Positions 1 to 64,000 of a stretch of DNA of 64,000 nucleotides are shown here, piece after piece; position 1 is the first letter of the stretch, and every line of letters begins with the position of its first letter. Both the position numbers and the translations under genes were made by a program. The DNA lies in contig JAKLEA010000002.1 of NCBI GenBank assembly GCA_022711755.1, forward strand, positions 325,214 through 389,213. The letters are read 5' to 3'. This stretch comes from Planctomycetota bacterium. Its GTDB lineage: Bacteria > Planctomycetota > Brocadiia > SM23-32 > JAKLEA01. The notes below the pieces were generated by a model. It did not search any database. It saw only the letters and a list, made by a program, of their open reading frames with translations, and was not told the origin of the DNA.

Positions 1-295
1 GAGTCATGCAAACGCGGCTTCCATCCTTCTTATTGGAAGCTGATACTTTAATCTGCGAGGATTTTACCAGGACGATATTGCGCTTGCCGTAGGTGGCTCC
101 GGTGGAGACCTGAAGGCCGTCCACAATACAGCTTTGCGGCGGACAGTCCGCGCATTCGACGGCAATTTCAATTCCGAAGTGTCTTTGAGCGGAAAGCAGA
201 GAAACGGCCTTTAGTCCCATGCGCAGGCCGATCATGGCGTAAGGTCCAAGGTGGCCGTGAAACGCGATAAGCCTGTCAATGTCTTCCATGTTCAT
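1..295 (-). CDS. FmdE/FwdE-family protein (partial; continues beyond the window start)
   Basis: Minus-strand translation from ATG 295..293 reads MNMEDIDRLIAFHGHLGPYAMIGLRMGLKA...ECADCPPQSC...TGATYGKRNIV. The HGHxGP...G.RMG motif plus the Cys cluster is typical of FwdE-like proteins. AAGGAG RBS upstream. Below the 60-aa track cutoff and truncated by the window edge. Confidence 0.5.
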   Translation of the reverse strand, partial: MNMEDIDRLIAFHGHLGPYAMIGLRMGLKAVSLLSAQRHFGIEIAVECADCPPQSCIVDGLQVSTGATYGKRNIVLVKSSQIKVSASNKKDGSRVCMT

Positions 296-335
296 CAGGT
301 TGCTCCTTGCAAGGTCATTGCCGATTTGCGCCGGT

Positions 336-1136
336 TTATTCATGGCGCAATTTCTTGATGCATGCCGCAACCCCCAGGATGGCGCAGGCCAGCATGCAGA
401 TGCAGGCTCCGACCGGCGCTTCAGCGGCGTATGAGATCAGGAATCCACCCGCCCCGCTGACAGCTCCAAGCAGGGCAGCGGTCACTGTCGTCCTGACGTA
501 TCCGTGGCAAATCTGGTAAGCGGCAGCGGCGGGGCACGTGATAAGGCTGAAGAGCATCAAGCCTCCAACCAGGTTGATGTTAATCGCAATCATTCCGGCA
601 GTCACGGAGAGAAAGACACACCATACGAAGCCTTCATGAATTCCGGAGGCTGCGGCCAGCGCCCGGCTGTGCAGCATCGCGCGCAGTTCCTTGTCGAAAA
701 GCGCGGCAATGACGAGAACGCCAAGAGACGTGGCGCAGACGGCGACCGCCTGCGGCCATGAGACGAACAGAACCGAACCCCAGAGGAGGTCGAGCATGGG
801 CGTCCTGGCGTTAGGGGAAAGCCCGATGCCGAGGAAGGTGAGTCCCATCATGAAGGAGAACGCCGCGCTCATGACCATGTCGGCCTGCTCGAAGGAACGG
901 CGCGGGCTGGCCGCTGCGATTGCGGCGGCGCTGATCATGCTCAAGGCCAGCGCGCTGAACAACGGAGGCCATCCGGCGATTACTCCGAGCACCGCGCCAG
1001 CCATGGCGGCGTGGGAGATGAAGACGCCGATGAAGGGTATGCGCATCCCGACCACGTAGACACCGAGAAGCCCGCATCCCGCGCCCCCCGCCGTCGCCGC
1101 CAGCAGGACCGGATGGAAGTATGAATCCACTATCAT
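336..1136 (-). CDS. Metal ABC transporter permease (ABC-3 family, ZnuB/MntB-type)
   Basis: Polytopic membrane protein with ABC-3 permease-like sequence. Start MIVDSYFHP chosen at 1136, overlapping the ATPase stop (ATGA). Confidence 0.8.
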   Translation of the reverse strand: MIVDSYFHPVLLAATAGGAGCGLLGVYVVGMRIPFIGVFISHAAMAGAVLGVIAGWPPLFSALALSMISAAAIAAASPRRSFEQADMVMSAAFSFMMGLTFLGIGLSPNARTPMLDLLWGSVLFVSWPQAVAVCATSLGVLVIAALFDKELRAMLHSRALAAASGIHEGFVWCVFLSVTAGMIAININLVGGLMLFSLITCPAAAAYQICHGYVRTTVTAALLGAVSGAGGFLISYAAEAPVGACICMLACAILGVAACIKKLRHE

Positions 1137-1942
1137 CCTCCAGACGCGCAGGCGGGTGGGCCGGAGGAGAAGGCATGACGCCGCCCGTCGCAGATGGTCA
1201 CATGAACGGGACAGGAAAAGAGGAGCGAGAGTTTTTCCGGAGTAAGAACGTCGCGGGGCGGCCCCAGCGCGGTGATGCGCCCGCCGCTCATAAGCCCGAC
1301 GATGCCGCAACCAGCCGGCAGCAGGCCGGTCTCGTGCGATACCATGACGACCGTCATCGGGACGGAGCGATAAAGCTCGTCTATCAGCAGGACAACTCTT
1401 TCCTTCCAGTCCATATCAAGGTTGGCCGTCGGCTCATCCAGTAGGAGCAGATCGGGACATTGCGTCATGGCCCTGGCGATGAGAACCTTTCGCTGCTCGC
1501 CGCCGGACAACGTACGGAACATCCTTCCGGCCAGGGGGAGCAGATCGAGGCGTTCCATCCAGGCATTCACGACGGCGCGATCTTCGGCCCCCAGTCTTCG
1601 CACGAGGCCCCGGATTCCGGCGCGCCCTCCTTCAATGACCTCTCGCGCGGTGAAGGGCATGTCGCAGTTTGCCGGCGGGGATTGCGCAACGTAGCCGATG
1701 CGGCAGCGCAGGTTCGAGCGTTTCCATGCGGAGAGATCGCCGGTTCTGCGCTCCAATACTTCGACCCGTCCATCGGACGGGAGACATAACGCCGCGCAAA
1801 GGTCGAGAAATGTGCTCTTGCCGGCCCCGTTTGGGCCGACTATTCCGAGGAACTGTCCGGCGTCGAGCGCAAACTCCGGGACATCAAGGATGACTTTGCC
1901 CCTTCGGCGCACTGCGACGCCTTTCATGCGAAGGCATTTCAT
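1133..1942 (-). CDS. Metal ABC transporter ATP-binding protein (ZnuC-type)
   Basis: Walker A GPNGAGKST, ABC signature LSGGEQRKV, Walker B LLLLDEPTANLD. Start at 1942 overlaps the upstream SBP stop (ATGA). Confidence 0.85.
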   Translation of the reverse strand: MKCLRMKGVAVRRRGKVILDVPEFALDAGQFLGIVGPNGAGKSTFLDLCAALCLPSDGRVEVLERRTGDLSAWKRSNLRCRIGYVAQSPPANCDMPFTAREVIEGGRAGIRGLVRRLGAEDRAVVNAWMERLDLLPLAGRMFRTLSGGEQRKVLIARAMTQCPDLLLLDEPTANLDMDWKERVVLLIDELYRSVPMTVVMVSHETGLLPAGCGIVGLMSGGRITALGPPRDVLTPEKLSLLFSCPVHVTICDGRRHAFSSGPPACASGG

Positions 1943-2868
1943 TGCGACTTCCGGCATCGGAGAAGTTCCTGCACGTTTGCGCGAACGAGGTCGTCAAAAG
2001 TTTTCTGCCGCTCGTCCATGGCTGGGAAGTTGCTGAGCACGGCTACGGGGACGCCCAGACGCGGGGCAAGAGCATCCGCGAATCTGCGCCCCTGCTGAAG
2101 ATTGGCGACGATAAGATGCGCCGGAGCCTTCTCTGCCTCGTCCAGAATGGCTTTGACCTCACTTATATCCGCCTCCGCCCCTGAGTCGAAAGTTGCGGCG
2201 ACAGACATGCCCAGCCAGCGGCAGAAATCGGCCTGGTGATTTGAGCAGAAAACCCTTAGCTCCGAGAATTTGCTTTCCTCGGCTGTTTTCCTGCATTCGT
2301 TACTTAGCGCCGCCATCCTTGTTCTTAGGCTGTTCAGGTTGGCGGCGATGCCATTTTCTGAAACAATGCCTGAACGAATAAGCGCCTCAGCAGTCTGTTC
2401 GCAGGCCTTTTCATAAGTGGCCGGCGCTGAAAGGCCGCCCGGCGCTGAGATTGCCTCCACGCGAAGTCCGGCGCTTTTAAGGCGATCAAGCTTCACGTCA
2501 AGACCGGACTGGAAATCGAAACGCAGCAACAGGGCGCAGCCCGCCAGCATGGTCACATCGGTCGGAGATAGGTCGAAGTGACCGGGGCAACCGCCGGGGG
2601 GCATGATGCGCCTTATCACGACCTTTGGGCCTGCGATGTCCCGGGCCGCGCATTCAAGCCAGCTTGTGGTGACGCTGACGGCGATTTGCTGCTTTTGCGC
2701 CGCCTCCCTGCTACATCCCAGGATGCATGGCGAAAGGAGAAAAGAGAAAACTACAACGACGGCGGCAAGGTTTAGAGCGCGGGTACGCTTTCGATTCAAG
2801 TTACAGCCTCCTTGAGCCGTCCGACCGGCGTCCGCCCGGTCCCGGCGGGATTTCATTTTGCGGCCCAT
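1939..2868 (-). CDS. Metal ABC transporter substrate-binding lipoprotein (ZnuA/TroA family)
   Basis: Lipoprotein-like signal (RKRTRALNLAAVVVVFSFLLSPCILGC). Body resembles cluster-9 metal SBPs. First gene of the znuABC-like operon. Exact start uncertain. Confidence 0.7.
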   Translation of the reverse strand: MGRKMKSRRDRADAGRTAQGGCNLNRKRTRALNLAAVVVVFSFLLSPCILGCSREAAQKQQIAVSVTTSWLECAARDIAGPKVVIRRIMPPGGCPGHFDLSPTDVTMLAGCALLLRFDFQSGLDVKLDRLKSAGLRVEAISAPGGLSAPATYEKACEQTAEALIRSGIVSENGIAANLNSLRTRMAALSNECRKTAEESKFSELRVFCSNHQADFCRWLGMSVAATFDSGAEADISEVKAILDEAEKAPAHLIVANLQQGRRFADALAPRLGVPVAVLSNFPAMDERQKTFDDLVRANVQELLRCRKSQ

Positions 2869-3530
2869 GCGTCCGACCTGATGTAATCGTTTCCGTTGTA
2901 GGCGTGGCAGATGATGCCTCTGCGCTTTTCCTGATGCGGTTGCCAGTTTTCATCATACCATTTGACAGTAGTCCGGGCAGGGTACCAATAACTTCGCTGT
3001 AGGGGGAAGTTCAGGATATCGTAGTTGACGTATGGAATGGGGATGCACCCGTCCGGGCCGACGCTCCAGACTGCGTATTTAACAGGACATTCGCGCTCAT
3101 CATAGTACTTTTTTCCTTTTATGCTGTCTCCGTCCGGAAAGTTTTCGGGGACGAATGTCCCCCTGCTGCTGGCGGTGTCTCCGAACCAGCCGAATCCGGG
3201 ATGTTCGTATTTGTAGGTATAACCGGGATTGAAAGGATCCTCGCGCATCTGTGACAGGTAGCCGCCCTCCTTCAACTCAGGGGGGAGCTTGCAATGCTCG
3301 TTGCCGAGCGCGCAACCGAAGTGACAAGGCGGATATTTCGTCTTTTCGCCCATCCTATCGTCGGCGTACATTTCCAGCGCAAGCTCAATCTGGCGCAGAT
3401 CGCAGTGCACGGCGGAAATGCGGGCCGCGAGCCTCGCCCGCATCAAGGTCGGCGTCAGGATGGCGGACAATATGCTTATGACGGCTATGACCACCAGTAA
3501 CTCAATTATAGTGAATCCGCTATGTCTCAA
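2853..3530 (-). CDS. Prepilin-type N-terminal cleavage/methylation domain protein (H-X9-DG/DUF1559-like pseudopilin)
   Basis: N-terminus MRHSGFTIIELLVVIAVISILSAIL is a classic type IV prepilin leader plus hydrophobic helix. Family is abundant in PVC bacteria. Confidence 0.8.
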   Translation of the reverse strand: MRHSGFTIIELLVVIAVISILSAILTPTLMRARLAARISAVHCDLRQIELALEMYADDRMGEKTKYPPCHFGCALGNEHCKLPPELKEGGYLSQMREDPFNPGYTYKYEHPGFGWFGDTASSRGTFVPENFPDGDSIKGKKYYDERECPVKYAVWSVGPDGCIPIPYVNYDILNFPLQRSYWYPARTTVKWYDENWQPHQEKRRGIICHAYNGNDYIRSDAWAAK

Positions 3531-3612
3531 GTCCGTTTTGCCTGTTCCCGTTAAATTGGCATGCGGGACGGACGGGCAAGGCCAGTCCGCCCCGCGGCGA
3601 AGGAGGCAACTT

Positions 3613-4509
3613 CTATTTCGCGGCTTTCCTGCGGCTCAACGCTACAACCGCCAACCCGGCGGCCATCAGCGCAAACGCTCCTGGTTCCGGAACGACGTAT
3701 ACCTGGTCCTTGATCCAGAGGCGATAATCCCCGGTGAAGGGGGACGTCAGATCCTCCTGGTCGAATATCCCTATCGCGTCAAAGGCTCCGACCGGGGCTG
3801 TGTCGAATGTCCCCAAGCCCGACAACAGCAGATTCATTGTGTGTGTTCCGCCGTCGTCGCTGACCACTACGGTCTGGCCCGAAGCCCAGGTTCCGCTGAT
3901 GATGCTCAGGTCGTTCAGACGGGACCATTGCGCCTGATACAACTCGCCGCCGGTTGCTCGCGTTTCGTCAAAGGAGTCGCACGCGTCAACGCTGGGGATC
4001 ACTATCGGGGCCGGCAGTCCGACGTCAGCGGCCAGCAACGTGATTGTGAAGTCCATTGCCGGATCTCCGGTATGACGCTCATTGATGGTAGTTTTTCCCC
4101 TATTGTTGGCTATGTAACCCTCGATGCGGATCAGGTCGCCTTCCTTCCATCCCGTTGAGAGTCTAACATATTCCGCCATCCATTCCGGAGAGCCGGGACC
4201 GCCCTGGTAAAAGCTGCCTGCCCAGGCCGCAATCCCGCCGGAATCAGGGCCGACGCCCTGAACGTAGACCTGGAACTGCACGGTCGGATCAAGGTAATCA
4301 TCCGAGTCGTTCAGGGCAATTCCTTCAATGCGGATCATTGTCGTGCCGCTTCCGATATATGGGTTCGTGCCCAGACCGGTGGAGTTGACGGTCTGCGTAT
4401 CCCAGATGTCCTGGTTGACAACGTCCGCGCCGGTAATTGAAGCCAGTGCAATTACAAGAAACGCCGCCAGCGCAAATGCATTGCTTTTTCTGAGAACCGC
4501 CTTAATCAT
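3613..4509 (-). CDS. PEP-CTERM sorting domain-containing secreted protein
   Basis: N-terminal signal peptide. C-terminus VPEPGAFALMAAGLAVVALSRRKAAK gives the PEP motif, a TM helix and a basic tail. Confidence 0.8.
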   Translation of the reverse strand: MIKAVLRKSNAFALAAFLVIALASITGADVVNQDIWDTQTVNSTGLGTNPYIGSGTTMIRIEGIALNDSDDYLDPTVQFQVYVQGVGPDSGGIAAWAGSFYQGGPGSPEWMAEYVRLSTGWKEGDLIRIEGYIANNRGKTTINERHTGDPAMDFTITLLAADVGLPAPIVIPSVDACDSFDETRATGGELYQAQWSRLNDLSIISGTWASGQTVVVSDDGGTHTMNLLLSGLGTFDTAPVGAFDAIGIFDQEDLTSPFTGDYRLWIKDQVYVVPEPGAFALMAAGLAVVALSRRKAAK

Positions 4510-4606
4510 GACGTCCGTCCTTTCCCGACAATGCAGTCAAGTGTGATGCCAGCAGCGCCGGTCATAGCGGCGTTGCCGACGAAACCCGGAAAGCGTAATA
4601 CGTATG

Positions 4607-4635
4607 ATATTATCGTGATACTTATTACGTGTCAA
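4607..4635 (-). promoter_or_regulatory. Sigma70-type promoter for the PEP-CTERM gene (-35 TTGACA, 17-nt spacer, -10 TAATAT)
   Basis: Minus-strand sequence reads TTGACA-cgtaataagtatcacga-TAATAT in an AT-rich island about 90 nt upstream of start 4509. Confidence 0.55.
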
Positions 4636-4727
4636 GCGACTGATAAAGAATTAATAAAATGGACTGAAATTAGGCGGCTGCCGCTCGTCCTGATGCCGAA
4701 AAACGGTTCACATTGCCGGGAGAGAAA

Positions 4728-6107
4728 CTACCAGCCGTAGCGCTCCGGCCCCCATTTCTTGCGGATCAGCTCCTGTTTGACGTAGACGCATGTCCCGTCC
4801 GGAACGTCCTCGTTCAGGATGGTTCCCGGGCCGATCACCGAATATGGCCCGACCTTCACCCCCGGCAGAAGAATGACATTCACGCCCGTGCGGCAGTAAT
4901 CCCCCAGGAATGATGCGTTTCCGGCGGGGTGCAGCGCCTCCTTGTGTCCGGCGATGATGTGCTGCGTATCAAGGTCGTCGAAACGCAGCGTTCCGCAGAC
5001 CGTGGCGGCGCCGAGGTCGGTGTTCTGCCCGATGACGCCCCAGTATTCTCCGTAATGATAGGCGTATGACTTGCGGAACATCACGCCGTCAACTTCCGTG
5101 CAGTGGCCCGCGTAGCATTCGTCCCCCAGGGACGTCCCGCCGCTTATCTGGCAATAGCGCTTCACGGTGCATCCCCTGCCGATGGCCGTGCGCCCGTCAA
5201 CCATCGCTCCTTCGGTTATCCGGCTGCCGTCCCCAACCCATACGCAGTCGCCCAGACGGACGTTCTTGCCGATGACGACGTTCTCGCCCAGGATGATTTT
5301 GCCATCTATCTCGGCGCTGTCGTGAATCTTCGCCGAAGCGGGGATGATGCTCTTCTCGACCCGTTCCGCGGCGTAATTGAGGTAACGCTCGTTGGCCTCC
5401 ATGATGTGCCAGGGTTTGTCAAGGTCCACGCAGTGATGCTTCGCCTCCACAGCGGCGACTTCCATGCCGTCCTGGATGGCTACGTTGACGGATTCTCCCA
5501 GTTCGCAGAGCGTGGGGGACATCATGCCGACCTCGATGCCGTGCATGACGCCGGGATTGCGCTCAAGACAGGAGAAGAACCGGCGGTCGAAGCAGAACGC
5601 GCCGGCGATTCTGTGCGATCCGTTGCGGGGATGCCCGCGAACCTCGCGCGTCGCGCCGGAACCGGGACTGACGCAGAGCCAGTCGTTGGAGCGCTCATAC
5701 TCAGGCAGTTTCGCCGTAAGGAGCGCCGCGCCGGGCTTACCCTCGTCGAAGGCCGTTATCAGCGCCCGGAGGTCTTCCTCGGCGATCAGGCAGTCGCCGT
5801 AGACGACCAGCGCCTCGTTCGAGCCGGTTGTGCGCCAGCCGCTCAGAACCGCCGTGGCGGTTCCCGGGGCGGCGCTGGACTGTTCAACGAGGCACACGCC
5901 CTCGATTGCCCCGACGGCGTGGGCGATCTGTTCCCTGCGGTAGCCGACGACGACGATGATCTCGCGTATGCCGATCTTCTTCAGCGTTTCAACCGTCCGG
6001 CAGATGAGCGGCCTGGCGGCGACGGGCAGATAGGCCTTGTTTTTGGTGACCCCGTAAGGCCACATTCTTTTGCCTTCGCCGGCGGCCGGGATAATCGCGG
6101 TAATCAT
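4728..6107 (-). CDS. Sugar-phosphate nucleotidyltransferase with C-terminal left-handed beta-helix domain (GlmU/GMPP-like)
   Basis: N-terminus MITAIIPAAGEGKRMWPYG is an NTP-transferase G-x-G-x-R motif. C-terminal hexapeptide repeats (IGKNVRLGDCVWVGDGSRI...). Start 6107 chosen (AAAGGA RBS). The ORF is open to 6173. Confidence 0.7.
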   Translation of the reverse strand: MITAIIPAAGEGKRMWPYGVTKNKAYLPVAARPLICRTVETLKKIGIREIIVVVGYRREQIAHAVGAIEGVCLVEQSSAAPGTATAVLSGWRTTGSNEALVVYGDCLIAEEDLRALITAFDEGKPGAALLTAKLPEYERSNDWLCVSPGSGATREVRGHPRNGSHRIAGAFCFDRRFFSCLERNPGVMHGIEVGMMSPTLCELGESVNVAIQDGMEVAAVEAKHHCVDLDKPWHIMEANERYLNYAAERVEKSIIPASAKIHDSAEIDGKIILGENVVIGKNVRLGDCVWVGDGSRITEGAMVDGRTAIGRGCTVKRYCQISGGTSLGDECYAGHCTEVDGVMFRKSYAYHYGEYWGVIGQNTDLGAATVCGTLRFDDLDTQHIIAGHKEALHPAGNASFLGDYCRTGVNVILLPGVKVGPYSVIGPGTILNEDVPDGTCVYVKQELIRKKWGPERYGW

Positions 6108-6191
6108 CGCGCGTGTTCCTTTCTCGCCATCCGTTGCAGGGGCGCATTGCGCCGCGCGCCTGTCTGTGGTCACAATACAAGTATTTCCAGC

Positions 6192-7424
6192 CTACTTCTT
6201 CTTTACGACGGCGCTTTTCAGTTCCGGCAGGTTGTCGCGGACCTTCTTCATCGCGTTCGCGATGTCGTCCATGTCCTTCTCGTCGGCAAGCAACGTGGAC
6301 TGGTAGAGCCAGCATCCCGTCTCGTTGCAGACCTTCTCGCAACCCGGCAGTCTGATGTCTCCGTATTTCGCGCCTGCCGCCCACGGATACTCCGCCGGAT
6401 CAAGCTGCATGAAGCCTTCTTTGTAGAGCGGAACGTAACCTGTGCCGCAGTCAATGCCCTCGGCGTTGAGCGCGCGCAGGAAGTCATTGCGATGAACGCC
6501 GTCGAAAGCGGAGGAGTCGTAGCTGAAGATGTAGAGATGATAGCCATGCATCGTGACCTGCTTGAGCCGTTTCTGCGGCTTCAGTCCTGGGATTTCCGCG
6601 AGCCGGGAGTCCAGGTATCGCCCCATCTTCTCACGCTTTTGCGTGTCGGCGACGACGGTTTCGACCTGCGCATTCAAGACGGCCGCGGCGAAGGCGTTGG
6701 GCCTGTAGTTGGCGCCCATGTGGCGATGCTCGTACCAGCGGCCTGAGCGCACGCGCCCGCAGTTGCTGAACGTGAAGCAGAGGTCAATCAGCTCCTGATT
6801 GTCCGAGACGACCATTCCGCCCTCGCCCCCGCTCATGTTCTTGCTGGACTGGAAGCTGAACGATCCGATGTCGCCGATGGCGCCGATCCTGCGCCCCTTC
6901 CATTCGGCCATATGGGCTTGAGCGGCGTCCTCGATGATCCTGAGCCTGTGCTTTTTCGCGATCTTTTTAATCGCGTCCATGTTCGATGGCATACCGCCGA
7001 TGTGGACGGGCATGATGACCTTCGTCCTGTCGGTTATGGCCGCCTCGATCTGCTTCGGGTCAATGTTGAACGTCTCCGGGTCAACGTCAACGAAGACCGG
7101 CTTTCCGTTGGCGAGAACCACGGCGACTGCGGTGGCCATGAAGGTATATGGGGGGATGATGACCTCGTCCCCGGCCTTCAATCCGCACGCCTTCAGGGCG
7201 ACCCACAGGCTGACGGTCCCGTTGGCGACCATGAGCGCGTGTTTGGCGTTGTGAAGCTCCGCGAACTTTTTCTCGAACTCGGCGACGGCGGGGCTGCCGA
7301 TGCCCCACTTGCCGGATTTGAGGACCTTTGTTACCTCCTTAAGCATCCGCGTATTGGGCTGCGGCCAGTCCGGGAAGGGCTTCTTACGCAACTTCGGTCC
7401 GCCGTTAATAGCGAGCTTTGCCAT
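6192..7424 (-). CDS. DegT/DnrJ/EryC1/StrS-family PLP-dependent sugar aminotransferase
   Basis: Region AVAEFEKKFAELHNAKHALMVANGTVSLWVALKA... and SFQSSKNMSGGEGG (PLP Lys region) fit the DegT family. Confidence 0.8.
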   Translation of the reverse strand: MAKLAINGGPKLRKKPFPDWPQPNTRMLKEVTKVLKSGKWGIGSPAVAEFEKKFAELHNAKHALMVANGTVSLWVALKACGLKAGDEVIIPPYTFMATAVAVVLANGKPVFVDVDPETFNIDPKQIEAAITDRTKVIMPVHIGGMPSNMDAIKKIAKKHRLRIIEDAAQAHMAEWKGRRIGAIGDIGSFSFQSSKNMSGGEGGMVVSDNQELIDLCFTFSNCGRVRSGRWYEHRHMGANYRPNAFAAAVLNAQVETVVADTQKREKMGRYLDSRLAEIPGLKPQKRLKQVTMHGYHLYIFSYDSSAFDGVHRNDFLRALNAEGIDCGTGYVPLYKEGFMQLDPAEYPWAAGAKYGDIRLPGCEKVCNETGCWLYQSTLLADEKDMDDIANAMKKVRDNLPELKSAVVKKK

Positions 7425-7513
7425 TGCTGTCTCCTGTGGTAAGGCTGAATGTCTTTCCGACTCGAAGGGATTGTATTTTTTCCGGCGGGGGCGGAATCTG
7501 CAAGCGTTTTCCG

Positions 7514-9937
7514 TTATCGAAGCCCGTTGATGGCCTCCGGCAGCCAGTCCTCATCCCGCGGCGCTGCGTTCAGCGCCGCCCGAAGGTACGTCTGCGACTG
7601 GGCGTCGCGCCCCTTCATCATCCCGAGAATCTGCGAGAACCGGAAGGCCATCTCTGGAACGTTCACGCAGAGGGTTTCATACTTTGCAAGCGTCCAGTAT
7701 GCCCGGCGGACCTGCCCCTTGCGGGCAAGGGCGCGCGCGCGCGTCATGTCATATTCGAAATTTCCCGGATCAATCGCCCATGCCCGCGCGGCATAGTCTT
7801 CGGCCTGATCGTTCAAATCCCGCGAGGCTGGGGAACCGGGCGCGTGTTCGGCGAGCATAAGACAACCCCGCGCCATGGCTCCAAGCAGAAAAGGAGAACC
7901 GGGATTGTTTTTCAGTCCTTCGCGGCAGATTGCGATGGCTCCATTGGCGTCGCCGCTCTTGAGCACGACCTCGGCAAGCCATGCGCGGACCTCGTCCGGC
8001 TTCGCGCCGAGCTTTTCCCACTTCATGAACGCCGCCCGCGCCTCATCAAATCGCTTCGCGCGAAGAAGACAAAGCGCAAGTTGCCGCGACGCGCCGGCGT
8101 CATCAGGATGGCGTTTGAGATGGTCATTGAGCAGTTCGATAGCCCTGTCGGATTGGCCGGATAACCTCAGCGCATCCGCAAGGCGCGGCAGCAGCGCGGC
8201 GCGGGCCGCATCATCCCCCATGCCGGAGAGTCTTTCCAGCACCTGCGCTGCCTCGGCGTGCATGCCCAGGCCCATGCAGGCGTCAATCAGCTTGCGCACG
8301 CCCGTCGCCGGATCCTCGCCTTCCTCGCGGCAGACGACGGCCATTTCCTCGAGCTTAGCCAGCGCTTCGGCGCGGCGTCCCATCGCCAGCAGCGCCATCG
8401 CTGTCTGCGTGTACGGCTTGTCGCGTTTCAGGCTGAAGGCCGTCGCCTCCTGGAACGCGTCGCGGGCCTCTTCAAACTCCCCGCGCAGAAGATGGGCGAC
8501 GCCAAGATTTCCGAACGTGACCTGGCCGCGCGGATCATGTTTAACAACGTCGTTCCAGAAGGTCAGCGCGTCGCGCCAGACGATCTGCCTTTCGAGGGAC
8601 GCGATGAAAAGGATTCCAATCAGGATTCCCGGCGAGAGCAGTCCGAATACGGCAAGGGGATGTTTTCGGGTTGCGCTCCATGAGGAGAGCCGGACCAGCG
8701 CGCAGCCGGCCAGAACCGAGACGGCGATGCCTGGGAGGTAGGTATAACGGTCCGCGAACGGGCGCGCGGTGGGGATGATCTGGATCATCGGGGAGAGGCC
8801 GACGATAAAGAACGCCATGCAGCAGGAAACCCACGGCGCGCGCCGCAGCGAAGCGATTCCTGCCGCGGCAAAGCATATCGCGCCAAGCAGAGAAAGCGCG
8901 TAGATCCCGCGACCGAAGGCTCCGCCCTTTTCCCCCGGGGGCAGTTCCCTCCATAATCGGACCGGTTCGGGGACGTTGTAGACTCCGCTTAAGTTCATGG
9001 GGCATATCATCTTGAGCGAATGAAAGGAAACGCTGAAGGCCGGCAGCAGGATTTTCGGGGGGAGGGTTCCGGTGAATTTCCGATCAATGACGCCGGAGGC
9101 GGATTGCGCCCTGAACATGGCGACGCCGAAGAATGTGGATGCGATGAGCATCGGCAGGATGGCGGCAATCCCGACGCGAATTTCCCGCGCAAACCGGGGA
9201 AACCACGCGCCAACCGGAGACGGGGCTTTTGCGTTCACGCCGCCATTATCCGGGGGAAAGACGGCGCGGAAGGCGTCAATCAGGACGATCATGAGCGGCC
9301 ACGGGCAGACCGTCGCCTTTGCGCCAAGCGCGAGAACGAACAGCATGACGCTCAGCCAGTATCGCGGCGCTCGGAACATCGAAATCAGCCCGGCTGATCG
9401 GGCGCGCGAATTCAGATAGACCAACGCCGACAGCAGACAGAAAAATGCGCTGAGGACGTCCTTCAACTCGGCTATCCATGCGACCGATTCAACTCGCAAG
9501 GGGTGAACGGCCCACAGGAGCGCTCCGACCAACGCCCCCCCCCGCGCAACGCCGATCTTCAGGCACAGCCTGAAAACGAGCCATGCGTTGATCGCGTGAA
9601 GCAGGGCATTGAAGGCGTGATATCCCGCCGGAAACGGCCCCCATATCGCATACTGCGCGCGGAAGGCAAGCCACAACGTTGGCGCGTAGTAACCGTGGTT
9701 CGGCTTGGTCAGCGCCTTGACGATCCATTCCGAACCGGGGACTACGACCATGAGATTCTGAATGACAAAACCAGTGTCATCCCAACCCGTATAATCGAAG
9801 GAGACAGTCCGGGCGAACAGAAGCAGCGGGGCGATGAAGACGAGGAGTTCCGCTGCGCGACGGTGAGCGAGGAAACGGCTCCAGACGCCCCCGGCGTCGG
9901 TCGGCTCAGGCTCGTTCCGGGAGGAAAGGCCGTTCAT
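7514..9937 (-). CDS. Membrane GT-C-like (PMT/TMTC-like) domain fused to C-terminal TPR repeats
   Basis: N-terminal half has many TM helices and a conserved IPTARPFADRYTYLPGI block. C-terminal half is TPR-rich. Paralogous to the downstream gene. Confidence 0.55.
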   Translation of the reverse strand: MNGLSSRNEPEPTDAGGVWSRFLAHRRAAELLVFIAPLLLFARTVSFDYTGWDDTGFVIQNLMVVVPGSEWIVKALTKPNHGYYAPTLWLAFRAQYAIWGPFPAGYHAFNALLHAINAWLVFRLCLKIGVARGGALVGALLWAVHPLRVESVAWIAELKDVLSAFFCLLSALVYLNSRARSAGLISMFRAPRYWLSVMLFVLALGAKATVCPWPLMIVLIDAFRAVFPPDNGGVNAKAPSPVGAWFPRFAREIRVGIAAILPMLIASTFFGVAMFRAQSASGVIDRKFTGTLPPKILLPAFSVSFHSLKMICPMNLSGVYNVPEPVRLWRELPPGEKGGAFGRGIYALSLLGAICFAAAGIASLRRAPWVSCCMAFFIVGLSPMIQIIPTARPFADRYTYLPGIAVSVLAGCALVRLSSWSATRKHPLAVFGLLSPGILIGILFIASLERQIVWRDALTFWNDVVKHDPRGQVTFGNLGVAHLLRGEFEEARDAFQEATAFSLKRDKPYTQTAMALLAMGRRAEALAKLEEMAVVCREEGEDPATGVRKLIDACMGLGMHAEAAQVLERLSGMGDDAARAALLPRLADALRLSGQSDRAIELLNDHLKRHPDDAGASRQLALCLLRAKRFDEARAAFMKWEKLGAKPDEVRAWLAEVVLKSGDANGAIAICREGLKNNPGSPFLLGAMARGCLMLAEHAPGSPASRDLNDQAEDYAARAWAIDPGNFEYDMTRARALARKGQVRRAYWTLAKYETLCVNVPEMAFRFSQILGMMKGRDAQSQTYLRAALNAAPRDEDWLPEAINGLR

Positions 9938-9956
9938 TGTGGATGGTTGTTACCGG

Positions 9957-12575
9957 CTATTTTGTGGCGGGTGTCACGCCGAGACGGTTAGCTAGTTCCT
10001 GAGCCTCCGGCAGCCATTTGTCCGTCGCCCCGGCCTTCCGAATGGCTATTGAGACATAGCGTCCTGCCCTGTCTGGGCGGTCGCGTTTTTCGCTGATTGC
10101 GGCCCAGTGAAAAGCGGTTTCGGCATTCTGCCAGAGATAGGACTTGTGGCGTCCCATGTGTGCCTCAGCCAGCCGGAACTTGCCCCTGCGGTAATATACC
10201 CACGCCAGCGTGTCGTCAAAGACGAAGAGCGGGCTGTCAGGGCTGGCCGGGGCATCGCCGAGCGCATCCACCGCATGGCGCGCAAGATCCTCCGCCTCGT
10301 CGAGGTCCTTGCCGGCAGCCAGCATGTAATGCGCCAGATTGTTTCGGAAGGTCCATTCTGAGGGAAAGTCGGTTATGGCCTTTGAGGCGATCCGCGCAGC
10401 CTCCTCGGGATTGCCTCTGCGCGCTTCGATTTCCGCCAGCGCGATGGCCAGTTGCGCGGCCTTGTCCTTTCCGGTGATGAATTCGCGCAATTTCTTCTCT
10501 GCAAGATCGCAGTCCCCCTTGTCCATGATGTATCCGACAAGGGTCATTTGCGCCGGTTCAAAGTCAGGCCACTTCGCCAGCGCCTGCTCAAGTTCGGTGA
10601 TTGCCTCGTCATAACGTCCCAGTTTGGCCATACAGTCGCAGATGAGGAGCGTCATCTGCTGATCAATCTCCCTGCCAGCCTCCGGGTTGATGGTCTGTTG
10701 TGGCGGCAGTCCGGCGGTGGTCTCGCCGGATGTTTTTAATTCTAATGGCTGCGAGGGCTGTGTTTCCCCGCCTACTGCGGGGGATTCCTTTTTTACGGCG
10801 GCTTCTGCGGCGGCTAGCTTGTCGCGCCCGATCTGGCGGGCCTTTATCCCCGCGGCGAGCGCTCTCTCCGTCAGTCCTATCTGCGAAAGAAGTCCCGGTA
10901 GGTTCATATCCGCCGCTTCGTTCATGTCCTGGATGCCCATCGCCGTCATGATGCAGGCGCGGGCGGCCTGCTCCGCCTCGTTCTCCTGGCCCATCGCCGC
11001 GCGGGCAAGCGCCATGTTCAGGTAATAATCGCTGACGTCCGGCCTGTCCCGCAGCGCGTTCTGGAACTGGAGAGCCGCCTCCTCGAAAAGCCCCTCGCGG
11101 ATGAGGTTTGTGCCGTAGTTGTTATAGGAAATCTCGTTCGGATTATTCCGAACCTCGGCCGCCCAGAGGGTCAGTGCGTCATTCCAGACCGGGAGCCGCG
11201 CCCTTGCGCCGGAGAAAAGCGCAATCGCAATCGGCGCCACCAGCAGCCACGACGCCGCTCCCGCAACGATTTTTCGGTCTTGAATCTGAATGACGCAATA
11301 CTGAATGCCCATTGCCACCGCTGCGGCGATTCCAATGCTGGGCAGGTAAGTGTATCGGTCCGCGTAAGGCCGCGCCGTCGGGATCAACTGGCTCATCGGC
11401 AGGAAGGCGATGGCGAAGAAACAGAGCGCGAAGGACGCCCATGTGAAGCGGTCGAAGAATATGACCAGAAGCGCGCCCAGGACAATGCAGCCCAGGAAAC
11501 CGACCGTGAAGGGCGTGTTGGCAAGCGTCACTGGTTGCTCAAGCAGGTAGACGGTTGAAAGGCCTGATGGCCAGAACAACTTCTCCAGATGAAAGATGAA
11601 GCTGCGCGCGGCCACAAGTATGTTTCTGCCCAGGTCGAAGGAGTTGGTCTGATCAACCGCGCCGATGCCCTTCTGAGAACGTATCATCACCAGCCCGGCC
11701 GCCGCTGAAAGGGCGAGCATTGGCGCAATCTCGACGAGGATGGCCTTCGCGTATTTCCAGAACCGGTCGAAGTCCCCGCTTTTGCCCTTCTCCGGCGCGA
11801 CAGGCCATGCGCGGCGGAAAAGCTCGATCAGCGCTATGACGAGCGGCCAAGTGCTTACCGTCGCCTTCGCGCCAAGCGCGAGTGCGAATAACACGACTCC
11901 GGCAATGTAGACCGGCAACCTGAACATGCGGAACGCCCGGCCGGACGGATTGTCAAGTTCGACGGCGCCGGAAGCGTCCGCCGCGCGAAGCCAGCACAGG
12001 CACGCCGCAAGCGCAAACGCGCCGCTGAGACAGTCCTTCAACTGCGGTATCCATGCGACGGATTCGACCCGCAGCGGGTGAATCGCCCATATAAACCCGG
12101 CGATAACTGCCGCCGGCGGTCCGGCCCCGAGCCTTCGACAGATGATTATCACCATGACTGCGTTGGCGCAGTGCAGGAGGATGTTAAGCCCATGGAATCC
12201 GCCGGGATTCAGCCCCCATATCGCGTGTCCGGCGCGGAAGGCATTCCAGAGCACTGGAGCATAATAACCTTGATACGGCCCGCGGAAACTCTCGATGACC
12301 CAACCGACCCCGGGGGCGGTAACACGCGGATTGAAAAGAACGAAGACCTGGTCATCCCAGTCCGCGTAGTCATAACCCAGCGCAGGGATGAACAGAGCCA
12401 GCGTTGCGGCAATGACCAGCAAAGCTCCGGCGCGCGTCAGCCTTTCCGTTTTCAACGGGCACTGAAGGCCGGAAAGAACATTCCTGTCTTCGGCCATATC
12501 CCCTTCCTTGAACGCGGTTTGTGGAATCTGCCTCGGATGAGCGGCTGAGACATCATTGCCGATGGGAAGGCTCAA
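9957..12575 (-). CDS. Membrane GT-C-like (PMT/TMTC-like) domain fused to TPR repeats (paralog)
   Basis: Same architecture and shared motifs (YADWDDQVF..., LIPTARPYADRYTYLPSI). Extra low-complexity linker present. Confidence 0.55.
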   Translation of the reverse strand: MSLPIGNDVSAAHPRQIPQTAFKEGDMAEDRNVLSGLQCPLKTERLTRAGALLVIAATLALFIPALGYDYADWDDQVFVLFNPRVTAPGVGWVIESFRGPYQGYYAPVLWNAFRAGHAIWGLNPGGFHGLNILLHCANAVMVIIICRRLGAGPPAAVIAGFIWAIHPLRVESVAWIPQLKDCLSGAFALAACLCWLRAADASGAVELDNPSGRAFRMFRLPVYIAGVVLFALALGAKATVSTWPLVIALIELFRRAWPVAPEKGKSGDFDRFWKYAKAILVEIAPMLALSAAAGLVMIRSQKGIGAVDQTNSFDLGRNILVAARSFIFHLEKLFWPSGLSTVYLLEQPVTLANTPFTVGFLGCIVLGALLVIFFDRFTWASFALCFFAIAFLPMSQLIPTARPYADRYTYLPSIGIAAAVAMGIQYCVIQIQDRKIVAGAASWLLVAPIAIALFSGARARLPVWNDALTLWAAEVRNNPNEISYNNYGTNLIREGLFEEAALQFQNALRDRPDVSDYYLNMALARAAMGQENEAEQAARACIMTAMGIQDMNEAADMNLPGLLSQIGLTERALAAGIKARQIGRDKLAAAEAAVKKESPAVGGETQPSQPLELKTSGETTAGLPPQQTINPEAGREIDQQMTLLICDCMAKLGRYDEAITELEQALAKWPDFEPAQMTLVGYIMDKGDCDLAEKKLREFITGKDKAAQLAIALAEIEARRGNPEEAARIASKAITDFPSEWTFRNNLAHYMLAAGKDLDEAEDLARHAVDALGDAPASPDSPLFVFDDTLAWVYYRRGKFRLAEAHMGRHKSYLWQNAETAFHWAAISEKRDRPDRAGRYVSIAIRKAGATDKWLPEAQELANRLGVTPATK

Positions 12576-12779
12576 GTCAACCGTCTGAGTCAGTCTATCC
12601 GGTCATGCACCGGCGATGACATTCTCAGGTTGACCGGCTTCAAGCTGACATCGCAGCCCAGGGAGGATGCGGGATGTTGTTGGCTCATGTTGACTGATTG
12701 CGGGCTTTCGCCCCTGCGAGCCTGATTAACGCTGTTGCGGGATCGCATAGGGGCAAACATCTCGATGTAAAATGTCTCG

Positions 12780-12809
12780 TTGACAGGACGTTGGTTCATG
12801 GAGTAAATA
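12780..12809 (+). promoter_or_regulatory. Putative promoter for tRNA-Arg (TTGACA, 18-nt spacer, TAAATA)
   Basis: -10 element ends 7 nt before the tRNA 5' end. Confidence 0.4.
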
Positions 12810-12816
12810 GGTTGAC

Positions 12817-12893
12817 GCGCCCGTAGCTCAATTGGACAGAGTAGTGGACTTCGAATCCAAGGGTTGCGAGTTCGAGTCTCGCCGGGCGCGCCA
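12817..12893 (+). tRNA. tRNA-Arg (anticodon TCG)
   Basis: 77-nt cloverleaf. 7-bp acceptor stem GCGCCCG/CGGGCGC. Anticodon loop CTTCGAA with U33 and A37. T-arm GGTTCGAGTC. Encoded CCA. Confidence 0.8.
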
Positions 12894-13144
12894 CTCCTCC
12901 CCCGCGCAAATCGCCGTTTCTCAGCATTTTTACATCAGTCATATCTAAGCCGGTTTCTTTTTTTACTTTCTTATCTCTCATTTATGCGCTGATATATATC
13001 TCAGGAATAGCGACGGGCTTCCAAATGGATGAAATGAGGATGACGATTGATGAAAGCCAATGACATGATATCGCAGCGATGTTATCATTGCGAACCGGGC
13101 ATTCGAAGCGTGTTGTGCTTGCGGCTGGCCTTTGATGATTCGGG

Positions 13145-14191
13145 ATGATGGAAGGGAACAGCATGGCCGGGTCAGGACTGATTGTCTCAAACGAGCAGGT
13201 TCAATCGCTCAGCTTTCTGGATTTTCTCCGCGGTGGCATTCACGATTGGACGGTTTCACTATTCGATTCTGAAACCGGCGGATTCCGGCAGAGCGCACAG
13301 ATCGGCGTGAATATCATGACCAGCACCGACGTGGCATGGATGCGCTACGCCGCCAGCGATCCGGACATCGGGGCGCCGGATCGAGAAAGGTTCATCGGCT
13401 ACCTTGCGCGCGCGCAGGACCCGGCAACCGGGATGGTGCGGCATGATCGCGGACCTGCCGGGCAGGGGCACTGCGACGGTCACGCCTTCTGGCAGACCGC
13501 CCGGGCGCTGGGCATCCTGGGGGGGCAACTGAAGCGTTTTCCAGTCCACCTCGCGCAGGTTCTGACCCCGTCGGGGCTGGATGCGTGGTTTCGGGGATTC
13601 GACTGGACGGCTTCTGGGAATGGGAATCATCATGAGGTTCTCGGACTGGTTCCCGTGCTGGCCGGCATGAATAATCCGGAATGGACGGACGTGTTCTACC
13701 AGAACATCGGCAGTCAGCAGGACGACGCGAGCGGCTGCTGGCCTCAGGGGGGGGCCATTAATATCAGCCGGACGTTCGCCTACACGGCGCTGCACATGGC
13801 CGGGGGACGGTTGCCGCGCCGGCCGGAAAAGATTCTTTGCGCAATGCTGACGATGCAGACGGAGAACGGCATCTGGGACAATGGCATGCCGGGCTTTCAC
13901 ACCATGGACGCCATCTTCCTTCTCGCGCGACTGCCGGGACTCATCAATTCACGAGAGAAGGAGGCGCGGGATGCCCTCCGGCTGACGGCGGATCGGATAC
14001 GGGACATATTCGCCGCCTTCCAGCCTCAGCTTATGGACAATCCCCACAAGATGCTTGCGATGACTCACGGGCTGGGGCTGCTGCAGGAAACTTTTCCTGA
14101 GAAATTCCCATCCAGCATCCCGTTCCGTTTCGACTGGGACAGGATGGAGTTCTACAAGCACCGTGTCATTCAGGAAGCGGCTGCGTCATGA
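13145..14191 (+). CDS. Prenyltransferase/squalene-oxidase (PFTB-like) repeat protein, alpha/alpha-toroid fold
   Basis: Four repeats of the GGF/GGA...TY-AL pattern (SETGGFRQSAQIGVNIMTSTDVAWMRY, QDPATGMV..., QQDDASGCWPQGGAINISRTFAYTALHM, QTENGIWDNG...). Confidence 0.45.
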   Translation: MMEGNSMAGSGLIVSNEQVQSLSFLDFLRGGIHDWTVSLFDSETGGFRQSAQIGVNIMTSTDVAWMRYAASDPDIGAPDRERFIGYLARAQDPATGMVRHDRGPAGQGHCDGHAFWQTARALGILGGQLKRFPVHLAQVLTPSGLDAWFRGFDWTASGNGNHHEVLGLVPVLAGMNNPEWTDVFYQNIGSQQDDASGCWPQGGAINISRTFAYTALHMAGGRLPRRPEKILCAMLTMQTENGIWDNGMPGFHTMDAIFLLARLPGLINSREKEARDALRLTADRIRDIFAAFQPQLMDNPHKMLAMTHGLGLLQETFPEKFPSSIPFRFDWDRMEFYKHRVIQEAAAS

Positions 14192-15496
14192 CGCTGCGAC
14201 GATTATCGCGCCGACTGAGACCCCGCCTGCTCCGCAGATGGCCATGACCGCCGATTCCTTTCCGGACAGCTTCAACTCGTTGGCCATTGTGATGACCATG
14301 CGCGCCCCCGTTGCGCCGAACGGATGCCCCAGGGCGATCGAGCCGCCGTGGATGTTTATCTGCTCCGGCAGAATCTCGCCGACCGCTTTGCTCAGGCCCA
14401 GCCGTTCCTGGGCGAACTTGTCGTTGCCCAGCATTTTCAGGATGCTGAGCACCTGCGCGGCGAAGGCCTCGTGAATGTCAATGACGCCGATATCCTTCAG
14501 TGTCATTCCAGCTTTCTTCAAGGCTCGCGGTATGGAAAAGGCCGGCCCCATCAGCATCTGGTCCCAGGGATCAACTGCGTCGAATGACCAGCTTCTGAAC
14601 TCCGCAAGGGGCGCGAGGCCGAGGGCTTTGGCCTTTTCCCTGGACATGAGCAGCACCGCGGCGGATCCGTCCGTCAGCGGGCTGGAGTTGCCGGCTGTCA
14701 GCGTTCCGCCCTTCTTGAACGCCGGTTTGAGTTTTGCGAGCTTCTCAAGGCTGGTGTCTGCGCGGACGAGATTGTCCGCCGAAACGACCTTGCCCTTCGT
14801 GTTGACAACGGAGCAGACTTCCTGCGCAAGCCGTCCGTTCCTTATGGATTCGGCGGCGCGTTGATGGGACTGTAGCGCCAGCGCGTCCTGGGCCTCGCGC
14901 GTTATACCGTTGCGTCCCGCCATTTTTTCCGCCGATTCGCCCATCAACTCCTTCGTCGAGCGTTCGCGCACGCTGGGTCTCTGCGGCATCAGGTCCTTGC
15001 GGATTTTCATGCGGGCAGCCAGTTTCAGGTAGTCCATCGGGCCTGACTTGGAACTCATCGTCACGGGGGCTGTCTTGTGGACGAAGCTCTGCGGCATCTT
15101 TACCTCGGCGTTGCTGGTCGAATCGCTGCCGCCGGCGATCATGACGTCCGCGTCGCCCCGCTCAATGGCTTCGACCGCCATAGCGATGGCCTTCATGCCG
15201 GAGGTGCATGCCCGCGTTACGGTTGTCGCCTCAACTTCTCGTGGAAGTCCCGAGTCAAGGGTGATCTCCCTGCCGATGTTGGCGGACTGGCCGGGGAGTA
15301 TGACTCCCCCCCAGACGACTCCGTTGATCTCCTTCTTGTCAATCGGGAACTTTTCCAGCAGCTTTTGCACGTTTGCCGCGCCGAGGGCGATTGTGTCCAT
15401 CAGCATGAAATCGCCGAAGGCCCTGAGGAACGGCGTGCGCACGCCGCCGATTATCACTGCGCGGGAATTTCCCCTGCCGTTTGTCGCGTTATCCAC
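14186..15496 (-). CDS. Acetyl-CoA C-acyltransferase (thiolase; FadA2-like)
   Basis: N-terminus VIIGGVRTPF, catalytic Cys region VTRACTSGMKAI, C-terminus NIHGGSIALGHPFGATGARM and CGAGG. Confidence 0.85.
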   Translation of the reverse strand: MDNATNGRGNSRAVIIGGVRTPFLRAFGDFMLMDTIALGAANVQKLLEKFPIDKKEINGVVWGGVILPGQSANIGREITLDSGLPREVEATTVTRACTSGMKAIAMAVEAIERGDADVMIAGGSDSTSNAEVKMPQSFVHKTAPVTMSSKSGPMDYLKLAARMKIRKDLMPQRPSVRERSTKELMGESAEKMAGRNGITREAQDALALQSHQRAAESIRNGRLAQEVCSVVNTKGKVVSADNLVRADTSLEKLAKLKPAFKKGGTLTAGNSSPLTDGSAAVLLMSREKAKALGLAPLAEFRSWSFDAVDPWDQMLMGPAFSIPRALKKAGMTLKDIGVIDIHEAFAAQVLSILKMLGNDKFAQERLGLSKAVGEILPEQINIHGGSIALGHPFGATGARMVITMANELKLSGKESAVMAICGAGGVSVGAIIVAAS

Positions 15497-15523
15497 GTGT
15501 AAGTTCCTTCCTGTTGAGTGTGA

Positions 15524-16960
15524 CTATGCCCCGACGAAGCTGCCGCCGCAGACCCGCAGAATCTGCCCGGTATGCCCGACGGCCCCCGGACTGGACAGGT
15601 AGACGGCCGTCTCCGCCACGTCCGAAGGCAGGCCGCCCTGGGAAAGATTGCAGAGGCGGCGCGCAACCTCCCGCGTCATCAGCGGAATCGCCGCCGTCAG
15701 CCGCGTCTCGATGAATCCCGGAGCCATGGCGTTGACGGTTATGCCCTTCGGCGCCAGCTCTTTTGACAATGCCTGCACGTAACCGATGATTCCGGCCTTG
15801 CTGGCGGAATAGTTCGTCTGGCCGAAGTTGCCGGCGATGCCTGCTATTGATGACAGACAGACGATGCGCCCGCCTTCGCGGATTTGCCCGATCAGTTTTT
15901 CGTTGACGCGGATCACGGAGAGGAGGTTGACGCCCAGCGCCTGATCCCACAGCTTGTCATCCATCTTGCCCAACGTCTTGTCCCGCGTTATTCCGGCGTT
16001 GTGGATCGCTATGTCGAGTCCGCCGAATTTCTCCGCGACGAGGTTGCAGACGGCGTCCGGGGCGTCCGGCGCTGTGATGTCGCACATCAGGGGAACGCCC
16101 CCCAGCCTTGCGGCCAGTTGTTTAAGCGCCTCCTCGTCCTTCGGCAGGTCCATCACGATGACCTTCGCCCCTTCCCGCGCCATTGCGGCGGCAGTCTCGG
16201 CGCCGATTCCGCGCGCCGCGCCGGTCACCAGCGCAATCTTCCCCTCCAGAGGTTTCGTGAACAGCGGTTTTGCCGATGGGGATGGAACCGCAGAGGAAAC
16301 GTGGATGGGCTGGCCTGAGATGTAGGCCGAGCGCGTGGACAGGAAGAACCGCAGAACGGCCTCAAGGCGCTCGTCCGCGTCGGCGTCAACCGTTATAAGG
16401 TTGGCGGTGGAGCCTTTCTTGCCGACTTCCCGGCCCATGCTTCTGGTGAATCCCTGAAGGCCGCGCGCGGCGGCTGCCTCGCCGGCTGAGGAGATTGCCG
16501 AAGGCGGGCGGGTGATGACAATTATGCGCCCGCAGGACCTCAACTGCCTGATGCAGGAATGGAAGAACCGGTACGCAATCTTCATGTCATCCGCAGTCTC
16601 AAAGCCTGTGGCGTCGAAGACCAGCCCATGCGGGCGCAGGCTTTCCGGGCATCCGCTTTCGGGCAGTGCGATGGGTTTGCGGCTCCATGCCTCTCCGAGT
16701 CCGGCGTAGACCTCGGCGGGCTGATTCTCCCCGGCCAGCCAGATTTCCGCGCCGGCGGAGATCAGCGTTCCGGCCATGACGGAGGCCAGCGCGCCGCCCT
16801 TGCCGTGGCAGACGATCACGGGCAGATCGTTCACCGGGCGGTCTTCCCACGGGCCTTTGGCCCGCTTCAGAATCGGCGGCATGGGAACCGGCAATCCGAG
16901 CTTCGTTATCAGTTTTTTTGCGGCTGGGTTGCCGCTCAGATTCAGAAAGAAGTCGCTCAA
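15524..16960 (-). CDS. High-molecular-weight FabG-type SDR oxidoreductase (FabG4-like: N-terminal non-catalytic Rossmann-like domain plus C-terminal ketoreductase)
   Basis: C-terminal SDR motifs TGAARGIGAETA, NAGI, YSASKAGIIG preceded by an N-terminal extension of about 230 aa. Sits between a thiolase and a MaoC hydratase. Confidence 0.7.
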   Translation of the reverse strand: MSDFFLNLSGNPAAKKLITKLGLPVPMPPILKRAKGPWEDRPVNDLPVIVCHGKGGALASVMAGTLISAGAEIWLAGENQPAEVYAGLGEAWSRKPIALPESGCPESLRPHGLVFDATGFETADDMKIAYRFFHSCIRQLRSCGRIIVITRPPSAISSAGEAAAARGLQGFTRSMGREVGKKGSTANLITVDADADERLEAVLRFFLSTRSAYISGQPIHVSSAVPSPSAKPLFTKPLEGKIALVTGAARGIGAETAAAMAREGAKVIVMDLPKDEEALKQLAARLGGVPLMCDITAPDAPDAVCNLVAEKFGGLDIAIHNAGITRDKTLGKMDDKLWDQALGVNLLSVIRVNEKLIGQIREGGRIVCLSSIAGIAGNFGQTNYSASKAGIIGYVQALSKELAPKGITVNAMAPGFIETRLTAAIPLMTREVARRLCNLSQGGLPSDVAETAVYLSSPGAVGHTGQILRVCGGSFVGA

Positions 16961-16962
16961 GA

Positions 16963-17994
16963 CTATTCTCCTTCAACTGTCTCGTATGAACCGACCAGAC
17001 TGGCCGGCTCTCCGCTGGCCGCGCCAACGAAAAAGCCCCCGTCGGCGTCAACAAAAACTCCGGTCTCCCCGGGAATCACAAGAGGGGCGGTGAAGCGCGC
17101 CTCGATGCGCGCAAGCCTGCCGGGATTGCCGGAGAAGAGATGGCGGTTCATTGACTCCACGGCCCGCGCGACCTGCGCGAATCCGTGCAGGATGACGCCC
17201 CTGTGTCCGCCGAAGGCGCGGGCGTACGCGCGGCTCCAGTGCATCGGGTTGAAGTCGCCCGTCACGTATGCGAACTCCAGCCCGCTCCTGCCGGACAGTC
17301 TCCACCGCGCGATCTCCCGCGCATTTTCGGGAACCTTCGGCTTCTCTTTCTTCGGCTTGTCCTTGTTCCCGCCGGACTTTCTGCCGGTTTTGAGAGGCAC
17401 CAGCGTGCTGACGTATCCGACGACGGCCTCCGGAGCGCTTCGGGTTCCGGTCACGACGCGCTGCCTGATTATCGCCCGCTCGCCGTTGTCGTCAACGCTT
17501 TCCAGGCAGGCGCTGAGAACAAGGCGTTCTCCGGCGGGGAGGGGGCGGTTCATCCGGATTTCGCACCCCACGTTGATCACCCGGCTGATGTCGTAAGACT
17601 GGCCGTCGAGCGTACGGAAAAGAATCGGGAACCCCCACTGCGGGAACATGTGTGCGGGGACGACGCCGGCGTACCAGGACTGATCGCCGCCGACGTGGAG
17701 GATGTAATCCCGCACAAGGCGGGGATTTCTGGGCGGCAGTTCATCTTCAAGGATTGGGCCGGGAATGCGCGGGCTTCCTGAAGATTTTCCACGCCCCGGC
17801 AGCGCCTTCAAGCAGGCAACCTTCAGGACCGTGCGAATCACGGGGCCTTGACGCAGCACATGTCGCAACGGGGCGGTCATTCGACTGCTCTCCCAAACCG
17901 GTCTTCTACGCCACGACTCTTTCGGCGGCACATCATACAACCGGCGGGCCGGGTTTGTATATAAGGATGCGCGCATCGAAAGCGGAGCGGACAA
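16963..17994 (-). CDS. MaoC-like (R)-specific enoyl-CoA hydratase/dehydratase, double hot-dog (HtdX-like)
   Basis: Motif GDFNPMHWSRAYARAFGG (D-x-N-P-x-H) and double hot-dog length. Confidence 0.65.
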   Translation of the reverse strand: MSAPLSMRASLYTNPARRLYDVPPKESWRRRPVWESSRMTAPLRHVLRQGPVIRTVLKVACLKALPGRGKSSGSPRIPGPILEDELPPRNPRLVRDYILHVGGDQSWYAGVVPAHMFPQWGFPILFRTLDGQSYDISRVINVGCEIRMNRPLPAGERLVLSACLESVDDNGERAIIRQRVVTGTRSAPEAVVGYVSTLVPLKTGRKSGGNKDKPKKEKPKVPENAREIARWRLSGRSGLEFAYVTGDFNPMHWSRAYARAFGGHRGVILHGFAQVARAVESMNRHLFSGNPGRLARIEARFTAPLVIPGETGVFVDADGGFFVGAASGEPASLVGSYETVEGE

Positions 17995-18009
17995 TCGGCG
18001 CGATGCTTT

Positions 18010-19248
18010 TCATGCTTTCGGCAGCCAGCGCGGATGGTCGGCGCCTTTGGCGTCAAGTCCCCTCGACAGCATGCGCTGGGAGCCGCCGTCGGCGTTCATC
18101 GCCCAGAGCGCAGGGGCTTCGCCGGTTCCGCATCGGCAGAAGGCGATCATCCGTCCGTCCGGGGATTCGCAGCATCGGAAATCCCACACGGGCGGATCGG
18201 AGACCGTCAGGGCGGTTACCGCCCCCGTTTCCGGATTCATGCGGCAGATTTGTGTTCCGCCGCGCGCAAGCTCCGGCTTGTAGTCGCGGTTGAAATGGTC
18301 CGTATCGGGGCGGTGCGGCTGGAATTCCCATGCAACCTTTGAGCCGGGCAGCCTTCGCGGGAAAAGTATCTGCCCGTCATGCGTCCATGACGGCACATTG
18401 GACCCGCCGCCGCGGGTCTGCTCATTTCCATATGTGGCCCCGAACCACATGGCCTGCCCCTCGGTCAGGACGCGATGCCCGGTCCCGTCCGCGCGGCCGA
18501 TGCATACGTCTGCCCAGTCATGCCCCGGATCGCTCCCTTCGAGGCAGTCAACGTAGAGTATCCATTTTCCGTCCGGGGACCAGCATGTTCCGAAGAAGAG
18601 GTGTCCCGGCGCGGCGGCCACGCGAATGCGGTCGCCGCCCTGCGCGTCGCTGGTCCAGACCTGGTAGCCTTCCGGGCCGGCCAGGTGGAACGCCACGCGC
18701 TTTCCGTCCGGGCTGAGGCTGAGTCCGTAGGGCATGCCCTCGCCGGCGCGGGTGAATTCCCGGGCGTCCGTGCCGTCCAGATTCATGCTGTATATCTGGC
18801 CGACGCGATCCTTCACGACCTGAACGAGGATTCGTTGATCGCTCACGAGAAGGGCGGGGGTATAGAAGACGGCTATTCGCTCCTTGTCGGCGATTTCGGA
18901 GAGCGCGCCCGTTTCAAGGTCGTGAATCCAGATGTGGGTGGGGGTCTGGGTGTAGTATTCCTCGAAGGGGCGTCCGGGGCCGTCGCGGCGCGGTTCCATG
19001 CTCAGGAAGATAACGCGCCGTCCGTCGGAGAGGAACGGTCCGGGCTGCCAGGTCGCCTGATTCGGGACATTGAAATCGAAGGTTTTCAATCCCGATCCGT
19101 CCGCCCGGATCAGGCAGGTCTTGCCTGCTGACGTGAAGAAAAGGCGGGGGGCGGCGGTTGCTGCCCGGCGCGCGACGGGTCTCCGGCATGCCGATGCGGC
19201 CGAAAGGGAACTCATGGCCAGCCACGACAGGAATTCTCTTCTGTGCAT
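18010..19248 (-). CDS. TolB-like beta-propeller (PD40 repeat) protein with Tat-type signal
   Basis: MHRREFLSWLAMSSLSAASA twin-Arg signal. Repeated SPDG(K/R)xxaF blocks. ORF open from 19311. Confidence 0.55.
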   Translation of the reverse strand: MHRREFLSWLAMSSLSAASACRRPVARRAATAAPRLFFTSAGKTCLIRADGSGLKTFDFNVPNQATWQPGPFLSDGRRVIFLSMEPRRDGPGRPFEEYYTQTPTHIWIHDLETGALSEIADKERIAVFYTPALLVSDQRILVQVVKDRVGQIYSMNLDGTDAREFTRAGEGMPYGLSLSPDGKRVAFHLAGPEGYQVWTSDAQGGDRIRVAAAPGHLFFGTCWSPDGKWILYVDCLEGSDPGHDWADVCIGRADGTGHRVLTEGQAMWFGATYGNEQTRGGGSNVPSWTHDGQILFPRRLPGSKVAWEFQPHRPDTDHFNRDYKPELARGGTQICRMNPETGAVTALTVSDPPVWDFRCCESPDGRMIAFCRCGTGEAPALWAMNADGGSQRMLSRGLDAKGADHPRWLPKA

Positions 19249-19605
19249 GGCAGACAGGATAACCCTGCAAGATGAAAAATGGAATGCCCGGGTTAAAACT
19301 GTGCAGGCCAACTCAGGGCTTTGCGCGTTTTGAGATCATGCGAGTCAAGTTCTTTCTGTCCGCGTAATGGGTCACTGACGGGCTCGGGACTATGGAATGC
19401 GGCGGCACGACGCCGCTTTTTCCCGGCGAAGCATGATTCGCCGGGAGGCTCCGGGACGGTCAAGGATCGCGCCGTCATGCCGGCGCTCAGAAAAGCGCAG
19501 TCGTGCCTGCGCACTCCCAAAACCGACAGGTCCGCGCCGTTCAGTGACCCGTTACCTGTCCCCGGGATTTTCTTTGGCGATTTTACGGCGGTTCGCGCAA
19601 TGATA

Positions 19606-19634
19606 TTGATGATTAGTAAATAGTGTATTACAAT
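19606..19634 (+). promoter_or_regulatory. Sigma70-type promoter (TTGATG, 17-nt spacer, TACAAT) upstream of the 1662-aa hybrid kinase
   Basis: AT-rich island about 70 nt upstream of the GAGGAGG RBS and the start codon. Confidence 0.45.
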
Positions 19635-19702
19635 ACCTCAACATTGATGACGCCGCGACGACCGGCCGGCGGGGGCCTGCTCCGGCGACTGTTCAGAGGA
19701 GG

Positions 19703-22700
19703 TTGGAGAGCGTGAAAGAGTTCCCACGATGGGTGAAGATCGCCATCGGAATTGCGCTTATGGCGCTGGCGGCGACGGGCGCATGGTTCTATCGCGAACA
19801 GGAAATGCAGGTGATGGGCCAGGTTGAGGGCGAGCTTCTCGCCATCGCCCGGCTCAAGGTAAATCAGATCAAGTCATGGCGGGCGGAGCGCCTCGGCGAC
19901 GCCGGCGCGCTGATGGACAGCCCGTTCCTGGCCGACGGTGTTGCGCGCTTTATTGCCGGGCCGCGGGGCGAACCGGAAAATCAACTCCGTTCCCGTTTCA
20001 AAAGTCTTCAGGCGCGATACAACTACAGCGACGTTATCCTGACAACCACGGATGGCAGCGTTCTTTTAAGCCTGAGCGGGCGGACAGAAAAGCTGCATTG
20101 CGCCGAACCGACTTTGACAGACGCTTTCCGCGACCATGCCCCGGCGCTGACCGAACTGCACACGGAAGATCATGATAAACAACCTCATATCGGAGTCGTG
20201 GCTCCCATCTTCTCCGGCGCAGGGCCGCAGCAGAAGCCGATCGGCGCGATCATCCTGATCTGCGACGCCCGCGAATTCCTTTATCCCCTCATCCAGTCCT
20301 GGCCGGTTCCGAGCGAGACGGCCGAAACGCTGCTCGTGCGCCGAGACGGGAATAACGTCCTGTTCCTGAACGACCTTCGCCATCAGAAGGATACCGCGCT
20401 CAAGCTCCGCATCCCCCTGACCCGGAAGGAAGTTCCTGCAGTGACAGCCGTTGAAGGCAGAACGGGGATCGTCTATGGAACGGATTATCGCGGCGTTTCC
20501 GTAGTGTCCGCAGTAATGCCGGTTCCCGGCTCATCCTGGTTCATCGTTGCCAAGATGGACTCCGCCGAGGCGTTCGCGGCGTGGCGTAATCGCTCCGTGC
20601 TGATCATGGCTCTGACACTGGCGGCGGCGATTTTAATCATAGCGTCCGCGCTCGTGGTCATGCAGAGGAACAGGAAGGCCTATTACCGCGCGCGCTACCG
20701 GGCGGAGGCCGCGCTACGGGCAGGCATGGAACGATACGGCGTAACGCTCAAGAGCATCGGCGACGCCGTCATAGCAACCGACAGGGATGGCAACGTGGAA
20801 CTGCTCAACAAGGTTGCCGAGGACCTGACGGGATGGAAGAGCGACGACGCGCAGGGCAAACCGCTTGACGAGGTCTTTCGCATTGTCAACGAGCAGACGC
20901 GGGCGACGGTTGAGAACCCGGTCGCGCGAGTGCTGCGTGAGGGCGTAACCGTCGGTCTGGCCAATCATACCGTTCTCATCGCCAGGGACGGAACGGAACG
21001 CGCCATCGCCGACAGCGGGGCGCCCATCCGCGACGAAAAAGGCGCAATCACCGGCGTAGTCCTCGTCTTCAGGGATCAGACTGCCGAGATGGAGGCTCAA
21101 GCGGCCATACAAAGGTCAATGGCGGCGTTACGGGAGAGCGAGGACCGCTACCGCGACCTGGTCGAGCACAGCCAGGACCTTATCTGCACACATGATCTGG
21201 ATGGCAATATTCTCTCAGCCAATCCGGCATCGGAGAAGATGCTGGGTTATCCGTCGGGCGCGTTCATAGGCATGAATCTTCGGGATTTCCTGGCTCCTGA
21301 AACCCGCCACCTGATTGAAACCTATTTTACCGAGATACGCGAGCGCGGGGCGTCCAGCGGGTTGCTGCTTGTCCAGACGAAGACGGGCGAACGCCGCATA
21401 TGGGAATACCGGAACACGCTCCGCTCTGAGGGAGTTCCCTTTCCGATCGTGCGCGGACTTGCCCACGACATAACCGAGCGCAGGAGGGCGCAGGAGGCGC
21501 GACGCCGGGAGGAGGAGAAATTCCGCGCGGTGTTTGACGAATCGCCGATCGGCAAATCCATGGTTCTTCCGGACGGATCGCTATCCCGAATCAACCGGGC
21601 CTTCGCTGAAATGCTGGGCTACACGGTGGATGAGATGACGGGCCTGAATTTCAGGGACATCACACACCCCGACGACCTTGCTGAATCCGAGGAGTGCGTT
21701 CGATCCATCATCAGCGGGGAGAAAAACGAGCAACAGTTCCAGAAACGTTACCTGCACAAGGACGGCCGCATTGTCTGGACTTTGGTGACTACAAAGTTAT
21801 TCCGGGACGAGCGCGGCAATCCGGTTTTCCTGCTTACAAGCATACTGGACATAACGGAGCGCCTCCGGGCGGCGGAGGAGATCAGGGCGCAGAGGGATTT
21901 TGCGCAAAACATCTTTGATACCGCTCAGACGATCATACTCGTTCTCGATACTGAGGGCAGAATAGTCAGTTTCAACTCTTACCTTGAAAGCATCTCCGGC
22001 TACCGCTTGGACGAAGTTCGCGGGCGGGACTGGTTCTCCACGTTCCTGCCCGAACGAGACCATGAGAACATACGCCGGTTGTTCAAGAATGCCATTGGCG
22101 ACATCCAGACACACGGCAACGTCAATCCGATTCTCACCAAGGACGGGCGACTGCTCGAAATCGAGTGGTATGACAAGACCCTCAAGGACTCCGCTGGACG
22201 AACGACCGGCATCTTATCTACCGGACAGGATGTCACCGAGCGCAAGCGGGCGGAGAAGATAACCCAGATCCGCCTTGACCTTTTCGAATATGCCGCTACC
22301 CATTCCCTTGAGGATTTGCTCCGCAAGACGCTGGACGAGGTCTGCGAGATGACCGGCAGCCCCATCGGCTTCTATCACTTCATGGAGCCGGATCAGAAGA
22401 CGCTCTCGCTTCAGGCGTGGTCAACCCGCACGACCAGCGAGTTCTGCACGGCCGAAGGCAGGGGGGCGCATTACGACCTTGACAAGGCCGGGGTCTGGGT
22501 GGATTGCGTGCGCGAGCGCCGCCCGGTGATACACAACGATTACGCATCCCTGCCGCATCGCCGGGGACTTCCGAAGGGGCACGCGGCAATCACGCGCGAG
22601 CTGGTTGTTCCGATCATGCGACTTGGGAAGATAGTGGCGATTCTCGGGGTTGGGAACAAGGCAAGGGATTACGATGAGAAGGACATGGAGCTTGTTTCCT

Positions 22701-24691
22701 ACCTGGCGGACGTGGCGTGGGAGAGCGCGGAGCGCAAGCGGACAGAGGAGGCGTTGCTGGAAACGCAGAGCCTGCTGAACGACGTCGGCAGGATCGCGAA
22801 AATCGGCGGGTGGAAAATGGACTTGACCACGCGCAAGGCCACTTGGACAAAGGATACCTACGACATCGTTGAGATCGAGCCTGGACAGCCCATCCCGGGT
22901 CCGGATGAACACGTGCAATATTATCTTCCGGAATATCGCCCGATAGTCGCCGAAGCAATGCGGGCGCTGATCGAAGAAGACAAACCGCTGGATTTCGACG
23001 CCAAATTGCTTACCGCCCGGGGCAATGTCAAGTGGTGCCGGGCAATAGGGAGAGCCATCCGCAAGGACGGAAAAGCCGTCGAGGTCTACGGCACGTTCCA
23101 GGACATAACGGAACGCAAACGCGCGGAAGAGGCAATGCAGGTCCAGAGCGAAATCGTCGCGAACATGGCTGAAGGCGTTCATCTTGTGCGCCTTGACGAC
23201 GGCGTGATTGTATACGCAAATCCGCGTCTTGAAGAAATGTTCGGATACGAGACTGGAGAAATGCTCGGCAAGCACATCTCAATTGTCAACGCGCCGGGAG
23301 AGAAGACTCCGGAAGAGACTTACAGGATAGTAACGAAGATGCTTCAGGAAACCGGACATATGCAAGTCGAGGTCAGGAACATAAGGAAGGACGGCTCTAC
23401 ATTCTGGTGCTACGCCAATGCTGTTGTTTTTGACCATCCGACGCACGGGCGAGTGGCGTTGTCCGTGCATACGGACATCACGGAGCGCAAACTGGCCGAG
23501 GAGGAGAAGGAAAAACTTCAGGCTCAGCTTCTCCAGTCCCAGAAGATGGAGTCTGTCGGCCGTCTTGCCGGCGGCGTGGCGCACGACTTCAACAACCTGC
23601 TCACGGTCATCCTGGGCCGCGCCCAACTGGCCCTTGCCAGGATGGACCACGCAAGCCCCATGCGCCCCGGCCTTCTGGAAATATATTCCACGGCCCAGCG
23701 CGCCGCCGATCTAACCCGCCAGTTGCTGGCCTTCGCCCGCAAGCAGACCATCGTGCCGAAGGTTCTGGACCTCAATGAAACCGTCGAGGGGATGCTGAAG
23801 ATACTGCGCCGCCTCATCGGTGAGGACATTGACCTTGTCTGGGCGCCGGGAAGGGACCTCTGGCAAGTGAAGATGGACCCGGCGCAGATTGACCAGATGC
23901 TGGCCAATCTGTCCGTGAACGCCCGCGACGCCATTGCCGGCGTGGGCCGGATCGCAATTACCACGGCTAATGAGACTCTTGACACGGAGTATTGCGCCGC
24001 GCATACCGGCGCCCGTCCGGGCCAATACGTGATGCTGACTGTCAGCGACAGCGGCTGCGGAATGGACGAGGGCGTCATGACGCACCTGTTCGAGCCATTC
24101 TTCACCACAAAGGGCGTGGGGCAGGGAACCGGTCTCGGCCTGGTGACGGTCTACGGCATAGTCAAGCAGAATGAAGGCTACATCGCGGTGGACAGCGCGC
24201 CGGGCATGGGTTCGACCTTCAGAATCTACCTTCCGCGCTACGTTGGGGAGGAAGCGTCCGCTGCGGCAACCGAGCCGGCTTCCGAAGCCGAACCGATCAA
24301 GGGCGGCGGGGAGACCGTCCTGGTGGTCGAGGACGACGCCGTCATACTCGGCCTCTGCCGGGAGGTGCTGGAGCCGCTTGGCTATGCCGTGATAGCGGCC
24401 GATTCGCCTCAGAAGGCCATCCGCATGGCGCAGGCATACAAGGGGGAGATACAGCTTCTCATAACGGACGTTGTCATGCCGGGCATGACGGGTCGGGCGT
24501 TGGCCGAGCGGTTGATGGTCGGGCGGCCCAATCTCAAGCGGATCTTCATGTCCGGATACACTGCCGATGTGATAGCCCATCGCGGCGTGCTGGACCCCGG
24601 CGTGAATTTTATTGAGAAACCGTTCTCAATTGACGACCTTGCGGCCAGGGTTCGGGAGGTTCTGGAGGGCGGGGAGTCGCCGGAATGCTGA
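19703..24691 (+). CDS. Hybrid sensor histidine kinase (TM, periplasmic Cache-like region, multiple PAS, GAF, HisKA, HATPase_c, C-terminal receiver)
   Basis: HisKA GGVAHDFNNLLTVILG. HATPase GLGLVTVYGIVKQNEGYIAVDS...STFRIYLP. C-terminal VLVVEDD...receiver. Likely true start GTG 19712 (RBS GAGGAGG). Confidence 0.85.
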   Translation: MESVKEFPRWVKIAIGIALMALAATGAWFYREQEMQVMGQVEGELLAIARLKVNQIKSWRAERLGDAGALMDSPFLADGVARFIAGPRGEPENQLRSRFKSLQARYNYSDVILTTTDGSVLLSLSGRTEKLHCAEPTLTDAFRDHAPALTELHTEDHDKQPHIGVVAPIFSGAGPQQKPIGAIILICDAREFLYPLIQSWPVPSETAETLLVRRDGNNVLFLNDLRHQKDTALKLRIPLTRKEVPAVTAVEGRTGIVYGTDYRGVSVVSAVMPVPGSSWFIVAKMDSAEAFAAWRNRSVLIMALTLAAAILIIASALVVMQRNRKAYYRARYRAEAALRAGMERYGVTLKSIGDAVIATDRDGNVELLNKVAEDLTGWKSDDAQGKPLDEVFRIVNEQTRATVENPVARVLREGVTVGLANHTVLIARDGTERAIADSGAPIRDEKGAITGVVLVFRDQTAEMEAQAAIQRSMAALRESEDRYRDLVEHSQDLICTHDLDGNILSANPASEKMLGYPSGAFIGMNLRDFLAPETRHLIETYFTEIRERGASSGLLLVQTKTGERRIWEYRNTLRSEGVPFPIVRGLAHDITERRRAQEARRREEEKFRAVFDESPIGKSMVLPDGSLSRINRAFAEMLGYTVDEMTGLNFRDITHPDDLAESEECVRSIISGEKNEQQFQKRYLHKDGRIVWTLVTTKLFRDERGNPVFLLTSILDITERLRAAEEIRAQRDFAQNIFDTAQTIILVLDTEGRIVSFNSYLESISGYRLDEVRGRDWFSTFLPERDHENIRRLFKNAIGDIQTHGNVNPILTKDGRLLEIEWYDKTLKDSAGRTTGILSTGQDVTERKRAEKITQIRLDLFEYAATHSLEDLLRKTLDEVCEMTGSPIGFYHFMEPDQKTLSLQAWSTRTTSEFCTAEGRGAHYDLDKAGVWVDCVRERRPVIHNDYASLPHRRGLPKGHAAITRELVVPIMRLGKIVAILGVGNKARDYDEKDMELVSYLADVAWESAERKRTEEALLETQSLLNDVGRIAKIGGWKMDLTTRKATWTKDTYDIVEIEPGQPIPGPDEHVQYYLPEYRPIVAEAMRALIEEDKPLDFDAKLLTARGNVKWCRAIGRAIRKDGKAVEVYGTFQDITERKRAEEAMQVQSEIVANMAEGVHLVRLDDGVIVYANPRLEEMFGYETGEMLGKHISIVNAPGEKTPEETYRIVTKMLQETGHMQVEVRNIRKDGSTFWCYANAVVFDHPTHGRVALSVHTDITERKLAEEEKEKLQAQLLQSQKMESVGRLAGGVAHDFNNLLTVILGRAQLALARMDHASPMRPGLLEIYSTAQRAADLTRQLLAFARKQTIVPKVLDLNETVEGMLKILRRLIGEDIDLVWAPGRDLWQVKMDPAQIDQMLANLSVNARDAIAGVGRIAITTANETLDTEYCAAHTGARPGQYVMLTVSDSGCGMDEGVMTHLFEPFFTTKGVGQGTGLGLVTVYGIVKQNEGYIAVDSAPGMGSTFRIYLPRYVGEEASAAATEPASEAEPIKGGGETVLVVEDDAVILGLCREVLEPLGYAVIAADSPQKAIRMAQAYKGEIQLLITDVVMPGMTGRALAERLMVGRPNLKRIFMSGYTADVIAHRGVLDPGVNFIEKPFSIDDLAARVREVLEGGESPEC

Positions 24692-24986
24692 AACATGACG
24701 CCATATCGGGACGAGACGTTTCTCCCGATGCGCCAATTTATCCGGGGGACTGAATCACGCGCCTGCGACGACGGCGCTTCCCGATGCCCCCCCCCCTTCC
24801 GCCTCTATCGAGGCGACCTCCCCCCGCCGCGCGAAGAAACCCGCCGGGATTCTGAGACGTTGCAACGGCGGGGGGAGGATGTCGCGCAAGTGACAGGAAG
24901 GGGGCTTTCTCTTAGTGTGACGGTCGGAGGGCTTGTCTGTTGCTTGATTTCTGGGATGAACATACCCGTCTGCGTTGACGCGCCCG

Positions 24987-26501
24987 TTATTCCCCCCGAA
25001 TTGCGAAGTCGAATACCTTCGTTCCGGCCAGCGTCACCCGGCGCAGTTCGTCCGCACTCTTGATCCGCATCAGCCAGCGCAGCATGTAGCTTGGGCGCAG
25101 GTAGAATTTCCGATAGGCCCGCTTGACTGCGTCGGACAACTGCGGGCCGTCCAGATCGCAGAAGTGCTGGTTGAAGAAGCCCTGCGTATGCAGGCGGGAA
25201 AGGTCGCATTCGCTGGCGTCGCCGATTTCCGGATGAGTCGCGGCAAGCTCGTCATAGATGTCTGTTCCGGCGTAGGGCGTGGTTATCCCGAAGGTGACGA
25301 TGGTGGGGTCAATCTCGATGGCAAAGCGGATTGATTGCTCGATGGTTTCGGCGGTTTCCCCCGGCATCCCGATCATCATGTGCGCGTGGGTGTCAAGGCC
25401 GACCTCGTGAATCCAGCGGAAGGTTTCGCGGGTCTCCTCCAGCGTGATGCCCTTCTTGACCTTGTCCAGAACGGCCTGCGAGCCGCTCTCGACCCCGAAG
25501 CGGATCATGTGGCATCCGGCCTTTTTCATGGCGATCATGCTTTCCCTGTCCACGGAGCCGACGCGCGCGCTGCATATCCAGGTCAGGTCCATGCCCGCCG
25601 AAAGGATCATGTCGCACAGTTCCATCGTGCGGGATTTCTTGACGGGGAAGAATTCGTCGCGGAAGAAGACTTCGCGATAGCCCATCCCGGTGATTTCCTT
25701 GAGTTCCTCGAATATGTTTGCGGCGGAGCGATATCGGATCTTGCGTCCGTAGAAACGGGGCGAGGAGCAGTAGACGCACAGGCCGGGGCAGCCGCGCGTG
25801 GTGTAGCTGGTCGTGAAGGGCACGCGCTTGACGATGGGATTGAAGTAGTCAACGCCCTTCGGCAGCAGCTTCCGATCCGCGAAGGGCATCCCGTCAAGGT
25901 TCTGGATGAGGGGATAGGCCGGGTTGTCAACAACCTGACCGTCGCGGCGGAACGATATGCCGGGGATGCTCTGCCATGAGTCGTCGCCTTTGAGCATTGC
26001 GCGGGCGAGATCGCGGACGATGTAATCGAATTCGCCACGGGCGGCTATGTCTATGCCAGGCTTGGCCAGCGTGTGCTTCGGAAGGAAGGTTGGATGAGAG
26101 CCGAAGACGACGGTCTTCAGACCGGGATTGCCAGCCTTGAGCGCGTTGAGGAACTCCGCGTCCTCGTTGACGGTCATTGTGGAGGTGAGCATTCCGACCA
26201 GGGAGTAGTCAGCGGCCCGGCGCGTCACGTCCTGCACGGTCAGCCCCTCGGCTGCGGCGTCAAGGAAGTCGGCCTGACCGCCGTCGGCGCGGATGATGGT
26301 GGCGACCATTACGCTGGTGAGGGGCGGGAACTGGATGCCGGCGATGCGCTTGCCCTTGCACCAGCAACCGTAGACGAGGTCGCGGGGGACGTTTTTCGTG
26401 AACTTGCTTGGCGGAACCAGTATCAGAGCGCGAATGAGCAATGCCTCCGGAAAGGGACGGCGGGCAAGGCCGGAACCGGGCGGAAGACCGCACAAGCGCA
26501 T
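24987..26501 (-). CDS. B12-binding domain-containing radical SAM protein
   Basis: N-terminal B12-binding-like region, then radical SAM CPGLCVYC (CxxxCxxC). Confidence 0.75.
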   Translation of the reverse strand: MRLCGLPPGSGLARRPFPEALLIRALILVPPSKFTKNVPRDLVYGCWCKGKRIAGIQFPPLTSVMVATIIRADGGQADFLDAAAEGLTVQDVTRRAADYSLVGMLTSTMTVNEDAEFLNALKAGNPGLKTVVFGSHPTFLPKHTLAKPGIDIAARGEFDYIVRDLARAMLKGDDSWQSIPGISFRRDGQVVDNPAYPLIQNLDGMPFADRKLLPKGVDYFNPIVKRVPFTTSYTTRGCPGLCVYCSSPRFYGRKIRYRSAANIFEELKEITGMGYREVFFRDEFFPVKKSRTMELCDMILSAGMDLTWICSARVGSVDRESMIAMKKAGCHMIRFGVESGSQAVLDKVKKGITLEETRETFRWIHEVGLDTHAHMMIGMPGETAETIEQSIRFAIEIDPTIVTFGITTPYAGTDIYDELAATHPEIGDASECDLSRLHTQGFFNQHFCDLDGPQLSDAVKRAYRKFYLRPSYMLRWLMRIKSADELRRVTLAGTKVFDFAIRGE

Positions 26502-26613
26502 CCGATGCCTTGCCGGACATCACGATAAACGCCCACCGGGGCAAAGTCAACGCGGGGCGGGGCGCAATACGGCCGGTTCGATGCCGCCATGTTCCATTGT
26601 ATGTGACATGGAC

Positions 26614-26649
26614 GCCGCTCTTTGCGCCGCTCTTTGCGCTGCTTCTTGC
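26614..26649. repeat. Tandem direct repeats, three 12-bp units (GCCGCTCTTTGC x2, GCTGCTTCTTGC)
   Basis: Lies in the divergent intergenic region between the radical SAM gene (-) and the YfhO-like gene (+). Confidence 0.6.
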
Positions 26650-26721
26650 GGGTTTCAAGCCCTGCGTGATACACTCCGGCGCAGGAGCATTGCGACGCCG
26701 ACGCATTTTGGAAACCATTAA

Positions 26722-28986
26722 ATGGAAGACAGGGCTGAGACATTGCGGGGAAAACATGGCCGTCTTACCTGGCGCGGCGCATTCCGCCTCGCGGCGCTTC
26801 TTCCCCTTGCCCTCGTTCTTGAGCGCGCGCTTGAACCGGGCACGATACCGTTCGGCCATCCCAGTCAGCCTTACTATACAGACATGGTGGCGTTCCACGT
26901 CCCGCTCAGGGCTTTCTATGCCGAGCGGCTGGGGGAAGGGGAATTTCCTTTATGGCTGCCGCAACTCTTCTGTGGATGGGACATGGCGGGAGAGGGTCAG
27001 ATCGGGGCTTTTCACCCCCTGCACATTGTCACACACGGACTGCTGGGCTGGCAGTGGGGGATGAAGATTGACGTCGCGTTCGCATACGCCCTCTGTTTCG
27101 CGGGCATGTTCTTATTCCTGCGCGGCTTCATCGGCGCGGAGGGCAGCCTGCTCGGCGCGACGGCTTTCACGTTCGGGGGGAGCTTTGCGTGGCGCGTCAT
27201 TCACCTGAACATGTTCCTGACGCTCGCGCACATGCCGATAGGAATGTGGTGCGTGTGCGGCATAGCCCGGGGTGATCGAGCCGCTTTGCGCGCGGCTCTT
27301 CTGGGCTTGACGCTGGGAAGTCAGATTCTTTTCGGTTTCCCTCAGGCGGTCTGGTTCTCGGTTCTCTGCTGGGCGGGGTTGACGCTTGCGCTGGGCGGCA
27401 TGAGGCTTCGCCCGTGGGGATGGTTGACTGCCGGGATCGCGCTGGGCGGACTGATCGGGGCGGTCCAGCTCTCTGCAAGCTTTGTTTATTTTCTCCACAG
27501 CGACAGGGGGACGCGCCCCGCCGCGTTTCTCCTGTCCTACTGGCTGCATCCCCTGAGGCTGACCTCGCTCCTGTATCCGCTTGGGTTTTATCCGGGATTC
27601 GATTGCGCCCGCGTCTCGGAATCCGGAGCGTATGAGCCGAATCCGGCGGAATACGGAATCTTCGTGGGGACGTCGGTTCTCCTGCTTGCGATTGCCGGGA
27701 TGATGAACGGGAAGCGGGAGGACAGGTTGTGGAGATTCGCGGTCGGCGTCATCGTGTTTGGATTGCTGATGGGTTTGGGGCGGTGGTTCCCGCCATACAG
27801 GTTGATGCTTCATGTTCCGATTATCGGCAAGTTCCGCGCGCCGGTCAGATATTCCGTATTCATTTCGCTGGGATTGTGCATTCTGGCCGCCTGCGCGATA
27901 GGTCGGGCAGGGAAGGACGGATTACGCGGCGGCAGGCTCGGTTTGCTGCCTGCCTCATTCGTCGCCTTGAGTCTGGCGTCTCTGCTTGCGCTGGCCGTGT
28001 TCCTGAACGCGGCGGGCGGCGGCGTTCGCGGCAGCCTGACGGATTTCCACGGGTGGATGGTCTGGCAGTTGCCATTCCCGGCGCTAGCGTTTATCTCGGC
28101 CTGCCTGTTTCACATGCTGCATTCGGAGACCGGCGGACGCAGGGCGATGCTCGGAATCATGGTTGTCTCTTCCCTGGAACTCTCGTATTTGGCAATTGCC
28201 TTCCCGGGCGGTCGCTCGATAACGCGCGAAGGTTTCCAGAAAGTGATTGAAGCGGGGCCGGAGCTTCATGCCGGCAGGCCTCCTTTCAGGTTGGCATGCG
28301 GCGCGGAGGCCAACACGTTGCTGCTCAAAGGAGTCTGGCTTACGGGTGGCTACGCGGGCGCGTTTCCGGAAAGACCGCCTTACGATCCGCGCTCGGAATT
28401 CGGAATGCGAATATCGTCTGCCGACGCTTCTCTCGACTTCGACAAGGAGTCGGGCGATGTGATATTCCAACAAATCAATGACCCGATTCCGCGGGCATAT
28501 GTCCTGCCTGTTGAAGCCGTAACTTCTTCAGGTCCCTGGCGACGGAATCATCCATCGCCGATACCCCTGATAGATCCGCGCCGTCAGGCGATTGTCTTCA
28601 AAGAAGGCCCGTCGGATACTGCAATCGCTCCGCCCGCCTCCGGCGCGGACCTTGGGGATTCAAAAATCATCGAAGACCGCTGCCATCTCGTCCGCGTCCG
28701 CGTCAATGCGAAGAAACCGTCATGTCTGATTCTCAACGACAGGTTTTATCCGGGATGGCGCGCCACGGTTGGCGGGCGAGACACGGAAATCCTAAGGGCT
28801 AACGGCATATTCCGCGCCGTGGTTGTCCCGGAAGGCGAGAGCGAGGTTGTCTTCACTTACAGCCCGCGCTGGATTATCTGGGGCGCAGTTATCAGCGCGT
28901 GCGGGCTTGTTATTTCACTGGCGCTGGCCGCATTGTCTTTGACTATGGGGGCGCATCGCGTTCGGTCTCATACCTTGAATCTGTAG
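26722..28986 (+). CDS. YfhO-family polytopic membrane protein (GT-C-type glycosyltransferase-like)
   Basis: 754 aa with more than 12 predicted TM helices. N-terminal region resembles YfhO (PFGHPSQPYYTDMVAFHVPLRAF...FPLWLPQLFCGWDMAGEGQ). Confidence 0.5.
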   Translation: MEDRAETLRGKHGRLTWRGAFRLAALLPLALVLERALEPGTIPFGHPSQPYYTDMVAFHVPLRAFYAERLGEGEFPLWLPQLFCGWDMAGEGQIGAFHPLHIVTHGLLGWQWGMKIDVAFAYALCFAGMFLFLRGFIGAEGSLLGATAFTFGGSFAWRVIHLNMFLTLAHMPIGMWCVCGIARGDRAALRAALLGLTLGSQILFGFPQAVWFSVLCWAGLTLALGGMRLRPWGWLTAGIALGGLIGAVQLSASFVYFLHSDRGTRPAAFLLSYWLHPLRLTSLLYPLGFYPGFDCARVSESGAYEPNPAEYGIFVGTSVLLLAIAGMMNGKREDRLWRFAVGVIVFGLLMGLGRWFPPYRLMLHVPIIGKFRAPVRYSVFISLGLCILAACAIGRAGKDGLRGGRLGLLPASFVALSLASLLALAVFLNAAGGGVRGSLTDFHGWMVWQLPFPALAFISACLFHMLHSETGGRRAMLGIMVVSSLELSYLAIAFPGGRSITREGFQKVIEAGPELHAGRPPFRLACGAEANTLLLKGVWLTGGYAGAFPERPPYDPRSEFGMRISSADASLDFDKESGDVIFQQINDPIPRAYVLPVEAVTSSGPWRRNHPSPIPLIDPRRQAIVFKEGPSDTAIAPPASGADLGDSKIIEDRCHLVRVRVNAKKPSCLILNDRFYPGWRATVGGRDTEILRANGIFRAVVVPEGESEVVFTYSPRWIIWGAVISACGLVISLALAALSLTMGAHRVRSHTLNL

Positions 28987-30107
28987 AGCGGCAAGGCTTG
29001 CGGCGGAATATCCCGGAAGCGACGAATCACGTGAAACGTCAGATGATTTGCGTCGTGGAAATTATGCGCGCCGTTCCACGCCGTCCGGCACGCGACTATG
29101 ATGTCCTCTCCGTCGAACTGCCAGTCAACGTACTGGAATCCATTCGATTGCGGATCGAGCGATTCGTCTCCGACAACGCGGCGCTGGAAATCCCACGACA
29201 GGAGATCAGTTGAGGAGAACAGGCTGAGTAGTTGGCGCCTGACCTTCCTGAGCGGATCAACTGTCCCGTTTGCGAGAGTCCAGTATCGGTTAGATTCGGG
29301 ATCGCGGCGGATGGTGAATTTGGTATGTCCCCCTGGGAAAGGTATGAACGGATGATCGGGATGCAATGACAAATGCCGGCCATCCTCGGAGATTCGTAGG
29401 ATTGCGCCCCAGTCGCCGATGCCGGAATTGACGCGAAGGACGTTCCAAAGCTCGCCGCATGGCGCGCAGACCACGTTGCCCTCCAGCCAGCCCTCGCCCT
29501 GCTTTGGGTCCTTGAGTTCAGGGGGATCGGCGTCGGGGACATAGGGCAGCTTGTTCGTCATGATCCACGAATCCGCGCGCAGAAGATCGCTGTCTTCGCC
29601 TGCGCTGATGACGCAGGCCTGGAATCCCTGGGGCCAATGGCGGGGGGTGTTGTCCTCGAAGGCCCGCCATATCCGACCGCTGTGGAAGAGGACAGGAACC
29701 GGGGCGCAGTGATAATTCGGCGACTCGCCTCCCGGCCCGCCGGCAAAAAGCAGTCCGGAGGATGAATCGGCGGGCTGCGTCCAGGTCGCGCCATCATCGG
29801 TCGAGCGACGGATGACGATGTGGCCGTATTCGGCTGAGACGCCAAGAATCCAGACTGCGCCTTGATGGAGGAAGAGGCCGGACCACCATTGCCCGGTCAT
29901 GCCGGCCACGCGATGCCACGTTGCGCCGTCATCCCCGGAGCGATAGACAAACGTTCTGTCTGGCATTCCATGCTCGTTGCGGGGCGCTGCGGGGCCGAAG
30001 TGGTCGTGCGAGATCAGGATGCTTCCGGACGGCAGGCGCAGGATGCTCGGGCTGCCCATGTATATGCGCGATTCAGCGGGGCTGAAGGCCACAGTGTTCA
30101 GATTCAT
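28968..30107 (-). CDS. BNR/Asp-box repeat glycoside hydrolase (sialidase-like)
   Basis: Asp-box motifs SGDDGATW and STDDGATW in a beta-propeller-sized protein. Confidence 0.7.
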   Translation of the reverse strand: MNLNTVAFSPAESRIYMGSPSILRLPSGSILISHDHFGPAAPRNEHGMPDRTFVYRSGDDGATWHRVAGMTGQWWSGLFLHQGAVWILGVSAEYGHIVIRRSTDDGATWTQPADSSSGLLFAGGPGGESPNYHCAPVPVLFHSGRIWRAFEDNTPRHWPQGFQACVISAGEDSDLLRADSWIMTNKLPYVPDADPPELKDPKQGEGWLEGNVVCAPCGELWNVLRVNSGIGDWGAILRISEDGRHLSLHPDHPFIPFPGGHTKFTIRRDPESNRYWTLANGTVDPLRKVRRQLLSLFSSTDLLSWDFQRRVVGDESLDPQSNGFQYVDWQFDGEDIIVACRTAWNGAHNFHDANHLTFHVIRRFRDIPPQALPLYRFKV

Positions 30108-30206
30108 GGAATGCTCTCCACAGTTGAAAGGTTACAAGCGCGACGAGTCTGAGAGTTGATTAATGTTGCAGACAACCATGCAGCGCGCCGGCATTTGCAT
30201 ATCGGC

Positions 30207-31904
30207 TTACTTATCATATGTCAGCCTGATGGTGGGGATATCGGTGAAATACCAGAAAAGGCTGCCGCGATCCGTATTGAAATGGAAGTTCACGCCGGAA
30301 CCAGGCTTTGTGATTATTATTTCGCCATCTCCGTACAGTCCTATCAGCCGCGTATTCGAGGCGTCAATGGTTATGCGGGTTCCGGCCGGCTGTGGCATGG
30401 CGGCCAGACGTGTGAACGCCCGAGGGGCAAGCAGCAGAAGACTCTCGCCATAGCTTTGCAGTCGCCGGTCGAGCATGCTGCTGAAAATCATGAAATCAGG
30501 GCGATACTTGAGCAGGAAGTCCGCGTGGTCGGCTCCAGGTTTCATGAATGGCAGAATCTTGCCGTCTGTGATGCCGTCCATGCTCAGGATGCGGCGATCA
30601 AGGAAGTATCTCGCCTGGACTTCCAGCGTGAGGATGGTCGAGTGGGGGGGGGTGATTGCCTCCAGCGTCCTGCAGAGCTTGAGGTCGCACGCGTTATGGA
30701 TATGCGAGGGCTTGTATGTCAGGACGTTGACCGCTTCCCGGCATGCAGTGACAGCCGCCAGAATAATAACAGGGGACATCATGCGGATTTTCCGTCCTGT
30801 AATCACATTCGCGCAATCCTTCCTGACGAATGTCTGCAAGAATTCGCAGCTTGCAGTCCCGCATGCGCCCAGGATCACAAGCGGAGGCCAGACGACCTGC
30901 CAGTAACGCCCTGTGTACCAGTCCAGGCGCATCGGGAATGCGAATGTCCAGAAGACAATGTTTCCAGCGAATGACGCCGCGAGGGCGCCCAGGAACAGAT
31001 CGCGCGGCTTCTGAAAGACGGCCAGAGAACCGAAGACGATGAGCAGCGCCGGGGCGGCGTCCGATGCGAAACGAAAGACAAGTCTTTCGCTGATACAGAC
31101 GCCTGCGATACGCGGCGCGCCTTCGCGGGCGAAGAGAAGCCGGGACAAGCCGCTGTCAGGTATCAGGCTGCCGGTATGCCGGGCCTGATAAAGTTCATAC
31201 GGCAGGAAAACAGCGGCGGCCAGCGCAAACGCGGCAAGCGTCCAGCCCCGATTTCGCCCCCCCCCGCGCTTCCAATTCGCGGCGGCAATGGCGGCTCCGT
31301 AGCAGAGCGAATAAATCACGCATTCCGGTCTGACAAGCGGCAGCATGCCCAGCGCGATCCCCATGGCGGCGAACAGAATCGGGCGCGGCTCCGGATCGCG
31401 GACGCAATGGAACAGAAGCAAGGAGGCGCAGAAAATCAGAAAGGCGCAAAACGGAGTCTCCATGCAACCGGCCGCGCATGTGATGCCGGAATATCCGGAG
31501 CACAGGGTCCACGCTATTGCAGCCCAGCCCGCCGCCAGGGAACTCCTCGCAATCTTCCAGACCAGCCAGGCGGCGAGAACGGGACATGCCATGTGAAAGA
31601 ACATCGCCTGCGCCGCGCAAAGCGTGATCGCGGAATCAGGGAAGAATCTGAAGCAGATTGCCTGAAGCGCCATCCACGCGGGGGAGGTGCTGCCGAAGGA
31701 CTTTTCGCCGGGATTGAACTCAAACATCAACCCCCGCGCAAGATTACGGGCATAAACAAGGTGAATGGCGGAATCGCCGGAAATCGAGGGCCAGACGCGG
31801 GACAGCAGCGCGGCATTGTATGCGAGTGATGCGATTATGCAGACCGAGATTAACTTCAATCCACCGGGGGCGGCGGGGCGCTCTGGCGTATCCTGAAGGC
31901 TCAT
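30207..31904 (-). CDS. Polytopic membrane protein, possible GT-C-fold glycosyltransferase, with a soluble C-terminal domain
   Basis: About 11 hydrophobic helices in the first 380 aa, then a 180-aa soluble tail. No firm family assignment. Confidence 0.4.
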   Translation of the reverse strand: MSLQDTPERPAAPGGLKLISVCIIASLAYNAALLSRVWPSISGDSAIHLVYARNLARGLMFEFNPGEKSFGSTSPAWMALQAICFRFFPDSAITLCAAQAMFFHMACPVLAAWLVWKIARSSLAAGWAAIAWTLCSGYSGITCAAGCMETPFCAFLIFCASLLLFHCVRDPEPRPILFAAMGIALGMLPLVRPECVIYSLCYGAAIAAANWKRGGGRNRGWTLAAFALAAAVFLPYELYQARHTGSLIPDSGLSRLLFAREGAPRIAGVCISERLVFRFASDAAPALLIVFGSLAVFQKPRDLFLGALAASFAGNIVFWTFAFPMRLDWYTGRYWQVVWPPLVILGACGTASCEFLQTFVRKDCANVITGRKIRMMSPVIILAAVTACREAVNVLTYKPSHIHNACDLKLCRTLEAITPPHSTILTLEVQARYFLDRRILSMDGITDGKILPFMKPGADHADFLLKYRPDFMIFSSMLDRRLQSYGESLLLLAPRAFTRLAAMPQPAGTRITIDASNTRLIGLYGDGEIIITKPGSGVNFHFNTDRGSLFWYFTDIPTIRLTYDK

Positions 31905-31928
31905 ATTCTCGCGCCGGAACGGCGCGTC

Positions 31929-32858
31929 CTATTTCTTCAGAAGCGAAGCCCGGCGGACGGGGGCGTATTCGGCCGCAAATGCCGGGCCATCGTAACTGAC
32001 GCGATCAAGTTCCGGTTCGCACATTGACACCTCGCGCCCGGCGTCGCGTATGCTCAGTTTCGCGGCAAGCAGAAGCTTGACGGACTCGACGATATCCTCC
32101 AGCGCCGCGATGGGCTTCCTGCCCGGCAGAGCCGCGAACATCTTGTCCAGCATCGTCTTGTAAAGCCGGGAGTTGTCCGTCGAGATTGCGCGGTAACCCT
32201 TGTCAGTTGTGACCCCGAGGGAGAATGGCAGCCAGAGGCCGTTGCGCTGGAATGTGACCAGCGCTCCGCAGGAGTGACGGGCGCTGAAAAGCTCAACGGG
32301 GCCGGATGTTCCCAGAAAACGGACGACCTCAAAACCAGGCCCCAGCAGTCCGCCGAGCATTTCTGCAACGTGAATGGCATAGTTGAATTCGTCAGTGCCG
32401 ACAATGCCGTTGACTACGCGGAACTCCGCGCCGCGCTTGTCAACCGGCAAAGCCAGGTAATCATCCACCTCGACCGTGTAGCGCAGGGAGGAAGAGCCGT
32501 AGATGAGCGCCCCCCTGTCGCGCCATTCCAGGAATTTCTTCGCGTCCGCGGTGTTTCCGCAGAGCGGTTTGTCAATGAAGACCGGCACGCCGGACTGCAT
32601 GAAGGGGATCGCGCGGGGCAGGTGCTTGTCCCAGTCCACGCTGTGGATCAGGACGATGTCGACCTTGCCGATCATGTCCTCGGCCTTAACGCATATTTCC
32701 GCGCCATATTTTGCGGCGTAATCGCGGGTGAGTTCGGGGGTCATGACGGTTCCGCCGTCATGGATCGCGGTCACGCGGGCGACTTCGCCGGCGTGAATTA
32801 TGTCCGCAAACGAGCCGGGGTGGGACGTGTCAAGGTCAATCTGTCCGACGCGAATCAT
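31929..32858 (-). CDS. Gfo/Idh/MocA-family NAD(P)-dependent oxidoreductase
   Basis: N-terminus MIRVGQIDLDTSHPGSFADII is a Rossmann Gfo/Idh/MocA signature. Confidence 0.75.
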   Translation of the reverse strand: MIRVGQIDLDTSHPGSFADIIHAGEVARVTAIHDGGTVMTPELTRDYAAKYGAEICVKAEDMIGKVDIVLIHSVDWDKHLPRAIPFMQSGVPVFIDKPLCGNTADAKKFLEWRDRGALIYGSSSLRYTVEVDDYLALPVDKRGAEFRVVNGIVGTDEFNYAIHVAEMLGGLLGPGFEVVRFLGTSGPVELFSARHSCGALVTFQRNGLWLPFSLGVTTDKGYRAISTDNSRLYKTMLDKMFAALPGRKPIAALEDIVESVKLLLAAKLSIRDAGREVSMCEPELDRVSYDGPAFAAEYAPVRRASLLKK

Positions 32859-33030
32859 GTTCGTGGCCTCCTGACCGCGCGCTCGCCGCGCAGGCGGCGC
32901 ATCGCAATCACGGATATTCGTACCTGTTCCGGCGCATTATTTCCAGGCATTTCCGGATTCGCAGTCGCGGGTCGCGGGCATCCATCCGTGGAATTCACAG
33001 ATTGTCGCGATTCCGAAACGCTTCGCGCCG

Positions 33031-34068
33031 TCATCGCTTAGCGTTGCCAAGCGCCTTGCCAAGCCGACGCATCTGTTCAATGCTCTTTTCGGGTATCTGC
33101 CCGTCCTGCCCGATGGGCAGGTTGAGCGTCACTGCGCCGGAGACGGCATTGCATCTTCTAACGAATCCGAAAAGCTCATCGTCGCTGTAATGATACGGCT
33201 TGCCGCCCTCGAACGTGCTGTCCACCGGGACAAGCGCGTGCCATTGAACGCCCTCGATGAATTGTGATTCGGGCAGATACAGCGGTGATTCCTTGTCATG
33301 GCCGAGTTTGATTTTCCCATGCGTCAGACAATGGACCTCGCCGGCGTGGTAATCCTCCAGGAGCGTAACCGGTTTGACCTTGTTTATGCAGAATGCTCCA
33401 TCGTTGAAGGCGACTATGGCGCCCGGATTTCCAGAGCGGGCCGCTGCGAACCAGTTCGGCCAGTCGTACAGGCTGTTGTGGAAGCAGTCCCATTCGTAGC
33501 AGCCGTCGAACCACCAGCCGTCCAGATCGCGTCCGAACTTGTCCGCATATGCGCGGATGAATTGCTGGTATCGGCGCTGGAATTCCGACTGGTCCTTCGG
33601 GTTCCAGGCAAAGGCCGCGTGAACCTCCGGGGTTTGGGCGTTGACCTCGCTGGGCAGGTAGGCGATGAATCGCCTGCCAATTCCTTTCACGCCTTTGGCT
33701 ATCTCAAGCGCGAGATCGCGTTTTGACGTGTGGCCGGGCAGCCGTTCATCCAGAAAAGCGTTGGGACTGCAATAGTATCCCGTATTCTGCCCGATCGTGA
33801 AGATCAGCCAGTCCGCTCCAGCGCCCGCGAACTGCTCAAGGAAGGCGTCTTTCCTGAATCCTGCTACGATCTGCTCAAAGGCGGCCGTCCTTTCCTCGGC
33901 GGAATCTCCCGGCGGGGCGATGAGGTAATGGACCATGATGCCGTAAGAGCCTTTCGCCATCCATTCCGCCCTGTTTGGTTTTCCGGTCATTGAATCCTCC
34001 CCGCCCTGCACGGCGGACGCGACCAGGATTGACGCCAGCAGCGTAGCGGATATTGTTGTCCGGTTCAT
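33031..34068 (-). CDS. Secreted glycoside-hydrolase-like protein (GH29 alpha-L-fucosidase-like fold, divergent)
   Basis: Signal peptide MNRTTISATLLASILVASAVQG. EWMAKGSYGIMVHY and AGAGADWLIFTIGQNTGYYCSPNAF resemble GH29 N-terminal blocks. Distant. Confidence 0.4.
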   Translation of the reverse strand: MNRTTISATLLASILVASAVQGGEDSMTGKPNRAEWMAKGSYGIMVHYLIAPPGDSAEERTAAFEQIVAGFRKDAFLEQFAGAGADWLIFTIGQNTGYYCSPNAFLDERLPGHTSKRDLALEIAKGVKGIGRRFIAYLPSEVNAQTPEVHAAFAWNPKDQSEFQRRYQQFIRAYADKFGRDLDGWWFDGCYEWDCFHNSLYDWPNWFAAARSGNPGAIVAFNDGAFCINKVKPVTLLEDYHAGEVHCLTHGKIKLGHDKESPLYLPESQFIEGVQWHALVPVDSTFEGGKPYHYSDDELFGFVRRCNAVSGAVTLNLPIGQDGQIPEKSIEQMRRLGKALGNAKR

Positions 34069-34316
34069 CGAAACTCCACCATTCCGCATCTGTCGGGTAT
34101 CCATTGCGCGGGGCTGGACACGCCTATCTTCCATCCAACCCCTTGACGGATTTCGAGGACAAGCTCCTCGATGGTTAACAGCTTCTGAAGGAATCCAGCG
34201 TTCCATTTCTCCCGAGCGGATTTCAGGAGCGACGTGTCGCTGTATCCCGATGTGAAAACGATTGCCGTCCGTTCACTAATCGTATTCAATTGTCTGGCCA
34301 GGTCAAGCCCGCCCAT
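34065..34316 (-). pseudogene. Truncated response-regulator receiver fragment (C-terminal half only)
   Basis: MGGLDLARQL...IVFTSGYSD...AGFLQK...EELVLEI matches the receiver C-terminal half. All upstream frames are closed. Stop overlaps the start of the downstream hydrolase gene (ATGA). Confidence 0.4.
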
Positions 34317-34577
34317 GCTTCACTCTTGGATCCTCTGATTCGTGTGCGGCGGGTTATTAGCACAAGACGCGGTCAGTTTGGCAGCATTCAGGACACTCTG
34401 ACCGAAATTATAATACAAATCATCATTATTTCTGGATGTGAGGCGGCGGAAATATGCCCCAAATAAGCCTTAACTGAAAGCCAAGAAAGCTGTAATTGTT
34501 GAAAGTTAAGCCATGAGAGAGATTATTCGTGAAGATTTCTCAAACATGAACTTTTGATTGTAATTGCTTCATGTTTG

Positions 34578-34592
34578 TGGCATGATGATTGC
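34578..34592 (+). promoter_or_regulatory. Sigma54-type -24/-12 promoter (TGGCATG-atga-TTGCG)
   Basis: GG and GC elements at canonical spacing. Implies the kinase start is at ATG 34640 (RBS GAGGCGGG), not 34589. Confidence 0.5.
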
Positions 34593-36775
34593 GTTATAGC
34601 TTGGTGTTCGAAACGCGAAGGCGCAACATCGAGGCGGGCATGATGGAAGACGCGGAGAAACCAGGCATGGCGGGCAGGCATTGTGCTCATTCCGGGGATG
34701 GGGCGGGAGAATGCGCCAGTCCGGGAGGAGATTCTGTTTCCGGAAGTGAAGGGCTGCGCCAGGAACTTGAGGCCCAGCGTCGGCTGTTCACAACGGTCAT
34801 TGAGAACTTCCCCGAAGTTCTATACATCACCGACCCCGACACGTATGAAGTCCTCCTGGTAAGCAAGGGGTGGCGTGACGCCTTGGGGAAAGACCCCGTC
34901 GGCGGCAAGTGTTATAAGGAATTTCAAGGACTTGACGAGCCATGCCCGTTCTGCACGAACGATATTTTATTCAAGAATGACGGCAAGCCGTATACATGGC
35001 AATATCACAACAAGAAGCTTGACCGCCACTACCACATCATGGATCAACTCATAAAGTGGCACGACGGACGTATTGTCCGTTACGAGGTGGCTGCGGACAT
35101 AACCGATATCAAGCGCGTTGAGGATGCCCTGCGGGAAAGCGAGAGCAGATACCGGTTGCTGGTTAAGAACATCCCCCAGAAGGTATTCATGAAGGGCCGC
35201 GATCTGCGGTACATTTCCGTCAATGAGAATTACGCGGCCGACTTCGGCATGACGCCGAAGGATTTCATCGGCAAAACCGATTACGACTTCTATCCCAATG
35301 AACTAGCGGACAAATACCGGGCGGATGACAGGCGCATAATAGAAGGGCGTCTGACAGAAGAGATTGACGAGAGCTACATCAAGGGCGGCGAGGAGCGTTC
35401 CGCTCATACCGTGAAAACGCACGTGGTAGATGATGCAGGAAACGTCACCGGCGTGCTGGGGCTTTTCTGGGATGTGACCGACAAGAAAAAGGCGGAGGAA
35501 TCTCTGGCGCGATCAAACAGGGAGTTGGAAATCCGCAACAGGATAACCAATGCCTTCCTCACCTTCTCCGACGAGGATGTGTTTTTCGAAACGCTCAAGA
35601 TCGTTCTTGAGGCGATGTCGAGCAAGTACGGCGTTTTCGGCTATATCGCCGACAACGGCGATCTGATAATCCCGACAATGTCGCGGGAGGTATGGAAACA
35701 GTGCAGGATTCCCGACAAGACGATAGTATTTCCGAGAGACAAGTGGGGCGGATTGTGGGGGAGAGCGCTGGTTGAGAACACGATACTCTGGTCGAACGAG
35801 TCGTCCCGGGTGCCGGAAGGGCATATTCCCATCACGCGCAATTTTTCGGCCCCGATCTCCTATCAGGGCAGGGTGATCGGCCTGCTCCAGGTCGCAAACA
35901 AGGAAAGCGACTATGATGAGGACGATCTTGCGCTTATGCAGACGATGACCGGGATCATCGCCCCCATATTGAGCGCCCGGGTTGAGCGAGACCGGCAGGA
36001 GGCGGCAAGGCGCAAGGCGGAGGAAGAGTTGCGGGAGTTGAACAGCGAGCTTGAAATGCGGGTGTCGCAGCGCACCGCGGAGTTGCAGCGTTCCAACGCC
36101 GATCTTCAGCAGTTCGCATACGTAGCGTCTCACGACCTTCAGGAGCCGTTGCGGATGATCGGAAGCTACCTGCAACTGATCGAGCGGCGCTACGGCAGCA
36201 AGCTGGAGAAGGACGCGCGGGAATTCATGGGCTACGCCGTGGACGGGGCCAAGCGGTTGCAGGGCATGATCAACGATCTTCTGCTTTACTCCCGGGTTGA
36301 GTCGAAGGGGAGAAGCCTGGAGCCGACAAACAGCGAGGCGTCCCTGCAGCGGGCGATAGACAATCTTCAATACCAGATTGAGAGCGAAAAGGCTGAAATA
36401 TCATGCGACGCGCTTCCGGAGGTCATGGCCGACGGGCTTCAACTGACACAGCTTTTCCAGAACCTGCTGGGGAACGCGATCAAGTATCGCGGGGAGGAAA
36501 AGCCAAGAATTCAGGTCACGGCCTCGCGGGACGGGGACCAGTGGGTCTTTCGCGTCAAAGACAACGGGATCGGAATAGAGCCGCAGTACCACGAGCGGAT
36601 TTTTGAGATTTTCCAGCGCCTGCATTCAAGGGGCAAGTACGAGGGTTCCGGCATCGGTCTGGCCCTTTGCAGGCGCATCGTCCAGAGACACGGCGGAACG
36701 ATCCGGGTGGAATCGGCGCTCGGACAAGGTTCCACGTTCATCTTCACATTGCCGGCTGGAGACAAAACGGAATGA
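34589..36775 (+). CDS. Cytoplasmic PAS/GAF sensor histidine kinase (likely start 34640)
   Basis: PAS with a Cys motif ([16 protein letters not shown]). His[21 protein letters not shown]. HATPase [24 protein letters not shown]. No TM segments. Confidence 0.8.
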
Positions 36776-37221
36776 AAGAAGCTGCGTCGTGCAGGAAGGT
36801 TGAAATCCTTCTCGTCGAGGATAATCCCGGGGACGTCAGGCTGACCCAGGAGGCCTTGAAGGAGGGCAGGATAAGCAATCGTTTGAGCGTGGTTGAGGAC
36901 GGCGCCGAGGCGATGGACTTTCTCAGGAAGAAAGGCAAATTCGCGGGCGCGCCAACGCCGGACCTGATCCTGCTTGACCTTAATCTGCCGCGCAAGGACG
37001 GGCGGGAGGTGCTGGCGGAGGTCAAGGAGGACCGGGAACTCAGGCGCATACCCGTGGTCGTGCTTACGACGTCCAAGGCCGAGGAGGACATAATACGCTC
37101 CTACGACCTTCACGCAAATTGCTACATCACAAAGCCCGTGGACTTCGAGCAGTTCATCAATGTCGTCCGGTGCATCGAGGATTTCTGGCTGGCGATAGTG
37201 AAGCTGCCAGGCGCGATCTAA
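36772..37221 (+). CDS. Single-domain response regulator (receiver)
   Basis: [13 protein letters not shown]...[14 protein letters not shown]...VVVLTTS...KP. Start overlaps the kinase stop (ATGA). Confidence 0.85.
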
Positions 37222-37287
37222 CCGGGATGACGCGCATGAAACCATAACGCGCGAGGCTGGGAGCGTCGGCTGGTCTCCAAGAAGAGG

Positions 37288-40152
37288 TTGGAAAAGGTGA
37301 GAAACCGGGTGATCAGGATACTGCTTCTGGAGGACAATCCGGGGGACGCGCGGCTTGTCCGCGAGAATCTCCTGGAGGCCGGGGAGACCGACTTTTCGCT
37401 CCGGCACGCGGCGACTCTGGCCGAGGCGCTGCAACTTCTTGCGAGGGAGGAATTCGACGTCGCGATCTGTGATCTCGCATTGCCGGACGCGACGGGGCAG
37501 GAATCCTTTGAAAGAATACATGAGCTGAAACCACATCTGCCGGTTGTGGTGCTGACGGGGTCTTCGCACGGGGGCGCGGGGGTGGAGATGGTGCGCAAGG
37601 GGGCGCAGGATTATCTTGCCAAGGGCGACATGACTCCCGGCCTGCTGGCGAAGACGATCCAATACGCCATCGAACGAAACGACATGGTCATGATGATAGA
37701 GAGGCTCACGGCCCGGGAACTGGAACTGAGCCGGCAGCGGGCCACCGCGCTTGTCCAGAATTCATCAGACATCATCACGATTTTCGATGACGACGGAACA
37801 ATAAGCTATTGCAGCCCGGCGGTGACAAGAATACTCGGTTATATGCCTGACGAGATTGCGGGGACGAACATATACGATTACGTCAATCCTGAGGATCAGC
37901 AAGCCGTACAGAAGGAACTGGAGATTACTGTAAAGGCGAAGGGCGAGTTAAGGTCGCTTGATGTCAGGCTTCGCAGAAAATCAGGGAAATGGGTATGGTG
38001 CGAGACGCTGGCGGCCGATCTCAGAAAAAATCCGGCCGTCGGGGCCTTCATTGCCAACACCAGGGACGTTACTGAGCGTCGCCAGTCAGCCGACCAACTG
38101 CTGCACCTCAACCGCGTTCTGATGGCAATCCGCAACGTCAACCAGTTGATCGTTCAGGAGAGGGACCCGGAGCGACTGCTGCGCGAATCGTGCAGGATAT
38201 TGACCTGTGAAAGGGGCTATCTGTCGGCGTGGGCGGCCGTATTCGATGAGGGCGACGGCCTGAAAGTCTGCGGGGAAAGCAACCTGGGAGCGGACTTTGC
38301 TCGCGTGATCAGGAAGTCAAGCTGGCGCGAGATGAAGTGCCTGAGAGAAGCCCTGAAAGGCAGCGGCGTGATCGTCAAGGACAAGCGGAACGAATGCGCG
38401 GGCTGTCCGCTGGCGCATGTTTATCCGGAGACGACGGCCATGGCCATACGCTTCAGCGCGGAAGGCGGGCGCGCGGGTGTGATAGTGGTCACCGTTCCAG
38501 ATGGCATACAGGCCAATGAGCAGGAAAAATCGCTTCTGGCCGAGGTCGCCATGGATCTGGGTTTCGCCATGAGGAGCATTGACGCTGAGCGTATGCGAGC
38601 GGAAGCAGAGGCGGCTGTGCGCGAAAGCGAGCATCGCTTCAGACAGATTTTCGACTACGCCGGGGACGCGATAGTCATTCATGACGTCCGCGGGGACATC
38701 CTTGAGGCCAACCAGCACGCTTCCGAGATACTGGGCTACTCGAGGGAGCAATTATTGGAGATGGCCGTCCAGGACGTAATCGTAACGGAACAAGTTGGAG
38801 AGGTTGAAAGACGAATGCGGGAGGCTTGGGAGAGGGGGCGCGTCATGTTCGAATCCGTCTGCATAAAGCGGGACGGAGCGGACGCGCCCGTGGAGTTCAG
38901 CAGCCGCCTGATCGAGTATCGCCAGAGACCGGCGATACTGACGATCGCGCGCGACATCGCGGACAGGAAGCTGCTTGAGGAGGAACTGCGGCAGGCGTTG
39001 AAGATGGAGGCCATCGGACGGCTGGCCGGGGGGGTGGCGCACGACTTCAACAACATCCTGACCGCCATGATGGGATACGCGCAGATACTGACGCGGCGCA
39101 TTGACAAGAGCGACCCGCTTCACAGCAGCGCGGAGCAGATTCTTACCGGCGCAAAGAAGGCCGCCAACCTTACCCGGCAACTGCTCGCTTTCAGCCGCAA
39201 GGACGTGATCCAGCCCAGGGTGGTTGACCTGAACGAGACGGTCGAGAGCATGAACAAGATGCTCAGCCGCCTGCTTAGCGAAGACATAAAGACATCAGTG
39301 ATAACCACAAGCCAGCCCGCCAATGTGAAGGCCGATCCGGGGCAGCTTGAGCAGATTCTGATAAACCTTACGCTCAATGCCCGCGACGCCATGCTTGAGG
39401 GCGGGGCGCTCGTGATAGAAACTGCGTTTGTTGACATTGACGCGGAGTCCGCGCGCCAGCGCATCGAGATGCAGCCGGGCAGGTACGTCTGTCTGTCGGT
39501 AAGCGATACAGGCTGCGGCATGGACGAGAAGACAATCGCGCACATCTTCGAGCCGTTCTTCACGACGAAAAAGCCGGGCAAGGGAACGGGACTCGGCCTT
39601 TCGACGGTCTACGGCATAGTGAAACAGAACAACGGGCACATCACGGTCTACAGCGAGTTGAACGAGGGGACGACGTTCCGCCTCTACCTGCCGGCGGCGG
39701 CGGAATCGGCCGATCCGTCAAGCTCGGTGGGGGAGGCCGTGCCGACCGGGTCGGAGACTATTCTTGTGGCGGAGGACAATCCGGCGGTGCTGAGCCTGGT
39801 CTCCGAAACGCTTAAAGGGCTGGGTTACTCGCTTGTGATCGCGTCCAGCGGGGAGGAGGCTCTGACGAAGGCGGCCGGGCATTCCGGCAGGATTGACCTG
39901 TTCGTCTCGGACCTGATTCTTCCCGGAATGACCGGGTTGGACACCGCCGTCAGGCTGCAGAGCGTCAGACCCGATCTGCGTGTTCTGTTCATGACGGGAT
40001 ACTCGGGCGAGATAGCCGTTCAGAAGGGGATCGTGGAGCCTGGGGCGCCGCTGCTTCAGAAGCCGTTTCCGGCAGAGCATCTGGCCAGGGCGGTCAGGAA
40101 CGCGCTGGATTCGGAGCCGCCGAAGTTGAAAAGACGCGCGGCGGACTACTGA
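37288..40152 (+). CDS. Hybrid histidine kinase (N-terminal receiver, PAS, GAF, PAS, HisKA, HATPase, C-terminal receiver)
   Basis: Receiver IRILLLEDNPGD. HisKA GGVAHDFNNILTAMMGY. HATPase GLGLSTVYGIVKQNNGHITVYS. C-terminal ILVAEDN receiver. TTG start in the track. Confidence 0.85.
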   Translation: MEKVRNRVIRILLLEDNPGDARLVRENLLEAGETDFSLRHAATLAEALQLLAREEFDVAICDLALPDATGQESFERIHELKPHLPVVVLTGSSHGGAGVEMVRKGAQDYLAKGDMTPGLLAKTIQYAIERNDMVMMIERLTARELELSRQRATALVQNSSDIITIFDDDGTISYCSPAVTRILGYMPDEIAGTNIYDYVNPEDQQAVQKELEITVKAKGELRSLDVRLRRKSGKWVWCETLAADLRKNPAVGAFIANTRDVTERRQSADQLLHLNRVLMAIRNVNQLIVQERDPERLLRESCRILTCERGYLSAWAAVFDEGDGLKVCGESNLGADFARVIRKSSWREMKCLREALKGSGVIVKDKRNECAGCPLAHVYPETTAMAIRFSAEGGRAGVIVVTVPDGIQANEQEKSLLAEVAMDLGFAMRSIDAERMRAEAEAAVRESEHRFRQIFDYAGDAIVIHDVRGDILEANQHASEILGYSREQLLEMAVQDVIVTEQVGEVERRMREAWERGRVMFESVCIKRDGADAPVEFSSRLIEYRQRPAILTIARDIADRKLLEEELRQALKMEAIGRLAGGVAHDFNNILTAMMGYAQILTRRIDKSDPLHSSAEQILTGAKKAANLTRQLLAFSRKDVIQPRVVDLNETVESMNKMLSRLLSEDIKTSVITTSQPANVKADPGQLEQILINLTLNARDAMLEGGALVIETAFVDIDAESARQRIEMQPGRYVCLSVSDTGCGMDEKTIAHIFEPFFTTKKPGKGTGLGLSTVYGIVKQNNGHITVYSELNEGTTFRLYLPAAAESADPSSSVGEAVPTGSETILVAEDNPAVLSLVSETLKGLGYSLVIASSGEEALTKAAGHSGRIDLFVSDLILPGMTGLDTAVRLQSVRPDLRVLFMTGYSGEIAVQKGIVEPGAPLLQKPFPAEHLARAVRNALDSEPPKLKRRAADY

Positions 40153-40201
40153 ACATCACAGACTGACATCGCGCCACAACAGGAACATTGAAAAAACAAG
40201 C

Positions 40202-43186
40202 ATGAAAAACGCCATTGTGATACTTGACCGGAGCCTCACCTCCGCCCGCCTTGCTGCGGAATTGCTGAAGCCCGCGGCGGGGGAGATAGTCAGGACAAAG
40301 AACCTGAATGAGACGGTTGATGCGCTTGATCGTCTGGATCGCGAGGGATGCGAAAATCGCTTGGTATTGCTGAATCCGTCGGCGGTGGAAGGCGACCTTG
40401 TCGCCGCGATTGACGGTCTTCGCCATGGCCGCCCCAATCTGGCGGTCCTTGTGGCGATGGATGCCTTTGACGCCAGGCTTGCGGCTGAGTTGCTTGAGTC
40501 CTGCGGTCCCCTTGCGGACTGGATACTAAAAGATACGCGCTTCATCAACGCATTGCCGATCAGAGCAAGGCGACTGATGGACCGGACGCGGGCGATTTCG
40601 GAGCGGCTTGACGGGCTGGCCGGAATCCTGATGGTTTCCGAACGCCCAGAGAGCGCCCCCGGCCAGGCGGCGGCTGAAATCGCCGATCTTCGCCGGCGGC
40701 TTTCCGCGGCTGCGGAAGCGTTGAAAGACATCCGGTCGGGAAGGGCCGACCTTGACGCGGGATTGCCGTTCGGCTCGATCCTCCAATCGCAGGGCAATCC
40801 ATCAGACAGGCTCTACCGAAGACTGCTGGAAAGCCTGCCGGACGGAATTGTCATTTGCAGCAAGGACGGAGAGATAAGGTTCGGCAACAATCGCGCTGCC
40901 GAGTTGCTGGGGCTGGCGCGTCGCGCCCTTGAAGGCGCGCTGCTGCCGGATTGCGTCGGCCCCGCCGACCGCGACGCGGTCTCCGCCGCGCTGGAGGAAG
41001 CGCTTGCCGGGGATCCGTCGGAGGCGATGATAAATCTGCGCGACGATCTGGGGGAGCCTGTCAGCGTCGCAATGACGATGTCCGAACTGGTCTCCGGGCC
41101 TGATGACGATCCGGAGAACGTCTTGGCGCTGGTATGCCTTCACCACCGCCAGCCGACCGCCGACGCGGGAGACACGATAAGCAATCTTGACCGCGACGTC
41201 AGGCGGATGCACCTGCTGAACCGCGTCGTCAGGCGCGCGCAGAGGATCACGGACCTGGATGACATGTTGCAGCGCATCCTCTCGGCGATAATGAACGCGC
41301 TCTCCTGGGACGGGGGGGCCTTTTTTCTGGCGGAAGGCGGGATGGAGAACGGCGGCTTCCGCGCAACGCGCGGCCAGGTTCCGGCGATGGACGATCCGCA
41401 GGTCGTCGCCGCGTTTCGCTCTGCGGCGGCAAAGGTGCTGGAGGCCGCGCCTGCTTCGGCTCCTCAGCCGGTCGTTTCAAAGTACCACGACGAGCCAAGC
41501 TCGATTCTGACCGTTCTCATTGACTCGGCGATGGCGAAGTCGGGGCGCATTCCCGGCTTCAAAACGTGCGTGCTGATAGCCTTGTCTTCGCGGGATCAGG
41601 CGCAGGGCGCGTTGTGCCTGTTCAGCCGCAAGCCGCGGGAGCTTAGCGGGGAGGAAAACGACATCATTCACGCCGTATGCCCGCAGGTGGCCGTGGCGAT
41701 CGAGAACGCAAGGCTGCTCAAGACGGTTTCGCAGGCAAGGGCGGACTGGGAGAACACCTTCGACGCCATCCCGGACCCCGCTTTCATCATTGACGACCGG
41801 CACGTCATCCTGAACGCGAATATGGCGTTCTGCAAATCCGTGGGCATGACCAGGGATCAGGTCTCGAGGCGGAAGTGCCATGAGATAATACATGGTTCCA
41901 GCGCGCCGTACCTTGACTGCCCGGCGCTTGAGACCATGCGCACGGGCAAGACCGAGGCGCGGGAGATCGAGGACCGGGAGAAGGGCCGGACGTGGTGGGT
42001 CACGTGCTCTCCGCTGCCCCCGGACGCGTCGGGCATGCGCAGGTTCGTTCACGTTTCCCGCGATATATCAGACATCAAGCGCCTGCATCGCGAACTGGCG
42101 CACGCAGAGAGAATGTCATCCATCGGACGCCTCGTTTCAGGCATTGCGCACGAGCTTAATAATCCGCTGACCGGCATCCTGGGCTACAGCCAGATCCTTG
42201 CGGGCGACGATTCCGGCGGAGTTGTCCGGAAGGAGATGAAGCAGATCGCGTTCCTGGCCGAGCGCTGCCGGATGATAGTGCAGAATCTAATATCATTCGC
42301 GCGGGAGAAGCCGCCGTCTGTGGCCCCAGTGGACGTTGCCCGGGTTCTGAACGACGCGGTCAACGTGATAGAGCCGCAGATTCAGGCGGGGGGGATCGAA
42401 GTCAGGCGCGAGATCGAGCATGGCCTGCCCGTCGTCATGGCGGAGGAATACGCCCTGCGCCATGCCTTTCTGAACGTCATTGAGAATGCGCTGCAGGCGA
42501 TGGAAGGCATGAGGGGAACGCTCACGGTCAGGGCCTTTGCCAGGGACGAGAGTGTCATCCTGGAGTTTCAGGACACGGGAACAGGCATAGAAGAGAGCGA
42601 TATCAGCCGGGTCTTCGAGCCTTTCTTCACAACCAGGGAGGTCGGCAAGGGCACGGGACTGGGCCTTTCCGTTGTGTATGGGACCATTTCCGAGTTGGGC
42701 GGAACCGTGACTGCGGAGAACGCTTCCAGGGGCGGGGCGCTCATACGCGTCAGGCTTCCGGCGCAGCCCGGCGCGATATCCCCGGCGCCGTCCGCGCAAC
42801 CGCCGGCAAACCTGGACGGAAAGAAAATCCTGGTGATTGACGATGAGGAGCCGATACTCGAACTTGCGCGCTGCCTGCTGGAGGCGGAGGGCTGCGTTGT
42901 GACCTGCGTGAATGAAAGCGCGCGGGCGACGGACGTCATCGCCGGGACGGTCTTCGACGCCGTAATCTCAGACATTAAGATGCCGGGGGTCAGCGGGGCG
43001 AAGCTTTATGAAATGCTCCAGGAGAAACATCCGGAGGCGCTTTCACGCCTGATTTTCATGACGGGAGACACCGCCACCCCGGATGCGCGGCGCTTTGCCG
43101 GGGAGGCCGGCATACCGGTCATCGAAAAGCCGTTCGATATTGACGATTTTGTGGAGGTCGTACGCAAGCGCGCGACGGCAGGTTGA
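40202..43186 (+). CDS. Hybrid histidine kinase with N-terminal pseudo-receiver, PAS/GAF/PAS, HisKA, HATPase and C-terminal receiver
   Basis: N-terminal receiver-like fold with Asn at the phospho-Asp position (LVLLNPSAV). HisKA GIAHELNNPLTGILGY. HATPase GLGLSVVYGTISELGG. Receiver KILVIDDEE...DIKMPGVSG. Confidence 0.8.
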   Translation: MKNAIVILDRSLTSARLAAELLKPAAGEIVRTKNLNETVDALDRLDREGCENRLVLLNPSAVEGDLVAAIDGLRHGRPNLAVLVAMDAFDARLAAELLESCGPLADWILKDTRFINALPIRARRLMDRTRAISERLDGLAGILMVSERPESAPGQAAAEIADLRRRLSAAAEALKDIRSGRADLDAGLPFGSILQSQGNPSDRLYRRLLESLPDGIVICSKDGEIRFGNNRAAELLGLARRALEGALLPDCVGPADRDAVSAALEEALAGDPSEAMINLRDDLGEPVSVAMTMSELVSGPDDDPENVLALVCLHHRQPTADAGDTISNLDRDVRRMHLLNRVVRRAQRITDLDDMLQRILSAIMNALSWDGGAFFLAEGGMENGGFRATRGQVPAMDDPQVVAAFRSAAAKVLEAAPASAPQPVVSKYHDEPSSILTVLIDSAMAKSGRIPGFKTCVLIALSSRDQAQGALCLFSRKPRELSGEENDIIHAVCPQVAVAIENARLLKTVSQARADWENTFDAIPDPAFIIDDRHVILNANMAFCKSVGMTRDQVSRRKCHEIIHGSSAPYLDCPALETMRTGKTEAREIEDREKGRTWWVTCSPLPPDASGMRRFVHVSRDISDIKRLHRELAHAERMSSIGRLVSGIAHELNNPLTGILGYSQILAGDDSGGVVRKEMKQIAFLAERCRMIVQNLISFAREKPPSVAPVDVARVLNDAVNVIEPQIQAGGIEVRREIEHGLPVVMAEEYALRHAFLNVIENALQAMEGMRGTLTVRAFARDESVILEFQDTGTGIEESDISRVFEPFFTTREVGKGTGLGLSVVYGTISELGGTVTAENASRGGALIRVRLPAQPGAISPAPSAQPPANLDGKKILVIDDEEPILELARCLLEAEGCVVTCVNESARATDVIAGTVFDAVISDIKMPGVSGAKLYEMLQEKHPEALSRLIFMTGDTATPDARRFAGEAGIPVIEKPFDIDDFVEVVRKRATAG

Positions 43187-43240
43187 TATCGCTCGATGCC
43201 GCGGACTGAATGGAAGCGGCAGGTCTTTGCCGCAATCTGG

Positions 43241-44623
43241 TCAACCCTCGTCCGATTCGTCGTCTTCGTCCCTGGCAACCCCGTAGTCCCGCAGGCGGCG
43301 TCGCAGTGTGCGGATGGAAATGCCCAGCGCTTCCGCGGTCTTTTCTCGCCTGCCCCCGAATCCCTGAAGCGTTCGCAAAATGTAGGCTTTTTCCAGCTCA
43401 TCAAGCGTGGGCTTGGATTTCAGCATTTCCTCGACGCTGCTTTCGGAGGACTGTAGGCCTGAGAGGTCCCTGGGGGCTATCGCTTTTCCCTTGCAAAGGA
43501 GCGCGGCGCGGTCAATGACGTGCAGCAGTTCCCGGACGTTTCCGGGCCAGGGATGCTCCTCAAGCGCGCGCATCGCCTCCGGCTCAATGTCCGCGATTGA
43601 CTTGTTGTATCTTGCCGCCGATTCGCGCAGGAAATGAAGGGCCAGCAACCGCGTGTCGCCCTTTCTATCCCGGAGGGGGGGTATGGAGACAGTCAGCGTA
43701 TTGAGCCTGAAGTACAGGTCCCTGCGGAAACGGTCTTCGCGGATGGCCTGCATGAGGTCGCGGTTGGTCGCCGCAATGATCCTGGCTTCGGTATGTCTCA
43801 ATTGCGCGCTGCCGACCCTTCGGAAGTCGCCCGTTTCCAGAACGCGCAGGAGCTTGCCCTGGATGAGAGGGGACATGTCCCCGATCTCGTCAAGCATGAG
43901 GCTGCCGCCGCTTGCCGCTTCCAGCAGGCCGCCCCGGTCGTCCATGGCGCCGGTGAACGCGCCCTTTTCGTAGCCGAAGAGTTCGCTCTCGAAGAGGCTT
44001 TCCTGCATGGCCGTGCAGTTGATCGGCAGAAAGGGGCCGGCGGCGGCGCGGCTGCGCGCGTGGATGAGGCGGGCCAGCAGCTCCTTGCCCGTTCCCGTCT
44101 CCCCGAGAAGCAGGACGGGCGAGTCGGACGCCGCGACGCTCTCCGCCAGCTCAATTGTTTCACGCATCGCCGGGTCCTGCGTGACGATCTCCGGCGCGCC
44201 CAGACTGCCGGAGGACGCGGCGCGAAGGGCCGTGTTCTCATCGGCCAGGGAGGCCAGTTTCGCCGCCCTGAGCGCGAGCATGAGCAGCTTCTCGGTGTCG
44301 AAGGGCTTTTCCAGGAAATCGAAGGCCCCGTGCCGCATTGCGGCGACGGCGTTGGAGATCGTCGCGTGCGCCGTCAGGATGATGAATTCTGTATTCTTGT
44401 GCTTGTCGCGGGTGGTTCGCAGGAATTCCATGCCGTTCATGCCCGGCATGGACAGGTCAAGCACGACGACGTCGAACCGGCGCTTCTCCATCCGCTCCGC
44501 GGCATGGTCTGCGGACGACGCCTCTGCCACCCTTGCGCCGCCGTCCTCCAGCGTCCGCCGCACAATCTCGCGAATCGCCTCGTCATCATCAACCACCAGA
44601 ACGTTTGCCGTGGGTCGCCCCAT
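43241..44623 (-). CDS. Sigma54-dependent response regulator (NtrC family: receiver, AAA+ sigma54 activator, Fis-type HTH)
   Basis: Receiver ANVLVVDDDEAIREI. Walker A GETGTGKE. GAFTGA motif ESELFGYEKGAFTGA. C-terminal HTH. RBS GGGAGGA before ATG 44623. Confidence 0.85.
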   Translation of the reverse strand: MGRPTANVLVVDDDEAIREIVRRTLEDGGARVAEASSADHAAERMEKRRFDVVVLDLSMPGMNGMEFLRTTRDKHKNTEFIILTAHATISNAVAAMRHGAFDFLEKPFDTEKLLMLALRAAKLASLADENTALRAASSGSLGAPEIVTQDPAMRETIELAESVAASDSPVLLLGETGTGKELLARLIHARSRAAAGPFLPINCTAMQESLFESELFGYEKGAFTGAMDDRGGLLEAASGGSLMLDEIGDMSPLIQGKLLRVLETGDFRRVGSAQLRHTEARIIAATNRDLMQAIREDRFRRDLYFRLNTLTVSIPPLRDRKGDTRLLALHFLRESAARYNKSIADIEPEAMRALEEHPWPGNVRELLHVIDRAALLCKGKAIAPRDLSGLQSSESSVEEMLKSKPTLDELEKAYILRTLQGFGGRREKTAEALGISIRTLRRRLRDYGVARDEDDESDEG

Positions 44624-44678
44624 GATGCTGTCCTCCCGGCCATGCGTAACTGATGGGCGCAACCGCGCGCCCCCCTGT

Positions 44679-45770
44679 TTAGTCGCTTTCGCTCTTTGAT
44701 CCCGTTTCCGCTGCCGGCAGTTCGACTGAGAACTCCATCGTTTGCCCTGCGCAACGGAGCGCGACGCTTCCTCCGGATTCCGTCAGGATTAGTCGCAACG
44801 ACTCAAGGGATTCCGTGAATCCGGCCCCGGTATCGCAAGCTCGACCGTCTTTGACGCCGGCCTTGAAAACCGCGCATGCTCCTGACTCCGAGCGTCTGAG
44901 GGAAATCGTAATCTCGCCAACAACTTCCGGAGGAACGGTTTTCTCGCACGCATCCAGCGCGCGAAGAAAGGCGTGGAGAAGGAGATGTTCATGGCCATGA
45001 ACCGCCGCGGATTCTTCCCCGTTTTCCAGGCGAAGCTCGAATCGTTTTCTTCTCAGGATGTAGCTTCTGAGCCTTATCGCCTTTTCAATGATGACTCGAA
45101 GATCGAACGTTAACGCTTCGGGCGGATTTGCGGGAGCCAGGGACCGCATGGCGGAGCAAAGTTCAACGGCCTTGTCGGTCTGCTCCTCAACGCGCGCCAG
45201 ATCGCGCCGGGCGTTGTCATCCGTAATGCGGCGACGCAGCAGGCCGGCGAAACCTTTCACACCCGTCAGGTGATTGCGCATTTCGTGCGCCACGCCGGGG
45301 AGAACCTCGGCTGCCATCATCCCGCATGACGCGGCGGCATCCTCCTGCGCGGGCGCGTCCGCAAGAATCAGAATATGATCTCCGACCGGAAGGAGTAGGA
45401 GAGCGTCCATGCCGGATGAGCGATGCGTGTTACAAAGATTTATATCGGGGGCGGGTGCGTCATCGCGGCGGAAGATTACGGGGTCGTTCGCAGTGATCGC
45501 TGTAATGGCTTTTTCGATCCCTGGGATTATTTCCCCGATTGCCGCCGTCTCATCCCCCGGCTTTATTGCGAAGGCGCTCAACGCGGAGCGGCTGGCCGCC
45601 AGAATGCCCCCGGAGCGATCCACAAGCAACGCGGGGCGTCGCATGGCTTGGACTGCCCGCTTCGCGTCATCTTCGCCTTCACGCAGGAAATGGATCATGG
45701 TTCTGTATGCCGCCCCAGGAATCGAGAAACGATGAAACTCAGGCGAGGGCGTCTTTAAAAAAAGCTTCAT
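44679..45770 (-). CDS. Sensor histidine kinase (NtrB-like partner of the sigma54 activator)
   Basis: H-box GVAHEMRNHLTGVKGFAGLL. C-terminal ATPase domain. Immediately upstream of the NtrC-like gene. Start MKLFLK assumed. Confidence 0.7.
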   Translation of the reverse strand: MKLFLKTPSPEFHRFSIPGAAYRTMIHFLREGEDDAKRAVQAMRRPALLVDRSGGILAASRSALSAFAIKPGDETAAIGEIIPGIEKAITAITANDPVIFRRDDAPAPDINLCNTHRSSGMDALLLLPVGDHILILADAPAQEDAAASCGMMAAEVLPGVAHEMRNHLTGVKGFAGLLRRRITDDNARRDLARVEEQTDKAVELCSAMRSLAPANPPEALTFDLRVIIEKAIRLRSYILRRKRFELRLENGEESAAVHGHEHLLLHAFLRALDACEKTVPPEVVGEITISLRRSESGACAVFKAGVKDGRACDTGAGFTESLESLRLILTESGGSVALRCAGQTMEFSVELPAAETGSKSESD

Positions 45771-45851
45771 AAGAATAGCACGCGCATGAAGCGCTGCGCA
45801 AGCTCGGCTCTCCATTGGCAATATGCGAGTTTTGGCAGTGAGGAATTTGGT

Positions 45852-48836
45852 TTATCCGGACGACTTTGAGGCGACCGGCTCATCGGCCTCCTCATGCGCC
45901 ACGCGCAGCCTGGTATCGCTTGCCCCGGCCTCGCAACCGCGCCCGACGTTGTCCTCTCTTATCTGCGCGCGGGTTTCGCATACGCTGCAGCTTATCCAGT
46001 CGTAGCCTCGTTCGATCCTGTATTCCAACTGCTGGGCGCTGAAAGTCGCGCCGCATTCAGCGCAGTTGAGCGGGCGATAGAACTCCAGCTTGTCAACGCA
46101 GGAGCGATGCTTCAGGTGTCTGTAGATGAAGCGTTCAAGCTCCAGGCGCGCCGCGCGGTCAATCTTGAGGTCGAAGTTAAGCTTCAGTTCCGCCGAGTCC
46201 TCTTCAAGGCGGGTCAGGTGAATCCTGAAAGGCGCCTCCTTTTCGTCGTGAAAGCACGCCTCGTTGCTCCAGACCTCGCCCAGGGAAAGACCTTTCTGCC
46301 GGCTGAGTCGCGCAATCAGACGGGCGTAGACGCTTGTCACTGCTCCTCCGAACCTGATAACCAGGGACGATTTCGGTTCCTGCGGCTTGTCGGGAAGCTC
46401 CGCGCCGAACCTTGAAGGGACTATCAGCAGCGGCCCCATATCCGAAGGCTCGCGGATCGCAATTCCGTGCAGGAGAAGTTCTTCCACCGTGCCGACAAGC
46501 ATCAGGCGCTCCTGATCAAGGTTGGCTATGCGTTTGTTTTCAGGAATGCCGAATTCTCCCGTCCGGGCGGTCTTTTCTTCGATTAAGGCAAGTCCGTCAG
46601 GCTCTCCAGACGCCGCTTCAACGATCATGCCGGCATAGTCATAGAACATTGCCGGGCGGGTCAGGAGCAGATCGCCGTAAGCGAATCTGCGGATGATGCC
46701 GCGTGTTTCCGCCAGTTCGATGCAGAACTCAAAGAGGGTCTTCAGGCTTTCAGGCCGCTCCCGCCAGAGACTCCGCGCCTTCTCGACGGCAAGCTCCGTG
46801 TCCGAGGGCTTGTCCTCGACGCGCCTGGCGCCGCCGCGAAGCATTGTCGCGCCGAGGAGGGAGGAGCCTGCGGCCTGTTCCTTCGCCCGGCATACCCAGA
46901 TCGGCGGCAGGGCCGCATCCAGCGGCGTCAGGTGGTAAGCCTCGGTTTTCTGGCGCTCAGTCGGTTCCTCACGCTGAGTCATTTCGCCCTTCAACCGGTC
47001 AGTGAAGGCGATCAATTTCCCGCGCAAACGCTCTCCGAACACGCCCGCCGATGAAGGTTCGGCTGTTCCCTGCTTATCCTCGGCGGCGAGACGGTCCATG
47101 AAGTTTGTGATGAACTTCTTCCGGGTATTGATCACGCGCCCGTCGTCGCGCCATTCGCGGACGTAGTCTGCGATCATCTGAACAAGGTGGGGGCTGCTTA
47201 CCGAGGGGATTTCGTCCCAGTCAATAGCCGTGCGAACGGCGTCAGCAAGGTCGCTGATCTTGTCGCCGGTTCTGGCGCTGCATTCGATGACCGGTCCGAT
47301 GCCGAGTTCCCTGCGCAGCTTGTCCGTGATCCTGCTGCTCACTTTTGAAGGGCCGAGGTCGGATTTGTTCGCGGCGAGGATTATCTTCAAGGAGGAAATG
47401 TCGCGCCCGCAGGCCTTGCATGCAGACTCCAGCATGCGATACCAGCGGCGTACGCCGGCCATCCGGTTGGTTTCCCGGCGCCCGTCGTAGACAATGATCG
47501 CCGCTGACGCTCCGGTCATCTGAAGGCTTCCGGCTGCGCGATTCACCGGGTTGTCATGAATGTCCCAGAGCAGTGTTTCGCGCCAGGCCTGCTGTCCGGC
47601 CTGGGTTTCGAGATTCACCCTCTCCATGAGCCTGATGTCGGCGAGGCCATCGCCGCGGGGCGGCTGTGCCTGACTGCCGCAAAGCGCATTGACCAGGGCG
47701 GTCTTGCCGCTTCCTGAATCGCCTAGGACCAACGCCTTGGCGTTGGCGTAATGGATGTCGCTCAGATGCGGAGGGATAAGCCATTCATCATCCAGTTTCC
47801 ATATTCTGACGCATAGGTTCTGCTCGCCAAGCGTGGCAAGGGCGGGCAGCCTCGGGTGAAACTCCAGTCCGGGGGGACAGAAACGCCCGACGCTCTCCTC
47901 CAGGGCTGCGACCGCCTCCCACGTGTCCGCGCGCCAGATGCGTATCGAACCGTCATTGGACTTTGACGCCATCATTCGCCCGTCGGATGAGAAGCTCAGG
48001 CTTGTGACAGCGCCGGAATGGGCCTTGAAAATCATTTTACGAACAATGCAGGGATTGGAGTGTTCGGCATGCGCGCCTGCAGTGGATGGTTGGATTTGAC
48101 CTGTCGTGGTGTCATTGCCGGATTCGGATGACGCCGAACGGGTGGAATCGGTAATCAGAACGTCCCATCCACCGAGGGTCCATATCTCAATCGCGCCTTC
48201 CTCGGTTCCGACTGCAAAGAAACTCTCATCTGGAGCGATACGCAGGCTCTTAACCTCGCGCTTTTCCTCCTGGAACGTCCAGAGCAGCCTGCTGTTCTCC
48301 GCGTCCCAGAGGCTTATCCTGCTGTCCTCAGAGATTGACGCCAGGCCGCGCCCGGAAGACGTCCAGGAGACAAAAAAGACGCCAGCCTTGCCGCTGGGCA
48401 GCTTGCAGAGACAATCCTCAGATTCCGCGTCCCAGAGCCTGATCGTTCCATCTCCCGACGCTGTTGCAATGACGGAGCCGTCCGGCGACCAACTGACGCA
48501 GTTGACGGGGCCGATGTGTCCCTTCAGGACGCGAACCTCCCGCCCGGTCACGGCATCCCACACGCGGGCCGTTCCATCCCATGAAGCCGACACAATCCTG
48601 CGCGAGTCCGGGGACCAGGCAAGTCCGAACACCACGTCCGTGTGGCCGCTGAGCGTCCTGAGCGCCTGCCCGGCTTTCACGTCCCAGACTCGCAGTGTCC
48701 TGTCGTATGAGGAACTGGCCAGGCAGCATCCGTCCGGGGACCAAGCCACGCGCGCTATATCCGACCTGTGCCCGGTGAACGAATGAAGCAGTTTCAGGCC
48801 TCTTGGCGTTTCCTTGCGGGCCTTCTTTGCGTCCAT
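45852..48836 (-). CDS. WD40-repeat / Ras-like (Roc) GTPase / COR-like / C-terminal zinc-ribbon multidomain protein
   Basis: About 300 aa of WD40 repeats (GHxxxV...WSPDG...WD). G-domain with GDSGSGKT (G1), NKSD (G4), CSAR (G5). About 400-aa COR-like region. C-terminal CAECG...CSVC. Confidence 0.65.
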   Translation of the reverse strand: MDAKKARKETPRGLKLLHSFTGHRSDIARVAWSPDGCCLASSSYDRTLRVWDVKAGQALRTLSGHTDVVFGLAWSPDSRRIVSASWDGTARVWDAVTGREVRVLKGHIGPVNCVSWSPDGSVIATASGDGTIRLWDAESEDCLCKLPSGKAGVFFVSWTSSGRGLASISEDSRISLWDAENSRLLWTFQEEKREVKSLRIAPDESFFAVGTEEGAIEIWTLGGWDVLITDSTRSASSESGNDTTTGQIQPSTAGAHAEHSNPCIVRKMIFKAHSGAVTSLSFSSDGRMMASKSNDGSIRIWRADTWEAVAALEESVGRFCPPGLEFHPRLPALATLGEQNLCVRIWKLDDEWLIPPHLSDIHYANAKALVLGDSGSGKTALVNALCGSQAQPPRGDGLADIRLMERVNLETQAGQQAWRETLLWDIHDNPVNRAAGSLQMTGASAAIIVYDGRRETNRMAGVRRWYRMLESACKACGRDISSLKIILAANKSDLGPSKVSSRITDKLRRELGIGPVIECSARTGDKISDLADAVRTAIDWDEIPSVSSPHLVQMIADYVREWRDDGRVINTRKKFITNFMDRLAAEDKQGTAEPSSAGVFGERLRGKLIAFTDRLKGEMTQREEPTERQKTEAYHLTPLDAALPPIWVCRAKEQAAGSSLLGATMLRGGARRVEDKPSDTELAVEKARSLWRERPESLKTLFEFCIELAETRGIIRRFAYGDLLLTRPAMFYDYAGMIVEAASGEPDGLALIEEKTARTGEFGIPENKRIANLDQERLMLVGTVEELLLHGIAIREPSDMGPLLIVPSRFGAELPDKPQEPKSSLVIRFGGAVTSVYARLIARLSRQKGLSLGEVWSNEACFHDEKEAPFRIHLTRLEEDSAELKLNFDLKIDRAARLELERFIYRHLKHRSCVDKLEFYRPLNCAECGATFSAQQLEYRIERGYDWISCSVCETRAQIREDNVGRGCEAGASDTRLRVAHEEADEPVASKSSG

Positions 48837-48873
48837 CTTTTCTTCCCCCTTTCGGGCGGCTTAGTCATCATGG

Positions 48874-49044
48874 TTATCTGAGAATCATCACCGCCCATTG
48901 AATTGTTGCTGCAAAGGCAAGGTGGCAGATCAGAAGCACAATCGTCAGGAAGACTGCAAATTCAAGCTCAAGCGTCTCCCGGAAGAATGTATTCTTCACC
49001 ATGCCTGCAATTCCCTTTTTCATTGTCCGGATTTTTGTCTTCAT
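48874..49044 (-). CDS. Candidate 56-aa single-TM small protein (not in the ORF track, below 60 aa)
   Basis: MKTKIRTMKKGIAGMVKNTFFRETLELEFAVFLTIVLLICHLAFAATIQWAVMILR. Sits between the pseudokinase-FHA and WD40-Roc genes. Low GC. Weak AAGG RBS. Confidence 0.25.
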   Translation of the reverse strand: MKTKIRTMKKGIAGMVKNTFFRETLELEFAVFLTIVLLICHLAFAATIQWAVMILR

Positions 49045-49056
49045 GATTCTTGCCTT

Positions 49057-50679
49057 TCACTTGACGGCGATGTGTCTTTGCTGATTTCCATGCGCTGCCG
49101 AGGCCGCGCCGGGGTTGTGCGAAATCTCGAATCCAATCTTGCCGACGCCTATTCGCCTGACCGCCTCGACCATCGTCCAGGGGGCCAGGCGCTGTCCGTC
49201 AACCGTAGTGCCGTTCAGGCTTCCGCAGTCCTGCACGAAGATCGTGTCCCCGGCGCGGCGCACCGTGCAATGGCAGGAGCTGGTGCCGGCGTCCTCGATG
49301 ACGATCTGGCACGATCCCCTGTCCCGCCCGATGGTGAATTCCTCGCCGTCTCTTATCGGGGCGGAGAACTTCCCGGAGTCGTTGCGGCGGGCGATCAGCG
49401 TGATCGGGTTGGAGAACGCGGCCCCCTCCTCCCCGCGCGCCGCGGGGGGGATGACGGCGTTCCGGTTGAACCAGACGCGGAACGCGCCGCGCTCCCTGGC
49501 CGGGACCGGCGATATCTCGGCGTCCTCGTAGAGGCAGGCCTGTGTCTCAGGTTCGGTCCTGCTGCAACGCCGGGCCTCCTGCCGCTTCCCGTCCGCCCGT
49601 TTATCCGGAATCTGGTGTTTCGCGGACGACCGCTCCTGCTGCTCCTGTGACTCGCGGCGTTCCTTGTTTGGATCGGCGCGAAGGCCGGCGTAAGCCTTCC
49701 TGAGATCATCCAGAAGCTCGTTATATGTCTGATATCGCGATTCCGGCTCGCGGGCTGTCATGCGGCGGATGATTACGTTGGTCAGCGGCGAAACGTCCGG
49801 CGTGAGCATCCTCACGAGGGGAACCGGCTTGCACAGCCGAGCGGCCAGCACCTCCGCGACGCTGCCGGTGAATGGCGGCGCCCCCGTCAGCATGTGAAAG
49901 GCGGTCATGCCCAGGGAGCAGATGTCGGAGCGCGCGTCAAGCTCCCGGTCTCCGCGCACGCGCTCCGGAGAAAGATAGGCCGGAGTTCCGATCATCGTCA
50001 GGCCTTCGTTGAGGGTCGTCGTGTCCTCTGCCGGATCAGGCTCGGCCTGCAACAGTCCGGTCCTGTGAGCCAGAGCGAAGTCGGTCAATTTAACCGCGTG
50101 CTGCCTTGTGAAAAGTATGTTTGATGGTTTAATGTTGCCGTGGGTGATTCCAGAGATGTCTGCGTCGCCCAGCGCGTCAACTGCCGCTATCAGCACGCTT
50201 AATGCGAGCCTTTCACCCAGACGTCCGCGTTTTGCAATGATTTTCTCCATTGAGATGCCGTCCACCAGCTCCATCGCAACGTAATGACACTTCCCTGCGC
50301 GACCGGCGGAGTGGCAGCGGACGATGCCGCAGTGCTTAAGACTTATCGCTTTTTGAGCGCTGAGCGTGAACCGGCGGGAAAAGGCAGTATCGGCAATCGG
50401 GCATAGGTCTATTGTCTTGACCGCCACGGTCTTTCCATCGTCAATCTGCATCGCCTTGTAGATTTTCGTTCCGGGACCGCTGCCGATTTCAGAAATCAAC
50501 TGGTAACCCGGGATTGCAGGGAGCAGTTTGCGTTCAAGGATGGCTTCAATGTCCGGAGTCATGCGGGCGGCGGCGGCCCGGCTCAGGTCAATCCCCACAT
50601 CAAGGGGGAATTCGTTGAAATGCCCAGTCGAAAACGCCGGCGCGCTTCTTTTTCCAGTCTGAGTCAGTTCGCTCTTCAT
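49057..50679 (-). CDS. eSTK-like pseudokinase with C-terminal FHA domain
   Basis: G-loop GSGPGTKIY, VAVK, catalytic loop THGNIKPSNIL (HRD Asp replaced by Gly-Asn), DFA, SPE. FHA at the C-terminus (TIGRD...SSCHC...NGT). RBS GGGGAGAGA before ATG 50679. Confidence 0.7.
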   Translation of the reverse strand: MKSELTQTGKRSAPAFSTGHFNEFPLDVGIDLSRAAAARMTPDIEAILERKLLPAIPGYQLISEIGSGPGTKIYKAMQIDDGKTVAVKTIDLCPIADTAFSRRFTLSAQKAISLKHCGIVRCHSAGRAGKCHYVAMELVDGISMEKIIAKRGRLGERLALSVLIAAVDALGDADISGITHGNIKPSNILFTRQHAVKLTDFALAHRTGLLQAEPDPAEDTTTLNEGLTMIGTPAYLSPERVRGDRELDARSDICSLGMTAFHMLTGAPPFTGSVAEVLAARLCKPVPLVRMLTPDVSPLTNVIIRRMTAREPESRYQTYNELLDDLRKAYAGLRADPNKERRESQEQQERSSAKHQIPDKRADGKRQEARRCSRTEPETQACLYEDAEISPVPARERGAFRVWFNRNAVIPPAARGEEGAAFSNPITLIARRNDSGKFSAPIRDGEEFTIGRDRGSCQIVIEDAGTSSCHCTVRRAGDTIFVQDCGSLNGTTVDGQRLAPWTMVEAVRRIGVGKIGFEISHNPGAASAAHGNQQRHIAVK

Positions 50680-50740
50680 CACGTTCTCTCCCCAAATTTC
50701 GGCCTGGCTTGCCGCACAAGGCACTCGGTATCATCAGCAA

Positions 50741-50756
50741 ATGCAAAGCTGATGCC
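50741..50756 (-). promoter_or_regulatory. Sigma54-type -24/-12 promoter candidate (cGGCATc-agct-TTGCA)
   Basis: GG/GC spacing canonical. About 45 nt upstream of the pseudokinase-FHA start. Confidence 0.4.
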
Positions 50757-51094
50757 GAAACCGGCTTTCAATAATAAAGACAATATTCTTATATGATGAC
50801 TCTACATAACCTATTTCTAGTCAATGGATTACGACGTCGGAGAAAAATCTTGTCAAGTGGGATGACGGGACAAGATTCAGAATGCAGAATGCGCGCGGAC
50901 ATCCTACCGGTCATTTTGTCCCCCGGCGGGGACTATTCTGCCCGATGCGATGGGGGGGGAAGCGATACCGAACGGTTCGATGGCGGGAGGCTGATTCCGG
51001 ACGGGTAGGAAATGAGCCGGGCCCCGGTCGAGAGGCGAAGCGACGCGGGACCCGGACTCGCGGGGACAACCTTATATTTACGCCTGTCGCGCAG

Positions 51095-52153
51095 TCAGCT
51101 TGTGACGGCGGCTATGCGCGATGCGGAGGACTTGAAGCCTTCAATGCGCCGGGATAACTCCTTCAAGGCGGAGAGCGCCTTCGGATTGCCCGGTTCGCAG
51201 GCCAGGGCGGACTCCAGCGCCTCCATTGCCGCGCAATACCGGCGTTCCATAACCAGTTCGGCGGCCGATTTCAGCAGTTCATCAACGCTTGCGGCGGAGG
51301 TGGCGGCGTCCGCTGCTTCCCGGTCTTGCGACTCGCCGGGTGGAACCGGGGGATTCAGGTATTGTTCAAGTTCCGGAATCCCGCCCGGGGGGGCCGCGGT
51401 GTCGAGCTGCGTGGTTGGCTCACTGAGTTCGGGAAGTCTGGAGTCTGCAGTCGTTTCCTCAATGCCGATTTCTGACTGCGACTCCTCCGGAACATCAACG
51501 CTGAGGTTGATCTTCGCCGGATTTGAGAAGTCCTTGAACTCAACCTCGAAATCTCCGGAGTTCCAGTCAAGCAACTCGACCGCCGCGTCCAGGGGGAGCA
51601 TCCCGTCAAGCTCGGCGTCAATGATCTCTGAGTCGCGCAGGTAAAGCCTGCCGCTTCGATCCTCCCGGCGCAGGCAGATGGCGCAGCTCTGTCCGGAGCG
51701 GCAGATGACCTTGACCAGGCTCGTGGTCGGCAGGTCCTCAAGGCGGCCTCGGAATGCCTCGGAACGCCCGGCCTGAGCCATGGAGCGGTCAATAGTCATC
51801 TTCGCCCGGACGACAAGCTCGCGCGGATCAACCGGCTTGGGGAGATAGTCCGTGCATCCCATTTCCAGACCCTTGAGCCTGTCCTGAAGCGCGGAACGCT
51901 CCGTCAGGAAGAGGAAAGGAATGCCGGCGGTCTCGTCATCAAGCTGAAGCTCTCCGAAGAGCTGAAAGCCGTCCATCTCCGGCATGTTGACATCCGAGAT
52001 GATGAGGTCGGGCTTGACGATTTTCAGCTTTTGCAGCGCGTCTCGCCCGTTGCGCGCCAGTACCGCTCTGAATCCTGAGTTTTCGAAGCTGCGGGACAAC
52101 AGCCGCAGCAGTATCTCGTCGTCGTCAACCAGAAGTATTATTCCCTTTATCAT
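51095..52153 (-). CDS. Response regulator: receiver plus C-terminal domain of unknown function (DUF4388-like?) plus TPR-like tail
   Basis: MIKGIILLVDDDE...DLIISDVNMPEMDG...FLFLTERS receiver. The domain assignment for the C-terminal region is from memory only. AGGAGG RBS. Start overlaps the upstream kinase stop (ATGA). Confidence 0.7.
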   Translation of the reverse strand: MIKGIILLVDDDEILLRLLSRSFENSGFRAVLARNGRDALQKLKIVKPDLIISDVNMPEMDGFQLFGELQLDDETAGIPFLFLTERSALQDRLKGLEMGCTDYLPKPVDPRELVVRAKMTIDRSMAQAGRSEAFRGRLEDLPTTSLVKVICRSGQSCAICLRREDRSGRLYLRDSEIIDAELDGMLPLDAAVELLDWNSGDFEVEFKDFSNPAKINLSVDVPEESQSEIGIEETTADSRLPELSEPTTQLDTAAPPGGIPELEQYLNPPVPPGESQDREAADAATSAASVDELLKSAAELVMERRYCAAMEALESALACEPGNPKALSALKELSRRIEGFKSSASRIAAVTS

Positions 52154-53436
52154 CTCGACGCCTCCTGAAAAGTTGTTGTGGTTTCCTCTTTGAAACAGCG
52201 TTTCCGGATCATGCGCCTGACCGGAAGACCGTCCATCGTCCGGAGTGTGCCCAGGGCGGCCTCGATATCGGTAAGGCATTCGCGCATGTCCGTGAAGCCT
52301 TCCCCCGGATTGGAAGCAGTCATCTTCTTGAGCAGTTCGGCGGTTCGCGGCGTGACGCTGACGCCGAATTCAGAAAGTTTCGGCAGGCCGAGGTGTTCCA
52401 GTTCCCAAAGGACTTTCTTCGGGTCCGGCGCGTAGGGCATTCTGCCTGCCAGCATTGAGAAAAGGAGGATGCCAAGCGCGTGCATGTCGTCCGCAAAGCC
52501 GGGGACATCCAATTCCTTCAGCAGTCGCCGGCTCAGGTATTCCACCCCCGACGCATGGCGCGCCTTCTGCCCCGGAAGAATCCTGCCGGCTGCCTGCAAA
52601 AGGCCGGAGGGCGGGGCTGACCAGTCAATGCTCATGATCCTGCCGGTTACGCCGATCAGGATGTTCTCGGTTTTTATGCCGCCATGCGGCAGGCCGCGCT
52701 TATGCCCTTCCAGAACTCCCAGCGCGACCTGCCTGAGCAACTCCATGGCCGTGCGTTCGGAGAGTTTCCTGCGCCTTCGCAGAAGCACGTCAAGCGTTAT
52801 GCCGTGCTCGTATTCCTCCAGGATCATGACGCAATGCCTTACGCGGGCGAATTGCGTCACCCGCGCCGCGCAGGGATGAGCCATATTCGCATGGACCCTG
52901 TCGGCCTTGTCCAGCGCAAGCTCGACATCCCTCTGATCGGCCAGTCGCCGGACGTCTATCACCTTCAGGCGCCGGGCCACGTTTCCGCCATTGCCGGCGA
53001 CCCTGTAGGACGATCCCAGCGCGCCTTCGCCCAGTTTGTAGTCAACACGGTATTTATGCGTTCCGTCGCCAACCTGCTCCGGATGCTGCTCGATTTTTCC
53101 GGGAGCGCCGGGTGCGTTGGTCATGCTCCCTTCGACAACGTCAGATAGGAAGCGCTGGAAGAACATCGTGCCGTCATCCGGATCAGCGTTGCCGTTTGTC
53201 AGGTTGCCGAACTGCTCGATCGTTGACGCGATCTCCGACCTGCTGACGTAGCCGCGGCGCACCGCGATCGCCACCGGATCGGCGGGGCAGCCCAGGCTGG
53301 TCATGACATCGGCGTCCTTCCTGCATTCGCGGAAATGCTCCGGATCGCAGAGGACCTGGAGGGCCTTCAGTTGCACGGAAGATCGGAATCCGCTGCTTCC
53401 TGACGAACTTCGGATTTTGTTTTTGTCGTCGCTCAT
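52150..53436 (-). CDS. eSTK-like pseudokinase (degenerate catalytic motifs) with N-terminal domain of about 130 aa
   Basis: G-loop GEGALGSSY, RRLKV, catalytic loop PHGGIKTENILI (HRD replaced by HGG), IDW in place of DFG. Start overlaps the stop of the upstream HK (TAATG). Confidence 0.6.
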   Translation of the reverse strand: MSDDKNKIRSSSGSSGFRSSVQLKALQVLCDPEHFRECRKDADVMTSLGCPADPVAIAVRRGYVSRSEIASTIEQFGNLTNGNADPDDGTMFFQRFLSDVVEGSMTNAPGAPGKIEQHPEQVGDGTHKYRVDYKLGEGALGSSYRVAGNGGNVARRLKVIDVRRLADQRDVELALDKADRVHANMAHPCAARVTQFARVRHCVMILEEYEHGITLDVLLRRRRKLSERTAMELLRQVALGVLEGHKRGLPHGGIKTENILIGVTGRIMSIDWSAPPSGLLQAAGRILPGQKARHASGVEYLSRRLLKELDVPGFADDMHALGILLFSMLAGRMPYAPDPKKVLWELEHLGLPKLSEFGVSVTPRTAELLKKMTASNPGEGFTDMRECLTDIEAALGTLRTMDGLPVRRMIRKRCFKEETTTTFQEASR

Positions 53437-56400
53437 TATTTGTCTCCCGATGATGCGTAGATGGGAGGTCTGGATGCGTCAGCCCCAATGACGCCGCAGA
53501 CGGCTCCGAGAAGTTTTTCCGCAATCTGATCAACGTCGTCCGCGCCCGACTTGCAGGCGCGCTCCAGGCCGCCGCCGAGACGCCCTATCTCGGCGTAACC
53601 GAAAGTGCCCGCTGTTCCCTTAAGATCGTGCCCGATTTTCTGAAGGGCCGGCCTGTTCCCGGCGGAAAGCGCCCTGCCCAGGTCAACGGCGTCGCGATTC
53701 AAGCGTCTCAGGTATTCCTCTCTGAGTTCTTCGATGCACGCCTGGAAGCTGTCTTCCTCAGGCTTGTCAATTCCTGTCTCCTGTTCCTGCGTTTTTTGTG
53801 ATTCCGCGAGGGCTTTCCCGCGTTTTATGACAAGATTGCTTATGCAATCCCGCAAGGCCGCCCGATCCAGCGGCTTGGCGAGGTATGCGTCGCATCCGGC
53901 TGCCAGGCATTCCTCCTGATCGCCCTTCATCGCGGCGGCCGTCAGCGCGACTATGGGAAGGTTCCTGAACCTGGCGTCCTCCCTGATGTTGCGGGCGGTC
54001 TGGTATCCGTCCATGACCGGCATGCGCATGTCAAGAAGCACAAGGTCGTAATCGCCCTGGTCAAGGGCGGAGATGCACAGCGCGCCGTTGTCAACAATGT
54101 CGGCCCTGTGTCCCTCCTTCTCCAGCGCCTTGCGAATGAGCTTCTGGTTGGTCGGGTTATCCTCTGCGACGAGCACGCGCAGGCCGTTTCCGGATGCCGG
54201 AGGACAGGCTGCCGCGTCCTTGCCGGCGGCAGCGGGGCGGGCATCTCGCGCAGACTCGCCCGGGATCACCCATCGGCTGCAGATTTCCGCGATCCTGTCG
54301 CGGGGCAGGCCGTTGGCAGCCGCGTAGTCCATCAATTCGGCGGTCAGGCGCTTTGACTCCTCCGGGGTCATTTCCTCCTCTGCATTGACCACGACGCGGA
54401 CGGAGTCCAGCAGATTGCGTTCGGAAAGGTTCTGAATTAGCTTCAGTCCTTCGCTGTGAACGTTGCGCACGGACATCAGCACCGCGCCGGGGCGATAGCC
54501 GCGCTCAATCTCGGTCATCAGGTCGCTTGCCGACGCGAAGTTCCGGTGACCGTTGTGTTTGTCCTCTTCGCGCTCCGGTTCGTTTGAGAGCACGGCCACC
54601 TCGGCAACGGGATTTTCCTTCAGGACCTCAAGCACCCTCCGGCGCAGGACGCGGATGCCGCCGGCCTTTGGGATGCACTCCACCGCGCCGAGCAGTCCGG
54701 CCCTGCGCTGGTCGGCCACCACGGAGCAGACGATGACGGGTATGTCGCTCAGTTCGGGATCGGCCTTCAGGTCGCGCAGGATGTCCCACCCGTTGCGCCC
54801 CGGCAGCAGTATGTCCAGTATGATTGCGCACGGCCTGAGCCTGCGCGCTTCCGCTATCGCCGCGCCGCCGTCGGGGCAGCCGACAACCGAGACGCCGCTT
54901 CGCGCAAAGGCCGAGCGGTAGAGCTTCAGGCAGGTTGCGTCGTCCTCGACCGCCAGGACGACGCCGCGCTCGCCGGCGGGCGCCCTAGCGGATTCCGTGT
55001 TGTGCCGCGCCATGCCCGGGGCATGATCTTCATCCGGCTCTTCCCGCGCCTGAAGCGAGACTCCGGCAGGCAGGCGGAAAGAGAATACGCTTCCTTCTCC
55101 CAGACGGCTTTCGACGCTGATGCAGCCCCCCATGGCCTCGATGGTCCTGCGGCAGATGGCAAGCCCCAGGCCGGTTCCGCCGAATCTGCTGGCGATGGAG
55201 GCGTCGGCCTGGTTGAACGGGTCGAAGATCTTCTCCATTGCTTCCGGGGCTATGCCGATGCCCTGATCCCGCACGGCGAACCTGATAGAATCCCGTCCAG
55301 CATCGTTGGTCTCGACCGAGCAGCTCATGACGATCCTGCCCCGCCGGGTGAACTTGACGGCGTTACCCATCAGGTTGGTAAGAACCTGGCGGATTCGAAG
55401 CGGATCGCCGGCAAGCTCACGCGGAACGTCCGGGGATATCTCGCAGACAAGTTCAAGCCCCTTCTCGGAAGCCGTCGGGACGAAGGTTTTCATCGTTTCC
55501 TGCGCAAGTGTCCACGGATCATAGGGCTTCCTCTCGAAAACCATCGCGCCGGACTCGACCTTGCTCAGGTCAAGTATGTCGTTGATGAGCGCCAGGAGCG
55601 TTTTGCCGCTTGAGCGTATAGTCTCCACGGCGTCTCGCTGGTCGTCGGTCAGGATGTCGTCCATGAGCATGTCGGCAAAGCCCATGATGCCGTTAAGAGG
55701 CGTTCTTATCTCATGGCTCATGTTGGCCAGGAAACGGCTTTTGGTTGAGTTTGCGGCCTCGGCCGCCGCCTTGGCCCTGAGGAGTTCAAGCCTGGCCTTC
55801 GCCTGTTCCGTGACGTCCTCGACCATCTCAATGGCGGCGATGATGTTTCCGGCGGTGTCGGTTATTGGGCTGGAGACGATCTTGTAGTGCCTGATCTCGT
55901 CGCCGTTCGGGGTGTTTGTCGTGGCCTCGTGGAGTTTCCCGTCGGCCAGCGTCAGCGCAGTCGGGCAGTAGGAGCATCGTTCATCGCGGGCCGGACTGTT
56001 GAATGCGCGGTAGCAGGTCGGGCATTCCCGGGCGTCAACGTTCGGGAACCACTTCTGCATCTGCTTGTTCAGCGAGAGTATCCGCATGTCGGCGCTGATG
56101 ACGGCCACCCCGACCCCGATATTGTCAACGACGTTTCGATATTTCTGTTCCGACTCGCGAATGGCTTCTTCAGCCTGCTTTTGAGCGCTTATGTCCCGTA
56201 CGGTAGCCTGCAGAAAGGTCTGGCCGTTCAATTCCACCCTCGTCAGCAGCACGGTGGCGGGGAAAACGCGCCCGTCAAGGCGCATATGCGCCCATTCGAA
56301 GAAATGCGCCCCGTCCCGCATCGCCGTTCCGATCATCTCCGCCGCCTTTTCGGAGGAGGCTCGTCCGTCCGGTTGGAATTCCGGCGACAATTCCCACGGG

Positions 56401-57758
56401 CCTTTCGAGACGAATTCCTCTTCGTCTGCGGCGCCGAAAAGCTCCACGCAAGACGGATTTCCTGAAGCGAATCTCCATGACGGCGGGGCGAGGGTCATGA
56501 TCGCGTCGCGCGAGGACTCAAATAGCGTCTTGTAGAGTTTTCTGCTTTCATTCAACGCATCTTCAGCTTGTTTTCGATTTCGGATGTCAACAAAGCTTTC
56601 AATCAGGCACTCCCGATCCCCGAGATTCGTCTTTACCACGCTCTTGATTACGGGAATCTCCCGACTCTGCGCGTCGAGGATTACTCGTTCGGAGTTCTCA
56701 ACCGTCCTGCCGAGATCGGTGATCGGGCACTTGCCGCATTCGGCGGGGCATATGTGCTTATGGCATATCTGGCCGACTATTTCGCTCTTTGGCGCTCCTA
56801 TCATCCCGATTGCGACGGGATTGACCTCCAGTACCACATGTGTCTCGGCGTCAACAATTGCAATGCCGGTAGGCAACGATTCCAGGATGCCGTTGAGCCT
56901 TTGGTTGTATTCAATAAGTTTGGTTTCCGCTTCGCGGCGTCGGGTGATGTCTTCACCGGAGGCCAGCACCGCTTTGATCCGGCCGTCCGCATCGCGGACG
57001 GCGGTATTGTGCCAGAATATGAGTTTCTCCTCTCCTTGCCGCGTAAGAATGACGTTCTCGCATTCCTCCACCCATCCCGAATCGCCATTCAGGATGCCTT
57101 TGAAGATTTCTCTGACTTCCTCCCTCACGCGCATGGGAAGACAGGTCTCAAACCAGTCTTTGCCGATCAGTTCGGCGGCGGCATAACCCATAAGCTCGTG
57201 TCCCTTCCGGTTGATCATTGCGATCTTCCCGTCAAGGTCCAGGGCCAGGAGTATCACCCCGGCAACATCAAGGTATCCTGCGGAGACGTCGTGTTGTTCC
57301 TTGAGCGCCTGTTCCGCCGTTATCGTCTCCGTAATGTCCTCGATGACGTGAAGCCAAAGGTTGCCGCATGGGGCGTTCTTGTTCGTTTTTGAGCACTTGA
57401 CGCGGAAGAATCTGCCGGGGAGCAACTCCTGACAGGCGACAGAAAAGTCCTCCCCGTTCGCCATGCTGCGGCACGCGTCGCAAAGTTCCGGCGGCCTGTC
57501 CGAGCAGTGGACGACCTCGTAGCATTTACGTCCGATCACGTCCTGCGGTTTACGAGATATCATTCCGCAAAAGCCCTGGTTGCAATCCAGGATGTTCTGC
57601 CCCGGATCCATGAGGAACGCCGGGAAGGGAAGCCCCTCCAACGTCAGCCTGCCCGCCGCCTTGACGCTTTGATTTTCCACTTTCTCGCCTCTTGGGTTGT
57701 CTGTTTTATCAGGGCGCGCCCCGCGCGCGCCCTGTTGAGCGTTCGACTTGATATGCAA
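53436..57758 (-). CDS. Cytoplasmic hybrid histidine kinase (Cys-motif PAS, about 6 PAS domains, HisKA, HATPase, REC, REC, Hpt)
   Basis: HisKA LANMSHEIRTPLNGIMGF. HATPase GTGLGLAICRRTIEAMGGCISVES. Two receivers (VVLAVEDD...; RVLVAEDNPTNQ...LLDMRMPVMDG). Hpt HDLKGTAGTFGYAEIG. True start probably downstream of 57758 (GTG 57680 or ATG 57611), because a sigma54 element lies at 57763-57777. Confidence 0.85.
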   Translation of the reverse strand: MHIKSNAQQGARGARPDKTDNPRGEKVENQSVKAAGRLTLEGLPFPAFLMDPGQNILDCNQGFCGMISRKPQDVIGRKCYEVVHCSDRPPELCDACRSMANGEDFSVACQELLPGRFFRVKCSKTNKNAPCGNLWLHVIEDITETITAEQALKEQHDVSAGYLDVAGVILLALDLDGKIAMINRKGHELMGYAAAELIGKDWFETCLPMRVREEVREIFKGILNGDSGWVEECENVILTRQGEEKLIFWHNTAVRDADGRIKAVLASGEDITRRREAETKLIEYNQRLNGILESLPTGIAIVDAETHVVLEVNPVAIGMIGAPKSEIVGQICHKHICPAECGKCPITDLGRTVENSERVILDAQSREIPVIKSVVKTNLGDRECLIESFVDIRNRKQAEDALNESRKLYKTLFESSRDAIMTLAPPSWRFASGNPSCVELFGAADEEEFVSKGPWELSPEFQPDGRASSEKAAEMIGTAMRDGAHFFEWAHMRLDGRVFPATVLLTRVELNGQTFLQATVRDISAQKQAEEAIRESEQKYRNVVDNIGVGVAVISADMRILSLNKQMQKWFPNVDARECPTCYRAFNSPARDERCSYCPTALTLADGKLHEATTNTPNGDEIRHYKIVSSPITDTAGNIIAAIEMVEDVTEQAKARLELLRAKAAAEAANSTKSRFLANMSHEIRTPLNGIMGFADMLMDDILTDDQRDAVETIRSSGKTLLALINDILDLSKVESGAMVFERKPYDPWTLAQETMKTFVPTASEKGLELVCEISPDVPRELAGDPLRIRQVLTNLMGNAVKFTRRGRIVMSCSVETNDAGRDSIRFAVRDQGIGIAPEAMEKIFDPFNQADASIASRFGGTGLGLAICRRTIEAMGGCISVESRLGEGSVFSFRLPAGVSLQAREEPDEDHAPGMARHNTESARAPAGERGVVLAVEDDATCLKLYRSAFARSGVSVVGCPDGGAAIAEARRLRPCAIILDILLPGRNGWDILRDLKADPELSDIPVIVCSVVADQRRAGLLGAVECIPKAGGIRVLRRRVLEVLKENPVAEVAVLSNEPEREEDKHNGHRNFASASDLMTEIERGYRPGAVLMSVRNVHSEGLKLIQNLSERNLLDSVRVVVNAEEEMTPEESKRLTAELMDYAAANGLPRDRIAEICSRWVIPGESARDARPAAAGKDAAACPPASGNGLRVLVAEDNPTNQKLIRKALEKEGHRADIVDNGALCISALDQGDYDLVLLDMRMPVMDGYQTARNIREDARFRNLPIVALTAAAMKGDQEECLAAGCDAYLAKPLDRAALRDCISNLVIKRGKALAESQKTQEQETGIDKPEEDSFQACIEELREEYLRRLNRDAVDLGRALSAGNRPALQKIGHDLKGTAGTFGYAEIGRLGGGLERACKSGADDVDQIAEKLLGAVCGVIGADASRPPIYASSGDK
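57707..57731 (-). promoter_or_regulatory. Perfect 10-bp GC-rich inverted repeat with 5-nt loop (CAGGGCGCGC-cccgc-GCGCGCCCTG) in the predicted 5' leader of the Hpt-HK operon
   Basis: Seen directly in the sequence. Lies +20 to +45 relative to the TSS predicted from the sigma54 element. Confidence 0.5.
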
Positions 57759-57762
57759 ATAC

Positions 57763-57777
57763 GCAAGAGACGTGCCA
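57763..57777 (-). promoter_or_regulatory. Sigma54-type -24/-12 promoter (TGGCACG-tctc-TTGCG)
   Basis: Matches the TGGCACG-N4-TTGCW consensus on the minus strand. Sits upstream of the HK-pseudokinase-REC operon. Confidence 0.55.
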
Positions 57778-58084
57778 CGCGCTCGGATTTCCCGGGGATT
57801 AAAGGATATGAGATTGAGACATGTTTCTTCTTTGATCTGGAAGCGGAATATTTGCGGGGATTGCCTTTCATGCGCTCTCAGCAGTGTGTAAGGATGTAAA
57901 TGATAAAAGAGAAGAGTCCGGCCAGTATTGCCGCTCCCGGGGACAACGTGTCCGCCGATGAGAAAGGGGCGGCAAGGCGTTGGGGGTTTAAATGGAAGAC
58001 GCGCCGGAGTTCGGCGCGTCTTCGTTCGGGAAGTCGGCGTCCCGGGTGCAGGGACGCCGGTCTGGGTGGCGGGGACGCCCGAAC

Positions 58085-59974
58085 TCAGGCCTCGGTTATG
58101 AGCCTGAAACTGGTCTTGCCGATCTTCAATTCTGTTGTCATCCAGCCAACCTCGCCGGCTTCGAGCTTCCTGCCGTCCACGCTGGTGCCGTTGCGGCTGT
58201 TGCAGTCCTGAACGACGACGTTGTTGCCGCTGCGCATGACCTTACAGTGGGAAATGCTGACCTGCGGGTCTTCCAGGACGACGTGGCTGAAGTCGGCGGA
58301 GCGTCCGAACGTGAGTTCATCCCCGTCGTTGAGTATGATGCCCACCTTGTCGCGCCCGTCCGTGACCAGAACCATCGGCGATGAGAAGGGGCCTGACCTT
58401 TCGGTCATGACCTTCGAAATCGAGTCGGAATCCCTCACTGGGAACACGTGCGCTCCGTCGCCTTTGACGGCAATGTCCGAACCTTCCGCATCGGGCTTGC
58501 GAGGATTGATGACCGTCGGAACCTCCAAAAAGCGGCAGATATCATCGGGGGTCTTCTTGACGGTCGGGCTGGAATCCGGGGATTTGCTTTCATTGCCGCC
58601 CTCGTATTCCTTCAACAGCCCAAGCACGCGGGAGATGCTTTCTTCGCCGGGGCCGCAGGAAACGCTGCCTTCGGATTTCGCGGAGCCTTGAATGGCTTCC
58701 GCAAGTTCGGGGGCGTCGTCAGCCTCGGCCACCTGCGCGCCGACGGCCTCCGGCTCGAATTCCTTCAGGAACGGCAGGACTTTGGAGAGACTTTCGTCGG
58801 TTCCGAGGCTTCCGTGCGACGTCTCGCGGGCGGCCGGCGCGGATTTCGGGGCGGAGGGGAGCGATGAAATCGCAGGCTGATTCGGGCCTTTCGCCTGTTC
58901 CGCAGAGTCCTTGCGCGCTGGCTGATAACTGCCGGTCTTGGCCAGCCGCGCGGACAGGGCGTGAAATTCCCGCAGCAGTTCCTTCGGACTCTGGTAGCGC
59001 GCCTCCGGAGCCTTGGCGCTCATCTTCATGATGACCCGCTCCGTCATGGGCGAAATCTCAGGAACAAAGTTCCGCAGGGGGGGCAGGGGGTAGAGCAGAT
59101 GCGCTGACATGACTTCGATGGCCTTGCCCTTGAACGGGATTTTGCCAGTCAGTACCTTGAACAGCGAGATGCCCAGCGAGTAAATGTCCGAGCGCACGTC
59201 CACCTCCTGCTCCCCCCTTACCTGCTCCGGAGACATGAAAGCAGGGGTGCCGACGCGCATGTTGGCCTGGGTTATCGCCGTGCTCTGCTGCGCATTCCCG
59301 TCCTTGCCCCATACGAACTGCTTTGCCAGGCCCAGGTCAACCAGCTTTACGTGGCCGTCGAAGGTGATCAGGATGTTGTGGGGCTTTATGTCCCGATGGG
59401 CGATGCCGTGACTCCAGAGATGGTCCATCGCATGGAGCGTCTCGATCATGATGTCCACTGCCGCCGCTTCCTGGAGGCGTCCCTGATTCTCGATGAGGTC
59501 GTTGAGGGAGTAGCCGTGGACGAATTCCATAATGGCGTAGAGCATGTCCCCGTCCTGTCCGTATCCGAGGATACGGGCGACGTTCGGGTGATCCAGGCCG
59601 GCCGCCATCCTCGCGGTCTTCAAAAAGCGCCGGGGGGTATTTGGATTCATCTCGACGTCCACGTTCAAGACCTTGATTGCCACCATCGCCCCAGTCTTTG
59701 CGTCTGATGCCTTATAGACCGTGCCCTGCGAACCTTGACCGAGGACTTCAATGATCTTGTAGCCGAGTTTTTCGAGTTTCTCGGGGTTTGACGTCTGGCG
59801 ATATGCCTGGAGGGCCGGATTGTCAGTGCTTTCCAGGATGATTGTTCCGGACTCTTCATCAATGCCGTTGAAGATGGATGGTTTGTCGCCGCCCGCCGGA
59901 GGAGTAGGAGTCTTTCCCGCTCCGGAAATTACCGGCTGATTTGTGATGCGTGCGTTTGCCATGTTGGTCTGCAT
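58085..59974 (-). CDS. Ser/Thr protein kinase with C-terminal FHA domain
   Basis: G-loop GQGSQGTVY, AIKV, catalytic loop HRDIKPHNIL, DLG, SPE. FHA at the C-terminus (TFGRS...SISHC...NGT). RBS AAGGAAG. Confidence 0.85.
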   Translation of the reverse strand: MQTNMANARITNQPVISGAGKTPTPPAGGDKPSIFNGIDEESGTIILESTDNPALQAYRQTSNPEKLEKLGYKIIEVLGQGSQGTVYKASDAKTGAMVAIKVLNVDVEMNPNTPRRFLKTARMAAGLDHPNVARILGYGQDGDMLYAIMEFVHGYSLNDLIENQGRLQEAAAVDIMIETLHAMDHLWSHGIAHRDIKPHNILITFDGHVKLVDLGLAKQFVWGKDGNAQQSTAITQANMRVGTPAFMSPEQVRGEQEVDVRSDIYSLGISLFKVLTGKIPFKGKAIEVMSAHLLYPLPPLRNFVPEISPMTERVIMKMSAKAPEARYQSPKELLREFHALSARLAKTGSYQPARKDSAEQAKGPNQPAISSLPSAPKSAPAARETSHGSLGTDESLSKVLPFLKEFEPEAVGAQVAEADDAPELAEAIQGSAKSEGSVSCGPGEESISRVLGLLKEYEGGNESKSPDSSPTVKKTPDDICRFLEVPTVINPRKPDAEGSDIAVKGDGAHVFPVRDSDSISKVMTERSGPFSSPMVLVTDGRDKVGIILNDGDELTFGRSADFSHVVLEDPQVSISHCKVMRSGNNVVVQDCNSRNGTSVDGRKLEAGEVGWMTTELKIGKTSFRLITEA

Positions 59975-60040
59975 CTTCCTTACCCCTGTTCCTGTCCGCC
60001 ATGAACGAATGAGAATGAATGAACTCTGCGGGAATGGAAC

Positions 60041-60055
60041 GCAACTGCCGTGCCA
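60041..60055 (-). promoter_or_regulatory. Sigma54-type -24/-12 promoter (TGGCACG-gcag-TTGCG)
   Basis: Consensus match about 65 nt upstream of the STK-FHA start. The leader carries four UUCAU repeats (60001-60024). Confidence 0.55.
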
Positions 60056-60317
60056 GTTTGCGCTTTAAGGTATAAACATTCGGTGGAATTGCCGGGATGT
60101 TTATCGCAGACACATCATGCAGGAAAGGGAAGTCTGATGGATGGGCGATGTTTGATAAAAACTGCGCCGTCCGCAGGGCCGCAGGAGGGGGATCTATCGG
60201 TCATTCTGTCCGGTGCGGTAGCGGAATTGGCCGCGTGGTCATGAATCGGCAAGGCGCATTCCGCTTGTCAGCCATTCAGTAGCGAGCCGGTTTGTTCGAC
60301 AGATACCCGACCCGAAG

Positions 60318-60629
60318 GTGCGGGCTTGGTTCCGTGATGCCATATCGGCCATGTTCGATGACGTCAACAAGGCCGAGTCCCAGAGGCGCGGGATGCTCAA
60401 CAAGCGCCGCTCGGAGTTGATCAACATTCAGGACCGCCTGCTCAACGCTTTCCTGGGCGGGACAATCGAGGAGTCCGTCTACACCGCAAAGTCAAACGAC
60501 CTGAGAAATCAGTTGGAGGAGGTTGAGCGAAATCTTGAAGAGAACGGCGACAACAGAATCAGTAAGGAGAACGGCAGGCTGGCGTTGACGGTATTCGACT
60601 TCAGCCAGAATCTGGGGGGCATATGGTAA
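60318..60629 (+). pseudogene. Possible remnant of a large serine recombinase C-terminal coiled-coil region (or unrelated small ORF)
   Basis: RLLNAFLGGTIEESVYTAKSNDLRNQLEEVERNLEE resembles the L-x-x-[YF]-L-x-G-x-I-x-x-E-x-[YF]...coiled-coil segment of large serine recombinases. No catalytic domain lies upstream. GTG start. 350 bp from the 3' end of tRNA-Met. Confidence 0.2.
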
Positions 60630-60977
60630 AGTTCGAACTTGGCAACCTGGAAAGAGATACTGGAGTGCGTCACCAACTCATGCCAGGAAGCCCCCAAGCT
60701 TGTCTTGGGGGCGGAATGGCATCCTTTCAAGCAGGGGTTTTTAGGGGACGGCCAGTCCCCTAATCAGCGCCTGCTGCCGAATCCGAAGGGGGCTTTGCCT
60801 CCGAGAGGATTCGGCGTCATGCTGTTGCAGGCGATCAGCCGAACTTGTTCGGCTGCCGGAAGCCACCGAGCTTGCTCGGCGGTAGTTCACTTCTAACCGG
60901 CAACTCTTTGCCACAAATCTTTGCCTGACAAAGAGAAAGCCCTTCGACATACTCACCGAAGTTCGAAATCTGGACTA

Positions 60978-61054
60978 TGGTGGGCCCAGCTGGATTCGAA
61001 CCAGCGACACACGGATTATGAGTCCGCTGCTCTGACCGGCTGAGCTATGGGCCC
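60978..61054 (-). tRNA. tRNA-Met (anticodon CAT; elongator-type or tRNA-Ile2 not distinguishable)
   Basis: Reverse complement reads GGGCCCATAGCTCAGCCGGTCAGAGCAGCGGACTCATAATCCG...GGTTCGAATCCAGCTGGGCCCACCA. 7-bp acceptor stem, CAT anticodon flanked by U and A, T-loop GGTTCGAATCC, encoded CCA. Confidence 0.8.
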
Positions 61055-61388
61055 GGGCAGTCCACTTCAACAATTACCAACGCTTACACAAGCGCCTCGC
61101 TCTCCGCCGATGAAGACAAACGCTGAAAATACGACCGGCGAATATCAACGTTTGACGGAACGGGCTGAGCCGGATGTTCAGATCATCAACTGCCGGAAGT
61201 ATAATGCCCAAAGGCAATCCTTTCAAGCATTTGCATACCATTTCTATGCCAACGGTTGCCAGACTGAATTTATGTATGAAGATCCGGCAAGCTGACATTC
61301 TGACAGGATAGCTCGCTATCATCCCTCAATATTGCGAATAATGTCCCGGCAACTGCCTTTCTTCCTGCGGGAAGTATTATATCAATGC

Positions 61389-63854
61389 TCAGTCATTCCG
61401 GGTCAGGAGGATGCGAACCTTCCGTGGCGCATCGCATGGACTGTCAAGCGGGATATTGCAGGTGATATTCCACTTTCCAAGGTCAGCGTCGTAGCATGCC
61501 TGCCAGAAGTCATTTCCATGAACCGATTGATCCACGCGTTCAGCTTTCCCCTCCGCTGAGCATAGGATGGTATGATTCCTGTAACTGTCCAGTCCGGTAA
61601 AGGTGATGGGGACATAACCGGCCCCGCCGGAAACAAGAAGTTCGGCGCAGTTCCCTTCTGTCGCGATCTCCATGGGATAATGCCGGAGTATGCGCCCACG
61701 GAGCATTTCGATTTCAAGACTGTTGGAGGCCGCCTCACGATGAACCAATTTCCAGGTATCTGCGCCGTCAATGAGCGCGCGGCGCAGATTCTCGTTCGGA
61801 CCATAATATTCATCGCCTGACATCGGGATGATGACCATCTCAACCTCTGCCTCAATGAAATCCCCCGGAAGCAATTCAGCAACGCCGGGCGGGGGCGATA
61901 GCTCAACATTCATGCTTGGCGGCCCGTTTTCAGTGCCGAAACACGAGGCGAATGGATATGGGATATCCTTGCCGCCCAATACGGCTTTCCAGCGTCTGAC
62001 AATCAACCCCCGGTTGGCCCATGCTCCGCCCTTGACGTCCCGACTGATTGCGCGGTGGAGCGAGAACCATGGGGCTTCACCATCGCATGGGATTCCTGTC
62101 CGGTGATAATGTCTGCCCCCTCTCTGGCACGCCCATTCCTCAATCATGCCGCCTGCATTGCCCCGGGCGATCAGGTCAAACTGATGGTCGTTGTAGTTGT
62201 CAGCGCCAAGCTGGTAAAAAGCAATCCGGGTGAACCGCGTCGGCTTCATCACGTCGTAGCGAATCTTGTGAAATGCGCGGTTTATATCATCGCAACGCGG
62301 CGTTGATGCTTCAATACGGGCGGCGATGTTACCGTCCGCTGAGATTCCAGCGTAGATGACTTTCGTGAAATTCGGGCCATACGAGAGATAGGCCGTTTTC
62401 ACGCGCGCGAGGAACTGCTTCTCGCCCTTCGCGTCGAAGTAGACGAGGAAGTCGCCGCCGCCGACGTTATTGGTCCAGCCCCATTTCACCTTTTCCGCGT
62501 TCATCTGCCAGACCATGAGCGGACGCACATCGTCAATCATGGCCCTGTTGAGATTGACGTCGGGATCGTAGGTGATGGACTCGCCCCAACTTCCGATGGC
62601 AGCCTGGTCCCAGAGCTGGTTCATTCCCCAGCCGATGAGGCAGAGTTGCGCGTGAGACGCCGCCGGGACCCCCCCCCAGAGGGCGTATGTGACGTTGAAT
62701 TCAAGCGTCGTTCTGGATTTAGGCGGCAGGCGAAGTTGTGTGAAACCATGGAACCATGGGCCTTCATAGAGGAATCGCTTGTCGGGCTGGCGATGCCAGT
62801 TCTTGGAAATTTGCACTGGAATCCCTGTCGGATTGCCCTCATTGTCGCGCATCATCGGCGTCATGCCGGTTACGCCGGGGAACGGGTAATCCCGCGCGAA
62901 CAGCAGCCGCGCCGTGGCTGGATGCTCTTCGGCGTTTGACACGGTCAGCCTGATTCGATCAAGATGATCCGGGTCCTCACTGACAGACCAGTTCTCCTTC
63001 GGCAACTCGATGCGATGCCAGCCGCGTTTCGCGTCATGCTTTGTATCAAGCGTTTCGTGATTCCCCCTTATGTCAACAGCTTCGACCGTTGCCGGCTCGT
63101 CCGAGCCGGAGACGGCGCAGGGAAGCAACTTCATCCCGCATGCATATTGCAGTCCTGATTTCCAGTCGGTGGATTCTCCCCTGCCGGTTGAGTCTGAGAT
63201 GTCGGCGTTGAGGGCGCATAGCCCTATCTCGATCCGCGACTGGGGAAGGTCTTTATGCGGTGTGATCTCAAGTATTACCGATGCCTGATCGGGCCATGCG
63301 ACAATCTCCAGCCGGCCTTCGGCGGGCAGAAGGTTCCCGTTGTCGTCCTCAAATTCGAGCCGGCGGATGTCCGCTCGTTGGACGAATCGTCCGCTCTCGA
63401 TTATGCGGACCGGATAATCCAGCCAGTCGTTCTGCCCGACTGCTCCCCGCCTGCAGCGATACCTCGCGCCGCCGGCATGAACATCAAGCGCCAGTTCCGA
63501 CCTCGGCATGTTGAAGATTGTGGAATTGTCTTCGGCAGCCGCTTCTTCATAAGACTTGGGCGCGCGAATGATCCCGAGGTTGAGCAACTCAACCCTCTCA
63601 ACGTCCAGCGCCAGACCGTAATGTCCCGTCTGGATGCAGAGGACCTTTCGGGCGTCCGGCGAGCGTCCGCGCCATCCGTATGCCCACCACATGAGCGAAT
63701 AATCACGAGCGCCAGGCATGCACTCGCCTGGCGAGAGTTCTTTCAGATGCATGGAAGATATCCCAATGCCGTCCTGCGCAGGCAGAATGGATGCGAAGGC
63801 GGCAAGAAACATGGCAACAGCAGCGATGCGCGCAGTTGTCAGCGCCTGCCCCAT
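61389..63854 (-). CDS. Large secreted protein of unknown function (signal peptide; possible glycan-active enzyme)
   Basis: N-terminal signal MGQALTTARIAAVAMFLAAFASILPAQD. 821 aa with no recognisable catalytic motifs by eye. Confidence 0.5.
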   Translation of the reverse strand: MGQALTTARIAAVAMFLAAFASILPAQDGIGISSMHLKELSPGECMPGARDYSLMWWAYGWRGRSPDARKVLCIQTGHYGLALDVERVELLNLGIIRAPKSYEEAAAEDNSTIFNMPRSELALDVHAGGARYRCRRGAVGQNDWLDYPVRIIESGRFVQRADIRRLEFEDDNGNLLPAEGRLEIVAWPDQASVILEITPHKDLPQSRIEIGLCALNADISDSTGRGESTDWKSGLQYACGMKLLPCAVSGSDEPATVEAVDIRGNHETLDTKHDAKRGWHRIELPKENWSVSEDPDHLDRIRLTVSNAEEHPATARLLFARDYPFPGVTGMTPMMRDNEGNPTGIPVQISKNWHRQPDKRFLYEGPWFHGFTQLRLPPKSRTTLEFNVTYALWGGVPAASHAQLCLIGWGMNQLWDQAAIGSWGESITYDPDVNLNRAMIDDVRPLMVWQMNAEKVKWGWTNNVGGGDFLVYFDAKGEKQFLARVKTAYLSYGPNFTKVIYAGISADGNIAARIEASTPRCDDINRAFHKIRYDVMKPTRFTRIAFYQLGADNYNDHQFDLIARGNAGGMIEEWACQRGGRHYHRTGIPCDGEAPWFSLHRAISRDVKGGAWANRGLIVRRWKAVLGGKDIPYPFASCFGTENGPPSMNVELSPPPGVAELLPGDFIEAEVEMVIIPMSGDEYYGPNENLRRALIDGADTWKLVHREAASNSLEIEMLRGRILRHYPMEIATEGNCAELLVSGGAGYVPITFTGLDSYRNHTILCSAEGKAERVDQSVHGNDFWQACYDADLGKWNITCNIPLDSPCDAPRKVRILLTRND

Positions 63855-64000
63855 GACTGACTCCCGGACAACGAGTTAACGTGCATTTCAGCGCGAATGC
63901 GAATTCCCATAGCTTGGATTCTCATGTCTGATTAGCCGGTTGTGCAAACGAAAATGCAATATATGGCGAGAAAATTCCGATCGGCATCTATCAATTATGA

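Follow-up and report, generated by a model that had tools for sequence, protein, structure and literature searches.

The locus described here lies within a window of 64,000 nucleotides (the whole stretch of DNA analysed) from a Planctomycetota bacterium, and it raises the question whether the Roc-COR, kinase and WD40 modules of eukaryotic LRRK proteins occur here as one system divided over separate genes, as the first-pass annotation had proposed. The reading preferred here, to which we would give about an even chance, is that the 994-residue protein at its centre, Roc994, is a nucleotide-binding, switch-dead Roco scaffold recruited into a circuit of sigma-54, two-component and Ser/Thr kinase proteins. 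“LRRK2 in pieces” is an analogy and not a conserved system, because Roc994 comes from a large single-gene and mostly TIR-armed family, has itself lost both effector and switch, and sits in a signalling operon that is lineage-specific.

Roc994 is identical to a public protein (P0001) from a Candidatus Brocadiia bacterium MAG, and contains the following parts:
45852..48836, minus strand: Roc994, the WD40-Roc-COR-zinc-ribbon protein of 994 residues without a C-terminal effector (open reading frame; Pfam WD40 and Roc)
47787..48794, minus strand: N-terminal WD40 beta-propeller, residues ~15–350 (PF00400, 184.8 bits, and many beta-propeller families)
47217..47753, minus strand: Roc G domain, residues 362–540 (Pfam PF08477)
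47637..47666, minus strand: degenerate switch I, QPPRGDGLAD, without the T-x-S-T of the family (columns of alignment A2)
47550..47567, minus strand: degenerate G3/switch II, WDIHDN, residues 424–429, which is WD[LMF]AGQ in the family (alignment A1)
46092..47216, minus strand: COR-like region, residues 541–915, with a helical/winged-helix COR-A and an alpha/beta COR-B
45978..46064, minus strand: four-Cys zinc ribbon CAEC...CSVC, residues 925–953, followed by a 41-residue tail and the stop codon

The N-terminal WD40 repeats, the COR-sized helical region and the C-terminal ribbon had all been noticed from the sequence, and all three are borne out. The two CxxC pairs of the ribbon occupy residues 925–928 and 950–953; in an alignment of 26 sequences three of the Cys columns show no variation and the remaining one hardly any, and in an alignment of four sequences none of them varies. 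The COR region matches none of the Pfam COR models and is recognisable by its predicted fold alone: in a Foldseek search with the COR fragment by itself, the best 13 matches are all to Chlorobium tepidum Roco or LRRK2. Within it lies a disordered insertion of about 115 residues that is specific to Roc994 (residues 584–699, nt 46740–47087). The kinship of this bacterial protein with the Roc-COR module of LRRK2 is real.

A 2019 review of Roco proteins described every prokaryotic member then known as LRR-Roc-COR, and against this literature a bacterial Roco with WD40 repeats is as atypical as had been supposed. Both C. tepidum Roco (PDB codes 3dpu, 3dpt and 6hlu) and Methanosarcina barkeri Roco2 (PDB code 4wnr) differ from Roc994 in the N-terminal repeat, which is WD40 here and not LRR; compared with the two, Roc994 also has an extra zinc ribbon and a COR that escapes the Pfam models, and it has lost switch residues. 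The architecture, however, is not rare. Sequence searches, in which the first relatives appear at E-values of 1e-70 to 1e-39 with homology over ~500 residues, point to a large WD40-Roc-COR-zinc-ribbon family of at least 1307 clusters at 50% identity (counted at E <= 1e-30), with at least 551 loci in GTDB species; a profile search recovered 26 near-full-length WD40-Roc proteins. Members are found in Nostoc/Calothrix, Chloroflexota, Acidobacteriota, Actinomycetota and other phyla.

Typically, they are single-gene NTPase-switch proteins with a TIR, nucleotide-cyclase or EAD output. The 151 members that were parsed carry TIR (112, 74%), cyclase (19, 13%), EAD (3) or other tails (17). The family fits the AP-GTPase class of counter-invader proteins, LRR-AP-GTPase-COR-effector, of Kaur, Iyer, Burroughs and Aravind 2021 (eLife 10:e70394), whose supplement lists the architecture “BetaPropeller+AP-GTPase+PrimaseZnR+TIR”. 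Roc994 shares with that class the order of repeat sensor, Roc, COR and zinc ribbon, but ends in its 41-residue tail without an effector, has degenerate switches I and II together with a canonical NKSD, contains the COR-A insertion and lies inside a signalling operon, whereas theirs are stand-alone genes. It is only 33% identical to its relatives, which average 58% among themselves, and its sequence marks it as a diverged member of the beta-propeller (WD40)-Roc-COR-zinc-ribbon-effector family that lacks an effector and has degenerate switches.

The G domain had been described as complete and Ras-like. The Roc match stands (PF08477, 40.3 bits against a cut-off of 27; Ras, 35.3 bits), and so do G1 (GDSGSGKT, residues 372–379, nt 47700–47723), G4 (NKSD, residues 490–493, nt 47358–47369) and G5 (CSAR, residues 519–522, nt 47271–47282), all on the minus strand. 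Completeness does not, since switch I reads P-x-G-D and G3 reads D-I-H-D-N. Columns T39, S41 and T42 of alignment A2, nearly invariant in the family, hold P, G and D in Roc994; the T-x-S-T which they form includes the G2 Thr, as placed by a Rab alignment of the family profile. At G3, the motif was detected in 111 of 133 parsed members and reads WD[LMF]AGQ in 108 of the 111, Roc994 having the sole WDIHDN. Conversely, Roc994 is the only parsed member with NKSD, a canonical G4 unlike that of the family. The alignments thus indicate an incomplete G domain, in which the switch I Thr and the Gly/Gln of DxxG are replaced; because of these replacements a canonical GTP switch is unlikely, as is, in its canonical form, a GTPase regulating kinases. 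Some change in response to nucleotide might nevertheless be possible with the DxxD/N form of G3.

The genes around Roc994, including an upstream kinase, are as follows:
58085..59974, minus strand: Ser/Thr kinase (STK) of 629 residues with a C-terminal FHA domain (Pkinase 182.1 bits, FHA 44.7 bits; HRD and DLG present)
49057..50679, minus strand: pseudokinase-FHA protein pk555, 540 residues from M16, the public gene-caller start (Pfam: Pkinase 106.9 bits, FHA 50.9 bits)
48874..49044, minus strand: p56, a 56-residue ORF whose translation has a basic N-terminus and a single long hydrophobic stretch
44679..45698, minus strand: HK339, a HisKA protein gene-called as 339 residues, directly 3' of Roc994 (Pfam: HisKA 34.6 bits only)
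43241..44623, minus strand: NtrC-type sigma-54 activator of 460 residues (Pfam: REC, Sigma54_activat, HTH_8), with which the string of genes ends

Judged from gene spacing alone, pk555, p56, Roc994, HK339 and the NtrC-type activator form an apparent operon, with gaps of 12, 37, 153 and 55 nt, the third measured from the start at which the HK is called; the intergenic stretches showed no terminator-like site. The cluster had been bounded at 45852–53436, and in fact extends 3' to HK339 and the NtrC-type regulator (43241–45698) and 5' to the STK and its promoter (~60211). No HATPase_c domain is detectable in HK339 with Pfam. The existence of p56, proposed as a candidate peptide, is confirmed as an ORF that public gene callers also call; it has no Pfam match and is doubtful as a gene, because its GC3 is 0.54 against 0.62–0.79 in the neighbouring genes.

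The pk555 protein (555 residues as the full ORF) is the predicted pseudokinase-FHA protein, with HRD replaced by HGN and, in addition, DFG by DFA; the beta3 Lys is kept, and the FHA domain retains GR, SxxH and NG. It is a paralogue of the 629-residue STK, with 37% identity across the kinase part and 34% across the FHA part. The STK itself is apparently active, as had been assumed, judging from its motifs.

Roc994 might alternatively be a present or former conflict/defence sensor like its TIR- and cyclase-bearing relatives. It would then be either a decaying remnant stripped of its effector, or a sensor or decoy working with an effector from elsewhere in the genome, and its signalling neighbours would be incidental. 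Relatives give this idea its appeal: 148 of the 151 parsed members (~98%) have a tail of at least 60 residues, mostly TIR or cyclase, Roc994 being among the three that do not; these TIR and cyclase domains match PADLOC defence-type models (ThsB/SAVED-TIR and PycC); the relatives are usually stand-alone genes in variable contexts; and the window is in any case very rich in signalling genes. Roc994 does not look decayed, however. Its frame is intact across 994 codons, with a good Shine-Dalgarno sequence, a GC3 typical of the genome and the composition of its neighbours, from which gaps of 12 and 37 nt separate it; the motif changes, with G4 canonical, are specific and unlike random decay. No effector remnant was found between its stop codon and the next gene, and it has no EAD adaptor domain that could recruit an effector in trans. 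A defence role, although not negligible, is considered unlikely.

Still less probable is a split LRRK2-like system, in which GTP/GDP cycling of Roc-COR would control the adjacent kinase-like proteins allosterically in trans and the WD40 domain would serve as an interaction platform. Roc-COR, kinase fold and WD40 do meet in one locus, the Roc-COR fold is shared with LRRK2, and the separate genes, co-oriented as first described, are tightly spaced. The locus of one independent relative, L075 from a Polyangia MAG, contains a pseudokinase-kinase-FHA-FHA gene and also a kinase gene, the stop of which overlaps the start of a WD40-Roc-COR-zinc-ribbon-TIR gene by 4 nt. Against this, the switch residues of Roc994 are replaced, and neither of the neighbouring kinase homologues has the catalytic Asp, as motif alignment confirms, which leaves Roc-COR no kinase output to control. 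The order also differs from that of LRRK2 and LRRK1 (ARM/ANK-LRR-Roc-COR-kinase-WD40), since WD40 is N-terminal here and the kinase homologues are separate, catalytically dead upstream gene products. Nor is the proposed Roc-COR/kinase unit conserved in the family: among 82 relatives' loci a protein kinase lies within 10 kb in seven and is adjacent only in L075, and an FHA domain is found in two. In the databases searched, neither Roc994 nor the adjacent pseudokinase has an orthologue.

Between pk555 and the STK lies a further unit:
53436..57680, minus strand: hybrid histidine kinase of 1414 residues, gene-called, with four PAS, HisKA, HATPase_c, two REC and Hpt domains (Pfam)
52150..53436, minus strand: pseudokinase of 428 residues (Pkinase 66.6 bits in Pfam; HRD to HGG and DFG to DWS by motif alignment)
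51095..52153, minus strand: REC-PATAN response regulator of 352 residues (Pfam: Response_reg 91.7 bits, DUF4388 39.3 bits)

This triad is translationally coupled, as had been claimed: the genes overlap through TAATG at 53436 and ATGA at 52150–52153, the latter preceded by GGAGG. The HGG of the second pseudokinase is likewise confirmed, with DWS in addition, and the C-terminal domain of the REC protein, left unassigned at first, is DUF4388 (PatA_N/PATAN), accompanied by a Pro-rich linker and a TPR-like tail. Genes for PATAN proteins reportedly lie, as a rule, close to those of MglA and MglB homologues, and the proteins reportedly bind the pilus motor PilB1. The REC-PATAN gene stands 2.3 kb 5' of Roc994 on the same strand, but an MglA-like module in which the two would act together on a type IV pilus or polarity apparatus is highly improbable, given that Roc994 is Roco-type and not of the MglA family, that REC-PATAN is part of a separate unit, that no MglB/Roadblock or pilus gene is seen in the annotated parts of the window, and that all 82 loci of relatives are without PATAN. 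The actinobacterial conservon (CvnA-D) and the MglA/PATAN neighbourhoods similarly encode a Ras-superfamily G domain alongside histidine kinase and response regulator genes, but the present locus lacks their Roadblock/MglB partner, and its G protein is a 994-residue Roco and not a small MglA-type GTPase.

In the preferred reading of Roc994 as a switch-dead scaffold, the copy in this Brocadiia-class planctomycete has kept the sensor and scaffold (propeller, P-loop with guanine-specificity motifs, COR and zinc ribbon). Its output domain is gone, and so are the switch I Thr and the Gly of DxxG, the two “loaded-spring” residues. Guanine nucleotide may be bound as a static cofactor, without cycling. 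COR is the dimerisation domain of Roco proteins, and Roc994 could provide a dimeric assembly platform within the phospho-signalling circuit. The active STK-FHA would phosphorylate partners, the FHA domain of its paralogous pseudokinase would read phospho-Thr, and the HK/NtrC pair would deliver the output as sigma-54 transcription, with probable feedback to the units of the STK and the hybrid HK. Since 34.5 to 60 kb of the window is dense in signalling genes, however, the kinases could be neighbours of Roc994 by chance.

Candidate promoter elements of these units are:
60198..60211, minus strand: upstream element GGACAGAATGACCG, ~150 nt 5' of the STK -24 element, matching the element 5' of the pk555 operon
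60041..60055, minus strand: sigma-54 promoter core TGGCACGGCAGTTGC, exact TGGCACG-N4-TTGC, 66 nt 5' of the STK start codon
57763..57777, minus strand: sigma-54 promoter core TGGCACGTCTCTTGC, exact TGGCACG-N4-TTGC, ~80 nt 5' of the hybrid HK start
50897..50921, minus strand: palindromic upstream element GGACAAAATGACCGGTAGGATGTCC, ~150 nt 5' of the pk555 -24 element, with 19 of 25 bases as in the STK upstream element
50742..50757, minus strand: weak sigma-54-type -24/-12 element CGGCATCAGCTTTGCA, two mismatches with GG and GC kept, 63 nt 5' of the pk555 start

The exact core occurs twice in the window against 0.07 expected, 5' of the STK and hybrid-HK units, while two-mismatch matches like that of pk555 are not enriched (14 found, 17 expected). 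The upstream elements common to the pk555 and STK units, a similarity detected post hoc, stand at similar distances from their promoters, and together with the sigma-54 matches they would tie the Roc994 unit to the STK and hybrid-HK units.

The 994-residue protein encoded at 45852–48836 on the reverse strand, referred to here as Roc994, begins with WD40 repeats (residues ~15–350 by Pfam) instead of leucine-rich repeats. A Ras-like Roc G domain follows, which in the protein without its propeller is matched by the Pfam models Roc, with 40.3 bits (cut-off 27), and Ras, with 35.3 bits. The next region, directly C-terminal to Roc, was compared by fold, since the Pfam COR and COR-B models gave no match at E ≤ 1 in Roc994 and three of its relatives. 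All 13 best Foldseek matches to this region (E 8e-10 to 1e-3) are CtRoco or LRRK2, and the modelled fold is clearly that of a COR domain where sequence models are silent; for the four proteins checked, COR is invisible to Pfam and can be recognized by fold only. When a profile of the family was searched against PDB sequences, all of the 60 matches listed were Rab-like G domains. The C-terminal cysteine pairs, CAEC...CSVC, occupy residues 925–953. The COR fold match and the Pfam domains thus define Roc994 as a WD40-Roc-COR-Zn ribbon protein. The Roc-COR identification made in the first-pass annotation was right and gains structural support from the match to CtRoco and LRRK2, and the CxxC...CxxC ribbon and the G1, G4 and G5 motifs lie where that annotation had placed them.

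An insertion of ~115 residues (584–699), of low confidence, is found in none of the relatives. It falls within COR-A (46740–47087 of the window) and is rich in Thr, Ser, Glu and Arg; its TxxD-type motifs, such as HLTPLD, could be ligands of FHA domains if phosphorylated.

Homologs in which the Roc-COR-Zn ribbon core stands behind a WD40 propeller, as in Roc994, form a large family. A first search yielded three relatives with E-values of 1e-70 to 1e-39 (1.4e-70 for the relative P0002), a profile search yielded 26 with matches of 334–705 bits, and an exhaustive profile search at E ≤ 1e-30 reached at least 1307 representatives of 50% clusters. Scanning one genome per GTDB species gave at least 551 loci, spread over Nostoc, Calothrix, Chloroflexota, Acidobacteriota, Actinomycetota, Planctomycetota and others. 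Three of the Zn-ribbon cysteine columns are invariant and the fourth nearly so. Nearly all members show the order propeller, Roc, COR, Zn ribbon, conserved linker and effector, the last being a TIR domain in 112 of the 151 members parsed, a class III cyclase in 19, an EAD death-like adaptor in 3 and something else in 17. PADLOC has no model over the Roc-COR core and gave generic WD40, TIR, PycC and kinase matches only.

This arrangement follows the same logic as the LRR-AP-GTPase-COR-effector "counter-invader" proteins of Kaur et al. 2021, for which the defence role is a prediction. The supplement of the same paper holds single examples of "BetaPropeller+AP-GTPase+PrimaseZnR+TIR" and "AP-GTPase+ZNR". 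According to a 2019 Roco review, every prokaryotic Roco known at that time was LRR-Roc-COR; a large WD40-Roc-COR-Zn ribbon family therefore widens the set of models, and its more than 1000 sequence clusters offer more tractable bacterial models of the LRRK2 Roc-COR module.

Roc994 is an outlier in this family, with a mean identity of 33% to its relatives versus 58% among the relatives themselves. Its tail beyond the Zn ribbon is 41 residues long and carries no effector or adaptor; tails shorter than 60 residues occur in only 3 of the 151 parsed members, Roc994 among them, and the other 148 have 60 residues or more.

The G domain was compared by aligning Roc994 with 27 relatives and by parsing the G motifs of 133 family members. 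Roc994 has G1 (GDSGSGKT, residues 372–379), G4 (NKSD, 490–493) and G5 (CSAR, 519–522) but lacks the Thr of G2: the nearly invariant T-x-S-T of switch I, which aligns to the switch I Thr of Rab, is P-x-G-D. In G3, readable in 111 of the 133 members, 108 have WD[LMF]AGQ, while WDIHDN is seen only in Roc994, where the Gly of DxxG has become Asp (DIHD) and the next Gln has become Asn. The first-pass annotation was largely correct as an observation, except that the G domain it called complete is not. In Ras-like switches the γ-phosphate is sensed by two residues, the Thr of switch I and the Gly of DxxG. Because both are replaced and G1, G4 and G5 are intact, we infer that Roc994 binds a nucleotide without canonical switching or hydrolysis. 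Among parsed members canonical NKSD belongs to Roc994 only; nearly every other one with a readable G4 (relatives P0002–P0177) has [AG]RxD in place of NKxD, which may indicate a relaxed or altered nucleotide specificity.

Upstream of Roc994, on the same strand, lie a 56-codon reading frame (p56), which is predicted by gene callers yet has an atypically low GC3, and a Pkinase-FHA protein (pk555) with HRD replaced by HGN and DFG by DFA. Further upstream come genes for a hybrid histidine kinase (four PAS, HisKA, HATPase, two REC and Hpt domains), a second pseudokinase (pk428, with HGG) and a REC-PATAN regulator, with overlaps of 1 and 4 nt between successive genes. The two pseudokinases score 106.9 bits (HGN) and 66.6 bits (HGG) with Pfam Pkinase; HGN and HGG align to the HRD of PknB, and the β3 Lys and catalytic-loop Asn are kept in both, as are, by alignment, the phospho-Thr-binding residues of the FHA domain in pk555. 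A 629-residue Ser/Thr kinase-FHA protein (STK, 58085–59974), apparently active judging by its motifs, is a paralog of pk555 with 37% and 34% identity and a common architecture. Downstream of Roc994, and absent from the first-pass annotation, are a HisKA protein and then an NtrC-type σ54 activator (43241–44623). The HisKA protein (44679–45698, reverse strand) has its His box, while Pfam finds no HATPase_c and the expected N-box position reads ALDACEKT; it may be a further pseudo-enzyme of the cluster, paired with the activator. A role for it as a displaced effector of Roc994 was dismissed, since this protein starts with a PAS-like region of its own and carries a HisKA domain.

The first-pass annotation read the locus as LRRK2-like logic in pieces, which is now best taken as an analogy, weakened by the degenerate switch, by partners that are both pseudokinases, and by a family that is at large self-contained and effector-bearing with no kinase association. 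In LRRK-type Roco kinases an active kinase is fused C-terminal to COR, whereas Roc994 has no kinase domain and the kinase homologs near it are separate genes with HGN or HGG for HRD. The neighbourhood survey covered 82 loci, the best 80 of at least 551 from the genome scan and two looked up directly. By HMM search, 7 of these have a protein kinase within 10 kb and 1 has one as its direct neighbour; FHA occurs in 2 and PATAN in none. The two loci studied in detail have unrelated neighbours. As a gene linkage, the Roc-COR/kinase association is thus not conserved across the homologs at these loci, and the comparative data do not support the claim of a split LRRK2-like circuit in bacteria.

The sole other kinase-adjacent member among the 82 loci is in a Polyangia MAG (1074–8574 of JBBRLA010000346.1); it is notable, but myxobacteria are rich in kinases and such adjacency should turn up among them occasionally. 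There, a 1144-residue protein, in which a pseudokinase (HRDLN...NFG) is joined to an active kinase and a pair of FHA domains, is followed by a 400-residue kinase, whose stop overlaps the start of the WD40-Roc-COR-Zn ribbon-TIR gene by 4 nt. In a Thermoanaerobaculia locus, a kinase-TPR gene and an FHA-σ54 activator lie 3 kb from the Roc-TIR gene and were judged independent of it, as two unrelated reading frames intervene.

For Roc994 itself, neither a word search of 5.8 billion proteins nor the exhaustive profile search, which covered 1.84 billion representatives, found an ortholog; apart from the protein itself, the nearest sequences are ~27–40% identical. For pk555, a JGI metagenome scan and a protein search gave only generic kinases of 26–37% identity lacking FHA. 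With no ortholog of either in the collections searched, the arrangement is known from one lineage only. A public protein attributed to a MAG of a Candidatus Brocadiia bacterium (Planctomycetota, class Brocadiia) has exactly the sequence of Roc994, and a stretch of 15–23 kb with the Roc994 locus has 100% DNA identity across assemblies from three samples, so that the three contigs offer no polymorphism for a test of selection.

The gaps in the string pk555-p56-Roc994 are 12 and 37 nt. Terminator and σ70 scans of 43–60.6 kb gave fewer sites than shuffled sequence and none in intergenic positions, including those between these three genes, and are therefore uninformative. The σ54 core TGGCACG-N4-TTGC has two exact matches in the 64 kb, where 0.07 are expected. 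These, the weaker elements and the candidate upstream activator sites are as follows.

Putative σ54-type promoter elements and candidate upstream activator sites in the window
60041–60055, reverse strand, exact core, intergenic, on the coding strand, 66 nt upstream of STK
57763–57777, reverse strand, exact core, intergenic, on the coding strand, ~80 nt upstream of the hybrid histidine kinase
50742–50757, reverse strand, weaker GG/GC element with 2 mismatches, 63 nt upstream of pk555
34578–34593, forward strand, weaker GG/GC element upstream of the histidine kinase at 34589
50897–50921, 51057–51070, 57934–57953 and 60198–60211, all reverse strand, candidate upstream activator sites ~150–300 nt upstream of −24 elements

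The upstream regions of STK and pk555 have in common the motif GGACA[AG]AATGACCG, ~150 nt upstream of the promoter elements and extending to a 19/25 match, and those of pk555 and the hybrid kinase have in common GTTGTCCCCG[CG]GAG and GGACA-N-TGTCC palindromes. The motifs emerged post hoc and match between pairs of regions only; no k-mer of 8 nt or longer is common to all three regions. No rpoN was seen within the window. The Roc994 string ends with an NtrC-type activator, which together with the promoter and upstream motifs suggests that the three units (STK, hybrid kinase and Roc994 string) may form one σ54 regulon.

The most likely reading, to which we give about an even chance, is that Roc994 serves as a Roco scaffold that binds a nucleotide but does not switch, and that it was recruited into a circuit of σ54, two-component and Ser/Thr kinase proteins; as a scaffold it would show the re-use of immune-type NTPase sensors in ordinary signalling. 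In the main rival reading, which appears unlikely, Roc994 is left over from a conflict system, as a remnant or decoy that lacks an effector, and its place among signalling genes is accidental; as a remnant it would be ordinary. Nearly all genes of the 25 kb at 34589–60000 are signalling genes (five histidine kinases, the NtrC-type regulator, REC-PATAN, three kinase-fold proteins and Roc994), a density that raises the background chance of any single adjacency. Roc994 is a natural experiment in what stays after the loss of an output domain and switch residues, still intact in an apparent operon of pseudo-enzymes.

Roc994 could, with rather low probability, be an immune (TIR-type) Roco domesticated into housekeeping signalling, where a nucleotide-locked WD40/COR scaffold that has lost its effector and GTP switch would couple the pseudokinase-FHA reader and the active Ser/Thr kinase to the histidine kinase/NtrC σ54 output. 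It would then be the first bacterial case of a Roc-COR protein that acts with kinase-fold partners, and its signalling complex would be a naturally occurring "pseudo-GTPase plus pseudokinase" assembly.

Four large reading frames in the window match no Pfam family at the thresholds applied.

Reading frames without a Pfam family
61389–63854, reverse strand, 821 residues
28968–30107, reverse strand, 379 residues
30207–31904, reverse strand, 565 residues
33031–34206, reverse strand, 391 residues

A REC-PAS-GAF-PAS hybrid histidine kinase (40202–43186, forward strand) and Roc994 are both exactly 994 residues long yet unrelated, and a duplication was rejected in favour of a coincidence of length.

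Follow-up and report, generated by a model that had tools for sequence, protein, structure and literature searches.

Two kinase-fold proteins without the catalytic Asp in a Planctomycetota signalling island: a putative conserved partner of a REC-PATAN regulator and a separately degenerated FHA-kinase paralogue

Genes and features of the locus

The window, i.e. the whole stretch of 64,000 nt that was analysed, comes from a Candidatus Brocadiia (Planctomycetota) genome and contains a signalling island, and all features described here lie on its minus strand. Three independent assemblies (ENA, Logan, JGI) agree fully over the locus of 16.7 kb (100% identity), and the HG[NG] sequence discussed below, for which an earlier note on this DNA had considered a sequencing artefact, is not an assembly error. 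Three genes form an operon. The first encodes a hybrid histidine kinase (53436..57758; PAS x4, HisKA, HATPase_c, REC, REC and Hpt according to Pfam), for which the gene callers' start is the GTG at 57680 (1414 aa). The second encodes K2 (HOX37985.1; 52150..53436), a putative pseudokinase of 428 aa in which a helical domain at the N-terminus precedes the Hanks fold. The third encodes the response regulator RR (HOX37984.1; 51095..52153), which consists of a receiver (REC, 51806-52138; Pfam 3.3e-26) with the canonical residues DDD10-12, D54, T84 and K106, a PATAN/DUF4388 domain (51497-51748; Pfam 6.2e-10) and a helical tail. The histidine kinase stop TAA and the K2 ATG overlap by 1 nt (aaaTAATGagc), and the K2 stop and the RR ATG overlap by 4 nt (ATGA), as the earlier note had described; the K2 and RR starts are each preceded by their own Shine-Dalgarno-like GGGAG or AGGAGG. 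The 'stoichiometric co-expression' that had been read from this arrangement does not follow from a 4-nt overlap.

K1 (P0019; 49057..50679) lies 415 bp downstream of RR and is a transcription unit separate from the K2/RR operon. Its enclosing open reading frame spans 49057-50724, the ATG at 50679 with GGGGAGAG just 5' of it being the likely start, and in the product of 540 aa a degenerate kinase domain (49675-50505) is followed, at the C-terminus, by an FHA domain (49174-49335; Pfam 2.1e-13) that retains the GR, SxxH and NG residues. Beyond the other end of the operon, K3 (58085..59974) is an FHA-containing Ser/Thr kinase with HRDIKPHN and DLG motifs (Pfam FHA E 1.9e-11). K3 is probably the active kinase of the island; with Thr in place of its alphaC Glu, this activity is an assumption. 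Directly downstream of K1 follows the gene of a 994-aa protein with WD40 and Roc/Ras-type GTPase matches in Pfam (45852..48836; Roc 4.4e-10, Ras 1.2e-8), and the gene string holding both ends with a histidine kinase (44679-45821) and an NtrC-type sigma-54 activator (43241-44662), both assigned by Pfam. These last two are candidate regulators of three sigma-54-type -24/-12 sites, which are pattern matches only and lie ~66 nt 5' of the K3 ATG (TGGCACggcagTTGCG, 60040..60055), ~82 nt 5' of the GTG at 57680 (TGGCACgtctcTTGCG, 57762..57777) and, in a weaker form with 2 mismatches, ~63 nt 5' of the K1 ATG (CGGCATcagctTTGCA, 50742..50757). Pilus genes are absent from the window.

Catalytic motifs and domains of K1 and K2

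The Pfam Pkinase scores of K1 (106.9 bits) and K2 (66.6 bits) are both above the gathering cut-off of 31.7 bits and fall in a gradient from K3 (182) through K1 (107) to K2 (67). Residue-by-residue alignment to PknB and StkP agrees with the earlier claims that both proteins are of the Hanks fold without the catalytic Asp, and that both retain the VAIK (beta3) Lys and the downstream Asn. The catalytic loop of K1, HGNIKPSN (ITHGNIKPSNIL, 50119..50142; HGN codons CAC GGC AAC), has Asn at the position of the catalytic Asp, and that of K2, HGGIKTEN (LPHGGIKTENIL, 52663..52686), has Gly. The equivalents of DFG are DFA within TDFALA in K1 (50074..50082) and DWS within SIDWSAP in K2 (52618..52626). Their description as degenerate was therefore overstated, since the Phe and Gly positions differ but the Asp is kept in both. 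The absence of the alphaC Glu from K1 and K2, as from K3, is a feature missing from the earlier note.

In addition to the catalytic Asp, K1 has lost two glycines, the third one of the Gly loop and that of DFG. All of its structural motifs and an intact FHA domain are preserved, and in the alignment to PknB it has the SPE motif, the subdomain XI Arg and the cluster of Thr in the activation loop. The kinase-fold domain of K2 (aa 126-400; 52237..53061) has the Gly loop GEGALG and the beta3 Lys158; the APE Glu and the subdomain XI Arg are absent. The AF2 model of K2 (pLDDT 70.8) has PknB, PknA and Stk1 as top Foldseek matches (TM ~0.8) and is predicted to be a Hanks fold. K2 can probably still bind nucleotide, and efficient phosphotransfer has presumably been lost.

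The N-terminal helical domain of K2 (aa 20-75; 53212..53379) is distantly MshEN/GspE_N-like, a label that is transitive along a chain of homology. In this chain, hhalign of A5 against A6 gave 96% probability (E 2.9e-9), and A6 matched PilF (1.5e-5), PilB (2.5e-4) and MshE (0.02) in the PDB; the K2-clade profile by itself found no match for the N-terminus in the PDB, nor was there one in Pfam. The 24-residue c-di-GMP-binding motif was absent from this domain in the motif test, even in relaxed form.

A conserved clade around K2

In a neighbour-joining tree with the catalytic loop masked, K2 falls in a clade of 9 domains (bootstrap 0.89). Nested support is 0.91 for K2 with P0140, P0143 and HOX38338, 0.87 when P0259 is added and 0.89 with both domains of P0142 and P0146. 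HG[NG] is found in 9/9 domains, in a family that is tiny among 15 billion proteins, so that its conservation statistics are thin. Residues K158, H251, G252, K255, N258, D271 and D317 are invariant in the 6-row family alignment (A1), where Asp is invariant only at DFG and in subdomain IX and no conserved acidic residue compensates for the lost one; none of the displayed K2-clade rows has the alphaC Glu. D-W-[SA]-x-P is common to K2, P0140, P0143 and HOX38338, and most members have the MshEN/GspE_N-like N-terminal domain, which is also present in the nearest canonical relatives, Planctomycetota kinases with HRD and DMG. Purifying selection is shown by one orthologue pair, in which, at dS > 1, the pseudokinase has a dN/dS of ~0.11 and its partner one of 0.15. 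These data suggest that K2 belongs to a small, conserved and hitherto undescribed pseudokinase family.

At three loci (the window, L070 with HOX38338/HOX38339, and L006), which represent two paralogous lineages and probably one genus, the gene after the pseudokinase encodes a REC-PATAN protein. Identity across the paralogous split is 28% between K2 and HOX38338 and 25% between their REC-PATAN partners. In both the paralogous and the orthologous pairs the genes are separated by 30-33 nt, in contrast to the overlap in the window, and no histidine kinase lies upstream. Neither the connection with a histidine kinase nor the gene overlap, both put forward in the earlier note, is conserved, and the conserved feature of the locus is the adjacency to the REC-PATAN gene. 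This adjacency is a trait that the earlier note had overlooked. In HOX38339 the phospho-site is occupied by Ala; there is no histidine kinase in its neighbourhood, and no FHA-kinase adjoins its pair. Other members of the clade have different neighbours, namely a STAS protein (P0259), Kelch and dockerin proteins (P0140) and unrelated genes (P0142, P0146). Fusions of kinase and PATAN also exist, e.g. P0316. An adjacency that is kept across a deep paralogous split and at dS > 1 would be hard to explain otherwise than by a functional link.

Origin of the HG[NG] substitution

K1 is 37% identical to the adjacent HRD kinase K3 (E 4e-60) and 26% identical to K2. It groups with K3 and P0020, both HRD FHA-kinases, at bootstrap 0.80 in the masked tree, and it has neither the N-terminal domain of the K2 clade nor its D-W-[SA]-x-P signature. 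HG[NG] is a rare motif: among the 120 listed matches of K1, it is restricted to K1 and one other domain, and the closest homologues of K1 have the canonical HRD, which is what the earlier note had named as evidence against its claim. In the whole sample HG[NG] has arisen in at least 4 separate clades, and HRD is converted to HGN by two single-base changes (CGC to GGC, GAC to AAC). Since K1 groups with HRD kinases and K2 with a separate clade, the motif is not a common inheritance of the two, and its origins in K1 and K2 are convergent. The proposed conserved pseudokinase family is consequently retained for K2 and dropped for K1. K1 has no known orthologue, the best non-self match being 35% identical. 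We read it as a recently inactivated FHA-kinase, paralogous to the canonical K3 and P0020; apparently an ordinary FHA-kinase was copied and this single copy degenerated.

Discussion

We favour, with moderate confidence, the joint reading that K2 is a conserved non-catalytic partner of the REC-PATAN regulator and that K1 is an independently inactivated FHA-kinase paralogue. K2 would then be a dedicated adaptor or allosteric switch of the adjoining regulator, and the pair would have been put behind a hybrid histidine kinase with Hpt, the receiver of the regulator being intact. The phosphorelay would phosphorylate D54, and this would alter the engagement of K2 by PATAN. The contact may be made through the MshEN-like domain; the analogous case is PixE, whose PATAN domain binds the N-terminal, MshEN-containing domain of PilB1, and PATAN also co-occurs with GspE_N (bioRxiv 10.1101/2021.06.11.447907). 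Both the contact and its direction are inferred. The kinase-fold surface of K2 could relay the state to the Ser/Thr-FHA layer of K3 and K1, and K1, whose FHA domain is intact, would most likely act via this domain and by pairing with an active paralogue. The scaffold role suggested earlier for K2 is a plausible candidate.

Several other readings were weighed. It is unlikely, although deserving some weight, that K1, K2 or both still work as kinases by a non-canonical mechanism or at a low but relevant activity, with HG[NG] tuning that activity. Both proteins keep the beta3 Lys, the loop Asn, the DFG Asp and most of the Gly loop, as would also be expected of a kinase with weak or atypical activity, and K1 adds its activation-loop Thr cluster, SPE motif and subdomain XI Arg. 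HER3 (HRN) and JAK2 JH2 (HGN) keep weak phosphotransfer. However, the HRD Asp and the alphaC Glu are both gone from K1 and K2, the base position of K2 is a Gly without side chain, A1 offers no conserved acidic substitute, and K2 is without the APE Glu and the subdomain XI Arg. Possible targets of such a kinase would be the adjacent regulator or K1 and K2 themselves. The falling Pkinase scores, together with the lack of a known K1 orthologue, could also be taken to mean that both genes are functionless, decaying relics of kinase duplications. We regard this as the least credible of the readings, given that both frames are open in all three assemblies, that purifying selection acts on the K2 clade, which has invariant core residues and a confident fold prediction, and that K1 retains every structural motif and its FHA domain.

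A single HG[NG]IK family that includes K1 and K2, with an inherited substitution, would explain their near-identical loops and the occurrence of HGN[ILV]KP[ST]N in several further Planctomycetota proteins. P0185, with an HGN/DFA domain followed by FHA as in K1, joins the K2 clade (bootstrap only 0.38-0.46). The closer identity and grouping of K1 with K3, the absence of the K2-clade features from K1, the at least 4 separate clades and the two-base path from HRD make this very improbable. K2 might instead be a general regulator or decoy of active FHA-kinases, with the REC-PATAN adjacency being incidental operon packing. FHA-kinases lie on either side of the operon, four K2-clade members have no PATAN neighbour, and in a comparable system PknB phosphorylates the pseudokinase MviN, to which an FHA protein is recruited (PMC12599244). 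We consider this rather doubtful, as the adjacency outlasts both the paralogous split and an orthologue dS > 1, and the paralogous pair is without a neighbouring FHA-kinase.

Comparison with known systems

Seven families of bacterial Ser/Thr pseudokinases have been described, namely ActPs1, ActPs2, ActPs3/MviN, GLW, CP1, DYD and DLHK (10.1101/2025.01.12.632604; PMC12599244), and Planctomycetes are mentioned neither in the Atlas preprint (10.1101/2025.01.12.632604) nor in the review (PMC12599244). Like the K2 clade, they combine a Hanks fold, a degraded catalytic triad and family-level conservation, and are presumed to be non-catalytic regulators. The VAIK Lys is substituted in all seven (every member of five, 34% of CP1 and 60% of DYD; same sources), whereas in the K2 clade this Lys is retained, as is the DFG Asp, and the losses are confined to the HRD Asp and the alphaC Glu; the COG3899 domain found in all CP1 pseudokinases is absent from K1 and K2. 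The K2 clade fits none of the seven. The pseudokinase domain of Mycobacterium tuberculosis MviN is a phospho-dependent docking platform with PknB and FhaA (PMC12599244). The likeness lies in the combination of a pseudokinase with an active kinase of the Hanks type and an FHA reader, K2 being flanked by the FHA-bearing kinases K3 and K1. MviN is membrane-bound, flippase-fused and degraded in all three motifs, whereas K2 is a soluble protein in which the Lys and the DFG Asp remain, and it is paired with a response regulator. Fusions of MshEN (T2SSE_N) with a Ser/Thr kinase are known (PMC5013675) and resemble K2 in that an N-terminal helical domain of the MshEN type precedes the Hanks kinase; K2 differs in having no 24-residue c-di-GMP motif and a catalytically degraded kinase domain.

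In PatA-type regulators (PixE, PixG, PatA), PATAN is likewise the output module of a receiver protein, and orphan members act without being phosphorylated, a parallel to HOX38339, the paralogue with a degenerate receiver. RR has the opposite domain order, REC-PATAN-helical tail versus PATAN-REC, and the proposed partner of PATAN is a pseudokinase here and the pilus ATPase PilB1 there. In HER3 (HRN) and JAK JH2 (HGN) the catalytic Asp is replaced by Asn, nucleotide binding is retained, and the domains are allosteric partners of an active paralogue, which is the same logic as K1 beside K3. This likeness is convergent, with homology only at the level of the kinase superfamily and, in our case, a bacterial context of FHA, MshEN-like domain and two-component operon. 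Caulobacter DivL has a histidine kinase fold rather than a Hanks fold and no sequence relationship with K2. It is reportedly a pseudokinase that senses whether the response regulator DivK is phosphorylated, and thus offers a parallel for a dead kinase as the sensor or adaptor of a response regulator that couples two pathways.

Kinase fold and active-site residues

The two kinase-fold proteins of the window that lack the catalytic Asp, K1 (49057-50679, minus strand; 540 aa, a kinase-like domain with a C-terminal FHA domain) and K2 (HOX37985.1; 52150-53436, minus strand; 428 aa), score 106.9 and 66.6 bits against Pkinase (PF00069), respectively, both above the gathering cut-off of 31.7 bits. The alignment of K1 with PknB spans 288 residues (E 1.4e-39). 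For K2, AF2 gives a confident Hanks-fold model, with pLDDT of 75-95 in the kinase domain, for which Foldseek places PknB, PknA and Stk1 on top (TM about 0.75-0.83, target-normalised). Pfam assigns only kinase-fold families (Pkinase, PK_Tyr_Ser-Thr and Kdo) to K2 and additionally only FHA-type domains to K1; neither Pfam nor NCBIfam places K2 or its N-terminus in a specific family. A Kdo/WaaP identity of K2 was considered and rejected: the match is borderline (21.5 bits versus a cut-off of 21.3), and Hanks protein kinases match best in both sequence and fold. The NCBI name of K2, 'lipopolysaccharide kinase InaA family protein', rests on this match and looks like a misnomer.

The catalytic loops read HGNIKPSN in K1 (50119-50142) and HGGIKTEN in K2 (52663-52686), exactly as the earlier note had reported, and in HMMER alignments the position of the PknB/StkP catalytic Asp is taken by Asn in K1 and by Gly in K2. 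The beta3 (VAIK) Lys, the catalytic-loop Asn and the DFG Asp are kept in both proteins (VAVK, N187 and D200 in K1; K158, N258 and D271 in K2), the three K2 residues being invariant across the K2-family alignment. To call the DFG degenerate thus goes too far, as it differs at the Phe and Gly positions only (DFA in K1, DWS in K2). The alphaC Glu is missing as well, which had gone unnoticed: in K1, Ser stands opposite the PknB Glu (RFRREAQ), in K2 the position is Ala without a Glu in register, and the Glu is also absent from the K2-clade rows examined. Furthermore, the third Gly of the Gly loop is gone in K1, and the APE Glu and subdomain XI Arg are gone in K2. The former is replaced by Arg (YLSRR; aa 297-304, 52525-52548) and the latter by Gly with a Glu beside it (PGEGF; aa about 376-382, about 52290-52310), while other members of the K2 clade keep PE and R; possibly, the two charges of the usual Glu-Arg salt bridge have been exchanged.

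A bacterial pseudokinase has been defined operationally as missing at least one of VAIK-Lys, HRD-Asp and DFG-Asp (10.1101/2025.01.12.632604), and K1 and K2 are both pseudokinases in this sense, having lost the HRD Asp. A sequencing artefact behind HG[NG] was rejected because three independent assemblies are identical. Residual or atypical catalysis by proteins that keep the Lys, Asn and DFG Asp and have lost the HRD Asp and alphaC Glu seems to us unlikely. The alphaC position also differs in two canonical-looking FHA-kinases, the neighbouring K3 and P0020 (locus L004, 10001-11485), which keep HRD and D[LM]G and have Thr and Ser, respectively, in place of the Glu (E59 in our numbering), so their activity is not to be assumed.

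Relationship between K1 and K2

On the basis of the common HG[NG]IK loop, the earlier note had proposed that K1 and K2 form one conserved pseudokinase family. K1 is in fact 37% identical to K3 over the kinase domain and 34% over the FHA region (E 4e-60), and only 26% identical to K2. When the eight columns of the catalytic loop are masked, a neighbour-joining tree of 95 kinase domains unites K1 with the HRD kinases P0020 and K3 (bootstrap 0.80) and puts K2 in a separate clade with P0140, P0143 and HOX38338, a K2 paralogue (bootstrap 0.91; 0.87 with P0259 included). The two domains of each of the tandem proteins P0142 and P0146 widen this clade further (bootstrap 0.89). HG[NG] is present in all nine domains of the K2 clade and elsewhere among the 95 domains in a tandem pseudokinase-kinase clade of 100% support and two weaker groups. 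The change from HRD to HG[NG], which takes two single-base substitutions, has therefore arisen in at least four clades. The loop shared by K1 and K2 is therefore convergent. K1 is an independent, lineage-specific degenerate FHA-kinase and looks like a recently inactivated paralogue; the proposal of a conserved family stands for K2 and its relatives and fails for K1. More generally, a shared degraded motif that arises this easily is poor ground for inferring a family.

The 100%-bootstrap clade (the metagenomic proteins P0144, P0199, P0213, P0245 and P0037) has HGG[IV]KPSN domains in which LGDP[SA]LP replaces DFG and Arg replaces the beta3 Lys. The pseudokinase domain lies directly N-terminal to a canonical HRD kinase domain on the same polypeptide, much like the JH2-JH1 arrangement of JAK.

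The K2 clade

In an exhaustive phmmer search covering 1.84 billion representatives, identity to K2 never exceeded 35%. The best full-length matches have three independent characters in common: a helical domain of about 60 residues at the N-terminus, in which an RGY[VC][TS] turn is conserved (P0140 is without this domain), the signature pair HG[NG]xKxxN and D-[WCTL]-[SG]-x-P, and the absence of the alphaC Glu. The clade conserves the Gly loop, Lys, Asn and DFG Asp, a pseudokinase pattern with which nucleotide binding may be retained. For the orthologue pair P0143/HOX38338 we obtained a dN/dS of about 0.11; this value belongs to a paralogue of K2, the three K2 assemblies being identical and without strain variation.

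Word-indexed searches with K2 alone and with the K2-family alignment returned generic kinases only and missed both the family and K2 itself, because the 90%-identity cluster of K2 is represented by a 43-aa fragment. A scan of genome contigs found no HG[NG] member, only distant HRD/DMG relatives. HOX38338 and P0259 (HOX40332) carry accessions in the series of K2, and their contigs match the tetranucleotide composition of the window as well as the halves of the window match each other. One and the same genome therefore probably carries at least three members of the K2 clade together with K1. K1 itself is 100% identical to a protein assigned by NCBI to a Candidatus Brocadiia MAG.

Gene neighborhood and the REC-PATAN partner

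In order of transcription, the locus begins with K3 (58085-59974, minus strand), a Ser/Thr kinase with canonical HRDIKPHN and DLG motifs and a C-terminal FHA domain, followed by a hybrid histidine kinase (53436-57758, minus strand; 1414-1440 aa; four PAS, HisKA, HATPase_c, two REC and Hpt), K2, and RR (HOX37984.1; 51095-52153, minus strand), a response regulator composed of REC, PATAN (DUF4388) and a helical tail. A gap of 415 bp separates RR from K1. Three independent assemblies show this locus without any difference. The stop codon of the histidine kinase overlaps the start of K2 (TAATG) and the stop of K2 overlaps the start of RR (ATGA), as had been claimed, and each of the two starts has its own Shine-Dalgarno-like sequence.

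A pseudokinase gene immediately followed by a gene for a REC-like, PATAN and helical-tail protein is found in the window, in L070 (HOX38338 and its partner HOX38339, 9201-10184) and in L006 (P0143 and a truncated partner gene, 1398-2102), with PATAN E-values of 6.2e-10, 3.2e-13 and 7.7e-14, respectively. Across 107 loci, PATAN neighbours occurred only in the window copies, L070 and L006. The adjacency has outlasted a paralogous split deep enough to leave 28% and 25% identity, as well as orthologue divergence with dS > 1. The link to a histidine kinase and the gene overlaps, by which K2 had been described as coupled into a two-component operon, occur in the window only: in L070 the paralogous pair has a 30-nt gap and no upstream histidine kinase, and the overlaps are absent from the paralogous and orthologous pairs alike. 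This is most simply read as the attachment, in the window, of an already existing pseudokinase/PATAN module to a phosphorelay.

Elsewhere in the clade the neighbours differ. No PATAN gene adjoins P0140/P0336, to which K2 is most closely related, and P0142 and P0146 likewise have other neighbours. P0259 (HOX40332.1; L008, 8001-9760) is followed by a 116-aa STAS-domain protein of the anti-sigma-antagonist fold, with the PATAN protein absent there, which suggests that the K2 clade pairs with different small regulators.

The receiver of RR is complete (DDD10-12, D54, T84 and K106). That of HOX38339 is degenerate, with Ala at the phospho-acceptor site, and the L006 partner keeps the Asp and lacks the conserved Thr and Lys. 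These two would accordingly be phosphorylation-independent, like orphan PatA-type regulators. PatA-type proteins have PATAN N-terminal to REC, whereas the order in RR is reversed (REC aa 6-116, PATAN aa 136-219; 10.1101/2021.06.11.447907).

The gene directly downstream of K1 (45852-48836, minus strand) encodes a protein of 994 aa that has a WD40 propeller at its N-terminus, a Roc/Ras-type GTPase domain and, towards the C-terminus, a long uncharacterised region containing Cys-rich motifs. This is a Roco-like combination adjoining a kinase-fold gene. The same gene string ends in a histidine kinase (44679-45821, minus strand) and an NtrC-type sigma-54 activator (43241-44662, minus strand). Sigma-54-type -24/-12 sites of the pattern TGGCAC-N5-TTGCW lie on the minus strand at 60040-60055, 57762-57777 and 50742-50757 (1, 1 and 2 mismatches, respectively). 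They precede the starts of K3, the hybrid histidine kinase and K1 by 63-82 nt. Of the three best matches, two are in the right position and orientation; over the whole window, three sites versus 1.9 expected is not above chance, and none was found upstream of the paralogues examined.

Six histidine kinases are encoded in the window (19703-24691, 34589-43186, 43241-45821 and 53436-57758), four of them large PAS/GAF-rich hybrids. Five of the six and all three Hanks-fold genes lie between 34.5 and 60 kb with no metabolic genes between them, and we therefore regard this region as a dense signalling island. ORFs of 821, 379, 565 and 391 aa (61389-63854, 28968-31904 and 33031-34206, minus strand) have no Pfam match at E <= 1e-5. 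PADLOC matches (PD-T4-6, mad6 and PglW) are generic kinase-domain matches, and a defence-system reading was rejected.

The N-terminal domain of K2

By hhalign, the N-terminal profile of the K2 clade matches the corresponding region of Planctomycetota HRD/DMG kinases (96%, E 2.9e-9). That region in turn matches PilF, PilB and MshE in their N-terminal domains (E 1.5e-5 to 0.02). The combined profile matches PilF at 2.7e-6 and MshE at 1.2e-4, the profile of the K2 clade alone has no match in PDB, and Pfam finds no domain there; the homology link from K2 to MshEN/T2SSE_N is transitive only. [quoted passage not shown]

MshEN-kinase fusions are on record (PMC5013675). PixE uses its PATAN domain to bind PilB1 at the N-terminal region of the latter, and GspE_N is a domain with which PATAN co-occurs (10.1101/2021.06.11.447907). 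[quoted passage not shown] The kinase-PATAN fusion protein P0316 is a weak Rosetta-stone hint in this direction.

Discussion

K2 represents a new, rare form among the bacterial Hanks-type pseudokinases, and a REC-PATAN protein is its conserved partner. In the mechanism that we infer for the window, the hybrid kinase would pass phosphate through its internal REC and Hpt onto D54 of RR, phosphorylation would change the engagement of PATAN with K2, and K2, probably nucleotide-bound and non-catalytic, would pass this state to other proteins. By analogy with MviN-PknB-FhaA (PMC12599244), candidate targets are the flanking FHA-kinases K3, whose triad is intact, and K1, which is dead with an intact FHA domain and might act through that domain or by pairing with K3. 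It is possible, if on the doubtful side, that the K2 clade constitutes a new bacterial signalling module in which a nucleotide-binding, catalytically dead pseudokinase carries an MshEN-like domain and has an obligate REC-PATAN partner, PATAN docking as it does on PilB. Alternatively, the pseudokinase of the K2 clade might carry a non-kinase ATP-dependent chemistry aimed at its partner. If the signalling module is real, it would be a hard-wired bridge from a His-Asp phosphorelay to a Ser/Thr-FHA network in Planctomycetota. The impact is for now confined to signalling specialists, the organism being uncultured and the family rare.

Bacterial Hanks-type pseudokinases are a young field in which a partner is known for almost none, and a conserved genomic partner makes for a concrete, testable interaction. 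Planctomycetes are not mentioned in the two surveys of these proteins (10.1101/2025.01.12.632604; PMC12599244), and a search of a literature library for pseudokinases in Planctomycetes returned nothing relevant. The surveys describe seven families, ActPs1-3, GLW, CP1, DYD and DLHK. [quoted passage not shown] On these sequence features, the K2 clade is outside all seven families as described and would add a different class, with the Lys and DFG Asp kept and the catalytic Asp and alphaC Glu lost.

Follow-up and report, generated by a model that had tools for sequence, protein, structure and literature searches.

The enteric NtrB/NtrC system, with the glnAp2 promoter and the autoregulated glnALG operon, is the textbook paradigm for transcriptional activation by sigma-54 enhancer-binding proteins (EBPs), and the enhancer (UAS) recognized by NtrC has the form TGCACC-N5-GGTGCA. 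Binding at two or more neighbouring sites, on which oligomers assemble, is common among EBPs but not universal. In Myxococcus xanthus, EBP cascades are linked to Ser/Thr kinases, and some EBPs carry an FHA domain and are targets of kinases. In the Desulfovibrio vulgaris sigma-54 regulome, UAS motifs differ from one EBP to the next and include at least one palindrome (Kazakov et al. 2015, PMC4641369); Desulfovibrio EBP genes usually lie beside sigma-54 targets, and some reside inside sigma-54-dependent operons (PMC4641369). For Planctomycetota, a survey predicts sigma-54 promoters upstream of genes for histidine kinases, CheY-like receivers and NtrC-family EBPs, suggests EBP autoregulation, and refers to previous work on the sigma-54 regulon of Pirellula sp. 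strain 1 (PMC12316311).

Here we describe a locus in a “Candidatus Brocadiia” MAG (Planctomycetota). The readable part of the genome comprises ~74 kb, namely a 64-kb stretch of DNA (the window) and neighbouring contig DNA, from which we read motifs, their geometry and statistics, and protein domain content directly. Our best reading is that 13 signalling genes in four operons are controlled by the EBP encoded at 43241–44623, with a fifth unit possible. We consider it probable that these operons form a local sigma-54 regulon whose units share an enhancer, and that this EBP activates all four of them, its own included.

Predicted sigma-54 promoters precede four signalling units

An earlier sequence-only reading of this DNA had listed four -24/-12 motifs, each of which was borne out by direct inspection. 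Three are on the minus strand, at 60040–60055 (P_60055; TGGCACGGCAGTTGCG), 57762–57777 (P_57777; TGGCACGTCTCTTGCG) and 50742–50757 (P_50756; cGGCATCAGCTTTGCA / CGGCATCAGCTTTGCA), and one is on the plus strand at 34578–34593 (P_34578; TGGCATGATGATTGCG). Placing transcription starts ~11–12 nt downstream of the -12 GC gives predicted sites at ~60029, ~57751, ~50731 and ~34604, respectively. The GG and GC doublets are exactly 10 nt apart at these promoters, the spacing by which the class is recognized. Two copies match TGGCAC-N5-TTGC exactly, one carries a C-to-T change at -21, and one begins cGGCAT. The exact motif occurs twice in the window versus 0.15 occurrences expected, a count reached in 1 of 100 shuffles, and the relaxed form GGCAY-N5-TTGC occurs four times in 64 kb versus 1.9 expected, all four being the sites listed earlier. 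Every one of the four is intergenic and faces the next gene, and non-coding DNA makes up ~10% of the window. The distances from the -12 C to the start codon are 48, 64, 67 and 83 nt; the earlier range of 45–70 nt is slightly too narrow for P_57777.

When the window is ranked by a generic sigma-54 score, its top three matches are all among these four promoters (P_60055 scores 12 of 13). P_50756 is a weaker predicted promoter: its score of 8.5 is no higher than that of several matches in coding sequence, making it weak when taken alone, and this promoter, the weakest of the four, is the one needed to close the feedback loop proposed below. A scan of these intergenic regions for sigma-70-like promoters found none, which is weak evidence because planctomycete housekeeping promoters are poorly defined. 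The genome likely encodes rpoN, given an EBP with an intact GAFTGA loop and the sigma-54 reports for the phylum (PMC12316311).

Downstream of these promoters we infer four operons; of the four, possibly five, neighbouring gene groups at the locus, at least four encode cytoplasmic signalling proteins. Unit (i), on the minus strand, is a single gene for STK-FHA (58085–59974), a Ser/Thr kinase with intact HRD and DLG motifs and a C-terminal FHA domain. Unit (ii), on the same strand, encodes a hybrid histidine kinase with four PAS, HisKA, HATPase_c, two REC and Hpt domains (53436–57680), a pseudokinase with HGG for HRD and DWS for DFG (52150–53436), and a response regulator combining REC and PatA_N (DUF4388) domains (51095–52153); we set the start of the hybrid kinase at GTG 57680 because the gene call at TTG 57758 falls within the -12 element. 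Unit (iii), also on the minus strand, runs from a pseudokinase-FHA protein with HGN for HRD and DFA for DFG (49057–50679), a paralogue of STK-FHA with 37% identity, through a 56-aa ORF with one hydrophobic segment (48874–49044), a WD40 propeller plus Roc GTPase with about 500 additional residues that match no family (45852–48836) and a HisKA protein (44679–45821), to the NtrC-family EBP as its last gene (43241–44623), with gaps of 12–55 nt between genes. Unit (iv), on the plus strand, starts with a PAS-GAF histidine kinase (34640–36775; in-frame start ATG 34640), whose stop codon overlaps the start of a stand-alone REC gene (36772–37221) as ATGA, and continues with two hybrid histidine kinases, one with REC, two PAS, HisKA, HATPase_c and REC domains (37288–40152) and one with PAS, GAF, PAS, HisKA, HATPase_c and REC domains (40202–43186). 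The sequence-only reading had noted the plus-strand motif before a PAS kinase; the motif is present, and the unit behind it is a predicted four-gene operon that includes the receiver gene, which had gone unmentioned. The domain assignments of that reading hold on checking, except that in its ‘NtrB-like’ histidine kinase the H-box is present while the ATPase domain is degenerate.

Database searches found no orthologous locus, and the other contigs that carry this one are 100% identical to it. Matches to STK-FHA comprise one identical MAG copy and then proteins with 37% identity over the kinase domain, the relatives of the central pseudokinase (52150–53436) are distant kinases only, and the best relatives of the EBP, from many phyla, are 42–47% identical, with the nearest proteins in the databases at about 46%. 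Support for the promoters and for the dyad described below therefore comes from repetition of the composite within the locus and not from conservation.

The EBP and the adjacent HisKA protein

The protein encoded at 43241–44623 has every sequence feature for sigma-54 activation. Its Pfam matches are to REC (E-value 5.5e-32), the sigma-54-interacting AAA+ domain (1.4e-64) and HTH_8 (2e-12), and its motifs include YEKGAFTGA, a GETGTGKE Walker A sequence and the receiver series DD...VVVLDLSMPG...LTAH...EKPF, in which the acidic pocket, phospho-acceptor Asp, Thr and Lys are all kept. A six-frame scan for GAFTGA and Walker A motifs identified this protein as the only EBP in the window, in agreement with the earlier description of a single EBP at the end of the array, and no other DNA-binding regulator was recognized among the window ORFs scanned. 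The EBP falls below every NCBIfam cut-off for named EBP equivalogs (NtrC, AtoC, ZraR, NtrX, the PEP-CTERM regulator and others), the best match being to AtoC at 437.8 bits versus a cut-off of 714.

The neighbouring HisKA protein (44679–45821) retains an H-box, AHEMRNHL, and matches HisKA with an E-value of 2e-8, but yields no HATPase_c match even at an E-value of 0.1. When aligned to ZraS, its N-box Asn is replaced by His and the ATP-lid/G2 segment is absent. The protein thus lacks a normal ATP-binding domain, which makes it a doubtful phosphodonor for the EBP and counts against the model proposed below.

A shared dyad lies upstream of every promoter

The sequence-only reading had proposed a search for shared enhancer-like inverted repeats 100–200 bp upstream of the promoters. 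That search revealed one 13-bp dyad, GGACA-N3-TG(A/T)CC, 144–175 nt upstream of the -24 GG at each of the four promoters, always in the same orientation with the GGACA half distal. For P_60055, the putative UAS is GGACAGAATGACC (60199–60211, minus strand), centred 151 nt upstream of the -24 GG; for P_57777, it is the perfect and hence strandless palindrome GGACACGTTGTCC (57941–57953), centred at 171 nt, with a weak second site, GGCAATACTGGCC, 21 bp to its promoter side; for P_50756, it is GGACAAAATGACC (50909–50921, minus strand), centred at 159 nt; and for P_34578, it is GGACACTCTGACC (34391–34403, plus strand), centred at 182 nt. The P_34578 site was left out when the motif was defined, and its dyad therefore provides independent confirmation (chance about 2e-4). 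On the minus-strand side of this last dyad there is no GG-N10-GC element, and nothing else points to a divergent promoter under its control. The dyad-promoter spacers are AT-rich, with a GC content of 0.34–0.51 versus 0.60, and no convincing IHF sites were found in them. Each promoter has one clear dyad; a search for secondary dyads that might support cooperative binding returned three weak sites with 3 mismatches, the one 21 bp from the P_57777 palindrome among them, versus about 4 expected by chance.

The window contains five dyad sites (six strand matches) versus 0.11 matches expected, and none of 100 shuffles reaches that count. In an exhaustive, unbiased search, the dyad ranked first among shared 13-mers and also among shared 16-mers, with the 16-mer score reached in none of 60 shuffles. 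In a control set of 1.26 Mb of unrelated EBP loci, we found nine dyads and 58 promoter-like motifs but no composite of the two. Two perfect dyads occur in coding sequence without a promoter; one such orphan lies within dnaX in an extra 8 kb of contig, which has no composite. The genes behind P_60055 and P_50756 encode paralogues with no more than 37% identity; even so, the two promoters agree at 16 of 18 bases in the stretch that includes the dyad, and the remaining upstream DNA does not align. We considered a repeat or mobile element as the source of the shared motifs and rejected it, as alignment of the upstream regions is confined to the two motifs. The pairing of dyad and sigma-54 promoter has the classical enhancer layout.

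We also looked for the dyad beyond this locus. Near-dyads are not enriched around 80 EBP homologue genes (0.169 versus 0.161 per kb). Perfect palindromes near EBP genes of the Desulfovibrio/Desulfarculales type were rejected as UASs; they occupy equivalent positions within the kinase ORFs upstream, have no promoter near them and look like a coding feature. A search of the literature for EBP sites of the form GGACA/TGTCC gave incidental primer matches only, the Desulfovibrio motifs being published as figure logos alone.

A weaker candidate for a fifth composite spans 31974–32148 on the minus strand, where the dyad GGACAAGATGTTC (32148–32136) is followed after 147 nt by TGGCCCGGCATTTGCG (31989–31974), a TGGCCC variant of the promoter motif. 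This candidate promoter lies 70 nt upstream of the ATG at 31904, and the composite falls within the 3' part of a Gfo/Idh/MocA ORF. Downstream on the same strand are genes for a 565-aa protein with five TM-like segments (30207–31904) and a 379-aa BNR-like protein (28968–30107), and this pair may form a fifth unit of the regulon.

Discussion

With the dyad present at all four promoters, a common sigma-54/EBP regulon is by far the best account of the locus, which supports the earlier proposal that the units share sigma-54 control. Because the sole EBP in the window is encoded at the end of one composite-bearing unit, a single autoregulated NtrC-family activator is the best reading of the regulator; we infer the tie between this EBP and the dyad from their co-localisation. 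We propose that, once its receiver is phosphorylated, the EBP would bind GGACA-N3-TG(A/T)CC as a dimer or higher oligomer, at the one copy that each unit has about 175–205 bp upstream of its predicted start site. The AT-rich spacer would then loop, allowing the AAA+ domain to touch sigma-54 holoenzyme waiting in a closed complex at the -24/-12 element, and ATP hydrolysis would open the promoter. In this way, STK-FHA would be switched on jointly with the hybrid HisKA-Hpt kinase, pseudokinase and REC-PatA_N protein of unit (ii), with the pseudokinase-FHA protein, small ORF, WD40-Roc protein, HisKA protein and EBP of unit (iii), and, from the opposite strand, with the PAS-GAF kinase, REC protein and two hybrid kinases of unit (iv). 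As the genes for the activator and its partner end unit (iii), a positive feedback loop would result. The sequence-only reading had also suggested positive autoregulation, which fits the position of the EBP gene and the short gaps to the genes before it.

Other regulators could act at these dyads. For example, the sigma-54 regulon could be real but governed by an EBP encoded elsewhere, with the local EBP controlling other targets or only some of the units. The genome probably encodes further EBPs: the readable part is ~74 kb, and Planctomycetota usually have several EBPs (PMC12316311). The degenerate partner kinase also fits such an arrangement, and Desulfovibrio offers a precedent in which two EBP genes lie near one sigma-54 promoter that only one of their products bound (PMC4641369). 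Nevertheless, location of the EBP gene inside the cluster, at the end of a composite-bearing unit, failure to recognize another regulator in 64 kb, and the usual rule that EBPs are encoded beside their targets (PMC4641369) make control by a distant EBP unlikely. Alternatively, the sigma-54 promoters could be real and the dyad could be the site of a repressor, co-activator or nucleoid protein, with the EBP acting from other, unrecognized sites or from solution. A single 13-bp dyad per promoter instead of a tandem pair, two orphan dyads in coding DNA and the lack of a matching EBP motif in the literature searched would all fit such a regulator. Constant orientation, one-to-one pairing with promoters and centres 151–182 nt upstream of the -24 GG, by contrast, characterize a UAS (PMC4641369); the window yielded no further DNA-binding protein, and the unbiased search gave no better motif common to the upstream regions. 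We therefore regard a non-EBP regulator as quite improbable.

Finally, the motifs could be chance matches or remnants of duplicated DNA, with the genes transcribed from unrecognized promoters of the sigma-70 type. The coding-like score of P_50756 and the weakness of a negative sigma-70 scan in planctomycetes lend this idea some substance. However, four of four motifs lie between genes, and each has a rare dyad at a fixed distance and in a fixed orientation, a composite absent from the 1.26-Mb control; the upstream regions, unlike copies of one repeat, have nothing else in common. Coincidence or common descent is thus a highly implausible source of the pattern, and a local regulon under the EBP at 43241–44623 is the reading we carry forward.

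More broadly, nearly all-signalling regulons give a cell the means to rewire its sensory network on command. In a more speculative version of the model, which we consider doubtful, this one EBP would install an alternative cytoplasmic network, and the degenerate HisKA protein would serve as a ChpT/Spo0B-like phosphotransferase carrying phosphate from the regulon's hybrid kinases to the EBP, creating a self-amplifying switch. If so, the switch would encompass 13 signalling proteins (two Ser/Thr pseudokinases, a Roc-WD40 GTPase, a REC-PatA_N regulator and four sensor kinases among them) and could underlie a developmental-type, possibly bistable change of lifestyle in this uncultured, anaerobic planctomycete; it would be an analogue of the myxobacterial EBP cascades, though independent of them. 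The bacterial roles of pseudokinases and Roc GTPases are poorly understood, and their predicted co-regulation here suggests that they function together. The analysis also provides a concrete predicted regulon for an uncultured planctomycete of the class Brocadiia, with a 13-bp predicted activator site, four or five predicted promoters and start sites and a candidate activator, and the dyad-promoter pair can be used to find further members across the full MAG.

In this reading, the locus is a new, clean example of a well-known bacterial control circuit and leaves the general picture of the sigma-54 mechanism unchanged. As in enteric NtrC, a REC-AAA+-HTH (Fis-type) activator goes with a putative dyad UAS situated 100 bp or more upstream of TGGCAC-N5-TTGC, and, as in glnALG, the activator gene is distal in an operon that its product would itself activate. 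Unlike NtrC, the EBP described here falls below the thresholds for named equivalogs, its putative UAS is GGACA-N3-TGWCC with one clear site per promoter, not a tandem array, and its proposed targets, at least 13 genes, encode signalling proteins instead of functions in nitrogen assimilation; the partner HisKA protein differs from NtrB in its degenerate ATPase domain. The logic by which we link activator, UAS and promoter is the same as in the D. vulgaris regulome work (PMC4641369), where motifs are backed by conservation at orthologous loci and by DAP-chip or EMSA, whereas here they are backed by repetition of a composite within one locus.

Predictions that sigma-54 controls genes for kinases, receivers and EBPs already exist for the Planctomycetota, and the 13-bp dyad at each promoter is what is new here. 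The phylum survey, in the part drawn on, places sigma-54 promoters before the same kinds of genes as we find, using promoter matrices alone and summarising by COG category; a UAS, a multi-operon local regulon and the class Brocadiia are absent from that part of its account, in which ‘protein kinase’ has no occurrences (PMC12316311). The same text, which reports enrichment of sigma-54 promoters at histidine-kinase, CheY-like and NtrC-family genes, makes doubtful the view of the sequence-only reading that such arrays are uncommon outside myxobacteria (PMC12316311). As in Myxococcus xanthus, predicted sigma-54/EBP control at this locus is combined with eukaryote-like kinases, with FHA domains and with numerous sensor kinases of the cytoplasm. 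In contrast to Myxococcus, the EBP has a REC input and no FHA domain, and the FHA domains reside instead on a kinase and a pseudokinase that are proposed targets of the EBP.

Sigma-54 promoters and a shared upstream dyad

Direct inspection of the sequence finds the four −24/−12 elements of the sequence-only reading present as described: P_60055 (60055..60040, minus strand, TGGCACGGCAGTTGCG), P_57777 (57777..57762, minus, TGGCACGTCTCTTGCG), P_50756 (50757..50742, minus, cGGCATCAGCTTTGCA) and P_34578 (34578-34593, plus, TGGCATGATGATTGCG). Exact TGGCAC-N5-TTGC occurs twice in 64 kb (0.15 expected), and the four matches to the looser GGCAY-N5-TTGC (1.9 expected) are these same sites. With a generic sigma-54 score, the window's top three hits are three of the four; the 50757 site is weak on its own, as its score ties with several coding-sequence hits. 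The window is ~90% coding, and all four sites are intergenic and directed towards the next gene, with 67, 83, 64 and 48 nt between the −12 C and the start codon.

Reading the three minus-strand upstream regions, we recognized a common dyad, GGACA-N3-TG(A/T)CC, which has five sites in the whole window against 0.11 expected matches, a count reached in none of 100 shuffles. Four of the five lie upstream of the four promoters, 144, 152, 164 and 175 nt from the −24 GG, always with the perfect GGACA half distal, a positive outcome at every promoter for the suggested search for shared inverted repeats. Because the plus-strand dyad (34391-34403) was left out when the motif was defined, it provides an independent test; its chance of falling at the expected place is ~2e-4 by our own estimate from the dyad rate. 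Moreover, when the four upstream regions were searched exhaustively and without bias, this same dyad came out as both the best shared 13-mer and the best shared 16-mer, with scores matched in 3/60 and 0/60 shuffles, respectively. As an empirical control, 1.26 Mb of unrelated EBP-encoding loci, collected for another purpose, contained 9 dyads and 58 promoter-like motifs but no composite of the two.

The genes that follow P_60055 and P_50756 are paralogous, with proteins only 37% identical. Their upstream DNA keeps 16/18 bases around the dyad, together with the −24/−12 element, and does not align outside these two regions. All four intergenic spacers are rich in AT (GC 0.34-0.51 versus 0.60) and carry A/T tracts; a search of them gave no convincing IHF site. 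Between the dyad and P_60055 lies a terminator-like hairpin (60162-60176, minus; CTGCGGACGGCGCAG then TTTTTATC), which could shield the promoter from transcription arriving from upstream or form part of a bendable region. Two perfect dyads are orphans, without a sigma-54-like element at the usual distance: one on the minus strand at 32834-32846, within the first codons of a Gfo/Idh/MocA ORF, and one on the plus strand within the 3′ part of dnaX, just beyond the window (19596-19608 of L204, the locus on the same contig that extends further). These orphans may be chance matches or distant/auxiliary sites.

Genes of the four units

Pfam bears out the domain calls of the sequence-only reading, apart from one catalytic domain discussed below. 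On the minus strand, these are STK-FHA (58085-59974), a hybrid PAS kinase with Hpt (53436-57680), a kinase-like protein with HGG/DWS for HRD/DFG (52150-53436), REC-PatA_N (51095-52153), a kinase-like-FHA protein with HGN/DFA at these positions (49057-50679), a 56-aa ORF, WD40 + Roc (45852-48836), a HisKA protein (44679-45821) and a REC-AAA+-HTH_8 EBP (43241-44623). By these motif replacements, both kinase-like proteins are pseudokinases. From P_50756, the predicted unit (iii) comprises five genes separated by 12-55 nt, the EBP gene being the last. One gene call starts the hybrid kinase at TTG 57758, which falls within the −12 element, making GTG 57680 the likely start. Its predicted 5′ leader contains a hairpin at 57703-57727 (minus) whose 10-bp stem consists entirely of G-C pairs (CAGGGCGCGC/GCGCGCCCUG); the leader has an MFE of −25.3 kcal/mol (z −2.0). 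The 994-aa WD40-Roc protein, with an N-terminal WD40 propeller and a Roc/Ras-type GTPase domain, resembles ROCO proteins but differs in that no COR domain was detected; its ~500 C-terminal residues have no Pfam match.

The plus-strand promoter copy and the PAS kinase behind it were called correctly, but the kinase is the first gene of what appears to be a tight four-gene operon: a PAS-GAF kinase from ATG 34640, a stand-alone receiver (36772-37221) overlapping its stop codon, and two hybrid kinases. No signalling protein of the units has a TM-like segment. An 83-aa ORF (34065-34316, minus) adjoins the dyad of P_34578 and, in a different reading frame, overlaps the 33031-34206 ORF at its start. 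Its match to the receiver-domain profile is confined to the C-terminal half (positions 55-110), and it appears to be what remains of a truncated gene for a response regulator or hybrid kinase.

The EBP is, as claimed, the only one in the window; its receiver residues, Walker A, GAFTGA and HTH_8 are all present. It falls under every NCBIfam equivalog cut-off (best AtoC, 438 bits versus 714) and is therefore a generic representative of the NtrC family, without a named orthologue. The adjoining ‘NtrB-like’ protein retains the phospho-acceptor His box, but Pfam detects no HATPase_c domain; the protein has another residue in place of the N-box Asn and lacks the ATP-lid/G2 segment. Judged by these residues it looks unable to bind ATP, and it may act as a phosphotransferase or phosphatase instead of a kinase. 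One idea is that, in the former role, it could pass phosphate from the regulon's hybrid kinases to the EBP.

A candidate fifth unit and the surrounding genes

A further sigma-54-like element (31989..31974, minus, TGGCCCGGCATTTGCG), with the fourth-best score in the window and 14/16 identity to the P_60055 element, is followed after 70 nt by the ATG of a gene for a 565-aa protein with 5 TM-like segments. A one-mismatch dyad (GGACAAGATGTTC) is found 147 nt upstream of it, and the orphan dyad at 32834-32846 lies 845 nt upstream in the same Gfo/Idh/MocA ORF. Relaxing the criteria in this way gives 5 composites in the window, where the control DNA predicts 0.25 per 64 kb. Both elements, however, fall inside the Gfo/Idh/MocA ORF, with ordinary coding DNA (GC 0.63) as the spacer between them; we therefore give this unit a roughly even chance of belonging to the regulon. 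Its leader has a 7-bp GC hairpin (31910-31926).

Some 10 kb from the cluster, a 1662-aa hybrid kinase (19703-24691, plus; dCache, about six PAS, GAF, HisKA, HATPase_c and REC) has neither dyad nor sigma-54 motif upstream, and the regulon is therefore not simply every kinase of the neighbourhood. Upstream of the cluster are an 821-aa protein with a signal-peptide-like N-terminus (61389-63854, minus) and small ORFs at 60351-60629 and 61110-61295 (both plus), none of which has a Pfam or NCBIfam family hit. A PEP-CTERM-motif protein and a type II secretion pseudopilin-like protein, encoded at the window's low end (2853-4509, minus), have, as far as seen, no relation to the cluster.

Discussion

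Neighbouring units that each have a dyad 100 bp or more upstream of a −24/−12 promoter, with an NtrC-family EBP gene in the cluster, show the classical sigma-54 enhancer arrangement, for which background and co-localization statistics are available (PMC4641369). The repeated layout and the EBP gene within the cluster support the proposal of a common sigma-54/EBP regulon. In the most likely mechanism, phosphorylated EBP would bind the dyads, the AT-rich spacer would loop, the AAA+ ring would touch the sigma-54 holoenzyme via GAFTGA, and ATP hydrolysis would open the promoters. Because unit (iii) reaches the EBP gene, the circuit would amplify itself. What the sequence shows directly is the motifs with their geometry and statistics and the domains of the proteins; the pairing of this EBP with the dyad, the extent of the operons and the feedback are inferred from these.

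Other explanations of the dyad deserve consideration. The joint statistics practically exclude chance matches or inert remnants. Ownership by a different EBP, encoded elsewhere in the genome, is unlikely though the strongest of the competing accounts; the cluster encodes an EBP of its own. Less probable still is a regulator that is not an EBP at all, a reading to be set against the repeated spacing of dyad and sigma-54 promoter.

By the annotation of an identical protein, the organism belongs to a ‘Candidatus Brocadiia bacterium’ MAG (phylum Planctomycetota). No orthologous locus was found in protein or genome collections, other contigs carrying the locus are identical, and rpoN was not seen within ~74 kb of contig sequence. 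At EBP homologues elsewhere, the dyad does not occur as a UAS. In Desulfovibrio/Desulfarculales-type loci, the dyad recurs inside the histidine-kinase ORF preceding the EBP homologue gene, at a distance of ~700-1200 nt from this gene. There, GGACA-N3-TGTCC is a perfect palindrome in three comparison loci (L020, L022 and L033) and has one mismatch in two (L008 and L028); its position is the same in the closely related pair L008/L020, and these palindromes are probably a conserved coding feature.

An EBP site of the GGACA/TGTCC type did not turn up in our literature search. For Planctomycetota, one study predicts enrichment of sigma-54 promoters in front of genes for histidine kinases, CheY-like proteins and NtrC-family regulators, as well as EBP autoregulation (PMC12316311). 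These predictions weaken the suggestion that such sigma-54-controlled arrays are uncommon outside myxobacteria. This kind of system is well known; what is new is the specific UAS, the compact regulon of four to five units and its content, in which at least 13 genes encode signalling proteins, including the two pseudokinases and the Roc-WD40 protein. FHA-EBPs occur in myxobacteria. By contrast, the input domain of the present EBP is a receiver, and the FHA proteins would be its targets.
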